Source: Lophium mytilinum (Eukaryota). Taken from it: 64,000 nucleotides of DNA. The notes under the pieces were generated by a model. It was not told where the DNA came from, did not search any database, and was given only the letters and a program-made list of their open reading frames with translations. Of the stretch, positions 1-64,000 are shown piece after piece. The position numbers and the translations under genes are program-made. The stretch's first letter is position 1; every line of letters starts with the position of its first letter. The stretch is from NCBI GenBank assembly GCA_010093605.1, contig MU004201.1, positions 186,001 through 250,000 on the forward strand. The letters run 5' to 3'.

Positions 1-194
1 AAGGTGTATTAACTATTACAAAAATCTAAGCTAAGGAGAAGAGAGAGAGCTAGGAGCTCTCGAGAGGTTATAGTTCGACGCCGGCGCACGGGCCGCGGCC
101 TAGCGCCTCGGGCTAGCGTCTTGCTTAGGTCACGTGAGGGGCGGCACGTAACCTTAGCACGTGATTATTGTAATTCTAGGCTTGTGCTATAATA
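1..194 (-). repeat. 3' LTR of A (partial, truncated by window start)
   Basis: Matches 41079-41272 and abuts the polypurine-tract complement at 195-207. Confidence 0.92.
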
Positions 195-649
195 CTACCC
201 CCCCTTTAAAAGCTAAAGTCCTGTAAGGTTTATAATGTACTATAGCTTCTCTAATCTTTTTATCTTATTCCTATTAAGCTGCCTGTGCAGCCTTTCCTTT
301 TCTATACTTACTATTATCTATAGCCTTACTATATCTATTATTTCTATTATTTCCGTCTTTATATTTATCCTTATAGTTATTTTTATAGTTGTCTTTATAG
401 TTGTCTTTATAGCTATTCTTAAGCGCTGCAAGCGGACTATATAGGTTAACCTAAGGCCTATTATTAGCTTCTACCTATTAGATTTCTACTTTGGGTTGCC
501 TATGCAGAATAGCCTTCTTGCAAGACAACTTAGCTACCTAATAAGGTCGTTTATACTTACTTAGGCTGGTACTAAGAATATTTTATAGGCCTACTATTAC
601 TGCGGTAGCGCTTACGCTCTTACCTATTATCTTCGCGACCTTAGGTTTA

Positions 650-3600
650 GATATACTAAACGTTAAATAAGGTTCTGCTTTAAGGCTGTGCTTATTATAA
701 TACTCTATAAGGAGCTTATTATAGCTGTCTACGTTCTAGTAAGGTTTCTATTTAGGCTGGGTATTATTATACCTGGTTTAGGCTATCTTATATATAAGGC
801 AGGGTTTCTTACCTATATATAGATCTAGCTGGCGGCCGTTAAATTAGAAATCTAGGACTTTGTTAACGTAGTACTACTCTATAAAGCTATTTTCTTCTAT
901 CTTAAGTATAGGTAGGGGTTCTAGACGTTGTCCTGGAAGGGGCGTCTTATTAAGTTAATAAAGTAGCTAGGGGTAGAATACCGGGAAAATTCCTTTTATA
1001 GACTTAGGAAAGTCTGGCTTATAGGCTATATTATTAATAACTCGCGTCATATAAAAGGAACTGAGATTCTTATAATTAAAGGACTTATTCGGCCGCATAA
1101 TGTAAATATTCTTAGTGTTAAGTATAACTATAATGTTAACCTTAAATTCTGGGGCGGGCAGGCGGTTCCGGTCGGCCAGCTCCTTTATTCTTAACTAATT
1201 CCAATGTAGTTTTTCTTTAAGGAACTCGCGCAGGTTGTAAATATAAGTAACTAGCTCCTCGGCTGCATTAACGCCTTGTTGCTTAGGGCCTGGGACAATA
1301 ACGCCCTATAAGGATAGCTTAAGACCACTGCAGGGTGTATAACCCTTAGTAGCTTTAAATAGTAAGACGCTAGTAGATTAATTAATATTAGCGTTGGCTT
1401 TAAATTTAGTAAAGGCAATTAGATTTACCTAGTTATCCTACAAGTAGTAGACGTAGGCACGTAGGTATAATCCGGCGTTAATAAATTTAGTTTAGCCGTC
1501 GGTTTTAGGGTAAGCTTTTGTTAACAACTTTAGGTGCGTTCTAACGCGCTCGCAGAGGTATTTCTAGGAAAAGGAAGTAAACTGGGCGCCTCTATCGGAG
1601 ATAATGCGGTCTAGATAGCCTTCTTCTCGCTAGATCTAGTTAAAAAAGGCTTGTGTAACGTCCTCTAGCTCTATAGAGTTGGGGTAGATAAACTTACGCT
1701 TCTTAGAAAGCTAATTAATAACTACTATAACGTGTTAGTATATGCGGCCCTTAATAATATAAGGGGGCAGCTTAGTAATAAAATTAATAGAGATGTCTAT
1801 CTAGTATTAATTTAGAATAGGAAGTGGTTTAAGTAAGCTATATTTACTATCCTTATATACCTTTATGCGTCTGCATATTAGGCATGCATTAATATATATA
1901 GTAATAGAGTTTATAATTTCTAGCTAGTAGTACTAGAAGGACAGGCGGTATAAGAGAGAGTTCCTCCTAGCATAGCCTCCTAAAAGAGAGTCGTAAGCTT
2001 CCTTAATTGACTGCGTGCGGAGCTTTGCATTATAAGGGACGTATAAGCGGCCGTTAATAAATAGCCTATTCTTATAGATCTCGCAGTCGCTAAGCTTAAT
2101 CTTAATGCCTTATTTCTAAATAAGTTTAAGCGGGATTTATTATTTACTAGTTTCCTTAGCGTGTATAATGCGCTGGAGGATGTTATCTTCTATATAAGCG
2201 CGGTTAATCTACTAAATAGTAGCGTTGTTAGTATAGTCTTCTAGCAAGTCTTTATCTAACTTATTACTAGGTTTAGATACCTTTAGCGCTCCTTCTTTAG
2301 GGATAGGTTCTATAGGTGCGGGTTTAGGGGCGATTAGTGCTGCAATATGTAGTATTACGTATATCTTTATCTAACGTACCACGGTCTACTACGGTTATAG
2401 TTAAGCGCTTCTTCTTGCCCCTAGTCCTACTAGCGGCTAGAACAATATATAGAATATTAGTTAGGTGCTATTTAGCTATTTTATATATAAGCTGGGCCAT
2501 TCTAATAATAGAGACTTTCTATTTATTTAGAAGCATGCTAGCGAGCTAAGGAGCTTAGTATATGCTGTCTAGTAGATTTCTCTTTTTTAAAATAGCTTAT
2601 ATTTAATGCATTATCCTAGGATTATTTAGATTGTCTAGAATGTTGCCTAGCCTATAAGTAAGGCTATTAGGCTTAATTTACTATTTGCCAGTTCGCCGGT
2701 TTAGGATGAAGTTACATTAAGAAAGATATTTAGCCCATCGGGCTTAACGGCGGTTTAACTGCTTAGAAGATATAAAGTATTCTAGATTCTTATAGTCTAT
2801 TTATATAAGCGTCGGGTTAATAACGCCGGTAAGCTTAGGTCGCCATTCCTTAAAGGCTTAGATAATAGTAAGTAATTCTTTATTATAGATCTTATAGTTA
2901 TACTCCGCCGGGGTTATCTTCTTTAATAGAAAGGCAACAGGACGCAGGATTCTATCTAGTTTACGTTGTAAAAGAATTGCGGCTATAATATAATCTAAGG
3001 CGTCGGTTTTTAGAATATAGTCTAAGTCTAGGTTAAAATAGGCAAGGACCGGGGCTGTTAGAAAGGAGGCTTTAAGTTTCTTTAAGGCTTGCGCTACTAG
3101 ACTATTAGCGAGTAAGAGGAAATTACCTTATTCCATTATTTTCTTAGTAAGCTTAGTTAGTAGAGCGGTAATCTATATATAACTAGCAATAAATCGCTAA
3201 TAGAAATTATAAAAGCTAAGGAATAGTTAGACGTCTTTAACGTTACGGGGTAGCTTCTAGTTCTAGATGGCGCTAATCTTAGCTGGGTCTATTTCTTTCC
3301 CGTTAGGCGTAATAATAGGTCTAAGGTACTTAACGCGTTTAACTAAGAAGTGGCACTTGTTAATGTCTAGAAAGAGTCCCGCGTCGCGCGGAGCTATAAG
3401 GACGTTTATGCAGTCCCTTTTATAGTTCTCTTTATTATTACTATAGATAAGAATATTATCTATATAGGCTATATAGTAGACGTCTAGATGCGGGCGTAGT
3501 ATAGAGTTAATAAATAACTAGAACGTGCCGGGGGCGTTGTATAAGCTAAAGGGCATAATATTAAATTTAAAGATGCCGTATTAAGTGTAAAAGGCTGTCT

Positions 3601-4603
3601 TAGGCTGATTACCCTTCTTAACGCGGATGTTGTTAGATGCGGCAATAATATTAAAGATGGAGTATATCTTAGCTTTATAAAGCTACATAGTTGTATTACG
3701 CAGGAGAGGAGGGGCGTTCCTGTTCTTACTTATAATTTTGTTTAGTAAGCGGTAATTAATGTAGATGCAGAGTTCTCCGCCGAGCTTGCGGATAACTATA
3801 ACTGGCGCCGTAAATAGCGACGTGCTAGGGTAAATAAAGCTCTTTCTAAGCATCTTATTAATATAGGCCTTAACGGCACGCAGCTCGTTATAGAAGAGGC
3901 CGTATTAGTGCGGGACGGGGGGTTTTGCGTTTAGATCTTTAAAGTTACTAGCATGGTTCTAACTAGGCCTATGCGGGGGCAGTTTATTAGCTGCTTGCGG
4001 ATTAAGAGCGTCTAGAATCTAATAGAAGAAAGGAGAAATCTTTTATTAAAACTAGTCCTTTATATATAGTAATTTTATTATTTTCTCTTTAAACTAATAA
4101 TAGTCCTTAGCGGTAACGCCTACTAGGTTTGCGACCTATTATCTATAGGTGTATTAGTTGTCTATATCTAGAGGTTAATCTAGCTGCTTAAAATTCCGTA
4201 AAGTAACGGTTATTACTATATCTTCGTCGCGTTTAGCTATAGTGGAACAGGCGTACGCGGAGATAAATTAAATATTGTATGCTAGCGGCTTATCTAGTAG
4301 AACTAGTTTAGGCGGAAGAGGCTTACCGTTATAATTAAGCTAAGGGGAGTCTTCCGCGTTATCGGGGCCTTGAACGGCCGGGCTAAGGTTAGGGTTAGAG
4401 CTGCGGGGGCTATATTAAGAGCCGTGGAAATCGCCTAGGTTCTAGTATAGTTTAATTTAAATATATTTTAAATAAATAAGGCTCTTTATAATAACTAGTC
4501 TACTATAACGGAGGCAGTTAGTTATATAGTAGTTAGATTAGAAGATAAGTTATATCTTCCTAAAACTAATAGTAGGGTTGTAAAGTTAAAGCTAGGGTAT
4601 ACC
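650..4603 (-). pseudogene. pol: pol of A (RT-RNase H-integrase-chromodomain), RIP-degraded
   Basis: Minus-strand motifs: GMPW-like protease tail at the B junction, YIDNILIY (YxDD) ~3445-3470, RNase H TDA ~3000, integrase IISDRGAQF ~1580-1610, GPF. Stops are TAA/TAG at Gln/Trp positions. Confidence 0.88.
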
Positions 4604-4823
4604 TATTATAGTATAATAGCGGATTGTAAGAGAAGACCTAATATTAGTATATATAGACAAAGTAGCTACAAGAAAGAGAGAAGGGCGCGGAGCGCTAGCT
4701 AAGAGGTAGGCGAGGCTAGCGCTAAGCCTAGTCATGTAACGGTGATTACGTGCTAGAGGGCATGTAACGCCGTTACGTGTATTAGGAACGTATTATAATA
4801 GGGGTCGCGTTACAGCTATAATA
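4604..4823 (-). repeat. 3' LTR of B (220 bp)
   Basis: Direct repeat of 30000-30219, followed by ctaccccccctct. Confidence 0.93.
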
Positions 4824-5199
4824 CTACCCCCCCTCTAAAAGGAACTATATATAGAGCTCCTTCTAGTATTATACTTTAGCCTTTCTATTTTATACTTGCC
4901 GTGCGCAAGTACTTCTTCCTAATTAGTCTTTCCTTAATTAGTCCTTTCTTAATTAGTCTTTCCGTTAATTGTATAGTCTTGCTATAATCCTCTATAACCT
5001 TATAGTCTTTTATATAGTGTTGTAAACCGTGGGTATTATAAACTATAGGTGCCGTACAGGCGTAATGTAAATTAGTATAGGAGTTAAACTTATAAACCTT
5101 TATATTACCTATTACCTAGTAGTCCGCTAGGTTAGCGTCTTCTAACGGGGTTAGTAATTGCTTAGCTAGCTAGCGCTGGTTAGCTTTAGTAATATCTAG

Positions 5200-6207
5200 T
5201 CTAAGTGCCTACTTCTATAGTCTTAGCATAATTATAGCTAGCAGGGGTTTCTAGTGCTTAGGTTTCTTAAAAGACTTGTAAGGGCCGGCGGCGTTAGGGT
5301 ATTAATAATAGTAATCCATCACAACGTTGCGGTAATTAAACGTGCTTTTATATAATTTCTACTTGGATTTAGCGTTCCAGTTAGGGTAACCGGTGTAGCG
5401 GATTTTATACTGCAAGAGGCCTTTAGTGCCTGCGGTAGGATTAATTATTACTTTATTAATATGTACGTTAATAATGTTATCTATGTCCTATTATTTAAAA
5501 CCTTCCTAATTAACTTTAATAGGGCCGGGTTTATTATATATCTGTCCTTTAAGCGGCTTATAAGTAATCCTATAGAGTAACTATAGGTAGAAAATGTTAA
5601 ATAGTCCTTTTATAGTTTATGGCAGTGCAAGCTTATAGGCGCTATTATTGCTAACGCATATAATCTTATAAGGGCCTAGCTGCTTATAATTAATTAACTT
5701 ATTTAGGCGTTGTGTCTTAATGTTGCGAGCGTTAAGTATAACCTTATTACTAACTTTAAACTTAGGTGTGGGCTTGCGCTTAAGGTTTATATAGTAAGCT
5801 TATTATGCTTAGACCTAGGTAAGCTTATCTTATAGAAAGAGCTAGAGTTAGTTAATCCTCTTAGCTAGGGCGTTAGCTTTCTCTTAAAGTAATTTCTAGG
5901 GTCCTTTTAAGTTAATAGAGTTATCTGCTAGTTCTAGTCCTAAGCGCGGGTTGTAGCCTTTAGTGGCTACAAATAGTAACACGCCTATTACTATTTTAGC
6001 GCAGTTAGCCTTAAATTCGGCGATAGGTAGAAGATCTACCTAGTTATCTTATTTATAGTTAATATAGGCGCGTAGATATTACTTAAGTGCTATATTAGCG
6101 ATCTTAGTCTAGCTATTTATTTTAGGGTAAAATAATAAGAACAACTTAGGTAAGGTGCTAATACGGGCGTAGAGGCGTTTCTAGAAGTATAATATAAACT
6201 ACGCCCC
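5200..6207 (-). pseudogene. pol: pol of B, 3' part (integrase C-terminal half and chromodomain)
   Basis: Minus strand shows the GPY motif and chromodomain-like LLQYKIRYTGYP.WN at ~5370-5420. Integrase resumes at 14563. Confidence 0.85.
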
Positions 6208-6390
6208 TATAATAGATCTAGGCCTCTTTTCCTAGCTATTATATGCTCGCTAGGAACATCGTTGTTCCGCCACCGACGTGCCTCTCTAGATAGATCGCGA
6301 GCAGCCTTATACTCCGGCTCCTTGCAGCACGTCTTATAATATAATCCTACTTCTTATCCTATATACCTCTATACCTTACTGCCTATAACA
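6208..6390 (+). repeat. 5' LTR of C (183 bp)
   Basis: Direct repeat of 14380-14562, ends taaca. Confidence 0.95.
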
Positions 6391-6610
6391 CTACGTGCTG
6401 CCTATATACCAGGTTGTCTTTTTACATAATTCTAACTACTTATTACACAACTAGACCATATACTGCCCAGCACTTAATATTATTACTGCGATTCTATACC
6501 GTTTTAGCTTAGCCGCGCGACCTATAAACTACATTTCCTTAAAGCCCTACTATTAACCTATGGGTCCGCTTAGTTAAGTGACCCTAGGGTCTATACAACT
6601 ACATTCTTAC

Positions 6611-6770
6611 GGCCTGCGGGCGTACAAAAACGGTCTAAGGATCTGCCCAGTTAAAAGAGCCTGCGGGCCATTTAACTACAGCCTACGGGCCGCTTAGTTA
6701 ATCGCCTGCGGGCCGCTCAGTAATAAGCCTGCGGGCCGCTTAGTAATAAGACTGCGACGCGCTTACTTAG
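6611..6770 (+). repeat. Degenerate ~23-bp tandem repeat (gcctgcgggccgcttagtaataa) in the leader of C
   Basis: About 5-6 copies of the gcctgcgggcc core. Confidence 0.75.
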
Positions 6771-7299
6771 ATTTGCTAAGACAAGTGGCTATTTAATTAG
6801 TAATTATTCACTACACATAATAAACCTAACTTAGCTCCGGCCACGTCGCCACTTCCTCTAAGCCTGCTCGCCGCGCTTACTTCCTTCCTCCTCTACCCTC
6901 TCTATATTACCCTCCTCTACCCTCTCTACATTACTAACCGTATCTAGCACTGCGCTGCGCACACTCCACCCCTTTCTATAACCTACGGGTTAATTATTAC
7001 TGCTTATTATATTAAATAAGGAAAACCCTATCTATATTAAGTCCAACCACGAGCCTCTATACACTTATTCTACTTCCTCTACTAACTCTAACAATAATTA
7101 ACCCTACATGTTAGTCTCACCATTACAAGGTCGGCTTTAGCGTAAGAAGAAGTCGCAGGAAGAACAATACTTGTAAGTGGAGCAGTTTGCGCAGAATACA
7201 GAACTCCTAGAAGAAACCCAGCAAACATCGAACACCCTTAGTTATAGCTAACCTGTATTCACTTAAAAACATTAAAGGCGGCAATACTGCTATAGACAA

Positions 7300-9490
7300 A
7301 ACCATGGATAAACATGGCGTGGATGGCCCCCTAATAAGTAAGATTAATACCCCCGCCCGTTGCGTTAGTAACACGCTAATGGAACTAATAAGAACTACAC
7401 CGGGTTACTTTATAGAAGACTCTACTTTTATTAACTACTTGATAGTTAGCTAAGCCGAGAAGCTTAAGCTTATTTAGATCGATAACGCTAACGCCTACCT
7501 TATACTTATTAAGGCAAATCCTAAGAAGCAATACTAGATTCTTTAAGGATATAAGCTACAAGCACAGCGTAAGGAAATTGCGCGTGAGGATGCCGAACAC
7601 AGTTGCAAAACCCTTTAAGATAGGCTTAACCTCGAACAGAACTTGGTTCAGAAGAAAGAAGACGAGATTGAGATCCTAGAGGAATAAGTCGAAACCCTTA
7701 CCGCCCAGATAGTTAAACTCAAGAAAGCGCAAGAAGACGTTAAATCCCAACGCGACGCCGCTATTACTAAACGGGATGCGCTTACTAACGCATTAGCTAA
7801 GAATTAAATCCAACTATTCAAAGATAAATTAATTGCGTAAGAGCTTAAGCTAGCTTCTAAAGCGGACAAGATACTTAAGCAAGCCGCTAACATAGAGAAG
7901 CTGGAGCACAAGCTTAATAAGATAAAGATAAAGCTTGAAAAGTTAAGGATCGAACACGACCGTTAAGTTACTTAGGTTGCCGTCTAAAAAGGGAACTTTA
8001 AGTCCGTAAAGAAGGCTTATAAGACTCGGGGCATTGCAATTAAAGCTCTTAAGGGCGAGATTGCACGGCTTAAACGCCGCGTTATTGTCACCGCACTAGC
8101 TACTATTCTAGTTGCAACACCTCCTAGACTAATACTTACGGTAACGGCCACGACTTTAAAGAAAGCTGTGGCGCCTACTAGTCCTAATGCGATTAATAGG
8201 TTCTTCCCTACCGCAATAACTATAACTGGCCTAGAAGGTGCACTACCTCCTCCACCGGAGGACCACAATATAATAGATTAGGACAATCCCAAGTAGAAGA
8301 AGCGGTCTAAGAAGTCCAGGTTATGAAAGAAGAAGCGCCACAACCTAGACTCTAGCGATTCCAGCAGCTCTAGCTCTAGCTCCAACAGCTCCTCCAGCGA
8401 TAATAATGAGCTTCGGAGTCGCGGCCGACACCAATCTAAGCGCTATTAGTTACGCTCACCGTTATAAAACTATATCGCTAATGCACTAGAGTTTAATAGC
8501 AACAAGGCCATATACCCAGGTTGGAAAGGCCGTGTTATACTTAAGATTACTAGCGGAGGACGCGCCTTTACTATAGACACTGCGCAGCTTACATATATAG
8601 TGTCTAGGATTAAGCTTAACTCTATTACTGGGAAGTTTATAACCTCGCAGCAGATGTCTATAAATAAGCTACGCACGCTAAATAAAGGTTAGGTTTTTAT
8701 AGACGCCTGATTCCTTAACCCTAATATAGAAGCTACCGCTCGCGAGACGTTGCGCAACCTATACTAGTAGAAGGGTGAGGGCATGGATAACTTCTATAGC
8801 CGCGTGGAAGAATAGACTAATATAATACCACGATGGGATTATAATAAAGACACTATAAGAGTACTCCGTAAACTCGCTCTACCCTAGATTACTAAAGGCG
8901 CAGCGGATAGTAAGTTATTTTCCACCGCATTGGATATGGTGGCCGCTATGCGCCGTTATTAGCGTAATAGCACCGCGCGCACCACGCGCAACGTATACGT
9001 ACTATCTCTTTCCCAGCCATAGCAAGAATACTAGCGCGGGGGTTATTAGCGTGGAGGCTATTAACGCGGGGGACAACGTGGAAACTATTAGCGTAGTAGT
9101 TATATCTAACCTTAGGCGCCGCGCACTCTATATAACCTAACTACAACAAATACAAACTATACTCCGCTAGCCATCGCCGCAGCGGGAGTAGATAATAATA
9201 TTAACCCCCGCACTGGTCAGCCATGGGGACCCGTTAACGTTCCTGCGGACTAGCAGCCCCCGGGCGTTCTTACTAATAATAAGCGCGCGGCGCTTAGAGC
9301 TACAGAAGGTTGCTACCGTTACCGTGTACTAGGATGTAAGAAAGGAAACCCTAACTACCCTATGGCTTAGCTTGTTAATCAACGCCCCAACTACCCTCGT
9401 TAAGCCTAGCCCGGCGCCCTAGCTATCCGCGCTATAAACAACGCCAACCTATAGAGTTAAGGCTATAGCTATAGATAGGGAAATACTTAG
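7300..9490 (+). pseudogene. gag: gag of C (long E/K/L-rich N-terminus, C-terminal Cys knuckle), RIP-degraded
   Basis: Long frame broken by TAA/TAG. E/K/L-rich 7550-8080, GCYR... near 9310, ends at the GGGAAAT junction. Start approximate. Confidence 0.7.
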
Positions 9491-12400
9491 CCCTAGGTTA
9501 TAGCTGCAACTTAGGGCCTACGGTGAGTGGTAGCAATATAATACTAGTTACACGGTTAATATATAAAGGAGTAGTGGGCACAATTAATAAGCTAGATAAA
9601 ATTAGGCTGAATTCTTTAGAGACTCTTAAAATTAGTAAAGCGTTAATTTAAATAGATGTTGCTCTGCAGGATAATTATTATCTAAAGCTGGTTGGAGACG
9701 TATAAACGTATAAGAATGGCAAGCCTATTTCCATAATACCTACTCTTTCGCTTATTAATAGTAGAGCTACACGGATCTTTATTAATACCACTTACGCGCA
9801 TACCTATAATCTACCCCTAATTCCCTTACTTCGAGCTTGCACACTAGAACTGGCCGACGGCGGGGCCGTGGCTAAGAAAATTACCTATATTGCGCTTGTC
9901 TATTTTAATCTTAATAGATACGCTAAATAAATAGAAGCCTTTATTACAGACCTTGGCCCAGCTTTCCTTATCCTAGAATATAAATGGTTGGACAGACACA
10001 ACCCCGCGATTAACTGGCATAAATAACGTATTAACTTTTTCCAACTATACTGCTGTTATTATTATATGCGCAATTACAACACTATAGCAGTATAGAGTCC
10101 CTCTCATCGGCCTAGGCTATTACTAGCTAATAACGGCGTTCATTCCGATACACACTACGTATCCGCGGGCCCTGCGCATGCGTATATGCAGGAAGGATGG
10201 CTTACAGAAGAACTGCTACTCCACGTACTTTAGGATATCGACGCGGAATATAATATACTTATCTATAACAATGGTATATAAGTACTAGTTATCCAGTAAG
10301 GAGCGGATGTCCTAGAACGAGTAAATGCGATAACAATAACGGACATTAATAAGTTCCTCCGCGCCAAAACATATATAACTAAGGAAGAGATACTGCGTAA
10401 GCTACCTAAAGTATATTACTAATATATAGACGTGTTTAAGTAGTATAACGCTAATACGCTGCTACTAAATCGCCTAGGAGTTAATTATAAAATTTATTTA
10501 TTATCTAATGCAGAAGCTAGGCTTCTATGCGCACGCCTATATCCTATGTCTAAAGGAGAATTACAAGTTATTAAGAAGTAGATTAACGACAACCTCGCTA
10601 AGGGTTTTATAGAACCTGCGCAATTAGATGTCTTGTTACCTATACTTCTAGTGCGTAAACTAGGCGGAGAAGTGCATTTCTGCGTAGATTACTATGTAGT
10701 AAACGCTCTTACAGTTTAATTACATTACCTAATCCCGCTTATATAAGAGACTGTAAACTAACTAAGTTATATAAAATAGTTTACTAAGCTGAATGTTATA
10801 GGAGCTTTCAACCGAATTTATATAAAACCGGAAGATGAATAACTTACCGGGTTTACTACTCGCTACGGCGCTTTTAAATCCAAGGTACTCCCTTTTAGGC
10901 TTACCGGAGGACCAGCAACTTTCTAAGGATATATTAACAACGCGCTCTACAACTACCTAGACGATTTCTATTCTACTTACCTAGATAACATCCTTATATA
11001 CTCTATGGATAAGAAACAGTATAAAATATACATTAAGCAGGTTCTCTAATGCTTGCGCGAGCACGGGCCACAAGCCGATATTAACAAGTCCAAATTCAGT
11101 GTTAAATAAGTTAAGTACCTTAGCCTTATTATTACCACGAGCGGAATTCGTATAGACCCTAAGAAAGTTAAAGCTATTATAAGTTGGCAGACACCTATAT
11201 GCATTAAGGACGTTTAAGCTTTTCTAGGATTAGCTAATTTCTACCGGCGTTTTGTACACGGATTCTCCAGGATCGTACACCCGCTAACATTAATAATGCG
11301 AACCTCTAGCGACAATACACTAAAGAAGAATAAGAAAGGAAGAGTCTAGCTACGTTTCTACTAGGCTAACGCTTGCGATACAGCTTTTAGAATCCTTAAA
11401 GAAGCGTTCGTCTCTACCCCGGTCCTGGCTTATTTCTAATACGGCAAGAAAGTGTATATTGAAACGGACGCCTTGGACTATATTATTGCCGGTGTTATAT
11501 TATAGATAGGCAACGACGGCTTACTATATTCTATTGCTTTCTTCTCCACTAAGATGATACTATAAGAGACTAACTACAAAATATATAATAAGGAACTGCT
11601 TATAATTATTAAAGCTTTTAAATAGTAGAGGCCTAAACTAGCTAGTGCGGATCTAGAGAACCCCACCGAGATTCTTACTAATTACTAGAACCTAGAATAG
11701 TTTATAACCACTAAGTAACTAAATAGGAGGCAAGCCCGCTAGGCAGAGTTTCTTACTAGGTTCAACTTCAAGATTATATACAGGCCAGGCGTATTTAGTG
11801 TTAAGCCTAATAGCCTTACTAGACGCTTACAGGATCTGCCCAGCGGACCCGATAACCCACGCACCCAGTATTAGCACTAGACTATACTAAAGAGCCATAA
11901 CCTAGGCGCGGGCGTTGCGCCGGTTGTCGCTAACCATAAATTGCATTATTATAATAATAAAGACCTTTATAACCTTACCAAGCAATTAAGCTATATAATA
12001 AGCGGCCCGTCGGCCGACTTAGCGCCTAGCTTATTATTTAAGAAACTCCCTTGCCATCTTATGCTCGACCTATTGCTAGCCGCAAGCCTCCATCTTAACT
12101 TCTTCTAGCTCGCTCCCGCCGCTATACAAGAAGACGGCGCGCTGCCCGCAGCGGCACCTAAACCTGGTGCCGAGCCTAAACAGTTACTTAGTAACCTAAT
12201 TAACGACGCGTATTAATTACTATTGCTACTAGAGGAACTAATAGACCCTGCAGTGCACTTGCTAATGGCGCTAGTACGGAACGAAGCGCGCACTCTCCCT
12301 GCGGAACTACGGCAGTTGCTTGGCAACCTTAATATAGGCGCGTTTAAAATTATTATAGGTAGCGATAACTAGAACGCCCGCTTATACTATTACGGCAGAT

Positions 12401-13930
12401 TATATATTCTAGACTACGCTGCGCTACGCCTACGTCTACTCTAGGTCTCGCATATAGTACTAACCAGCGGCCACCTAGGAAAACACGGAACATATAAACT
12501 CCTCTAGAGGTATTACTTCTAGCCTAAGATAATAGATTTAGTTAAGTAATTCACTTAAGCTTGCTATGGCTGTTAACGAGCTAAGGCCTCCAGGAGTAAG
12601 AAACAAGGCCTACTTCGCAGCCTGCCTGTCGGCGAACATTGCTGGACCGACATTGCGTTCAACTTTGTTACTAATCTTCCTCCCTGTATTAGGAACGGCA
12701 TTAAGTATACTTCTATCCTTGTAGTTATTAACTATTTATCTAAGCAGCGCTACTATATTCCTATGGCCGGCATAACGGCAAAAGACGTTGCTAATATATT
12801 TATCCGCGAAATCTTCCATTTGCACGGACTTCCATAAAGAATCGTTAGCAACTTAGGCACTAATTTTACCTTAGATTTCTAGCGCCGCGTCTGCACGCGC
12901 CTAGGTGTTAACCTATAGATGTTAACGGCGTATCACCCTAAGATAGATAGATAGACTAAGAATGCGAACTTATTTATGAAAGCCTTTCTATAGCTATTTG
13001 TTAATTACTAGCAAAGTAACTAGGTTAACTAGCTACCTATTAGCAAATTTATTGCAAATAACACAGTCAACGCCTCTATAGAATTCTTACCCTTTTTCTT
13101 TAACTATAGCTTCCATCTAAGGCAAGGTATAGAACCGCTAGCTCTATTAGAGTAAGGCCTTGTACACTACACCCGCATAAACTTAACGCTTGCTAACTAA
13201 TATATTACTTATCTGCAAGAAGTGCTTACAGAGGGATAGCAGTAAATAACTTGGGCTAAGAATAAACAAGCTAAATTTATAAATCGACACCGTAATCCAC
13301 CACCACTAATAAAAGTAAATAATTGGGTCTAGCTTAACGCCCGGAACGTTAAAATAAAACGCAAGAACAAGTCCTTAGACTATAAGAACATTAGACTATA
13401 CTAAATTAAGAAAGTTATTAACTACAGCGCCGCATATAAGCTTAGCTTCTATAGAATATGCTAGCTAAACGGGTCTAGCCGGTTTTCTTACCGTACTTGC
13501 TACACCTCTATAACGCCTAACCTATTAAGAGGCAACAACAACCCGAGCCACCGCCTGTTGTAGTTATTAATAAAGGAGGAAAAGAGAACACAGAATACCC
13601 TATTAAAGACATTATTGCTAGTAGATAGTAATAATACGGACGCTACTAGGAACTATAATATAAGCCCTGGTGGACCGGTTACACTGCACTAAGTAATTAG
13701 GAAAACTGGAGCTGCTTTAAGGGAGAAGGCGCTTGGAAACTAGTATAGCGTTTCTATTAATTACACCCATAAGAAGATAGACCCTATAAAGACTTTCTAA
13801 AACCTCCGGAAGAATAGCGCTATAACAAGGACCCGGACTTAAACAATACGCCTAAGCAACCAGCCGCGCGTATAGTAGCCCTACGGCTAGAATTAGTTAA
13901 AGTTAACAGCTTAAAGATTACAACGTGAGC
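9480..13930 (+). pseudogene. pol: pol of C (PR-RT-RH-IN-chromodomain), RIP-degraded
   Basis: LPFRLTGGPATF, YLDNILIYS (~10978), ETDA (11461), GHLG, integrase core, chromodomain EYPIKDII...YKPWWTGY (~13593-13685). Confidence 0.9.
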
Positions 13931-14379
13931 TATAAGGTCAGCTAGCTAATTAAAGTAAGACCAAACTCTTTGCTTTAGAATTAGATCCTCCGCTGCACGG
14001 TTTCCGCTAAGTCGTTAGAGGAGGTTATTACCCAGTAACGCCGTAAGCACGCCGCTGCAAGATATTAAGTTTATCTATAATTACAGGTTGTAGTGCAGTG
14101 CGTACTAATAACTCTAAAGCTAAGTATACTAAGGTTATAAAGCTACTAATATATAGGCAAACGCTTACCAATATTTAACTCGACAACCTATAGTTGCACA
14201 GCCTTGCTATTACAACTAGCCTTTCTATTACAATCAGCCCTTCCATTATAATTAACCCTTCCGTTAACAGCCGCTTTCTATACACTCTCTACGGCCCTAA
14301 GGCTTATAGTTGCTTCGTCTTACGGTTTATACAACTCTTATTTAGAGGAGGGGGGTTTTCTTTTTAAAGGGGGGGGTAG

Positions 14380-14562
14380 TATAACAGATCTAGGCCTCTT
14401 TTCCTAGCTATTACGTGCTCGCTAGGAACATCGTTATTCCGCCACCGACGTGCCTCTCTAGATAGATCGCGAGCAGCCTTATACTCCGGCTTCTTGCAGC
14501 ACGTCTTATAATACAATCCTACTTCTTGTTCTATACACCTCCGTACCTTACTACCCGTAACA
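14380..14562 (+). repeat. 3' LTR of C
   Basis: Preceded by PPT, followed by TSD gcccc. Confidence 0.95.
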
Positions 14563-17500
14563 GCCCCTTAATTAGATATAATAGTATATAGATAGCCTTC
14601 CTTACACTAAACCTATTTAATAAATACTTAGACAACTGGCTTAACTTCCGTAGAATTAAGCGGGATAAACTTTCTCTTCTTAGATAGTTAATTAACTACA
14701 ACTATAATATGCTTGTATTGCCTACCCCATTATTTATAGATAGGCAGCGGTCTAATAAAGGTAACTAAGATGTCATGCTAGTAGTAATGCGGAATTAGCA
14801 GTAGGCGGAGAAGGCCTTACTTACTTTCTCTAGAGTGCTTTAAGTGGCGACAGGTTATGCAAGCGCCTATATACTAATTACCGTCGGAGGTTATAAGAGG
14901 CTAGTAGTAGTGGTTACTTAACCTAGCATATATAGAGGTTATTTCTGTATAACTAGCCAGTTTAGGTTTATGTATAGAATAGATAATAGTAGTACATAAT
15001 TTTAGTACAGCTAGTATGTAGAGTTTCTTGCGGACGTAGAGAAAGTTATTAATTATATTGCAGTTGCCGAGTTTAATTTATAGGTAATGATCGCGATAAA
15101 ATTAAGCTAGTAGTCGTCGCTTATTGCGGCGCTTAGCGTACTTAACTGCTTGTATAATAGGATTAGCCCAAGAGGCTTTCTTTACTCGGCGGAGGATTTA
15201 ATTACTTATTAGGACTGGCTTTAATGTATTATATAGCTTAGCATTAGAAGCTTATCTATTATTAGTAGGAGAATCTTTTATCTTATCTCTTGCTATAGAG
15301 GTAGGCCTAGAATCCTTTATCTCTAGGGGCTCTAAGTGTAATCTTATTCGTTGCGTGCGTGTAACAGCAAGCCGTGGCTTATTATTAGGTTAATTAAACT
15401 CGCTTAGGTTGTATATTATAGAGGCTAGGTCTATAATAGTATACTTGGGGGCGTTATCTATAAGGATGTAAGCTAGATTAATAGCGTAGTGCATATTAGG
15501 CTTATAGTTAGTAGGCTTAAGTATAACTTGCTCTTAATATTTATAGTAAGCGTCGCCCTCGGAAGGCTTATTACCGGGGCGCCTAGTAAGTAGATCTAGT
15601 TTATTGTTAAGCTTGCCCGGTTTATACGTGATTTTAAAGTTGAATTTAGCTAAGAACTTAGCCTATCGGGCCTAGCGGCGATTAAGGCGCTTGGTTGTTA
15701 TAAAGGTTTAAAGGTTCTTGTAATCTAAAATAATATTAATAGGGCTGCTGTATTCCTAGCCTTAGCTGGTAAGCTCTAGGCGCCAGTCTTTAAATGCTAG
15801 GATAATAGCGAGTAGTTCTTTATTATAGATGGCATAGTTAATTTACTATAGAGTTATCTATTATAATATAAAGGCGACTAGATATAAAGTGCTGTCTAGT
15901 TAGACCTATAATAGCACGGCCGCTACTATATAATCTAAGAAATTACATTTAACCTATATCTTATAGTCTGGGTTCCATAGGGCTAGCTAGGGGGCGTTCC
16001 GGAAACATTCCTTAATGCGGGTAAACGCGCGTGCTTTATTGCTATTATCTTTCCAGGGGATTTTAAATGATTTCCTGGCGGATAATATAAGTGTGGAGAG
16101 AGGTGCTGTAAACTTAGAGTATCTAGCAATAAAATAACAGTAGAAGTTGCAGAAACCTAGAAAAGCTTAGACGTTCTTAAGGTTTCTAGGGGTGGGCTAG
16201 TTAAGTACTGTTTAAACCTTGTATAGGTCTGTACGCACGCCGTTAACGCCCACAATAACGCCTAGGTACTTAACTTTCTAGACTGCGAATTGGGACTTAT
16301 AATTATTAAGGAAGAGGCCAGCGTCTTTTAGTTTTATAACTATAGAGATAATATGTTTCTTATACTCTTCTAGGCTATTACTAAAGATAAGCACATTATC
16401 TATATAGGCCGTATAATACTAGTTAAGATCCTCGCGTAGTATGTTATTAATATAGGCTTAAAATAAGCTAGGTGTATTATATAAGCCGAATGGCAGGACT
16501 AAGAATTTAATTAGACCCTATCTTATTAAGAACGCTATTTTATATTTATTACCTTCTTTAATATATAGAGCGTTGAAGGCGCTAATAATATCTAGCTTAG
16601 TGTAGTATTTAGCTTTAGCTAGTAGGGCTAACATGTTCTTAACTAGGGGCGGCATGTTGCAGCTCTTAATTATAATATTATTTAGTCCTCTATAGTCTAT
16701 ATAAACATGCAGGCCCCTACTAGATTTCTTAATAATAAGTATTAGGGCGGCAAAAGAGGATAAACTCGGCGGAATAAAGCCTTTAGATCGCATTTTATTA
16801 ATAAATGCTTTAACTACGGCGGCTTAATCTCGTAAGAGACTATAGACCTTCCGTGCTAGTGGCTTGCTGTTAGGCCCAATATTAATTACGTAGTCTATTT
16901 CGCGGTAAGGGGGCAGTATATTTGCTACTCGTAGGTCCTATGCGTTATAGAGGTAATAGAGCCAATCTAGTAGTAGCTATTTAATCTTATTATTAGTAAT
17001 AGGTGGTCTATTTATTTTATTAAAGATTTTCCTGTAGTTAGCGGGGTTAATTGCAAAGAGATTAGATGTAAACGCAGCTTATTCCTAAGCCAGGGCCTTA
17101 TTTAGCTTATTAAGTCTATAGAGGGCTAGGTTGTTAGCTATAGTATAAGTAGCTTTATTCTCTTAGGTATTAAGGCGGCAAAGCCTATTAAAGTCTTTAT
17201 CTTATAGTTAGATAATAGCGTCTTCCTTACCCTTGCGGGTGAGCTTATACTATTTAGCGAGGAAGTTGTTAGCTTTATTTAAGTTGAGGCCAAGCTTGCG
17301 GTAATAGTCGATAATTTTGTATAGGGCACTGTTGTATAGCTTCTTTCCTTTGCGGGTAATATCTTAGTCGCGGCTATTACTCTAGACACGTCGGCAGCTG
17401 TCTATATATAGATAATGGCTTACATAGTAGTTAGAGTTAAAATCTAGTGCGTGCTCTCCCTATATAGAACGGGGCTTATAGTGTTTAAACTAGGGCATAC

Positions 17501-17950
17501 TAAGAATAATATTATAGCCTTAAAGGTTAGTAATATAACACTATAGATATTTAATGTAAGCGCTAAGTAATAGCGTAATCTAGGCTTTATGCGTAACTAT
17601 TAGTATAGAGCGACTATTAGTAAGCTATAGAGGTATTAGTTTAGCGATTGCAATAGTTATAAGCTTCTAGGCCTTTGCAAATATCCGTAATATAAAGGCT
17701 AGGCATAAGTAACTAGTATCTATAAGATATCTGCTATTAATAGCGCCTATAGTAGTATAAATCTAGCACTTAAAGTTTAATTACTTGCCTTGCGTAACTT
17801 TCTTAGAGGAATTAATAGCGCAAGTAGAGAGCCGGAGTTTGTCTAGCTTAGGGGGTGGTTGCTCTAGCTCGCGGATGCGGGCAACTAGTGCACTTAGATA
17901 AATCTCTACTAGACTCTAACTGTAACTGTGGTTAGAGCCTAGGGAAAATC
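14563..17950 (-). pseudogene. pol: pol of B, 5' part (PR-RT-RH-IN N-terminal half)
   Basis: ORF 16518-16793 is an RT fragment (YIDYRGLN, KLDIISAFN). YIDNVLIFS at ~16380-16410, protease-like motif at ~17720. Confidence 0.9.
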
Positions 17951-20275
17951 CATACTATCTAAGTCTAAAGAGTTTCCTTATGCGGTGTTGTCGTTGCTAC
18001 TTTTATTATTAACAGCGGCTAGGGCGTTACTAAGCTTAATATTGGATGCGGAGTTATCTATATAGTAAATTACAGAGAGCTTTAGGTTAAGCCCTTTCTA
18101 GAAGCGGGTAAGGCGTTAATAAACTATCTCTTTAGAGGGAGGAGCGTTCTTTATATAGAGATAGTTGCAGTCTAATACGCGATGTCCTATCTTAAGATAG
18201 TTATAGCAGACGTCCTTATCTTATTTACTAAGTACTTTGGTTACTGCAGGAGGGAGATAGATGCAGCGGGTATTACTATTATAGTCTTAGCGGCGTAAGC
18301 CGTTATCTACTACAGGGCGTAATAAATACGTCTTTTAAGTTACGGTTAAAGTCTTATTAGAAGCTACAATTAGACTTATTAGTAAATAGCTTATTAGTGT
18401 ATTTTAAGCCATTACTATTATTCCAGGAAGGGCCGTTAGAACATTGCTGCTTACGGGCGCGTTCGCGCTCACTAGCGAGATAGGAAACTGCGCGGTTGAT
18501 AGCGGCGACAAGTTCTAGCTAAGATATGTAGTTGTTGGCGGCTCTAAAAACCTAACCCCTAAGTTTAGAGGTAATAAGGCGCTTAAGCTATCCTTTCTAT
18601 TTAATAAAGTCTATATCCTTGTTAGAGTCTATAGACACTATCTCCTGGAACTAGAGAAGAAAGATAGTCTATTTCTTATTGTATTTTATATACGCCTGCT
18701 AGCTGTAAAGCTTATTATTTATAGCTATAGCTTTATTATTAATTATAAAATATAGGTCTATTACTTTAAATATTTCTTTAATTATTTTAAAGTTGTTGCT
18801 TATAGGGCGGTCCTATTAAGTACAGCTACGTACAACGCTCTCAGCGTATTTAACGCAGTATAATTTAATATACTTAAGCTTTGCTTGCTTATTACGGAAG
18901 TCTTAAGGTTTATTCCGGAAGATAGCGTAGGCGTAGGCTTTCTATAATTTATACTTAGACATATTATTACGTCCTTTAAACTCCTAAAGGTTGCGGAACT
19001 TAGTATAGAGTTAGTGTAGGCTAGCGGCGAGTTGGGCGTTTAGATTGTATAAAAAGTCGGGCTAGGCAAAATAATCGCAGTTAGAAGGATTGTTGCCGTC
19101 GCCTTTATCGGACAGGTAGCCATAGTCACCGCGCTTAGCTGCGTTATCTTATTAAGAGCGCGCTTAGGGTTATTACTATATAGCTTATTAATACTTCTTT
19201 TTATACTCTATGCTCTAAGCGCGAAAGGTATTACGCTGCTATTAGTATTAGTCGCGGTAAAAGGTAACTTTAGCTACTTTAGTAGTAAGGCCTTTAACCT
19301 TAATATATAGCTTAGCGTTAAGGATAGTCTTAGCATTAGTCTTCTTACGCTTATTTTCTAGCTGCTTAGTAAGGCTGTCGCGTTTATTAGTAAAGTTCTT
19401 AGCGTTAGTACGCATTTTAGCTACTTAACAATGGAGCTTAGCGGCTTAGTCTTTAAGGTTATTAATTGCAATACTATTTTATATACCTTATTATCCTTAA
19501 AGTTGTGCAATCTTATTATCTTTCTATTAAATAGCTGCTACTATATTCCTAACGTCTTTATGCAACTCGCCTAGTTCTTAGCGGCAGTTAAGTAGTGCAG
19601 CGTAAATACTAATATATTCATCTTAAGCTACATCGCGGAGCTCTTCTGCGTTGTTAATAGTAATATTAATAGGTTAGCTGTTACTAGCTTAGTTAATGCT
19701 AAAGACTATGCTGCTATTATTATCTATAAGGAGGGACTGTTAATAATTAGGTGGTTGGCCGCTAGTTCTAGCGGAACTTGCGCCTGCGTTAGCTATATTG
19801 GGCTGGTGTTAGTAGGGCAGGTTAGGGTAGGTATTTAGAATTATAATAGTATTAGTAGTAGAGGTGATAACCTAGTCCTCTAAGGTAATTAGAGTTTAGA
19901 AGGAGGATAGGGTAGTTAGGTTAACTAGGGGTTTAGTAAATTAGACGGCATAAGATATAGATGTTTTAGCAAATAACTTAAAGTCTTCTTTATCTTTACC
20001 TTCGCCTTCTTATGCGTAGGCGTTGTTGTTAGTGTCCTACTTAGTAGAGTTAGTAAGGTCGTGCTAGGCTTAGCTTTATAGTAGGTCAGTGCCGATTTAA
20101 GTTAGTGGGAGGTGAATGTCTAGTCCTAGATTACTAAATTTCTTAGCGCGTGCAGCGAGAGCTTCCGGGGTTACAGTTAATTAATGTTATAATACTCCTC
20201 CGCCGCCTATTTTACAGGCAGCCTCCTTTTCTCGGCGGTTAAGCTTGTGCGTCTCTTAAGAGTTAGACGTAAGAG
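17950..20275 (-). pseudogene. gag: gag of B, RIP-degraded
   Basis: Cys knuckle CYNY(C)LKIGHR...DC at ~18165-18210 and an upstream coiled-coil-like frame. Collinear with G. Confidence 0.7.
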
Positions 20276-20280
20276 TAAAT

Positions 20281-20480
20281 TATTAGGGCTTAAGGTTGGA
20301 ACGTTAGAATTATTAGATTAAATAGTATTGATATTAATAAAAGATAAATATAAGAGAGAAAGAGGTTCCTAGGATAGACGTTGTAATAACCTAAAGGGCG
20401 GAGCAACGTTCGCCCGTTCCGCAGAGCCTCCATCACGTAACCTCTAGTCACGTGTTATGCGCAATTATGTAGCTATAATA
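20281..20480 (-). repeat. 3' LTR of D (200 bp)
   Basis: Direct repeat of 29060-29259. Confidence 0.94.
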
Positions 20481-20697
20481 CGTCTCCCCCATCTAAAGAA
20501 GCCCCCTAGTTAAAGCTTTTATAAGAGAGAGTCCTTTCTATGCTAGAGTATCCGTAACCGCTTAAATATCTATTAAATAAAGTGCCTAATCGTGTTTTAG
20601 CCGTAAGTAAATAAAGGAAATGAATTAATTTATAGAGGATTATTCATCTTTCCTATTTTTATGCAGCCTGCCGCAGTTTTACCGTTTTAGTGTGGTA

Positions 20698-20792
20698 GTA
20701 TTGCCATGCGCAGTATTACCATGCGCAGTATTATTATGCGCAGTATTGCTATATGCAGTGTTATTATACGTAGTATTACTATGCGCAGTATT
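20698..20792. repeat. 15-bp tandem repeat (gtattgccatgcgca) x6 in the 3' region of D
   Basis: Six adjacent units differing by C>T/G>A changes. Confidence 0.85.
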
Positions 20793-20989
20793 TGCTATAA
20801 GTGGCCTTATTTATTTAAACTAGGGCCGGCTATAACGGGGCTATAAGAAGCTGTATAGCCTTTATAGCTGCTATCCTGCTACTAGGTGCTTGTAATAATC
20901 TGCGCTATAATATCGCATTTAATTATCGCGCACGTCCGCGGTTAGGCCTCCTTAATAAATTAATTTAACCGCCGGTCTAGTAATTAAAT

Positions 20990-23900
20990 TACATAGCTTC
21001 CGCAGCGTTACTTATATAGAGGTCTATAGCGGTAAGAATAGCAGCTAAAGTTAGCTCCCAGTCTAATAGTGGTTTGAATGACAAGTAAGGGCCTAGTTTC
21101 TTTGGGTATTAATGGTGGAAGTCTACTACAAGGTGTAGATAACTGTCGGCGTAATTATAGTTGTCCTATTAGGGTTTATTGTTCCACCTAATAAACTTAA
21201 TTTTATATTATAGCATGCCTCTTTTACTAGTAGTTAGATTAAGGCGTCTTCTATCCAGGCGGCAATTAATAACTTTCTTAGCGTTGCCTTCCTAGTATAT
21301 AGGCGTTGTCTAAATAGGCGGAGGCTTAGGATTGCGTTGTCCTTTTATAGGAACGGCGTTGGCTGGATAAAGAAGCTAAGGATAGAACACCAGGTGTAAA
21401 TTCTCCATGCCTTTAGGCAAATCGAGCTTATAGGCGCTGCCGTTTTTGTAGCTCTTAAGGACTCTAAAGGGGCCTAGCTTTTTAAAGTTAAGTTTCTTAT
21501 TCGGGCGGTTCGTCTTAATAAATTGTCTGTTAAGCATGACTTAATTACCTAGATAATATATGTAAGCTAGTTATTATCCTACGTTAGTATATTTCTTTTA
21601 TTTAGCCTAGGCCCATTTAATTTCTATGCGGAGGAACGCGCGCAACTTATCTATTCTAGTAACGAACTTATCCGCGAGTTTCGTGAGACGGACTATCGGT
21701 GCGTTCGCGTTCGCGTTCTTAGGCAATCGCACAGCTAGCGCGGTGCCCGCACTAGGAATATAGCCTTTGGTGGCTATAAAGGGCGCTACTCTAGTAGAGG
21801 CGTTCTTTAATAAGTTAGCCTTAAATTTAGTAATAGTAAGGAAGTTAACCTAGTTATCTTGCTAGTAGTTAATATAAGCTTAAAGGTATTACTTTAGGCC
21901 TATATTAGCGATTTCCATTTATCTGTCTATTTTAGGATAGAAAGTAGTAGAAAGCTTTAGCTTTATCCTAATACGCTTATACAGGTGGGACTAGAAAGTT
22001 AATATAAACTATAATCCGCGATTGGATATAATAGACTCTAGGTATTCTTTAGTGCGCTAGACCTACTCTAGAAAGGCTTATACTACTTCCTCTGCGTCTA
22101 TTATTACTATAGGAATAAACTTGCGCATCTTATAGAGTCTATTAATAACTACTATAATGTATTAATAGTCTCTTTTAAATCGCGTGCATCTAGGTAGTAG
22201 GCCGATAAAGTTAACCGTAAGATTAGTCCAATACCTTTCAGGAATTAGCAGTAGTTTAAGGAAACCTTACTTTGCGTCTCGTGCGTGCTTAATACAATCG
22301 CATAGTTAGCAGGCCTTAATATAACAGTCCACGTCGTTTATTATTCTTAGCTAGAAGTAGTGTGTTAAGACATAATTATATATAGAGGTGGTACTACTAT
22401 AGCTAACCGGTAGTGGCTTATAAAGGCTCTTAATAATAGCTAACTAGAGTTCCTCTTTAGTAGGAACGTATAGGCGGTCCTTTTAAATAAAGATAAGGCC
22501 GTTGTAGATTATATAATTATAGAGTTTAAGCTTAACCCCGTAGTTCTTAACAATATCTATTAGTAGGCGGCGTAGCTTGGCTCCAATGGCGTCTTTAATA
22601 GCGTTGCCGACGACGTTATTAATAAGGGTTTCTTGTATGTAATCTACAATGTCTTGGTCTACAGTATTACTAGCAGGGTTACTCTATAACTCCTCCTGCG
22701 TCAATAACTTCTATAGTTCTTATTGCATGCGATTTAGTATATCTTACTCTGCGGCACTATCGGCAGGGTTACTCTATAAATCCCCCTGCCTTAGTAGCTT
22801 CTATAGTTCTTTATTAAGGTTACTCTAAGACTTCCCCTAATTAAGTTCTACTTTGCTAAGGTTGTATAATATCGCTGCGAGGGAAACTACGTTATAAGTG
22901 ACGCCGTCGGTTATAATGTGGGCCAGTTTAATAGCGTAACGCATTCCTGGTTCTAGGTTATAGTCCTTAAGGATAGTCTATTACTAAATTTTATAGCGCT
23001 TATTGTTCTTATCTAGGACATTACCTAGGCGTCTAGTTAGCAAATTAGCCTTGCTATTATCTTTGCCTGGTCTGTAAGTAATTCGGAAGTTAAACTTAGA
23101 GAGAAATTCAGCCTATCTAGCCTATTATTAGTTAAGCTACTTAGTCTCTATAAAGTATTATAAGGTCCGGTAGTCTAAGAGGACTTTAATTAGATTACTA
23201 TGTCTATAGCCTGCAAGCTCTATGCGCTATTCCTTAAAGGCGCGTATAATTGCTAGAAGCTCTTTATTATAGATCGAGTAATTAAGTTAGGCTGCGCTTA
23301 TATAATAAGATATAAACGCAACAGGATGGAGGACCCCGTTAGCCTGCATTTAAGATAGTATAGCAGCTGTAACAGTATTAGATGCATTGTATTCTACCCA
23401 CGTCTCTAGATCTAGATTAAAGTGGGCCATCTAAGGAGCGTTAATAAATACTTATTTTATTTATTTAAAGGAGAAATCCTCTAAACTACCTTCCTACTAT
23501 AGGAAGGCGAACTACTTATAGACCTCTGCTCTAGTAAGTCTTGTAAGTAGCCCTGCAATGTCTAAGTAGGCGACAATAAATCGCCGGTAGAAGTTGTAGA
23601 AGCCCAGGAATGCTTATACATCGCGGAGGTTCCGTAGTTATAGCTAGTTAACGACTGTCTTAACTTTAGCTAGATCTATTTTGAGGCCGTTAACGCTAAT
23701 AATAACGCCTAAGTATTTAACTTCTTATTTATGGAATTCACACTTAGTAATATTAAGGAAGAGGCCAGCCTTATAAAGTTGCTAGAGAACCTTTTTAATG
23801 TGGCCTACGTGTTCCTCCAACATTTTACTAAAAATAAGAATATCGTTAAGATAGGCTGTATAGAAGTTGCTAAGGTACTCTAAGAGTATATTATTAATAA

Positions 23901-25595
23901 AGGCCTAAAAGGTTACTAGGGCGTTGCATAGGCCGAAGGGCAGGACGGTGAATTCAAATAAACCGTATCTTGTAAGAAACGCCGTGTACTTTTCATTACC
24001 CTCCCGCATTCTAATAGCGTTAAAAGCGGCAATAACGTTGAACTTTATATAGTATCGAGCGTATTTTAGGAGTGTAAGAGTATTCTTTATAGCGGGAGGT
24101 ATATTGCGGGCCTTAACAGTAACTGCATTAAGTCCGCAGTAGTCAACGCAGATACGCAAGCCTCCTCCAGGTTTGCGAATAATAATAACTGGAGCAGTAT
24201 ACTAACTGTTACTTTTACGAATATATCCTTTTCTATACATCTTGTTGATAAATGTTTTAACGACTAGTGTTTTGTCTTATGAAAGGCCGTAGACTTTGCG
24301 GGCTAGGGCCTTAGTTCCTGGTTTAATGTTAATATAGTAATTAATATCCGTGCCGTTTTTAGCCTTGCGGCGTAGTAGTAACTTATTAGCTTCTTTTAGG
24401 TCCTATATATTAAGGAAACCCTAATACTCTATAGGTACTAGTGCCTTAAGCTTATTGCAAGTTATTAGTGTGCGCTCTATTTTTTTAAAGAACTTTTGTT
24501 AATCGTCCTTAGATATTATATAGAGGCTAATAGCTGCTAAGTTATTAGTAAAGTTGGCAGGGCCTATAATAATGTTACCTGTTTTATATGCCCGTCCGTT
24601 AGCACGCACCTGGGCTTTAGCTTTCTTATCGCCGAGCGCTAACTTAAAGTATTTAGGCTAGATATAGATAGTGTCCTCTTCTAGCAACTATTATAAATTA
24701 TATAAGCACTTGTCGCCGGAGACGGCGTTAATATTAAGGGCTTTAAAGGCCGCAAGCTGGGCGTTAAGTTTCTACTAGAATAGGCGCTTACTGGTGCGGG
24801 CTATAGGGTCCTTTAACTAAACGTAGATAGGTTTATAGTTAACTAGGCATCGGGAGCAATAGTAGTTAGAATCTAGCTGCATTATACAGGTACTAAATTT
24901 TATATAGGCGTTGTGTGTTATAGCCGTAATGCAACCTCTATCGCGATACGTTCCTAACACACGTAACGGCGTTACGTGCCCTCTAGCACGTAATTACCGT
25001 CACATAACCAGGCTTGGCGCCAGCCTTGCCTACCTCTTAGCCGGCGCTCCGCGCCCTTCTCTTTTTCTTATAGCTACTTTATCTATATATACTAATATTA
25101 GGTCTTCTCTTATATTCCGCTATTGCACCGTAACATTGTGCATTACAAGCTAATCTATACCGAGAATAACATTGTAGCCCTTAAGGTTATAGATTAGGGC
25201 CTAGAATTTATTATAGTAGCCCTCGATCTGCATAGTAACTTGGGCTGCTTTATTAATAACAGAGGTGGAGCTATTTAGTAGCTTAATGTTTTATAGAGTA
25301 GCCTTATAGATGTTAAGCTTATAGTATTTAGTAAAGCTTATAGAGATAAATATAAAACCTCCGCATCTAGAATCTATAAGGACTATAGATTTAAGTATTC
25401 TAGTTAAAGTCTTAATCCTATAGTTAAAGTCTATCTATTTACTTAATAATGGGGCAAGTCCAACGGCGCAAGCTAAGAGTTCGATGTCGGGGGGCTTTAG
25501 AGGGGGTAGCTCGAGCTCTTAGATATATGCGAGAGCTTAAGCTAGCGTGTCTTCTAACTATCTCTAATAACGACTTTCGTTAGAGATTAAGCATT
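20990..25595 (-). pseudogene. pol: pol of D (interrupted by solo LTR at 24916-25135)
   Basis: ORF 23905-24159 is RT (RICVDYCGLN, LPFGLCNA). YLNDILIFS ~23830, integrase, chromodomain ~21090-21300, protease DSRCG-like ~25360. Confidence 0.9.
24916..25135 (+). mobile_element. Solo LTR of the B family (220 bp) inside D
   Basis: Reverse complement of the B LTRs, intact TGT...ACA ends, perfect TSD TTGTG (24911-24915, 25136-25140). Confidence 0.95.
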
Positions 25596-28300
25596 TCCCG
25601 AATCGTCGGAATAAACCCCTTAGTCGTTGTCTTATCCTTATTTATTCTTGTATTTATATTTATACTAACACTCCTAGTTACTACTATAGTTAAAGGCGTT
25701 AAGTTCTATACTGTTAATGCTAGCGGCAGCAAGACGCTTATCGCGCTAAGTCTCTATTATAGTCTTTCTAGCTATAGCGCATTTAGGGTCGCTAGCACGG
25801 TAGTTTTTCTTAAAGTAGCTAAAGCAGCGTTCTTTTTTGCTTAGGCGCAAGCAAATATGTAGTAGGACGCTCGGTAATAGAACTATAGTAGTCTTCTTAA
25901 CTATAATGCAATTATTAGTCTTAGTAGTAGACACTTTACGCTAGGCCCGGTTAGAGTTGCGACGAGCTTAGTTGAAGTCGCGACGGCCGTTCTGCGCGTG
26001 CGCATTGTTTAAGCGGCGAGCTAAGATTTATATAGTAAGGAGTTCTTTATTAGCTCGCTTTTCGCGTTAAATATAGTAATAGTCCTTGTGTAGAACATTA
26101 TCTTTTACCTAGTGCTAGGTTAATAAGCTAAAGTTAATGTATTTAGCGAGATTGGTGCGCAGTGTTTCCTTAAGGTAACGGTATTAAGTCGCAAGACTGT
26201 TGTTAATTTTACCGTACTTAAGCCCGTTAAGAACAACGTTAAGGCGTTATAGAAACTTAGATATCTTTTTATTATAACGCTGTTTTATGCCTTTACTATT
26301 AAGTTAGTTAAGAAGGTAATTACAACGAACAGCGTTACTTTCTTAGAATGTGGCGTCCAGGTCTTAGATAAGTTCCTTAAGTAATTAATACGGGTTAGTA
26401 GACGTAAGGAGACTACAGTCTTCTATAACCTTGTATGCACGCCCTTTACAGTGGCTAATAGCGAGCTGTATCTAGGTTATAGCTGTAGGGTAAGTCTACT
26501 AGTCTACTTAGACTAAGTAAATTAGGTAGTTCTTCTAGGCTGCGTATACTAAAGCTCCTAATTTAAAGTCCCATAAGTGGGTATACTTAGGTTAAGGGCC
26601 TTATCTAAATTAAGGATAGACGGGCCCGTAGACCTATAGCTAGGCAAAACCGCCTAGTTAGCTTAGATCTAGGTTACCCCCTCCTCCTCTGGCTGTAGCA
26701 AAGTGTTAACCTGAAACACAGTTGCGTTGGAAGTTATCTAGGTTAAGGGTGTATAGTCCCACTAGTAGTAGAGGAGAAGTGTTATTGGCAGAATTATAAT
26801 TAGAGTAGTTGTGCAGGTCCGCGTATAGATTATTAGGTCGTTCTGCTAATATATTCTATCGGGCTTAAGCTTTAAGCTAGGTAATTCGCGTTAAGGCTTA
26901 TTAGTGTCTAGCTTTAAGGTCGTCGAGCTAACGGGTTTAGGCTTAGAAGTTAGCGTGCTTTTTATTACGTAGGCGGCGTACGCAGGCTAACTCTATTTAT
27001 TTAGCCTTAAGTTTATAGTTAAGGGTACGGACTTAGGTCCGGAGCTCGGCGAGTTTGCTGTTAGTAAGTAAATATTTTTTATTTAGCTCTTTAACGTTAG
27101 CGTTAGTAGTATTCTATTCTTAGGTGGCGATATTTATTCTATACTTATAGTTATTGCTATCTTAGTAAGCTATTATATTACGGTTCCACTACTATTCTAG
27201 TGCGAGTTAGACGTCTTTAATAAGGTTCTGTGGACCTTGTAGTTTATATTATTAGTAGACGCCGTCTCCGTAGCGCATCTTAAAGATAGAGCTATTAGCG
27301 CGCTACGCAATTGCAAGATGTAACCGCTAACAGTCCTCCGCGTAAATTATAGTATAGTGTCTATTACTCCATCCTATACCCGCTGCTTACTGGGCTAGGT
27401 TAGGAGTATTAAGTCCGGTAATGGATTTGACGCGGGTAGATTAGTATTGTAATAGAGATATATTAGGCAAGGAAATACTATAAATAGGTGGTATTCTTAG
27501 ATATTTAGGGTCGCCTAACTAATATAGCTTAGGAACGGTGTTATAGTACGCCGTGGCTTTAGGAGTATTAATAGTAACGCCTTAATAGGCTGTCTTAAGC
27601 TTATTAACCTCGTCGTCCGCGTTAGTACTAAACTAGCGTTCCTCCTCTTAACGGTTATATTTATCGGCCGAATTAAAATTAGAGGAGGAGTCCTTATTAT
27701 AGGCGGCAGTTATATTATCTAGACCGGCAGTTATATTGTTAAGGCTGGCAGTTATATTATTAAGTTTGTTAGGTAAATTAAAGTTGCCTGGTACATAGCT
27801 ACTAACACGGGAGAGCGGGAGTGTGGTTTCCTCTGCGGTTAGAAGGACTAGAGTAATTAGTGGAGGCTTGCCTATAGTGCCGAACTTAGTCTAATAATAT
27901 TGCAGCTTAGCGGGTGTAACTAGAGGGACTAGTCTAATAGATGGAGCTAGTTAAGAGGTGGCAGCTAATGTCTATAACTAGGATTAAGTCGCGCCTTAGG
28001 AGGGTTAAACAAGAGGAGGCTGCGGGCTGTAATTAATCTGCGTTATATTATTGTTGTTGTTCCCTATAAGAAGGTATTACAGGTTCGGGGCGCCTTCTTA
28101 ACGTAATATAATGCTAATGCGGCAGGGGTTAATAGTAATAGGAATACTATTAGCGTCGCTAAATAGGCGTCTAGCCGTGGAGCGTCTACTAGAGACGGAG
28201 TTGCTAAACTATAGGGCTTTAGCGCGGTTAAAAGTATAGCGGTTAGAGTTAGCTATATAAAGAGGTGGAAAAGAATTAGTATAGGAGGAAGAAAACTTAG
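25590..28300 (-). pseudogene. gag: gag of D, RIP-degraded
   Basis: ORF 25746-25934 contains a RIP-altered knuckle RCFSYFKKNYRASDPKC. Long upstream frame. 5' limit approximate. Confidence 0.68.
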
Positions 28301-29059
28301 AGGAGTAAGGTGTTAAATTTATATGCGAGGGCCTATTAAATTTAGATTATTTACTACGCGCTTTTAGACGCGTGGAAGGTTTAAGAGGGCGGTGCCTATA
28401 GTGCTAGTGGCACCGGTCGCGGTTAGCCGTAGAACTGCCTAGAGGGTTATAGTAAATAATAGGTTTTAATATTTATAAGACGCGGGTAGTATATAGAAAA
28501 TAGGTAGTCTATAGAAAATAGATAGTCTGCAGCTATTTATTCTATAATGCTAGGCATGCGCTTAGGCTGCTATTATTAATACTAAGCCTTCCGAGCATTA
28601 GTCTCTATATGGCAATGGCAATTAATTAGTAATACTAGGCGCGCGCACGCGCTGTTATCTAAACTAAGCTTTCCGGGCGTTAGTCTCTATACGGCGATAG
28701 CAAAATAGAAGAAGAAGTCGCAGAGCCGTTAAAGTAATTAACGAGAATTAGTAAGGACTTTCTAGGGTGCTGTCACTACCCCTCTATTATAGGGGCTCGC
28801 AAGTGCTGCTACGGTTGTAAGGTCTATTATCTAACTTCGCGCATAATAGTTAGATCGCTTTATTAGGGGCCCGCGGCGCTACTAATAGGAGTACTATATT
28901 ATTAAGTATAGTCTTTATTAGGGTCCGCAACGCTACTAATAGTTGCTGTATAGGAAGGTATAAGTATACTATAGCTTATTGTAAGAGCGCACTCCATTAC
29001 GGAAAATTTTCTAGGGGTTGCTTCCGTTACTCCCGGAAGCTAGGAGGGTATTTATCTTA

Positions 29060-29259
29060 TGTTAGGGCTTAAGGTTGGAACGTTAGAATTGTTGGATTAA
29101 ATAGTATTAATATTAACAAAAGATAAATACAAGAAAGAAAGAGGTTTCTAGGACGGACGTTGTAATAACCTAAAGGGCGGAGCAACGTTCGCCTATTCCG
29201 CAGAGCCTCTATTATGTAACCTGTAGTTACGTGTTATGCGCAATTATATAGCTATAATA
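29060..29259 (-). repeat. 5' LTR of D
   Basis: Begins tgttagggc, followed by TSD taaat. Confidence 0.94.
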
Positions 29260-29999
29260 TAAATTAAGTAGCTTATAATTATAAGCCGGGAGGGAGGGCA
29301 GGAGTATAACTAAGGATAACTAGACGCTTATTGGGGTTACCGCCGGGAGGCAAACCTATAGGCTGCGCGCTGGATATAGCTGCACTGCATAGTGTTAGAG
29401 TTTTTCTACTATAGCTTAGTATAGCTAGTTATAGGGGCATTATATATATCTTTACTAGTAAGCGCTATTAGACTATTTAAAAGGAAGAAAAAGGTTAGTA
29501 TAAGGTAGAGGGTGTAGGTCTTCTATAAAAGCTTAGAAGTAGGCGTGCTTTCTAGGGCGGCTAGTGCCGTGCTTGGCGGCTACCTTTAATTAGTAAATAA
29601 AAATAGGATAACTGCGCATAGATTAGTTAGTTGCGCGTAATAGTTAGTAAGTAGGTGCGTAGGGCCTGCGCGCTAGCCTATTGCTAACAGGGTATATATA
29701 GTCCTTACTCTATTATTAGAAAGTAACTGCGCTTATATTAGTTAGTTGCGCGCAATAGTAAGTAGGTATATAGGGCCTGCTCGCCTCTAAGCGGCGGGGT
29801 ATATAGAGTCCTTACTATAAGGTTATAGAGCCTTCTTTTAAGTCTTTCTTTATTAATATAGAGGTAGTTAGGCTTATATATTAAAATTTTATGCCGGTTA
29901 AGGTGGCTTCCAGGTTAATTATAGGGTCGCCCGTATAGGTAGGTAGGTAAAAAAGAGCGCTTCTAGAAACTCCTAGAAGCTAGAAGGGTAGCTACTTTA

Positions 30000-30219
30000 T
30001 ATTACAGTACAATAGCGGATTGTAAGAGAAGACCTAATATTAGTGTATATAGACAAAGTAGCAATAAGAAAGAAAGAAGGGCGCGGAGCGCTAGCCAAGA
30101 GGTAGGCGAGGCTAGCGCTAAGCCTGGTTATGTAATAGTAATCACGTGCTAGAGGGCACATAACGCTATTACATGTATTAGAAACGTATTACGATAGAGG
30201 GTGTGTTACAGCTATAATA
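30000..30219 (-). repeat. 5' LTR of B
   Basis: Direct repeat of 4604-4823, followed by TSD atgcc. Confidence 0.93.
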
Positions 30220-30940
30220 ATGCCTAGAATTATATTATATTATCTAGTATTAGTAACATAGTAGGTAATAGTATTATAGTAGTTATCTATATAGAAGGTA
30301 ACATCTACTATATAATCTAGTGTAATTAAGGGCTTACTATTAGCAAGCTTAAGAATAACAGGCTATAAGAGGGGTCGGGTGGGTATTTTATAAAGACGCG
30401 CGGTCTTTAAATAAAGGAACTAAGAGCCTAATCCTATATTAGAAAGGATCTTACTAGTAAATAAATTAGAATTAAATTAGAGGATTCTACCTAAGAAGCT
30501 AAACTGTTCGCTATTAACCGGTTAGAGCGTAAGAGCAGATATATGCACAATAACTAGCTTAATTTCTTATTCTAAAATAGCAATTCTATCTATAACTGCT
30601 CTTAATTTTCCATTATTAAAGGCCGTTGGGGGTTCTTAGTAGTAACTATTACTAAGGACTAAGTATTTCCCGTTATCTTATTATAGGTAGAGCTAGTATT
30701 TATAGCGCTAATATCTACGCCGGCAAGGTTAGTCTTATTAGCAAGACCGCTAACTTTATAGATAGGAACTAGTTATTAGCTAATATAGAGGGCGTTGCTG
30801 TTAGCTATATATCCGCGCTCTAGATAGTTCTAGCAGCGGCCTAGCTACTTAAGGCGCGCAATAGTGCAATAATCGCAACTAAAGAGGCCTAGAGAGTTTT
30901 TTACAGCGCTAGGAGTACTACAAGTAGCGTTGCCGGTATT
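30220..30940 (-). pseudogene. Middle fragment of A: end of gag (CCHC knuckle) and protease
   Basis: Minus strand GRC*NYLERGYIAN (de-RIP GRCWNCLERGH) at ~30790-30845, GGGAAAT at 30665-30671, and IILG at the B junction. Confidence 0.8.
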
Positions 30941-31189
30941 TATAATAGATTACGCCCTGCCCTCTAGTTATATATTTACCTGTTACTGGCCACCGGCCTT
31001 CTACTTCTACATCTATTACGTTACCTAGCGCCGCCTACGCGCTAGCCCGCCTAGCGCCTACGCGCCTCTCTCCTCTATATATATAGCTCCTTTCTAGAGG
31101 CCTCTCTTTCTACTTCTTATACAACCTCTTAAAATTAACCTATCTAGTTACCTTGTACTACTAAGCTTCTCTAAACCGTAACTATAATA
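30941..31189 (+). repeat. 5' LTR of E (249 bp)
   Basis: Direct repeat of 38657-38905. Confidence 0.94.
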
Positions 31190-31279
31190 TTAGGTACTAA
31201 TTCTTTTTTACTATTACTACTTTAACCCTTAAACATTAATTCTTATTTACTAAGCTATCTAATAGCTTAGTAAGCGTAC

Positions 31280-33832
31280 CTATATAACTATATATATAAT
31301 ACTAAAGGGCATACAGCTATACTACCCTGCCTTACTAAGCGCTATTACTATATCTTTTGCAATAAGCGATCTACCGCCTCCACCAGGCGCTGGAATAGGA
31401 CCTAGATGTTCTAGGCGCAGCGGCTTATAACTAGCCTCCTACTTTCTATAATCTTATCTATAGTCCCGCGCGCCCTCTAAGTCTCCTTATAAGACTCTAA
31501 AGAGCGCGCCCCTTTAAAAGCTAACTAAAGAAGATACTTAATAGTCTACCTAAATAATACGCGTAGATAACACTTAGCAGCCTACTTAAGAGAAAGAGAA
31601 TTAGCTTACCTAGGATAAAGACGCCACTAAAGATAATAACATCGATAATTCTATACGCACCCCGGACCTAATAATCTACAGCTCCATTATTAAGTACTAT
31701 ACTCCTAGCTGGGGCCGCAACCCGGGCACGTTTCTTAACACCCTTAATAACAGTACTAAATTCCTAGAGTATTTACTCCTTTCTAGTAATAAGTAGTTTA
31801 ACGGCGTAATTAAGATTACGGACTCTTAAGACTTCCTTACGCAAGTCTAAGCTAACTCTATCTACTTTTTCCGCATTCTTAGAAGCTATTAAGCTATAAC
31901 TAAGATTCTCTAGTAAATACATAAGGATAACTAGAAAGCGCAGTACAACCTCTAAGATAAGATTAGAGTCCTTAAGGACGAATATAATAAAAGGACAATA
32001 ATTTAGAAGCCGCGTATAAGAAACTTAAACGCCTCCTTAATATTAAAACTAAACTAGAAGAGTGTAAAAATAAACTCCGTACCTATAAGGACACAATCGC
32101 TTCTCTTAACATAGATATTAAAGCCTAGTAGAAGAACTATATTTAAGCTAATAAGTAATCTATAGAGCGAGGAAAGATTATTAAGCGCCTTATAGCTAAC
32201 CTTACTTAAGTAGCCGAGGATAAATATAAATATAATACTTATCTTACTATATTAGAAAATAAAATTAAGACACTATAGACGCTCTAGTGTACTATTACAC
32301 CCGCGCTAACTATATAAGCCGCTCCTACAACACCTATAGTGCCCCGTCTAACCTATTCTATTACGCCTCTACTACCTATAGACCCTATTACTGCAGCGGC
32401 CGAAGATCTACTCGCCTCCCTTAACGGGGCAATTAAATTAGAAGAAGTATAAGCGGATAACAGCTCCTTAGCAGGCCGCAATACTAATAGCTATAATGCT
32501 AATTAATCTCGCCGCACTATAGAATATATAACTAATAAAAATTAAGCTTACTGCACTATAGAGCACGTTCGCGGTCGCTATAACTCTAGCCCGCCCTTAT
32601 CTAATAACGGAAGCTCCCCTTGCCGCCGCGATCGCACGCGTAGCCCATCTCGTCGTTGTAACCGCTCCCGTAAGCGTTGCTCTTATTAACGCTTGCACTT
32701 ACGCTTACACTTACGCTTACGTTTTTAAAACGCGAGCCGTTACTATTACTATTACTAAGACCCCTATATTAAGACATCTAAAGATTATTAAAACCTTAGT
32801 ATTGCTCTAAATAGAGTTCTTTATATAGAAGATAAGTTCTAGCCCTACCTAGATAAGTTTAGAGGTAATAAAGATAAGTACCCTAAGTTCTATTATAGAT
32901 TCCTAAATAAAGTTAATTACGGCAGCTATGCTATAAAATCTAGCGAACCCTTATATCTTATCTACCTTAGTAAGCAACTTACGGGCATACCCCTTAAAGG
33001 CTTCCGCGCTTAGTAAGATAGCTACTAACCCTTTCTTACCGTCTAGGAAGCTATTGCATTCTTAGACTCCTAATACTATAACCCTAATAAAATTAGTACT
33101 ACTAAGGACAAGCTTTGCAAGCTTGTCTAGACGAGCAGCATAATACCTAACTGCATGTAGGAACTAATAAAATTATATATAATCTACCTCCTAGGCTATA
33201 AAGGCTATAGCAACGTCTATAACCTCAAGTAGAAACTCCGCCTAAATATTATTGCCGGCGCTATTTCAGGTAAAGGCTTTACTACTGGCCTATAGTATAT
33301 TAGCGCTGCACGCAAATAGCTCCGCGATAATAGTATTAATAAGAACGCGCAACCTACTAAATATAGCTTTAGTAACTTTAACCGCAACTAGCCCTAAGGC
33401 TTTAATTGCCGCAACCGTAATTGCAACAACTATAATTGCAACCGTAACTATAACTATACTCCACGCCCTTTAACCGCAGCTGCCGTCTCTACAACTAAAG
33501 AGGATATTAAGATTACCCCTTCTTCCAACTAGGTTCCTCCTAATAAACTCCGTAAAGGCGATAGAGAAGCGCTTATAAAAGAGGGTAAGTATTTCCGCTA
33601 CTATCTTTCTAAGTACTTTGCCTAAAACCTATACTGCCCTATAAATTAACTTAACAAACTAGGTTTTACTACTTATTAGATAGATTCATCCTTAGCACCC
33701 CGCCTTAACAATTGTGCCGCCCGCGTTGAAGAACTCTTAGATAATAACAACGACAGCTTTAATAACTACAAAACCCTTAATAATAAGCGAGGTTCTAGTT
33801 ACTCTAAAGGTAAGGGTCTAAAGGGAAAAGTA
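31280..33832 (+). pseudogene. gag: gag of E, RIP-degraded
   Basis: Coiled-coil-like and Arg-rich segments, RIP-altered knuckle GKYFRYYLSKY (~33583-33620), ends at GGGAAAA. Confidence 0.65.
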
Positions 33833-36800
33833 AGGTTATAGACTATAGTCGCGGTCTATAATATAATAAGAACTTAGTTATAGAGAATCTTTAATACTAA
33901 AGGCTTATTATTTTAGTAGCCTCTCTTAGTAAAGCTTGACAGAAACTAATTTAAAATAAAGATAGAGGATTTAACGTTAAGCGGGTGAATAATATAGTCC
34001 TTTTAGTAATAGTATAAACCTATAAGAAAGACTAACCTATAGGAATAATAAAAATTAATTCTTATCTTAATTATAGAGCCACTAATTTATTTACTAGTAC
34101 TAAGCTCGCGTACCTAGCAAATCTACCTTGAAAACCCCTTAAGAAAGCCCGAGTTCTTAAACTAGCCAACGGGTTAGCCGTTGCCCAAAAAGTAATATAT
34201 AAAGCCCTTCTTAGTATAGATATAAACGGCTATTAGAGCCGTTATTAGGCCTACATTACTAACCTTAGAGACTACGCTATTGTTATAGGCCTTAACTAGC
34301 TTTAAGATTATAATCCAGCTATTAACTAGAAAGCAGGCCGCCTGGACTTTATTTGCTCTTGCTATAAACTATGCTAGAACTATGTATACCGTTTTAACCG
34401 CAACTTTATTACTATCTAGGCAAACGGCATGCGTTCTTGCAATGTATCTAATTATTACTATAACCTTATAAATTAGAAACCTATTAGTGCAGAGGCCTGT
34501 ATATAAATTGCCTCTATTTCTAAGTGTAAAGAATAGAAACTTAAATAATTCCGCGCCACGTTGTGGAAACTTTAGAAAATAAGGACGAGGACTTTATTAT
34601 TGCGTGTAACGGCTTGCAGGTTATTACCTTTTAGAGGGGCGATGACATCCCTTTTAAAGCACGTAAAATATTAGCTAAGGATATTAATAAGTTTATGCAC
34701 ACTAAGAAGCACCTCTTATAAGAAGAGATAGAATAATAACTTCTAAAGCGCCTACGCTGTTACGTCCATGTATTTAATTAAGTTAAGGCGAACATACTAC
34801 CTCCGCACCGACCCGGAATTAATTACAAAATTAACCTTATTAAAGGAGCCAGTAAACTGCCTAAAGCCCGGCCATATAGTATATTAAAAGAGAAACTTAG
34901 AGTTATTAAGAAATAGATTAATAATAACCTTAATAAAGGATTTATCTATAAGTTATAATCCTCTACGTCCTCTTCTATAATTCTTATCCGCAAGCCTAGA
35001 GGGGGCGTTCGTTTCTATATTAACTATAGGGCTGTTAACGCTATAATAGTTAAAATAAGATACCCGCTGCCACTTATCTAAGAAACACTCTAAAAGCTTA
35101 GTAATGCTAAACAGTATTCTAAACTAGATATTATTTCCGCGTTTAATTGAATTTAAATGCGGGAAGAATATATAGGTCTTACGGCCTTCTCTATATAATA
35201 GGGATAGTACGAATCTATTATTATCCTTTAGCGTCACGGAAGGCCCCGGACAATTCCAATCCTTTATTAACCGGATATTACACAATTACCTAGACAATTT
35301 CTATTTAGCCTATATAGATAATGTTCTAGTCTATATAAATAGTACTAAAAAAGAATATAAAGAGCATGTTGTAAAAGTACTAGAAAGGCTTAATAAAGCT
35401 GGCCTTAATTGCAACTTTACTAAATGCGAATTTAATAAAATAGAAATTAAGTACCTAGGTCTTATTATTACAACAGGAGGCGTCTAAATAGACTCTGAAA
35501 AAGTCGCCGCAGTTATTAATTAGAAAACCCCTACCTGCCTATAGGATATATAAGCCTTCCCTAGGTTTACTAACTTCTACTAACGCTTTATACACGCGTT
35601 CTCCCGCATTATTAGCCTACTTATATTAATAATAAAAACTATAGACGGCAAGAAGACTAAGCTAAAAGCACAGTTTACCTAGAACAATAAATGCAACGCC
35701 GCTTTCTAAGCACTTAAGACGGTGTTTACTATAGTACCTATCCTTTACCACTTTTAATACAGCAAGAAGGTCTACATTAAAACTAATACTTTAAACTATG
35801 TCATCGCTAGCGTTATATATAAGAAAGCGAAGACGGCCTACTCTATTCTATCGCCTTCTTCTCCTCTAGGATAACCCCCTAGGAATGTAATTATAAAATC
35901 TATAATAAGAAGTTACTTACTATTATTAAAGCCTTTAAAGAATAGAGACCTAAATTAGCTAGCGCTAACCCGGACAATTCTACTAATATACTTATAGACT
36001 ATTATAATCTGGAATACTTTATATCTATAAAACACCTTAATTGCCGGCAAGCCTACTAGGCCGGCTTTCTCGCTAGCTTTAACTTTAAAATTATCTATCG
36101 ACTGGGCATATTAGGGGAAAAGCTAGATAGCCTTACTAGATAGTTATAAGACCTTTCTACGGATTTAAATAATCTACGCTATTAATTTTAACACTAAACA
36201 ATCCTTAAATTATATAACCTAGGCCTAGGCGTTGCACTAATATATTTACTAAATGTTAAATTAAGCTTACCTAACAACGGCCCAGGCTGCAAACTAAATC
36301 TAATTAGGCTAGTACCTTACTATAAAGAGTTAGACCCGTTAATAACTATAGAGTTGCCACCGTTAAAGATATACTCTTAATTTCTTCTTGCACCTGTAAC
36401 GCTGCGCAGTCACACGCGCAACCCTAACCCTAACCCTAACCCTAACCCTAACCCTAACCCTAACCCTACTTCTCCTCTCGCGATTAAACTAACCCCCGCA
36501 AATAACAATAATCTCTACGCAGAGCCCAACCCCGTCTGTTAGTATATACTTACTGAGCTGTTTAATAAAGGCTATTACAGCCCGCTATAGAACTTACTAG
36601 AACCGCTATTTAATTCTATACTCTATAAACTTAATACTCTTATATAAGACGGCGAGCGCGCGCTCCCTTAATCTCTACGCGATATTGTTAGTAACCTAGC
36701 CATCTTAGAATTTAAAGTCCGCCGCAATTAACTATATTACTACGGCCGGTTGTATATACCCGCGTACAACAACTTATAACTTAAGCTCCTGCAGCTTACC

Positions 36801-38350
36801 TATAATACTACTATTAGCGGACACCCGGGAAAGCACAGTACATATAAACTTATCTAACGTTACTACTTTTAGCTAGGTATACGCGACTTAGTTAAAGACT
36901 ATATAAGCGCCTACTACGGCTGCAAATAATTAAAAGCCTTCCGCGATAAGAAATAAGGACTGCTACGTTTACTTAATATACTAGAATAGTAATAGACTAA
37001 TATCGCTATAGACTTTATTATAGAGCTTCCTCCCTATAAGCGTAATAGTTAAATTTATACTAAAATTCTTATTATCATCTACTATGCTAGTAAGGAATAT
37101 TACTATATTTCTATAAGTAGTACCTTTATCTATAATATTATTAATACTTTTCTCCGCAAAATCTATTATCTCTACGGCCTCCCCCGCGTTATTATTAGCG
37201 ATCGCGATCTACGCTTTATCTTAGACGTTTAGAGACAAGTCTATAAGCATCTCGGCGTCTACTAGAATATTTCTATAGCCGCCTACCCTAAGACTAAGAG
37301 ATAGATAGAAAACGCGAACGCTATTATAAAAGCCTACTTTAGGCAGTTTATTAATTACCGCTAGAATAACTAGGTTAATTACTTGCCTATTGGCGAGTTT
37401 TTAGTAAATAACTAAGTTAACACTTTAACTATAATAACGGCTTTCTTTATTAATAAGGGCTTTTACCCGCGTTCTAGCCTTAAGCCTCTACTAGGCGCAA
37501 CAAATAACACCGCACCCGATCCTCTGCCTACGCCCGTTCTCGACCCTCTGCCTACGCCCGCTCTTAGTACTAACGCTGCCATCCGTCGTCGTTAGCTTAA
37601 AGGTAATAAGCATGTTAACTAGATAAAGGAAATTCTAAATAAATATAAGGCTATAATAATATAGGCATAAACTAAATAAGTAGACTACACGAATTAGCAC
37701 TATAATCCTCCGCTAAAGCTCTAAGTTAACGACTAGGTGTAGCTTAACGCCTATAACGTTAAGACTATCTAACTAAATAAGTTACTTAATTATAAGAACC
37801 TCGGCCCCTTCTATATTACTAAGATTATTAATAAGAGTTACGCCTTCTAGCTTAACTTTATAAATATAAGCCTTAAAGGCTCTTAAACGCACTCTATCTT
37901 CTACCTATACCTTCTCTATATAGATAGGTTCTATCTACTACTAGGCTAATGCTAGCCACTACTACCTTCTATCTAGGTAATCGACCCCGTTACCTCTAAA
38001 TCCGTCAAACAACACCTAATTACGCGCATTATCGACAGCCGCTGGCGCGGCCGCGGACTAGAAGGACGCCGCTACCTTAAATATAAAGGACTTTATAAGG
38101 GTTATACTACACTATAGAAATAGTAACCGTAGAAATACTTTATACCTAAAGCTGCGGATCTAATTAGTAAATTCTACAATCTTTACTCCGACGCCGACGG
38201 TCCTTATCTAGACTTCGAACTGAACAATAACTAGCGCGCGCGCCTTACTAATAATAATAACCTCTTTGCTAACTATCTATAATTACGATTACTCTATATA
38301 AGCTACGTCCTTATCTTATATAATTACCTCGCTATATCTTTATACCGCAA
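33823..38350 (+). pseudogene. pol: pol of E (PR-RT-RH-IN-chromodomain), RIP-degraded; related to C
   Basis: YPLPLI, KLDIISAFN, YIDNVLVY (~35311), GHPGKH, IISDRD, LGPF, chromodomain IIDSRWRG (~38028). Confidence 0.88.
36421..36468 (+). repeat. Perfect telomere-type tract (ACCCTA)8 = (TTAGGG)n complement, inside pol of E
   Basis: Eight exact units read directly. Confidence 0.95.
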
Positions 38351-38656
38351 TTAATAGCCTTATATAGTTTATTACAACTTTATATATAATAACTATAATA
38401 AGATCGGGATCCTTAGCTGCACGAAGTGGGCTAAGCCGTTATAACGGGAAAGCCCTTATAAGTAACGCCTTAAGCACGCTAGCTTCTTACATATTAGTAT
38501 ACAACTAATAATTAGTAAACTGCGCTATATAATTTACTGCACTAGATAACTGTTTACGCCCTTATATTTAAACCCGACAAGGCCCACAACACTATTTTCT
38601 TTTCCTTTCCCTTTTTCTTTTTATTTTTCTACCAGCGTTCCTAAACAGGGGGGTAG

Positions 38657-38905
38657 TGTAATAGATTACACTCTAGCCTCCAGTTATATATTTACCCGTT
38701 ACTAGCTACCAGCCTCCTACTTCTATATCTATTACGTTACCTAGCGCCGCCTATGCGCTAGCCCGCCTAGCGCCTACGCGCCTCTCTCCTCTATGTATAT
38801 AGCTCCTTCCTAAAGGCCTCTCTTTCTACTTCTTACACGACCTCTTAAAATTAACCTACCTAGTTACCTTATACTACTAAGCTCCTCTGCACTATAACTA
38901 TAATA
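38657..38905 (+). repeat. 3' LTR of E
   Basis: Starts tgtaata after the PPT, followed by TSD gtatt. Confidence 0.94.
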
Positions 38906-41000
38906 GTATTATTCTTAGACATGCGCTCGGCGTTAGTAAGCGGGCAATAGGGCGCAGTGGAGGTTAAGCCGGTGCCTATAGCCTTACGCGTATTACGCAT
39001 GGACTTAAAGGTTTTCTTATTCTTGCAGTTATTCTTATTTAGTTTAATAATATTAAGCTAAGACTCTAGGGTCTAGAGGAAGGTGATAAAGGTTATTATA
39101 TTACTATATTATCTATTAGCAGCCTTATATTTAAGGCTGTTGGTAAGATTACGCTATATATAGTAGATCTTCTTAGGGTCTTTAAAGTAGAGGGAGGCTA
39201 CGCCGGTATTAAAGCGTTCTACGTAGGTTATAATGCGCTTGTCTTTTTTCTATATAAACTTACTATTATGTAGATTAGTATACGCGTTAGCTACTTTATT
39301 AAAAGGTCCGTAGACCTTATTTAGATTATTAATTAGTTCTTCTATAGAGAGGTATAGCTTATTACTATTAGGTTTAGCGTAATAGAAGATTATGTTAAAG
39401 GCTTCTTTTTTAAGCCTATTGCGGACGTATACTTTATAATAGTGCGCGGTAGCGTATAGTAGTGCGTAGATATCTAGCTTACTAAGTACCTGCATGCGCT
39501 ACTGCTAGTAGAATAGCTTATTCTTATTACTGCTACTAGACTTATCTAGATTAGGGTAGCGATATATTGCCGCGTACGCGCCGGGGTCTTAAATAGGCGT
39601 AAATAGAGTAGTGGACTTACTCTTAATAGGTTTAAACTGTAGAGGCTAGCTAACAGGATAACACTAAAGTGGAACTGCAGGCGTAGGAGAATAAGTACTG
39701 TTATTATTATCTAAATTACGGTTAGGGTCTAAGAGCTATAGGCGAGCCTATTAATAAAGCTATTATTTAAGCTTCTTGATATAAGTAGTAAGCTTCTTGC
39801 ATATCTCTTTAAGAGTCTAGTACTCGCCACACTAGTAATTATAGCGTAGGCGCATCTAGTTAAGCTTAAAGTTAGCCTAATAACTACTTGCAACTTACTA
39901 TAGCTACTTAGCGTAATAGGCCTCCAGTTCTTATTCTACTATAGCCGTGTTATTAGTGGTGTTCTATTTATACTTTTAGTATTTATTCTAGAGTTTATTA
40001 TAAAGCTTATCCTTATTATTAGCTTCTTTAAAGCCTACTTTATACTCTATATAGAGCTTTTAGAAGGATTCCCACTATACTAGATTATTCTTAATTTACT
40101 ATAGTAGTAAATTTAGTCTTATTAGTAACTATAGTGTTGACTATTATTATACCATCGCTATAATAGTTAAGGAGCTAGACCGGTAGCTATATATAGCGCT
40201 GTAGGTTAGTTTCTTATAGTCCCTCTAGAATATCTATATACTTAGGTTTAGCGTCTAGAACCTATTTAGTCTTATAGCATGCAACTAAAATAGAGGCTTA
40301 TTAATCTACTATAGATACTTAGTAATAAGCGGCGCGCGGCTTACCGCTACTAGCTTAAGGGTTATGCATGTTGTCTTCTATAACGAATTAGACAGCGCGC
40401 TTACCTAGAATGTTTACGCTAGGTGTAATAAAGCCGCCTTTATTATTAGAGTTACAGTCCGGGTTAAGTTTATTAGTAACGTTCTAGTTTAAGGTTCCGG
40501 CAGCGTTAACTTAATTATCTGCTAAGCGTTTAGGGCGCTAGGTGTTAGCGCGCTAGGCGTCGGCGCGCTGGGTGTCGGCGCGCTAAGTATTATCTATAGT
40601 CTGTAAGAAGGCTTAGGTCTCTTCTTAGGTATTTAAAATTAGTCTTCTAGTTCTATACCGGAAGCTAGAAATAATAGCTAGAGTAGAAGAGCCTTTAGTT
40701 GCGCCTTAAAAGCGCGTAAGTTGCGCGGCGCGGTGTACTTTCTTATTACTGGCGGTTAATAGAGTTATAGGAGTATAGGTAATAGGTAGTCCTTCTAAAG
40801 TATTTAGGTTAGCGCTACTTATAGCGCCTAGAGTCTTTAGATCGCCTTAAAGCCTAGTTATAAAATTAACTAGCTTATTTAAAGGAGGTAGTGCTGGATT
40901 ATAGTCCGCTAGGTTAGATTTAGGTGCCGCGCGTAGCTATATAGCTAGGCCGGCTAGTTTAATTAGTTTTAGTAAAAACGCCTAGATCTTGCGATAGAGT
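38906..41000 (-). pseudogene. gag: gag of A, 5' part, RIP-degraded
   Basis: Frame joins across E to the knuckle at ~30800. ORF 39250-39495 is a fragment. Lies next to the 5' LTR of A. Confidence 0.68.
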
Positions 41001-41050
41001 TCTACAAAAAATTAATAAGATTCTAAGCGTGGAAAGGTAAGCTTAGATTA

Positions 41051-41272
41051 TATAGGGGGCTGATATAATATAAGTAATAAGGTATATTAACTATTATAAA
41101 AATCTAAGCTAAGAAGGAAAGAGAGAGCTAGGAGCTCTTAAGAGGTTGTAGTTTAACGCCGGCGCACGGGCCGCAGCCTAGTGCCTCGGGCTAGTGTCTT
41201 GCTTAGGTCACGTGAGGGGCGGCATGTAACCTTAGCATGTAATTATTATAATCCTAGGTTTATACTGTAATA
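41051..41272 (-). repeat. 5' LTR of A (~222 bp)
   Basis: 41079-41272 matches 1-194. Left limit inferred from the adjacent PBS-like 10-mer (41040-41049). Confidence 0.85.
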
Positions 41273-41621
41273 ATTTTAATAAGTATCTTATTTAGTTAAT
41301 AATAAAATTAGTACTTTGTACCTAAAAACATCTAAGTTCTTTAAACCATATCATAAAAATTATCATTATAGAGAATAAAGTATGTTAGGTAGGAATAATT
41401 TATATTAAATAAGGGTATGAGGGAATTGAACCCTTAATTTCTAATTTGCAGTAAGAACGCAGAACTATCTACGCATATCTAATTAAATGTTTTATATAAA
41501 GGTGAAACTTAAAGTTTTATAACTATTTTAGTTTTTTTTAATTTATATTCTTAAAGTTTTACTATTATTTTAGTTTTTTTATTAATATTCTTTATTATTA
41601 TTAATATTCTTTTTAAGTGAA
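41273..41621. other. Mitochondrion-like AT-rich segment (probable NUMT, left part)
   Basis: Extremely AT-rich with long A/T runs, unlike the RIP'd TE sequence around it. Contains an intronless tRNA. Confidence 0.55.
41412..41480 (-). tRNA. trnC: tRNA-Cys(GCA) pseudogene, mitochondrial-type
   Basis: Minus strand AGATATG-CG-TAGATAGTTCTG-CG-TTCTTA-CTGCAAA-TTAGAA-ATT-AAGGG-TTCAATT-CCCTC-ATACCC-T folds as a cloverleaf with GCA anticodon. Acceptor- and T-stem mismatches are G>A. Confidence 0.75.
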
Positions 41622-41645
41622 TATATTAGGGGCTAGTACTAGTAC

Positions 41646-41866
41646 TATTACGGTGCAATACAGGATTATAATAGAAAACCAGATAGTATTAAGTATACAA
41701 CGAAGTAGCTATAAGAAAAGAGAGTAGGGCGCAGAGCGCCGGCCGAGAGGTAGGCGAGGCTGGCGCTAAGCGAGGTCAGGTGACGGTGGCACGTGATAGA
41801 GGCCACGTGACGCTGTTGCCTGTAACAGGAACATATCGCAATAAGGGTCGCGTTACGGCTATAACA
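41646..41866 (-). repeat. 3' LTR of G (221 bp)
   Basis: Direct repeat of 49719-49939. Confidence 0.95.
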
Positions 41867-42099
41867 CTACCCCCCTCTAAAAGAAAGCTATATACGTGCA
41901 GCCTTCCTATTCTAGTATGCATACTTGCTATTATTATAGGGCAATCCTTCTTTAATTATCTTGCAATTGTGCAGAGGGCCTATTATTCTTCCGGGTTATA
42001 GTGGGTGCTCACTAAGCCTTAGATATAAGGTTAGTAATATAGTTTAATCTTACATGCGTTACTAAGCTTTATTGCGCAGTCCACGCGGTACAGCGTTGT

Positions 42100-45000
42100 T
42101 TAACGTAGTCGATAATGGCTCAGCCAACCGGTGCTGGTTGGGTTAGCAAGGCAGGGGACGAGCGTTATCCGTAGAGCGTTATCATAATTAGGGCTAGTAG
42201 TAGCTCCTAATGTTTAGGCTTCTAGAAGGACTTATAAGGTCCTTTTACTTTTAGGTAGGCATAGTAATAGTCTATAATAATATTACGGCAGTTAGTAACA
42301 CTAGTGTAGGACTTCTATTAAGAATTAGCGTTCTATTTAGGGTAACCGGTGTAGAGAATCTTATACTAAAGGAGGCCTTTTTATTTAGTAGCTGGGTTGA
42401 GCATGGCGTTGTTAATACGTAAGTTAACGATCTTGTCGACGTCCCATTGCTTGTAGCCTTCTTTGTCGATTTTAACGGGTCCTAGTTCCTCTTAGACTTG
42501 TCCTTCCAACGGCTTGTAAGTAATACGGTGGAGTAGCTATAGGTGGAAGGCATTAAACACCCCCTTTATAGTATGTGGAAGGGCTAATTTATAAGCGGCG
42601 TTATTAATAACCCTTATAACTTTAAATGGGCTAAGCTATTTATAGTCTAGTAATTTATTTAGGCGCCTAGTTTTAATATTGCGCGCGTCTAATATAACTT
42701 GGTTACCAACTTTAAACTCTATAGCTAGTTTCCGCTTGCGGTTAGTAAACTCTTCCTATCTAGCTTGTACCCAAATTAATTTATTATAGAGGAAGAGGCG
42801 GAGGTTATTTAATCGCTCGGCGAGCGCGTTAGCCTTCTCTCTAAGGGGCTTCTGTGGTCCTTTAACTACGGAGTCGTCGGCTGGTTTAAGATCGGAGCGC
42901 GGATTGTACCCTTTTATTGCGACAAAAGGAGAGACGCCGGTAGTTATTTTGTCTAAATTTGCTTCTAATTCAGCGATAGGCAGGAGGTTGGCCTAGTTAT
43001 CTTGCTTGTAATTAATATACGCGCGTAGGTACTATTTAAGTGCCATGTTAGCGATTTCCATTTATCCGTCTATTTTAGGATGAAAAGCAGTAGAGAGCTT
43101 TGGCTTTGTTCTAACTTAAGCGCATAGCTATTTCTAGAAGTGGGAGACGAATTAAGGGCCTCGATTAGAGATAATTAAGTACGGGTATCCTTCTTCTCGC
43201 TATATCTATTTAATAAATGCTTAGGCGACGTCCTTAGCCTCCATAGAGTCCATGGCGATGAACTTCCTCTTTTTTAAGAATTAGTTAACTATAACTATAA
43301 TGTGTTGGAGCTTATAACCCTATTATTTGTAGATTAGCAGGGGAGTAATAAAGTTGACGGAAATATAGTGCTAATATCGGTCTAGAATAGGTAGAGGACG
43401 GAGGAGTTCTTATTTGCCCTTACGGGAGTGCTTTAATCTCTTGTACGCGAGACAGGCGCCAATATACTAGTCCATGGAGGACGTTATTTAGGGCTAGTAA
43501 TAGTGCTTATAGAGTCGCGCGTAGGTTAATATTATTCTAGCGTGTCTAGCGGGCTTAGGTTTATGCATAGATTAGATAATATAAGTGCGCAGTTGTTTAA
43601 TATCTGGAACGTAGAGCCGCTTACGGACGTAGAGGAGGTTATTAATAACTTTGCAGTTACTAAGTTCTATTTATAGGTGGTAATCTCGGCAGAATTAGGC
43701 AGGAAGCCGTCGCTAGTTGCGGTATTTAGCGTATTTAACAGCTTGTATAACAGGGTTGCCTTTAGAGTGCTTTTAGACCCTTTAAAGAATCTAGTCGCCC
43801 GTAAGAACTACTTTCTTAGATAAATTATTTAGCTTATTATCTATAGGCAGTTTCTTAGTAGTAGAATTATATAGCTTATCTACTAGGGTTATCTTATTCT
43901 TCTTAGGGCGTCCTCGTGGGCGAGCTGGACTAGAGTCCTTTGTCTCATCTAGCTTGGCCGTTAGTTGAGGCGTTTTTTGAGGGCGTCCTCTTGGGCGAGC
44001 CGGGATAGAGTTATTTAGCTCGTCTGGCTCAGCTATTAGTTAAGGGACTATAGTTATCTTCTTTAGGCGGCCTCTTATGCGCACGCGTGGTCTAGAATTA
44101 TTTAGCTTATCTAGAACGGTGGGCGGAGGGCGCATGCGCGTAACTACTAACTAAACGCCTTCGTTGTCTAGGTAATTAAATTCACTAAAGTTGTACATTA
44201 TCTATGCCAGTTTAACGGGAGTGCACTCGAGCGTATTGGTTAGAATGTACGCGAGCTTAACAGCGTAGTGCATTCCTAGTTTGTAGTTAGCTAGCTTTAG
44301 CATAACCTACTCTTAGCATTTATACCAATTGTCGCCTGGGGCTAGTTTATTACCTAGTTGTCGAGTTAGCAGGTTAGGCTTTTTATTCTACTTGCCTGGT
44401 TTGTAGGTAGTTTTAAAGTTAAACTCGGCTAGAAACTCTATCTAGCGAGCTTGTTAATAGTTGAGGCGTTTAGAAGTTATAAATGTTTATAGGTTCTTGT
44501 AATCTAATATAACGTTAACTGGACTATTACATTCCTATTCTTATCTAGCGAGTTCTAGCCTCTATTCTTTAAAGGCTAGGACTATAGCGAGGAGCTCCTT
44601 ATTATAGATAGCGTAATTAATCTATTATAGTATTATCCGTCGTGATATAAAGGCAACTGGGCGAAGTATTCCATTAGGCTAGACTTGTAATAGTACGGCG
44701 GCTGTAGTGTAATCTAAAGAATTGCACTTAACCTAAGTGTTATAGTTAGGGTTCTATAGTGCGAGCCATGGCGCTACGCGGAAATATTTCTTAACGTTGC
44801 GAAAAGCTTTAGCTTCGTTACTGTCGTCTGGCTATGGAAATTTAAAGCCTTTTCGTACAGCGGAGGTTAACGTCGTTAGTAGAGCTGTAAACGCGGAGTA
44901 GTCGGCTATAAAGTATTAATAGAAATTGTAGAAACTAAGAAATGCTTGTACATCCTTAAGGTTTTATAGCGTTGGCCAGTCCAGTACTATTTAGACCTTG

Positions 45001-46757
45001 GCTGGATCCATTTAAACTCCGTTAACGCTAATAAGTACACCGAGATATTTGACTTTATTAACGGCAAATTCGCATTTATGGATGTTGAGGAACAGGCCTG
45101 CGTTACGGAGTTTAGTGACAACCGTGAGGACGTGCGCTTTATGTTCTTCTAGTATATTACTGTATATTAAGACATCGTCCATATATACTATGCAGAAATT
45201 ATTAAGATATTCTTATAAGGTGTTATTAATATATGCCTGGAAGGAACTGGGTGCATTATATAAACCGAACGGGAGGACCATGAATTTAAATAGCCCCTAA
45301 CAAGTAAGAAAAGCGGTCTTATGTTTATTACCTTCTTTAATACAGAGGGCGTTAAACGCGCTAATTACGTCTAGTTTTATATAGTATTTAGCTTTAGCTA
45401 GCAGTGCAAGAGTGTCCTTTACTAGCGGTAGTACGTTGCGGCTTTTAATGCTAATCTTATTAAGGCCACGGTAATTAATATAGACACGGAGTCCTCTACC
45501 TAGTTTCTTAATAACTAGGGTTAGTGCAGCGTATAAGGAGGAACTTAGTTAGATAAAACCTTTTGCGCGCATCTTGTTAACGAAGGCTTTAATAATAGCT
45601 GCTTAATCTCTTAAGAGGCCGTATACTTTGCGGGCTAGCGGCTTAGAGTCTAGGAGGACGTTAATTACATAGTCCATTAGTTAATATGGTGGAAGCTTGT
45701 TAGCTTTACAAGGGTCCCATGCGTCTACTATATAATAAAGCTAGTTAGGGAGTAACGCTTTAATCTCTATGTTGGTGATGGGAGGCCGGTTTATTTTCTT
45801 AAAGAACTTCTAATAGTCGGAGGGGTTAATGGCGAAGATATCGGCCGTAAAAGCTGCAGTTTGCGCATTGTAAAGGACGTTATTAAGCTCTGCAAGGCCG
45901 TATAAAGCTAGGTTATTCTCCGGCATAGAGATCTGGGGGTAAGTTATAGGCTAAGGCCTTTTGCGCTTATAATCGTCTATCTACTGCAGCTTTTCCCAGT
46001 CGTTGTCTTAAAGCCGAATAATGTGGTCCTCTTTATTATCGCGCTGGAGCTTTTAGTATACTGCTATTATGTCCTTTACCTTATCTAGTTCTAGGCCGAG
46101 TTTCTAATACTTGCTAAAAATTTATTAAAGTGCGGTGTCGTATATACGCTTGCCTACCCGGGCAATATTATAGTCTTTGCCGTTACTCTATACTTGTCTG
46201 CATCCGTTGGTATAAAGGTAGTAATCGTAATAGAAGTCTTTATTAAAGTTAAGGGCGTGCTCGCCCTATATAATATTAGGCTTATGTTTCTTAAACTATA
46301 GTGTGCCTAATATAACGTTGTATTTCTTTAGATCCGTAACGTAACACTATATATTCTCCGTGTAGGCTCCTAAGGATAGCGTAAGTTAGGCCTTGTAAGT
46401 TACAAGCTTTATAGGTATGCCATTAGCTAAGCGTAAGGGAATGGGAGTAGCTAGTGGCAGTGTTATTAGCTTGTTGGCTTTAGCATACGACCGTAAGATA
46501 AAGGCGAAGCAGGAATAGCCCGTGTTAGTAAGGCAGCGACTATTAGTTGTGCCGGTAGGTGTATAAATTCTATATTTAAAATTTAACTACTTGCTATAAG
46601 TAATATTTTAGGTTAAGTTAGTAGAACAGGCTAATAGTTGGATTTCGCCGGGGTTAGAAGGCGGACGTTCTAACTCCTAGATATAAGCCGTAATAGCACT
46701 TAGAAAGAATTCTATATAGCTCTATCTATAACTATAGTTAGAGCCTATGTAAAACCC
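42100..46757 (-). pseudogene. pol: pol of G (PR-RT-RH-AT-hook linker-IN-chromodomain), RIP-degraded
   Basis: VLPFGLYNAPSSFQAY, YMDDVLIY (~45160-45185), ISNRGP, chromodomain KQWDVDKIV (~42425-42455). Confidence 0.9.
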
Positions 46758-49260
46758 TCCTAGTTGCTGTTACTATTAGTATTGCTGAGCACACTAGAAG
46801 AGGATACTTTATTAGCGTGGGTAATGATGGCGAGGTCCTCTCCATCACTGTCGACGGAAATTAAGTCGTTATTGTCTTCGTCCGCGTAATAGATTGCGGA
46901 AAGCTTAAGTTTAAGGCCGTTATCGGCTTTAGATAGACGTTTAGTTAGCTTGCGCTTTAATAGAGGGGGTTTATTAGCGCATAGGCGCTTAGGGTTATTA
47001 GCTTAATAGCCCTTCTTAATGCAGTGGAAATAATAGCCCTTAGTGCGCAGTACTGCTGTAACTGCTAGAGGAAGGTAAATAGGGCGGTTGCCTTAGTCCT
47101 TCTTGTCGTCGCGAGTAGATAACTATTGTCCGTAGCTCTGCTTAGGGCGGCGGTCTCGGTTCTAGTAGTTGTTTAGTTAGTAATTGCCCGAGCGGTTATT
47201 ACTATAGCCGTTGCAGAATCTAGATAATTAAGGGGGCTAGGTAGTTGTATTACGCTAAGCGTTGTTCTAAAGGAAAGCTTTAGCGCGGAATACTATAGCG
47301 ACGAGCGTAGGCTAATCTTGGTAGCTATTAGCGCTGCTAAATACTTAGCGGCTAAGATCTAGGCGTAGCAGACGCTTAAGCCATCCTTTCTTGGAGGCGA
47401 AAGGAATCTAGTTCTTATTATCAATGTTAGTTATTTCTTTAAAACGTAGCATATATATATTCCATAACTCGCGGCCCTTTATCTTTACCTTATTACTATA
47501 GAGGATATTATCTATATAGGTAGGCTTATTAAAGATAGTAAAATATAGGTCCATATAGGCAAACATCTTGTTAAGAGTCTTAAAGTTTTTATTTAGTAAG
47601 GGCTTCTTAAATTAGGTGTAGCTACGGATAGTAGCTTCCGCGTAATTAATACAGTATAACTTAACGTATTCCATCTTGCTCTGCTTGTCTAGGTAGGCTA
47701 GGCCCTTATATTGAAAGATAGCGTAGGCGTGGCTCTTCTAAGATGGGTATTAGTGTTTATCGCTCTTGCCAGCAAATTCCTAGAGATTATAGAATTTAGG
47801 CTTATAGTCTCTATAGAGCTGCAGGCGTGCAAGCTAAGTTATAGCGTTATTGTCTATAATAGCGAAGTTATTATAATTAGCGTTGTCGTCGTCGTCTCCT
47901 AAGTTGTAGTTAAGGTCGCCTGCGGCGGCGGCGGCAGCGCGACGTAATTGGGCGGGCGCTAAGGCTGCTATCCGGTTTACTTTTAGATTAGTGTACTGCC
48001 GCTTGTAGGTAAGGCTAAGCTCTTTAAAGTAATCGCGCTGGGTTTATAGGCGGTCTAAGTCCTATTACGCTATGGCGACGTCTTGTTGGAGGGCTTTATT
48101 TACTAAGCGTGCTTTAGTAAGAAGGAGAGTCTTAGCTTTATAAGCCTTATGTTTAGTTATAAACTATTAAGTGTGCTTAGTGTACGCTTTCTCATTTTCT
48201 AATTAAAGGCGCGTAATGTCTTTATTTAGTTAAGCAACCTTAGCTTGCAAGTGTAAGATCTTAGGGTTATAAGCGTTAGCTTGGTCCTAGAGAGCGTTTA
48301 ATTCCGCATTCTTAGCTTGCATGTCTTTTTAAAGTCCTTCTAGATTCTCTTAGAATGTAGCAACTCTATAGTATATATCCTTATAATACTTAGGAACTGC
48401 ATTATAGAAGGCTTTAGCGGAGTCGAGGTTAATATTAATAGCGTTGGCAACTCTATTGCGGTTGACGTAGAATGTAATACCTTCGGCTGTTGTAGTAAAG
48501 TATAATTTTCGGCGGTTACAGCGTCCTATATCTAGTGTAGGTAACTCTAGGTTAGCCGGTGGCATAGTTGTGGTTGGGGGGCTCTACGCGGAGGGAGGTA
48601 GATTATCGGTGCGCTTAGGGTGTTAAGGAGTAGGAGTAAATAGCAGAACTAGACTAGCAGGAATAGTCTTATTTTGCTGTGCGCTAAGGAGGTCGCCGTA
48701 ATTAAAGTGTACTGCTTTAGTACGGAGGTCCGTAGCGGATTAGAATTAAGTATTATCTTCCTTATTAAGTTCGTTGAGCTCCTAGTCTAGTTACTTGTTG
48801 TCTTCCTTATTGGAGGTGACACGGAACTCCTTATCCTCTAGGTCGAGAGAGCGCTTACTGCGCTGGAGGATGGTAGTTAGCTGGAGGCGGTTATAGGCAG
48901 CGGCTGCGCCTAGTCTAATAGTACCAGCTTTTAGTGTATAGAGTTTATTGCAAGCGGCTAGCTACTCTAGGGTGGAACTAACACTATATTAAGATAATTT
49001 ACCTGCCTTTTTACGCAAGGCTTTAGCGTGTCGGGTCTCTTGTTATACTTACTAAGAGTTAGAGGCTAGTGTTAACTGGGTGGCTTAGCTATTAAGGGTA
49101 GGGTATAGGTTAGTGTTGCCACTCTTATCGGCGTATACGCCGCTAGAGGAAGCTCCTAAGTGCGCTGCAGCGTATTTACTGTAACTTGGTGTCGCAGGCG
49201 GGTGGTTCTAAGATCTTAGATAAGAAGGTACTAGTACTAGGGGGTTGCGCTGGTTAACCA
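46745..49260 (-). pseudogene. gag: gag of G, RIP-degraded
   Basis: RIP-altered knuckle GYYFHCIKKGY at ~47005-47040. ORF 48350-48565 is a fragment. Collinear with gag of B. Confidence 0.68.
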
Positions 49261-49718
49261 TTACTGGTTTAGCGCAGGTAAGGTAATAGTAGATAGTGTC
49301 CTAGTAGTTAGACGAAGGAAAAGATTAGTATAGGAAGAAAGGTTGTAGGGCCTTTATAAAAGCTAGTAAGTAGACGTAGCTAGTGCGCTCCTTGGCGGCC
49401 GTTCTTGGCGGCTAAGTTAATTAGTAAATAATAATAACTGCGCTGGGTTTAGTTAGTTTGCGCGTGCGCGGGTAGGAGCGCAATAGCAAGCAGGTTTATA
49501 GGGCCTGCGCGTTGGTCTATATAGGTAATAGGTTGTAGCGTCCTTACTATAAGGTTGTAGGGCCTCCTTCCGTTCTAGTTCCTTATTAATAAAGGTTACG
49601 GGAATTAAATTTTAGTGGCTATAGATAGTAGATGGCGCCGGTGTATATATATATATATATAGGTAGGTAAAAAGAGTGCTTCCAATATCTTCTAGAAGCT
49701 AGAAGGGTAGCTACTTTA

Positions 49719-49939
49719 TATTACGGTGCAATATAGAATCGTAATAGAAAACTAGATAGTATTAAGTATATAATAAAGTAGCTACAAGGAGAGAGAGTAG
49801 GGCGCGGAGCGCCGGCCGAGAGGTAGGCGAGGCTGGCGCTAAGCAAGGTTAGGTAACGGTGGCACGTAATAGAGGCTACGTAACGCCGTTGCCTATAACA
49901 GGAACGTATCGCGATAAGGGTCGCGTTACGGCCATGATA
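49719..49939 (-). repeat. 5' LTR of G
   Basis: Followed by TSD agtac and the remainder of the F TIR. Confidence 0.95.
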
Positions 49940-50785
49940 AGTACCCCCCCTAATTAGTGCAAGTACACCCCCTTTTTAGCGCGCATATACCCCCCATCTT
50001 GTCCAGTCTTCTAATTGGCCCGGAGGGCTTAGAATACTACTCCGGCGCTTTATAGTAAGGCTATATAGCCTTCCCATTTTATTATGCATTCTTACTATTT
50101 CTAACAGCCTATACTTAGCTGCGCGTAAGGCTATAGATAAGGCTGTAGATAAGGCTATATATATAAGCTATATATAAGGCTATATATAAGGCTACTTATA
50201 GTAAGGCTATATAGTATACCCGTTTTACTATATATACTTCCCGTTTCCTATAGTATATATAGGCTATTATATTACTACCTATATGCCTATATATCTATAA
50301 GTATGCTAAAATAGTTAAATTCTTACCTTATTACGGCCTCTCTATATTAAACCTGGCCCCCCTATATTACGGCCGCGCCTCCCTAGCTATCCTAATCTAT
50401 TAACCTCTCTATTTAGCTGCAGTTTTATCTAGTTTACTATAGTACTTTACTAAGCCGTAGCCCTACGCAGAGGCGTGCGCTTGTATAGCAGCATGCGCTT
50501 CCTCTACTATAGCGTAGTAGCTAAGCTGTAGCGGCAGGAAAGCTATAGTAAGAGGTGGAGGGGGTGTATTATAGAGGATAAGGATTAGGATATAATAGAT
50601 TATAGGCACGCTATACTTAGCAAGAGTACTTAAAAATTGTGGGCGAGTTAAGCGAGCAAATCGGAGGCCTTAGAGGACCCCTCCGGGCCAATTAGAAGAC
50701 TAGACAAGATAGGGGGTATACACGCACTAAAAAGGGGGTGTACTTGCACTAATTAGGGGGGGTACTAGTACTAGCCCCTAATATA

Positions 50786-51170
50786 TTTCCTAAATTATAT
50801 ATAAATAATTAATGCATATAAAAAAAAGTTTCCCTTTCTAACAGTTTAAATAGATATATATCTAGACTATATTAAAGGTTCTTTTTATATATGCTCTCTA
50901 AGGTCCTAAAAATAGAGATAGGTTACTGCATATAATATTATAATAAATAACCTGCGTATAATATAGTATAACTATTATCCTCTCCCTTAAAAGAGGTGTT
51001 ATTACTCTATTATACGCATTGAAAAGTTTTCAATAAATATTATTATAAAACTTAATCTTTTTCTATATTAATTTAATAATATTAAAAATATAAGGGGTTA
51101 TTTCTCTTATTCCGTTTAAAAAATAAATATATAATTGTATAAAATAATTGATGTAGAGACATTATACAGC
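50786..51170 (-). other. Mitochondrion-like AT-rich segment with degenerate group I intron core motifs (probable NUMT, right part)
   Basis: Minus strand carries, in order, TGCAGTAACC (Q-like), CCTTAGAGAGCATAT (R-like) and AATATAGTCTAG (S-like) at ~50860-50930. Confidence 0.45.
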
Positions 51171-51174
51171 TGTA

Positions 51175-51690
51175 GATTTTATATTATATCTCCCGCTGTA
51201 GCCCTTAGAAAGCCCCTTAACGCCTTACTTATATTATTACCGTTTTTTTTATAGTGTTAAAGGGTAATCTAATTAGCTGGATTCTATAGCGAGATATTAA
51301 CTAGCGTTATCTAGTAGGTAATATAGGCGGCTAAACCAAGCCGATTAACTTAAGCTATAAGTTGCAAGTTATCCCTATTAGTAGGCGGGACTTTAAGCAA
51401 GATTATTATTATAAAATATTTACTCTCTCTACTAGGCGGGAATAGGTTTAGGCCCTCTTTAACCTTATTATACAAGGCTACTACTATCCGCATATCCTAA
51501 TTATAAAAGTATACCGTTTTAGCGCTTTCTATAGTGGCCGCGTTATCCCCGCCTTAAATTTGCACGGCTCGCCACCTAGTCTTCTTAAAATTATAATAGA
51601 AGTCTCTTATCTATAGTAAGTTATTAGTAGTTACTATATTAATTTTATTTAAAGAACTTATAAGTTTTATAATAACCGCTATTACTAAGA
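51175..51690 (-). pseudogene. RIP-degraded coding fragment of unknown family (possibly the 3' part of the gene at 58072-60410)
   Basis: About 160 codons (…IRDFYYNFKKTRWRAVQI*GGDNAATIESAK…) interrupted only by TAA/TAG. Confidence 0.4.
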
Positions 51691-51719
51691 CTACTATATA
51701 TATTATAAAAAAAATACAA

Positions 51720-53620
51720 TGTAATTAAGCTTGCAGCATCTTAGAAACACGACCTAAGGAGGGCCTCTAGGCCCTACTTAAGGCCCTTTAGACGATTGTA
51801 CGCAGTCTTAGAGCCCTACGAGCAGTGCTGGCGGCGTTGCAGTAGGTTAACGTATTGCGACCCCTAACGCGCCGCTCCTCTAGAACTAATAAGAATACTA
51901 ACACTATTAATAACAACCCTAATACTACCCGAAGCCCCCTTAGAATACCTACTAAGGTATCTAAGACACCCTCTATAAAGCTTAGTATATATAGGCCCGC
52001 CTATAGAATAAGCCACCTACTCTAATAGAAATAGACTAATTCTGCTAGTTTATCTAGGGGTTTATTAGACGCGTCGTTAATAACCTATTAAGCGCGTTAG
52101 CTGAGCTACACCAGGAACTATAGGCATAATTAATAAGGAAGATAGAGGACGTAAAGAAAGAGATAATAAAAGAGGTACGCGCATTATTATTGTAAGGAAG
52201 AACGTACGCCGCGGTAGCAGCGGCTGTTAGAACAGGACTAGGGGCTACAGGCTAAAGTAAGACTAAGTAGGCCTATAGCAAGACTGCAGGAAATAGGTTA
52301 TATATAACGCAGCCTTTAGAGGTCTATAAGATTACTATCTATATTAAGGATAATAATAAGTAAGCTACTACTAGAGATAATACTAACGCGACTATTATAT
52401 AAAAGCTCTAGGCCGCAGGACCCCTAGACACGTCTAGAATATACAGCGTTAGAAAGCTCTAGAGTGGAGACGTAAAGGCGTACGTAGCTAATAAGGCTAT
52501 AAAAGCGTCTTTGCTAAAGAGAAAGAAATAGGTAATAGTGCTAGGTAAGTTAGTACGCATATAATAGCCTGCAGTGCTTATAGAGGTGCACGGAGTACCT
52601 AAGGACGCGGATATAAGTAGCCTAGAATTTAGATACGCTATTATTAAGGGCAGCGCGCTAACCAACCCCGGCCTTACAATTAAAAAAATTACGTAGAAGA
52701 ATAATAAGGGTATTAAAGTAGCTAGAAACAACCTATACTACTATACTAGCTCTACTATTATTAGCGTCCGCACGGAGCTAATAGTAGATATAGCTATTAA
52801 ATAAGGACTCGCTATAGATAGACGCCTGCTTACGGCCTCCCGGTATAAGGTAGGATTTATAGCCACGCAGTGCTTTAAGTGCCAAGGATATAGATATATA
52901 GCTAGGCACTATAAGACGGATATATAGTGCGCGCTATATATAGGAGAATACAACACCTAATAGTGCAAGGTAATAGGACTAAAGAAGTGCGTAAACTGTA
53001 AGAGAAACTACCCGGCGTATAGTGCAGAATGTAGTATATAAAAAGGGGCCTAGCTATATGCCTTAATAAAGAAATAGACTATACTAACTTACTGTAACAC
53101 TAGAGGAATAAGCTAGAACGGATACTAGGCTTAACTAGGAGAATACACAACCCAGTCATTGCAAAGTAAGAAGAGAAAGGTAAAAGATAATACACCACGC
53201 GGCGGCAGCATAGGACCTAGCCCTATACCGGAGGTGCTTAAAAGGGCGGTAGAAAGACCCCTATTAAATACCCGGGTTAATATAGACCTAAAATAGCCCC
53301 CTATTAATAGTATACTACATACTACCTATAATCCCTTATAGCTTTTCTATTTAATATAGCCTTCTATATAGACCTTAATTTAGTCCTTCTATTTTATAAA
53401 TTAGTCTACCTATTCTATAGCTTAGTCCTTACCGCCCTTACTATCTATGTAGGCCACTTAAAATATAGTATATAGAGACGTTAGTAGACTATTATAGTTT
53501 ACGCAGCAGGGCCTTATACAGGTGCCCTCCTCCCAGGAGGACGACGTTAACCGCCAGCGGCGTAAGGAAGTAGAATAGACCGGTATAGATATAGACGCAG
53601 ATTCTATAGACCTTAATTAA
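51720..53620 (+). pseudogene. LINE ORF1 (gag-like, three CCHC knuckles)
   Basis: QCFKCQGYRYIARHY (52868), CALYIGEYNT**C and KCVNCKRNYPAYSAEC (52984) are RIP-altered CCHC motifs. Limits approximate. Confidence 0.8.
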
Positions 53621-53621
53621 T

Positions 53622-56600
53622 AATAGAACAACCTAATAAACTTACTATTATACAGTATAACATTAATAAAAGCCGTAACACTTAAAAGGAGTTCCTCAAA
53701 AAGGCAGAGGTCGCCCAGCCCTAGCCGCTGGTGCTAGCTATACAAGAACTATAGAAAAATACCTAAAAGTATACTATACTGCGTATAAAATTATATTATC
53801 TACTATATAGAGGGAGCCTAAACGCTAGAATATGCACGTACGTTAATAAGTGCCTAGACTTAGGCTAGTAGACTATTAAGTACTACTCCCCGGACCTTAT
53901 TACCCTCTCCCTCTAGGCGGGAGGAGAGAATATTTAAATTTACAACATCTATAACCCGAAGCCACGCAGGATTATAACTATGCTGCCCCCTATACTATAT
54001 AAGGAAGTAGAGCACGTACTTATAGGCAATATAAACCTATACTACCCGTCCTAGGGAGGAATACAGGTAGTTAGTGCGGAAGAATAGGCGGAGGAGCTTA
54101 TCTGTATTACCACGGAAGCGGGCATAAACCTAGCTACGGAGGAGGGTATAGAAATGTAGGCGAAAGGAATATTATAGACTATAATTAACCTTACGTTTAT
54201 AACCGGATAGCTTATAAAATAAATAACGTCCTGCATAGTTTAAGAGGAATAGAACTATTACTTAGATTACCGCCCTATATATATAGAGTTTAATATTACA
54301 CTACTAACAGCAATTAAATAGCCCTAACGCCGACTATAGAAAAACGTCGTATGGAAGAACGTGCAGGAGCACCTAGTAGCCTAACTACTTAAGCTGGAAA
54401 ACTAGAATAACCCCCTAGATAATAAAGAAGAAGAAGACCTTAATAACTTTATATATATTCTCTACTAACTTATTAAAATTACTATTAACGCTATAGTGCT
54501 AATAGCACGGCCCTTACTATATATATTACTATCCTAGACTAAGGAGTACTTAGAGGAGGTGCACGAGACTAGGCGGGCGTATAGAATGTGGCACTTATTA
54601 CGCTTAATAGAGGACTAGATCTTATACTAAGTCTAATGCAACCGCAAGAAAAGAGCTATAAGAAAGGAGAGTACTAAGGTATAGCGCTGCATGGTGGAAA
54701 AAGTAACAAACAACCCTAAAAGGGCATAGAAACTAGCTAAATAGGGCCGTATAGTTAGAAAGAAATTAAGGCCCCCTCCTTAATTCCCTTCTCTCTCTTA
54801 GCCCGGCGACCCCACCCTATATGCAGACAACGAGATAAAAGCATATATACTAGCAGAATAGTTCTTCCTACTACTAGTAGAAGCTAACCTAGCTAACCTA
54901 GAGGGGTTCTAATACCCGGAACTATATACTACCCCTATAGAAGTTACTATAGAAGACGTACTCTTAGCACTAATAGAAATTGCGCTAGATAAGGCCCCTG
55001 GAATTACAAGAATTACAAATAGATTCCTAAAGAAGTGCGAAATGCAACTAGTACCTATACTCGCCTGCTTCTTTATAAAGTGCCTATATAGAGGATACTA
55101 CCCCTAACCGTTTAAGGAATTAATTACTATAGTTCTACGTAAGCCTTAGAAAGCGTTCTATATAATAGTAAAGGCCTATAGGCCTATTACGCTAGTAGAA
55201 ATAATAGGTAAGCTATTTAAATGCATTGTGGCTAAGAGGCTCTCTAAGATAGCGGAGGAAAAGGGCATGCTACTGCCTAGCTAGATAGGGGCACGGCCGG
55301 AACGCTCTATATAGACAGCACTTAAGCTCCTTATAGAATAGATCTATACTGTATAGAAAGAAAACCTATAGCTTATAGTATTACTTCTTAGCTTAGATAT
55401 ATTAGGCGCGTTTAATTAAGTATTACATAAATAAATAATACACAACCTACGGGTCTAGAGAGTGCTAGAATAGATAATAAAGTTTACTAGGTCCTTTCTA
55501 TAGAACCGCACTACTAGACTATCTATAGAAAACTATATAGTAGAACTAATCGCAGTTACTATAGGCATCCCGCAGGGCTCTTTCTTATTACCTATTCTCT
55601 TCCTCTTCTTTACTAGCATACTACTGCTAACCCTCTAGGACGGCAACATAACGGCCTATAGGTTTATAGACAACATAAATATTCTTATATATAGTAGAAC
55701 TATAGAGGCGAACTATAGGGCTATTAAGAGAGCCTATAATAGGTGCATAGACTAGGTAAGGAAATACAGCGTTATATTTGCACTAGATAAATATCACCTA
55801 ATATACTTTATAAGAGCCCGTATAGAAATTAACCTAAAGGCTATAGTTAATATATAGAGCTTTAAGGAGGGCCCTATTAAAGAACTATAAGTACTAGGAG
55901 TATAAGTAGACTCTAAGCTAAAGTAGGGCCTGTATATAAGTATAATAAAGAATAAAGCTATAACCTAGATAGGGGCGCTTACTAGGCTTACAGCATCTAC
56001 CTAGGGAGCAAGCTTTAGGAAGGCACGCCTAATATACTTAGTAGTAATTCGGCCTGCTATTATATATAGATGCACTACCTAGTATACTACACTAGGTATG
56101 CCGGAGCAGCTTAGTAAGATAAAGGTTAAGCAGCTTAAAATAACCTAAAACTACTATTTCTAAAGGATCTTAGGGGCATATAAGACTATAAATACTAAGG
56201 TACTAGAGTATAAGATATTATATCCTCTACTTCTATTAAAACTAGAGAAACTTATAGTAGCTTACGCGGACTATATACGCAAGAGGCTAGCACGCAAGTA
56301 TATTAAAACACTATGCAGTAATATATAAAGGGAAATCTACGCTAACTATAGGCTGCTTATAAGGCTAAAGTATAGCCCTAGCCGGCAAGATATACTCTAT
56401 AACCTTATAGTAAAGGCTATAAAGTTATGTACTAGGTTTAAAGAGGAATTAGAGGACGCCTATAAGCGCTTAAGGTAATTTACTATTAAGTGCAAATATA
56501 AAGAAAGGTAGGAGAAGAAGTAGAAGTCCTTCTATAAATTAGAGCGGTAAGGGCTACTAACGCCGGCCCTTAACACTAAATAGAGTAAATAATAAGAAAC

Positions 56601-56945
56601 TTTATATAAAGGGCTTATAAATATTAAGAGTACTATTCTTATAAACCTATAGACGGAGTATATAGAACTTAACGGGTACCTGCACTATATAAGAGTGCCC
56701 GGCCACCTAATACTAGCCTGCCCCTGTAAGTACGGCCTCTAATCGCCCCAGCACGTAGTAATAAGCTATAAGAGGCACGTAAAGGGTAAAAGTAAACTAT
56801 TTAAGAGAGTAAAGACCTAGATGTATAAGAAAATATACAATATTAAAAAGGGACCTAAGGCGATAGCCCGCTAGTTTTTATAGAAAATAGACCTACTACC
56901 CTACCTCTTAATGGCTAGAGAGATGGAAATATAAAGGCTGTAGGC
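53622..56945 (+). pseudogene. LINE ORF2 (AP endonuclease, reverse transcriptase, C-terminal CCHC)
   Basis: IIQYNINKS, LAIQEL*, GNINLYYPS*, LDYRPI, KAPG (54991), AYRPITL, DILGAF, GIPQGS (55564), FIDN, CPC...HVV (~56718-56760). Confidence 0.9.
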
Positions 56946-58071
56946 TTAGCCTTCCTATTTCCAATAGCTTTACTATTTCTAACAGCCTTACTATTTCTAA
57001 CAGCCTATCTATAAGCCGTATACTACCTAAATAGTATATACTCTAAATACTCTATATATACTATATACTGCTATTTATCTACCGCCCCTTAGCCCTACCT
57101 CTTTTAGCTAGGCCATAACTCTTAGCCGTGCCATAGCCCTTAGCTATGCCACGGCCCTTAGCTATACTAAGGCCCTTAGCTATACTATAAAAGCTTATAC
57201 CTGCTATACGCAGCTATAGACTCCCTATAGTATACTAGAGCTGCCCCTCCAGCTATACTCCCTATTATATACTTCCTATTCCCTATAGCCCTTCTATTTC
57301 TTAGTAGCCTCTCTACTCTATAATAGCTACCCGTAAAGCTATATACTACCTAAACATTATATACTCTACTATAGAGCCGCCCTTTAGCCCTCCTATAACT
57401 GCTAGCTATGCTGTAGAAGATTATACTTACTACTAGCAGCTGTATACTTTCTATAGTATACTATAAGTTATATACTCTACTATATACTTCTATTATATAC
57501 TTCCCGTGCCTATAAGGAATAGAATAGAATAACGTTGCTACCTAATAAGTAACTACCTAATAGGCCTTATACTACTATATGCTACATAGCCTTTCTATTC
57601 TATTTTAGCCCTTCTACCCCCTTAGCCTACAGGGCCCCCTATACTTAATTCCTTTCCTTAAACCCGCTTTTAAGATAGAACACGCATACGCCCGCACTGC
57701 GCGCGTGCCTTTACGCTAATCCTATACTAGCTAACCGCCCCGGATTCTAATTAACCTAACCCAAATCTAGGAGGATAACTATAACCTAATCTAGATTAAT
57801 TTAGAAGGATGCATTATAATAGCTTATTCCGTGGCAGGCCTAATAGACCTACTACGCGTCCCTAATAGCTAAATAATGCTATAAGAGAGGGCGCTTAGCT
57901 TAATACACTATAGAGGACAAGGTTTTCATCTAATAGCTACTTAGTAGTAAACAGTTTCTTCTTATAACTAGCCTAGATAGAACAGCTATATAAACCCTAA
58001 TAGGAGCTACACTAGCTTAATAGAATTTAATAATAATTTAATAATAATAATAATATAGCTATATATATTAT

Positions 58072-60410
58072 TACTTATTAGTATACCTAGGTTAGCTAAA
58101 GTTAGAAGTAGCCCTAGGCTAGGGGGGCGGTTATAGGTAAAGGCTATTACTATCTTATTACCTAAGCATAGATAGTAGGGGAGGCCGGTACTCTAGAGGG
58201 TGTATAGCGCGGTAGTAGGGCCTCTCCTCTAATAGGTAACTTTATCCTAATTTAGATAGTTCCGCGCTAGTATAATAGTTATTACACTCTTCTACTAAAG
58301 TATAGTCGCCTCTAGAGTCTTCCTAAGCCCGGGGTAGTTAGCTAAGAATCCGCCTTTAGTTAGTTCTGCAACGAACTTATTTATAGTATAAACGCTAGCT
58401 AGCTAGTATAGAAATAGTAGTAGTTAAATACTAAGTAGAGTAAATTTCTAGTCTACTATTAGATTAGTGTGCGTGAAATTAAAACTAAAATATTCTAGAT
58501 ATTCTTTCTAGAACTCCGGCATAATATATTCTTTAAACGTTCTTTAGAAGTTAGCAACTATTTCCTCTTTAGACTGTTTATTGTTAATATCTATAGTAAT
58601 AACTAGGGCAGGGTCTAGCTATACCTCCTCCTATTTTACATCCGCCGCTGCTATTAGCGATTATTGGATCTAGACTGCCGCTTACTCTAGAAATATCCTA
58701 TATTTCTTGAACGCTTCTAGCGCGAGGCCGTCTTTAATTAAAGGCGATTTTTAGCCTTTCTTAAAGTTTAGGTAGATATGCGCTTTTACTTTATCTTGCG
58801 CCGATATTGTATACTTAGCACCTATCTCTTAGAGACGCGCCTAGTCTATATTAGTAGTTTAGTATAGCTAGTTCTATTTAAAGCCGTTTATATACTTATA
58901 TATATAGAGATAGATAGTAATATTTTATTATCTACTTTAGTAATATTATCTACTGCTAGTTTAGCGGCTATCCTAGTAGTAGCTAAATTAGCAGAGAGAA
59001 TAGTTCTGATAGCGAAGTTAGTCGCGCCCTCGCCCGGGCTCGCGTTGTGTGTTAGTAATAGACTGTAGTCTAAAGTTGCATCTAATAGAGAGCTTCCTAC
59101 TAGAACCGGCGGGGATTTAGTAGAGCTTATGTTTATAGGCTTTAGTTAGAAGTAGAGTAGTTTTCTCTTTTTTATTAATAACACCGAAACTATAGTATTA
59201 TTATATTCTTTAGTATAAGTATTTAAGACGCGCTTTCTCTATTACTTAAGTTATTACTTAAACTATAACCTAAGCTATCCTCTAAACTATTATCTAAGTT
59301 ATTACTATTATATAAGGAGAGGGATTTTAGTAATTATTCTTACTTAGTATTATATTTGCCTAACGTTATAGCGTTAAGTTTAGTGCGACGCGATTTACTC
59401 TAGCGCTCCGCGTTGCGGTTAGTTTCTCCGTCCTATTCGGTATTGCGTGGCCGTTTTACTGCTAGGCGGTAGAGATAGATTAGCAAGTGCCTTTTAAGAA
59501 TAATAGGTAAGATACTTACTATTTTTAATAGCTCTAGTTACTATAAAGTAGTATATATTAAGCGGCTCTATAAAGACGGCCTCTAGCGTTACTTATAAGT
59601 AAATAATAAACCTACCCTCTATATTTATATTCCTTATAGACTAGTTATTAAGATTTATTATTACTTTATAGAACTATATACTTATATAATCTCTAAATGC
59701 AACTAATTACACCCGGTTATAGTACTTAACGCCCTTGCTTATAGTATCTATAGGGGTAGAAAGGTTATAGAAATGCATTACCCGCAATAGCTTCTGCGTG
59801 CTGGTAGACTCGTCCTCTACTTATATTATAACGCTTAATTTTAGAATCTAGTCTATAGGCACCTATATTACTATTACCGCTATCTCTATTACTAATATTT
59901 TAATTATATAGGAATTTAGCGATAATATAGTAAAGTTAGAAGGGGTAGACTCTTGCAACCGGCTGCGCTTAGGAGGTATACTATTTATAACTCGCTAGAT
60001 TCTTAAGGCTTATTTAGCTAAGTACCTATCTACTATAGCTAAGGCTTCCGCTAATTTTAAATTAGGTACTTTCTTGCCTAGGTTGCTTTTAGACGTTATT
60101 ACCGCCTTCTATAGAGAATTAAAGACATCTATCTATATTTCCTTACCTAAATTTAACTACTTTAATAGAGGCTTTAAATAGGTGTTAATTATCTAAGTCT
60201 TTAATTAGTCTTTAATCTAGCAACCTTTAATCTTTTACTATAAACTACTCTATATTAGTAATATCTACTTTATATTATCTAGCACTATTATAGCTAAGCT
60301 ATCTAATATCTTATTAGATTACGCGCTGCTATTACATAGGCCGATCTTCTTTATGGCCGCTTTTACGCCTAGGACCGCAGTTCTAGCCTCCTTATGCTCT
60401 CCCTTAGGCA
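58072..60410 (-). pseudogene. RIP-destroyed, intron-containing gene(s) of unknown family
   Basis: One frame of ~250 codons at 58080-58850 with only TAA/TAG stops. Fungal intron GTAAGT...GCTAAT...TAG/CAG at ~59462-59519. Candidate starts MPKGEHK (~60410) and (M)PPKRSR (~59980). Confidence 0.5.
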
Positions 60411-60621
60411 TTATATAGTACGTACGCTACTACTATTTAGAGTATTTCTAACCTAGGCTGTAGTAAATAAATAGTAATTATAGGGTGCGCGTAAGGTTTT
60501 ACGGGCGTTGCAGGGAATTAAAGGCTTAGAAGACTTCTATTATATTAGTAATTTTAATTATAGAAGAGCGCTATAGTAGCTCTTAATCTAAAGGCGACTT
60601 ACTAATTACCGCAGGTACCTA

Positions 60622-61343
60622 TGTTAAGGAAAAATATTCTAGCCATTTAGCGGCTAAAAGCAGCATTTAGTAGTATTTAGCTACGTTTTGCGCTATTGGC
60701 GCTGTAGCGTATATATTCTATTTACCTGCTGCAAAATGCAGCTAAATGCTGTATTTTGCTAAACTGCTAAATATTTTGCTATATTTTACTAAAGCCTAAA
60801 TATTAATGCCGCATAATATTAAATAACTATCCTAGGTATAAATCCTTATAGATTATAGAGTTATTAGTATATAATAATACTATAGAAGCTACTAGTATAA
60901 TACTATATAATATAATATTAGAAGAAAAGGTTATATATAAAGATCTAAGGTTTACTAAGATATTTTAAATAATATTAGTAATTCGTTAAAGTCCTATATA
61001 AGTAGAGTCTTAGCGAGCTATCTTACTAGGATAGCAACTTTAGTATTAGTATTAGTAAGCATGGATAAATTATTAAATATCTATAACTTTTAATAATATT
61101 AACTTTTATAAAAATTATATTTTTATGAAAAAGTATTTATAATTATTATTAGTAACCCAAAATTTACTATAAAGGAAAATGCATAGTATAGCTTAATAGA
61201 AACTTATTTTTTATAGAAACCCAAACCTAAAATGGCTGCCGTTGGCTGCTAATAGCGGCTAAATGCATAGAAATGCAAAAATGGCTAGTTTAGCTGGTTT
61301 GGCAGAAAGCCTGTTTAAATGGCTGGAATATTTTTCTCTAATG
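60622..61343. mobile_element. Non-autonomous TIR element / MITE I (~720 bp; ~28-bp TIR; TA TSD)
   Basis: ta|tgttaaggaaaaatattctagccattta (60620-) is the inverted repeat of taaatggctggaatatttttctctaatg|ta (-61345). Subterminal gctaaa repeats and AT-rich core. Confidence 0.75.
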
Positions 61344-62874
61344 TAACATGCGTAACGTATCTATATAGAGGCGATATCTATATTCTAGTATGCGGGTGCT
61401 CTATATATAAGACGGCGTATCTTATATAAGGCGCTTACTATAGCGGGGCTTAGATCTATATACTTTACCTATAGATTACGGGCCTATAGATTAACCCTAA
61501 GGTAGTAGACTAGTTTTAAGTAATTATATAGTACCTAAATAGGCGTAGATAGATTAGGTTACTATTAAGTTAGTAATAGATTATTTAGGTGTAAGCGGTT
61601 AGTGCACGCTAGAAGGTCTAGGTAAAGTAGGGAATTAATTAGGAGCGGTCTAGCTCCGCTAATAAATCTAGCTAGTAAGAGAGAGTTCTTAGGCGAGTAG
61701 TGCTAGCGATGGCGTTAAACCCTAGCTATATAATAGCTAAGAATAAACTGCTATTACTATAGCTACTATAATCTTTAGATAGAATATTTTATATAAGAAC
61801 TTGTGCTAAAGCGTTAAAGTATATACGCTTAGGGATAGTTAAAGTATATAAAGTTAGAGCAGAGAGACTATATGCACACTCTAACTATTAGTTTAATAGT
61901 ATTATACTGTAAAATAATACCTTACTTTTATAAGTCTTGCTGTATTAAATTGCGCGCTACCCTGCGCTAGCCGCTTAGTCATTGCCGCATTATATAATAA
62001 CTTCTCTTAGCTAGTTAATAAGAGGTAGTTTACTAGCCTGTCTAGAAACTATAGGTAGAAGTTAGTACCTCTACTACGCCCTAGAGCATTATAATAATAA
62101 ATATTATTATTACCCGGCCTCTATATTAACGCAGTTAGGTTAGTAGGTTACTAAGAACGGTTCCTTTAGCACACCTAGTCTCTTTTAGTTAGCTACTTTT
62201 ATATAGAGAGTATGTTTAGGGTTTTAGCCTTTGCATTTATAGAATATATTAGGCTTGCCTACTAGTATTATCCGTGTTTATATCTCTATTATAACCTTAT
62301 AGATTCTTATAGATAGTTAATTTAGTTAAAGTCTTTATAGCATCTTAGGTATCTAATAGAGGGGGGGGGGGGGTGTTACGGTTCTGTGGATGACAGGCTC
62401 TAGCGTATAGCACGTAATGGACGCTCACATGCACGCCCAGCCGGACGTCGGCGTCCTATACGCCGGCGTAGCCCTTAAGGCAACGCCTGCTAGCTAGCTA
62501 ATAGGACACCTTTTACCTCTACATCTTGCTTCTCGCAATAAATGGTAGCTCAGTGCTTTTCCATTAGAATTCCTTCCTGAATTCACTAGCTTTACATATC
62601 GTAAGCACCAGATCATACGCAGGCCTCCGGAAATCATCTTAGGAGCTCTCGGTCTCGATAGGATTATCTCAACGAGTTCCTGGCGTCCGAGACTATCGCC
62701 GGCTTCATCTCTACTAGCCTACGTCGCAACAGCTTATATAAGCTAGATGTACCATTAACTAGTCCTCTATAATCCGCGTTCACGGGTACCCACGTAAGAC
62801 GTCGAGAACGTCGGCGTCCTTGAAGGCTTGAACGCTGCGAACCCGCCTTATAAGCTTTAATTAACAAACCGTTA

Positions 62875-63035
62875 ACGACTTCCCGGAAAGCGTTGTCTTC
62901 TACGACTTCCTGGAAACCGTCGTCTTCTACGACTTCCTGGAAACCGTCGTCTTCTACGACTTCCTGGAAACTGTCGTCTTCTATGACTTCCTGGAAACTG
63001 TCGTCTTTCACGACTCCTAGAAGCCGCCATCTTCG
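62875..63035. repeat. 27-bp tandem repeat (acgacttcctggaaaccgtcgtcttct) x5-6 in J
   Basis: Adjacent units with no spacers. Explains the 9-aa periodic ORFs on both strands. Confidence 0.9.
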
Positions 63036-63573
63036 ACGGCTTCCTAGAGCTTACCGCATTGAGGAAGCAGTACCGTGGTTTAGAGGAAGCCACGTCATTA
63101 ATAAACCCCATCTGCTTTCCTCTTAAGACTACTCTCTCTCCTTCATTAACATCTCCCTCATCAACGTCTCTTCTCTCTACGTCTGCCTCATCACGTACGC
63201 CGGCGACAGGCTTTTCGACGCCGCGTAAGAACAGGCTCTCGTTGGCGAGCCCCTTAAGCAAGCCGGCAGCCAGACGTCAGCGTCCTGCAGGCCGCTGTTA
63301 GTCTCTTGCGGCCGTCTTTAGCCTTTCACGGCCGTTATTAGCCTTCTACGGCCGCCATTAGTCTGACGCCCGTGTAACCTCATGTCTGGTGGTGCCCAAC
63401 GCCTAGACCTCCCGGATTATATCGTCTCGCTTGGACGACAGCTTCACGCCTTCTTAATTGCCAACCGTTGAGCTATTAAGTCGATTGAGCTAAAGGCCAT
63501 CTTACCTAGCTTCATCGCGCACTTCCTAACCTAGCCAACCGTCTCTAGTACACAAGGACGGCGATTACAGTCT

Positions 63574-64000
63574 GTGGACCCCTTACCGTTTCCACTAGAG
63601 TGGAACATTACGACAGCCCGTGCTGATTACGCCGTCGACCGCTTTCTCGCCGCCGCCCGACTCGCCTATCCCGAGGAGATTGCGAATATCGGCCTTAGCG
63701 CCGGTACCGGAGCGCACAACCGCGACACGTCGCGCTCCAACAACCTCTTCAACGACTCTGTGACGTCTGCGTCACCCAGGCTTACTCCTGACAGCCGCCG
63801 GCCATTGACAGCGTCCGCCCATTCAGGGTTCACGGAGCAGGTCACCCGCAACGAGAGCGTGAACCCGTTGCCGCTCGGCAACAATAATAACAATATGACG
63901 GCCTTCTCAGCTGAGCAGACCCAAGCCCTGCGTGACCTTATTCGCGCAGTTGTTACGGAAGTCCGTGACGAGAGAGCCCCGCCATAAGGACCACCTGGTC
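63574..64000 (+). pseudogene. Probable gag N-terminal region of J with an in-frame RIP-type stop
   Basis: 137-aa ORF ending MTAFSAEQTQALRDLIRAVV...APP*GPPG. The TAA is consistent with CAA (PPQGPPG). Confidence 0.5.

Follow-up and report, generated by a model that had tools for sequence, protein, structure and literature searches.

The Pol polyprotein of element G, a Ty3/gypsy chromovirus, was found to carry a tandem array of AT-hook motifs in the spacer that joins RNase H to the integrase zinc finger. The array is real and represents a new chromovirus variant, with a function predicted from sequence. Element G lies in the 64,000-nucleotide stretch of DNA that was analyzed (the window), and it is dead and mutated by RIP. 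Its Pol hooks and a chromodomain may together have anchored the integration complex to AT-rich heterochromatin, a reading that we favor tentatively and hold at somewhat less than even probability. Our search of the literature found no published description of AT-hooks encoded in the Pol of an LTR retrotransposon.

Element G is a full-length, RIP-degraded chromovirus of 8.3 kb (41646..49939, minus strand), delimited by an LTR pair and containing a single Pol frame. In the orientation of the element, the 5' LTR (49719..49939, minus strand) and the 3' LTR (41646..41866, minus strand, ending in CA) are both 221 nt long. When aligned with each other, they showed 88% identity by blastn and 25 differences, all of which were transitions (25/25). 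The 3' LTR is adjoined by a putative polypurine tract (41867..41880, minus strand; reverse complement TTAGAGGGGGGTAG), whose role was assigned from its position. The Pol frame (42201..46499, minus strand) extends over 1,433 codons from the protease to the chromodomain with no frameshift. It contains 77 stops (42 TAG, 35 TAA, and 0 TGA), and the copy in the window is therefore dead. Pfam identified the reverse transcriptase (RVT_1, 45036..45512, E 2.5e-28, Pol residues 330–488), RNase H (RT_RNaseH, 44421..44750, E 9.7e-15, residues 584–693), the integrase zinc-binding domain (Integrase_H2C2, 43428..43598, 24.7 bits, residues 968–1024), and the integrase SH3_Tf2-1 domain (42525..42707, E 5.3e-10, residues 1265–1325), all on the minus strand. 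Reverse transcriptase, RNase H, and integrase thus occur in that order in one Pol. The H2C2 score is slightly below the Pfam cut-off of 25.5 bits, and the region aligns with that of relatives.

The C-terminus of G contains a RIP-damaged, chromodomain-homologous region (42258..42443, minus strand), which was aligned with the Chromo-bearing C-termini of P0002 and P0026. It shares 41% identity over 149 aa (E 5e-32) with P0002, which carries PF00385, and its alignment with P0026 likewise covers the Chromo domain there (Chromo 352–417). Pfam, by contrast, gave no Chromo match in the RIP-damaged G Pol. The chromodomain that an earlier note on this DNA had attributed to G thus finds support in homology but not in the Pfam profile. 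MAGGY and Tf1/Tf2 are examples of fungal chromoviruses. Like chromoviruses, G has a Pol in the order protease, reverse transcriptase, RNase H, H2C2 integrase, and SH3_Tf2-1 with a chromodomain-homologous tail, as well as short LTRs and a 5-bp target duplication. Chromoviruses, the Ty3/gypsy LTR retrotransposons whose integrase ends in a chromodomain, are covered by Gao et al. 2008, as cited in PMC5053271.

The AT-hook array (43881..44111, minus strand) consists of three tandem in-frame units of 87, 75, and 69 nt, each made up of a head, D(K/E)LNNS or DETKDS, and a hook. Codon-by-codon reading of the minus strand gave RIRGRLKK for hook 1 (44058..44081), RPRGRPQK for hook 2 (43974..43997), and RPRGRPKK for hook 3 (43899..43922), exactly where the earlier note had placed these motifs. 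As had also been proposed there, the motifs come after ...LVVTR and before the zinc-finger region in the Pol frame. RNase H precedes them and the Integrase_H2C2 match comes after them, and they share one frame with RVT_1, RT_RNaseH, H2C2, and SH3_Tf2-1. The proposed repeat of ~25–28 codons was matched by hook-to-hook spacings of 84 and 75 nt, corresponding to 28 and 25 codons. Alignment of the units revealed two more repeat heads without hooks (DKLYNS... and DNKLNNLS...) at 43797..43880 (minus strand). TRF detected a period of 75 nt with 1.9 copies and 77% matches at 43905–44045, and a repeat search gave the pair D2 (43900–43970 and 43975–44045, 76% identical). This in-frame tandem duplication of 75 bp contains hooks 2 and 3, so that the two perfect hooks count as a single duplicated event, not as two independent ones.

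The three motifs differ in how well they match the AT-hook profile. Hooks 2 and 3 have the RGRP core and scored 15.3 and 15.0 bits, respectively, when submitted singly to Pfam AT_hook (gathering cut-off, 17.4 bits), and the 47-aa stretch containing both passed with 19.9 bits. Hook 1 is degenerate, with the core RGRL, and gave no AT_hook match alone, leaving two full hooks of the three claimed. A 74-aa stretch scored just 11.7 bits, and Pfam found no AT_hook match in the 122-aa linker or the whole G Pol. Basic residues flank the core in both perfect hooks (ARPRGRPQK in hook 2 and ARPRGRPKK in hook 3). These results indicate that hooks 2 and 3 are probably genuine AT-hooks, with predicted DNA binding. 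A phmmer search with the 47-aa two-hook stretch returned no PDB chain at E<=10. Like AT-hooks of PF02178, the HMGA-type minor-groove binders, the hooks of G have RP before the RGRP core and basic residues after it, and HMGA proteins also carry several AT-hooks in series. Unlike them, the G hooks sit inside a retrotransposon polyprotein, one of the three is degenerate, and their DNA binding is predicted.

Motifs of this kind could in principle be RIP artefacts or a chance reading of AT-rich junk. RIP converts E to K and D to N, and the opposite strand of the array DNA also reads GRPRGR, both of which would fit such an origin. However, the core codons (cgc cca cga/aga gga cgc cct) are unreachable by C>T or G>A, and the core therefore pre-dates RIP; the upstream R (cgc) of the perfect hooks likewise cannot be a RIP product. 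In the six frames of the window, RGRP occurred 6 times, versus 0.875 ± 0.94 (maximum 4) in 200 shuffles. The extended motifs were rarer by chance: R.RGRP (mean 0.06, maximum 1, in 300 shuffles) and RGRP[KRQ][KR] (shuffle mean 0.007) were each found twice in the window, both times in the array. The array motifs share the Pol frame, and the domains on either side of them are intact; in heavily mutated G copies, the motif is lost, not gained. An artefactual origin is thus extremely improbable and effectively refuted. The RGRP occurrences at 15297 (plus strand), 37175 (minus), 53706 (plus), and 57830 (plus) were rejected as chance, either because their frames are riddled with stops or because the local Pol is encoded on the other strand.

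The effect of RIP on the residues around the core was evaluated separately. Element G is clearly RIP-mutated, with an excess of TpA, stops of the TAA and TAG types alone, and LTR differences made up of transitions. Its TpA/ApT index is 1.86 and its (CpA+TpG)/(ApC+GpT) index is 0.59; the thresholds for these indices are about 0.89 and 1.03, respectively. The downstream K and some flanking lysines of the hooks could be RIP products. In other copies of the linker, GAG>AAG was seen at 44021 and 44030, and the head reads DEPNDS in a less-mutated copy versus DKLNNS in the window. The net charge of the G linker after RIP is +31, versus a median of -4.5 in relatives, whose linkers are mostly acidic. 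Since changes of E to K and D to N are seen among the linker copies, the basic flank and the +31 charge are in part mutational artefacts. For hook 1, the earlier note had suggested that cta arose from cca, a change compatible with RIP. A less-mutated copy indeed has cca for cta in the equivalent repeat head, at a loose end, but the codon at 44066 itself was not seen in another copy.

Other G copies were read from contigs of the same organism. RGRP repeats were detected there in frame, with 1 to 3 units per copy, so that the claim for the array was not refuted. One contig per run spans three units, with 35 differences and a 6-nt in-frame insertion. Two contigs contain a single unit, whose differences from hook 3 are all transitions (12/12 and 8/8), and one contig (record 1/8) probably has two units, its loose end resembling 44085–44113 by eye. 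In another copy, hook 2 reads RPRGRPR, with cga (R) for caa (Q) (43978 T>C, 1–2 contigs). Because other copies carry 1 to 3 in-frame units, the hooks are a feature of the family with a variable copy number. Contig depth dips over the hook region, which was set aside as evidence, and the joints 43936>44085 and 43952>44083 occur in contigs with the intervening letters missing and were left without interpretation.

We also compared the linker of G with those of related elements. As the earlier note had stated, the linker of sister element B (15164–15386, minus strand) is without RGRP in the Pol frame. RIRLHL of B, aligned to RIRGRL of G, was considered as a RIP-destroyed hook and rejected by eye, since the tta/ggc codon pair amounts to three transversions. 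Among the 68 relatives with a delimitable RNase H–integrase linker, none had RGRP in it (0/68); unlike these chromoviruses, G has an array of 1–3 AT-hook units between RNase H and integrase. The C-terminal tail of the integrase, by contrast, contained RGRP in 6 of 59 relatives, directly after the chromodomain in four of the six, versus 0.21 expected and a maximum of 3 in 2,000 shuffles, an enrichment of ~30-fold. On a tree of the relatives (59 rows, FastTree topology), this distribution requires at least 4 changes. The enrichment and the number of changes together argue that the motifs are favored in chromoviral integrases. At the C-terminus, RGRP lies 7–11 residues from the end in P0073, P0089, P0107, P0109, and P0115, and it lies inside the chromodomain region, in a loop, in P0026 and P0080. 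Pfam Chromo is present in 5 of these 7 hook-bearing relatives. They combine a chromodomain with an AT-hook-like RGRP in a Ty3/gypsy integrase, comparable to the hooks and chromodomain-homologous tail of G; they have a single hook near the C-terminus or in the chromodomain loop, whereas G has a tandem array upstream of the zinc finger.

These comparisons also bear on another reading, in which a hypervariable spacer of low complexity expanded neutrally. The array would then be dispensable, and its hooks would never have contributed to transposition, standing out in this copy as GC-rich codons that partly escaped RIP. No part of Pol is less conserved than the spacer: the DNA alignment of G and B is interrupted exactly there (43757–44169 versus 15164–15386), and relatives carry unrelated acidic repeats in it. 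Variation from 1 to 3 units among copies would be expected of a dispensable spacer, and searches for homologues of the G linker alone, among 13 candidates of near length and 465 longer ones, gave none scoring, which is weak evidence as the query is RIP-mutated and low in complexity. Conversely, every length variant of the array keeps the frame (75, 84, 27, and 6 nt), and PARPRGRP is identical between hooks 2 and 3 (8/8 residues), whereas the remainder of the units has diverged. The ~30-fold enrichment in the C-tails of relatives with its repeated changes on the tree also speaks against neutrality, and we consider neutral expansion rather unlikely.

In the anchoring reading that we favor, G-family Pol would have gained an AT-hook unit in this fast-evolving spacer. 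The ancestral unit would have begun with an acidic head, which read DEPNDS before RIP acted, and continued with (A/V)R(P/x)RGRP(R/K)K, and in-frame tandem duplication would have amplified it to one to three copies. In the active ancestor, the array would have been translated within Pol and would most likely have remained on integrase as an N-terminal extension. This N-terminal assignment is an assumption, and the hooks may belong to the reverse transcriptase–RNase H product instead. The array would make multivalent contacts with the minor groove of AT-rich DNA, like the three hooks of HMGA proteins, and the C-terminal chromodomain, as a reader of H3K9 methylation, would act as a second anchor. 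The pre-integration complex would then hold on to AT-rich, RIP-made heterochromatin by two weak, additive anchors, which would bias insertion into already silent repeats. Targeting of RIP-made heterochromatin by G appears plausible, and hook-based recognition of RIP'd DNA itself is not firmly established.

The location of the hooks directly upstream of the integrase zinc finger would also suit binding to the element's own LTR cDNA ends or RNA, in the manner of a retroviral integrase N-terminal extension domain or a chaperone, and AT-hooks can also bind RNA. However, the C-terminal placement of the hooks in relatives is unfit for an N-terminal-extension role, making this quite improbable. Alternatively, the units might serve mainly as nuclear localization signals for integrase or the pre-integration complex, with an incidental resemblance to AT-hooks. 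Because mitosis is closed in filamentous fungi, LTR elements must bring an import signal of their own, and Ty1/Ty3 integrase and Tf1 Gag carry such signals. Consistent with an import role, RPRGRPKKNK contains a KKNK-type basic cluster, and the C-terminal RGRP of relatives sits in very basic runs such as KRRGRPAKRRK. One signal would be enough, yet up to three units are present; furthermore, the units hold PARPRGRP constant rather than the lysines, some of which may stem from RIP. Import as the main role is thus unlikely. Import and DNA-binding roles of the hooks are compatible and not mutually exclusive.

The anchoring device proposed for G resembles two known systems. In the relevant passage of PMC5053271, LEDGF/p75 is described as a protein with a PWWP domain, AT-hooks, and an integrase-binding domain that acts as the host tether of lentiviral integrase, and there, too, a histone-mark reader and AT-hooks anchor integrase to chromatin. 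LEDGF is host-encoded and acts in trans toward active genes, whereas both modules of G would be in its own Pol and would point to heterochromatin; the likeness is an analogy, not a homology. In Neurospora, according to a portion of PMC7544195, heterochromatin is AT-rich and H3K9-methylated, and the HCHC complex is led to it by HP1 binding to H3K9me3 and by the AT-hooks of CHAP, again a combination of a chromodomain and AT-hooks. Unlike G, HCHC is a host silencing complex and not a mobile element, and it is without sequence relationship to G.

Transposons pile up in the AT-rich, silent compartments of fungal genomes, either through targeted insertion or because the insertions that land in them survive. 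If one element encoded a reader of histone marks together with a reader of DNA shape, it would possess a concrete targeting device, the natural counterpart of retroviral host tethers. For now, the array is a curiosity at the level of sequence, found in a dead copy. If true, the two-part reader would be an unrecognized class of targeting determinant and would explain by mechanism, and not just by selection, why transposons are nested in the AT-rich parts of "two-speed" fungal genomes. The C-terminal hooks in relatives suggest that the idea may extend beyond the G family. Fungal chromoviruses might repeatedly have added integrase AT-hooks to the chromodomain as a self-encoded reader that homes copies into RIP-made AT-rich isochores, a generalization that we regard as doubtful. 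In that case, several lineages would have placed hooks at the C-terminus, and family G would have placed them upstream of the zinc finger in a tandem array.

Finally, we analyzed the insertion site of G. The 25 bp flanking it have GC contents of 36% and 52% on the two sides. The AT-rich block around G also contains hook-less B and four further Ty3/gypsy remnants, and because these share the block, the window gives no insertion-site contrast. In addition, the flanks were RIP-mutated together with G, so that their present AT-richness is no guide to the time of insertion. The AT content of the flanks was thus rejected as a sign of targeting, being non-discriminating. G was confirmed to sit inside a TIR element, as noted earlier: the left TIR is split into 41577–41645 and 49945–50027, and the right TIR lies at 50679–50827. 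Comparison with the uninterrupted right TIR arm identified the target-site duplication AGTAC, with its left copy at 41641..41645 and its right copy, shifted by one base, at 49940–49944. The remainder of the host element (49945..50827) was recognized by a repeat search and comparison with the right TIR. Together with 41577–41645, the host element amounts to about 953 bp with 38% GC and TIRs of about 150 bp.

Element G (41646..49939, minus strand) contains a continuous Pol frame of 1433 codons (46499-42201, minus strand) with no frameshift, whose minus-strand translation has 42 TAG and 35 TAA stops and no TGA. Pfam detected RVT_1 (E 2.5e-28), RT_RNaseH (E 9.7e-15), and SH3_Tf2-1 (E 5.3e-10), together with Integrase_H2C2 at 24.7 bits, slightly below the 25.5 cut-off, and the domain order was that of Ty3/gypsy elements. 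The element is bounded by two LTRs of 221 nt each (41646-41866 and 49719-49939), between which all 25 differences are transitions, and a polypurine tract adjoins the 3' LTR. The RIP indices were 1.86 (TpA/ApT) and 0.59 ((CpA+TpG)/(ApC+GpT)). Taken together, these features show that G is a full-length Ty3/gypsy element, thoroughly mutated by RIP. Although Pfam Chromo gave no match on G, its C-terminus aligned with the Chromo-bearing relative P0002 (41% identity, 149 aa, E 5e-32) and also across the Chromo domain of P0026, and the chromovirus label thus appears justified by homology.

Read codon by codon, the linker of G, the Pol stretch between RNase H and the integrase zinc finger, runs ...LVVTRMRPPPTVL and then through five repeat units, DKLNNSRPRVRIRGRLKKITIVP*LIAEP, DELNNSIPARPRGRPQKTPQLTAKL, DETKDSSPARPRGRPKKNKITLV, DKLYNSTTKKLPI, and DNKLNNLSKKVVLTG. 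An earlier note had placed three AT-hook motifs here, and its positions proved exact: RIRGRLKK (hook 1, 44058-44081), RPRGRPQK (hook 2, 43974-43997), and RPRGRPKK (hook 3, 43899-43922), all on the minus strand. Alignment identified five alignable heads with a hook behind heads 1-3; the hook-to-hook spacings are 84 and 75 nt, and the frame is kept. TRF reported a period of 75 nt in 1.9 copies, and a repeat search paired 43900-43970 with 43975-44045 at 76% identity. Hooks 2 and 3, the two perfect ones, stem from one duplication and are therefore counted as a single origin. On the opposite strand, an open 57-codon frame (43795-43968, plus strand) reads ...GRPRGRAG..., which mirrors the CGN/CCN/GGN codons of the hook strand and is no sign of a gene.

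Membership in the AT-hook family by profile depends on context, because the Pfam AT_hook score (cut-off, 17.4 bits) shifts with the length of the stretch scanned. As single 21-aa peptides, hook 3 scored 15.0 bits and hook 2 scored 15.3 bits; no match was obtained for hook 1. A 47-aa stretch holding hooks 2 and 3 reached 19.9 bits, over the cut-off, a 74-aa stretch scored 11.7 bits, and neither the 122-aa linker nor the whole G Pol was reported. Under a definition of core plus basic flank, two of the hooks qualify and one is degenerate.

Further G copies within the same genome were revealed by Logan contigs from two runs of one sample (X1 and X2), from which the window itself may derive, so that the contigs are not independent of it. 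Of the words sampled from the Pol stretch, 97% (X1) and 91% (X2) were present in the contigs, and 81 and 71 pieces, respectively, fell on 43500-44500 at a likeness of at least 80%. A three-unit copy was represented in each run by a single contig (260 and 262 nt; 43859-44112 or 43857-44112), with a 6-nt in-frame insertion and 35 differences from the window. A further contig, 4.3 kb long, follows 43860-43998, continues with letters like those of 44085-44113, and is probably a two-unit copy. In two others, 43905 or 43911 is connected to 44092 through 24 or 18 intervening letters, of which 12/24 and 8/18 differ from hook 3 of the window, all by transitions and mostly in the RIP direction (10/12 and 7/8). 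Both junctions at 44092 are in frame (NNSSLACL*EYFKKN and NNSSLAYL*ERPK), and these contigs are one-unit copies whose hook was wrecked by RIP. Contigs with one, probably two, and three units show that the hook is a feature of the G family, present in one to three units, as judged from a minority of the 214 differences listed for the X1/X2 pieces, with the hook sequence read for part of the copies. Absence or loss of frame of the repeats in other copies, which the earlier note had held to speak against its proposal, was not observed, since in-frame units occur in other X1/X2 copies.

RIP changes C to T and G to A. The CGC, CGA, GGA, and CCN codons lie beyond its reach, and therefore the hook cores are older than RIP. 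In the six frames of the window, RGRP occurs 6 times against 0.875 expected (200 shuffles, maximum 4), and R.RGRP occurs twice, both in the G array, against 0.06 expected (300 shuffles). That the hooks are an artefact of RIP or of chance is extremely improbable. After hook 2, the caa (Q) of the window is replaced in one or two contigs by cga (R) (43978 T>C, giving RPRGRPR), a base that cannot have arisen by RIP. By contrast with the cores, the lysines behind them are exposed, because RIP is able to convert E codons to K and D codons to N. The stretch read as DKLNNSRPRV in the window is DEPNDSGPRV in a less-mutated copy (a loose end at 43998), and GAG>AAG was seen at 44021 and 44030 in other G copies. 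Because of these changes, the linker net charge of +31 is inflated by RIP and the lysines behind the cores are not secure. That the hook units serve as a nuclear import signal is unlikely.

A word-based search with G residues 690-1110 gave 15 proteins (26-45% identity), all 15 without RGRP in the spacer, which was acidic and often held EES-type repeats. With residues 690-1250 as the query, HMMER returned 22,731 matches at E<=0.001. When the best 150 of these were pooled with the 15 (n=165), the spacer could be delimited by regular expressions in 68, none of which carried RGRP there (0.13 expected); the median net charge was -4.5 (range, -25 to +8). The G linker alone returned no homologue. Repeat expansion seems to be a general tendency of this spacer between RNase H and integrase. 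A neutral expansion in G is conceivable but rather unlikely. The acidic spacers of P0002-P0011 often hold short E-E-S-type tandem repeats.

In the C-terminal tail, RGRP was present in 6/59 tail-bearing relatives against 0.21 expected (maximum 3, 2000 shuffles); a seventh, P0109, was missed by the tail pattern and lies outside this count. RGRP starts 7-11 residues from the end in P0073, P0089, P0107, P0109, and P0115, directly behind a Pfam Chromo domain in four of the five, and lies within the chromodomain region of P0026 and P0080. On a FastTree tree of integrase-core sequences (59 rows, without the tails), which is unrooted and does not distinguish gains from losses, the RGRP label needs five changes, at least four of which are forced by well-supported branches. 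No published description of this AT-hook-like RGRP of chromoviral relatives was found.

We tentatively favor the reading that the hook array is the element's own minor-groove tether, which would act together with the chromodomain. LEDGF/p75, which combines a PWWP domain with AT-hooks (PMC5053271), provides a precedent. A second one is the Neurospora HCHC complex, in which HP1 binding to H3K9me3 and the AT-hooks of CHAP both contribute to recruitment to heterochromatin (PMC7544195). The tether reading is tempered by Neurospora, in which no strain with a disrupted gene for a protein with at least two AT-hooks lost DNA methylation dramatically (PMC11381320). Binding of the hooks to the element's own nucleic acid is a quite improbable alternative. 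A full-text literature search, whose coverage takes in few subscription journals, yielded no description of AT-hooks encoded in LTR-retrotransposon Pol; the papers returned concerned LEDGF and retroviruses, plus unrelated topics.

The linker of the sister element B had been described as lacking RGRP, and this holds for its spacer at 15164-15386 (...TRTQRIRLHLEPLEIKDSRPTSIARDKIKDSPTNNR...). The G-B DNA alignment is interrupted exactly at the spacer, which is ~190 nt longer in G. The placement of G inside a TIR element was likewise borne out: the host (41577-41645 + 49945-50827; about 953 bp, 38% GC, inverted repeats of ~150 bp) is interrupted in its left terminal inverted repeat, with duplication of AGTAC. 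GC is 34-35% over 2 kb on either side of G and 36% and 52% over the 25 bp on either side of the target, and five other, hook-less Ty3/gypsy Pol remnants lie in the same AT-rich block. A choice of AT-rich DNA by G cannot be read from the window.

The window as a whole is a nest of retroelements mutated by RIP; besides G, it carries five or six Ty3/gypsy Pol remnants on both strands (640-4027, 5254-6207, 10327-13449, 14565-17693, 21076-24528, and 34764-37838) at 28-58% protein identity to G. LTR-like sequences at 4604-4821, 24917-25133, and 30000-30217 (76-79% identity to the G LTR) are probably parts of B and of other related elements in the nest; the stretch 29934-30218 additionally matches the G region beside the 5' LTR. 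Over 62001-64000, GC rises from ~31-34% through 44% to 56%, and the AT-rich block may end in these last 2 kb and give way to gene-bearing DNA.
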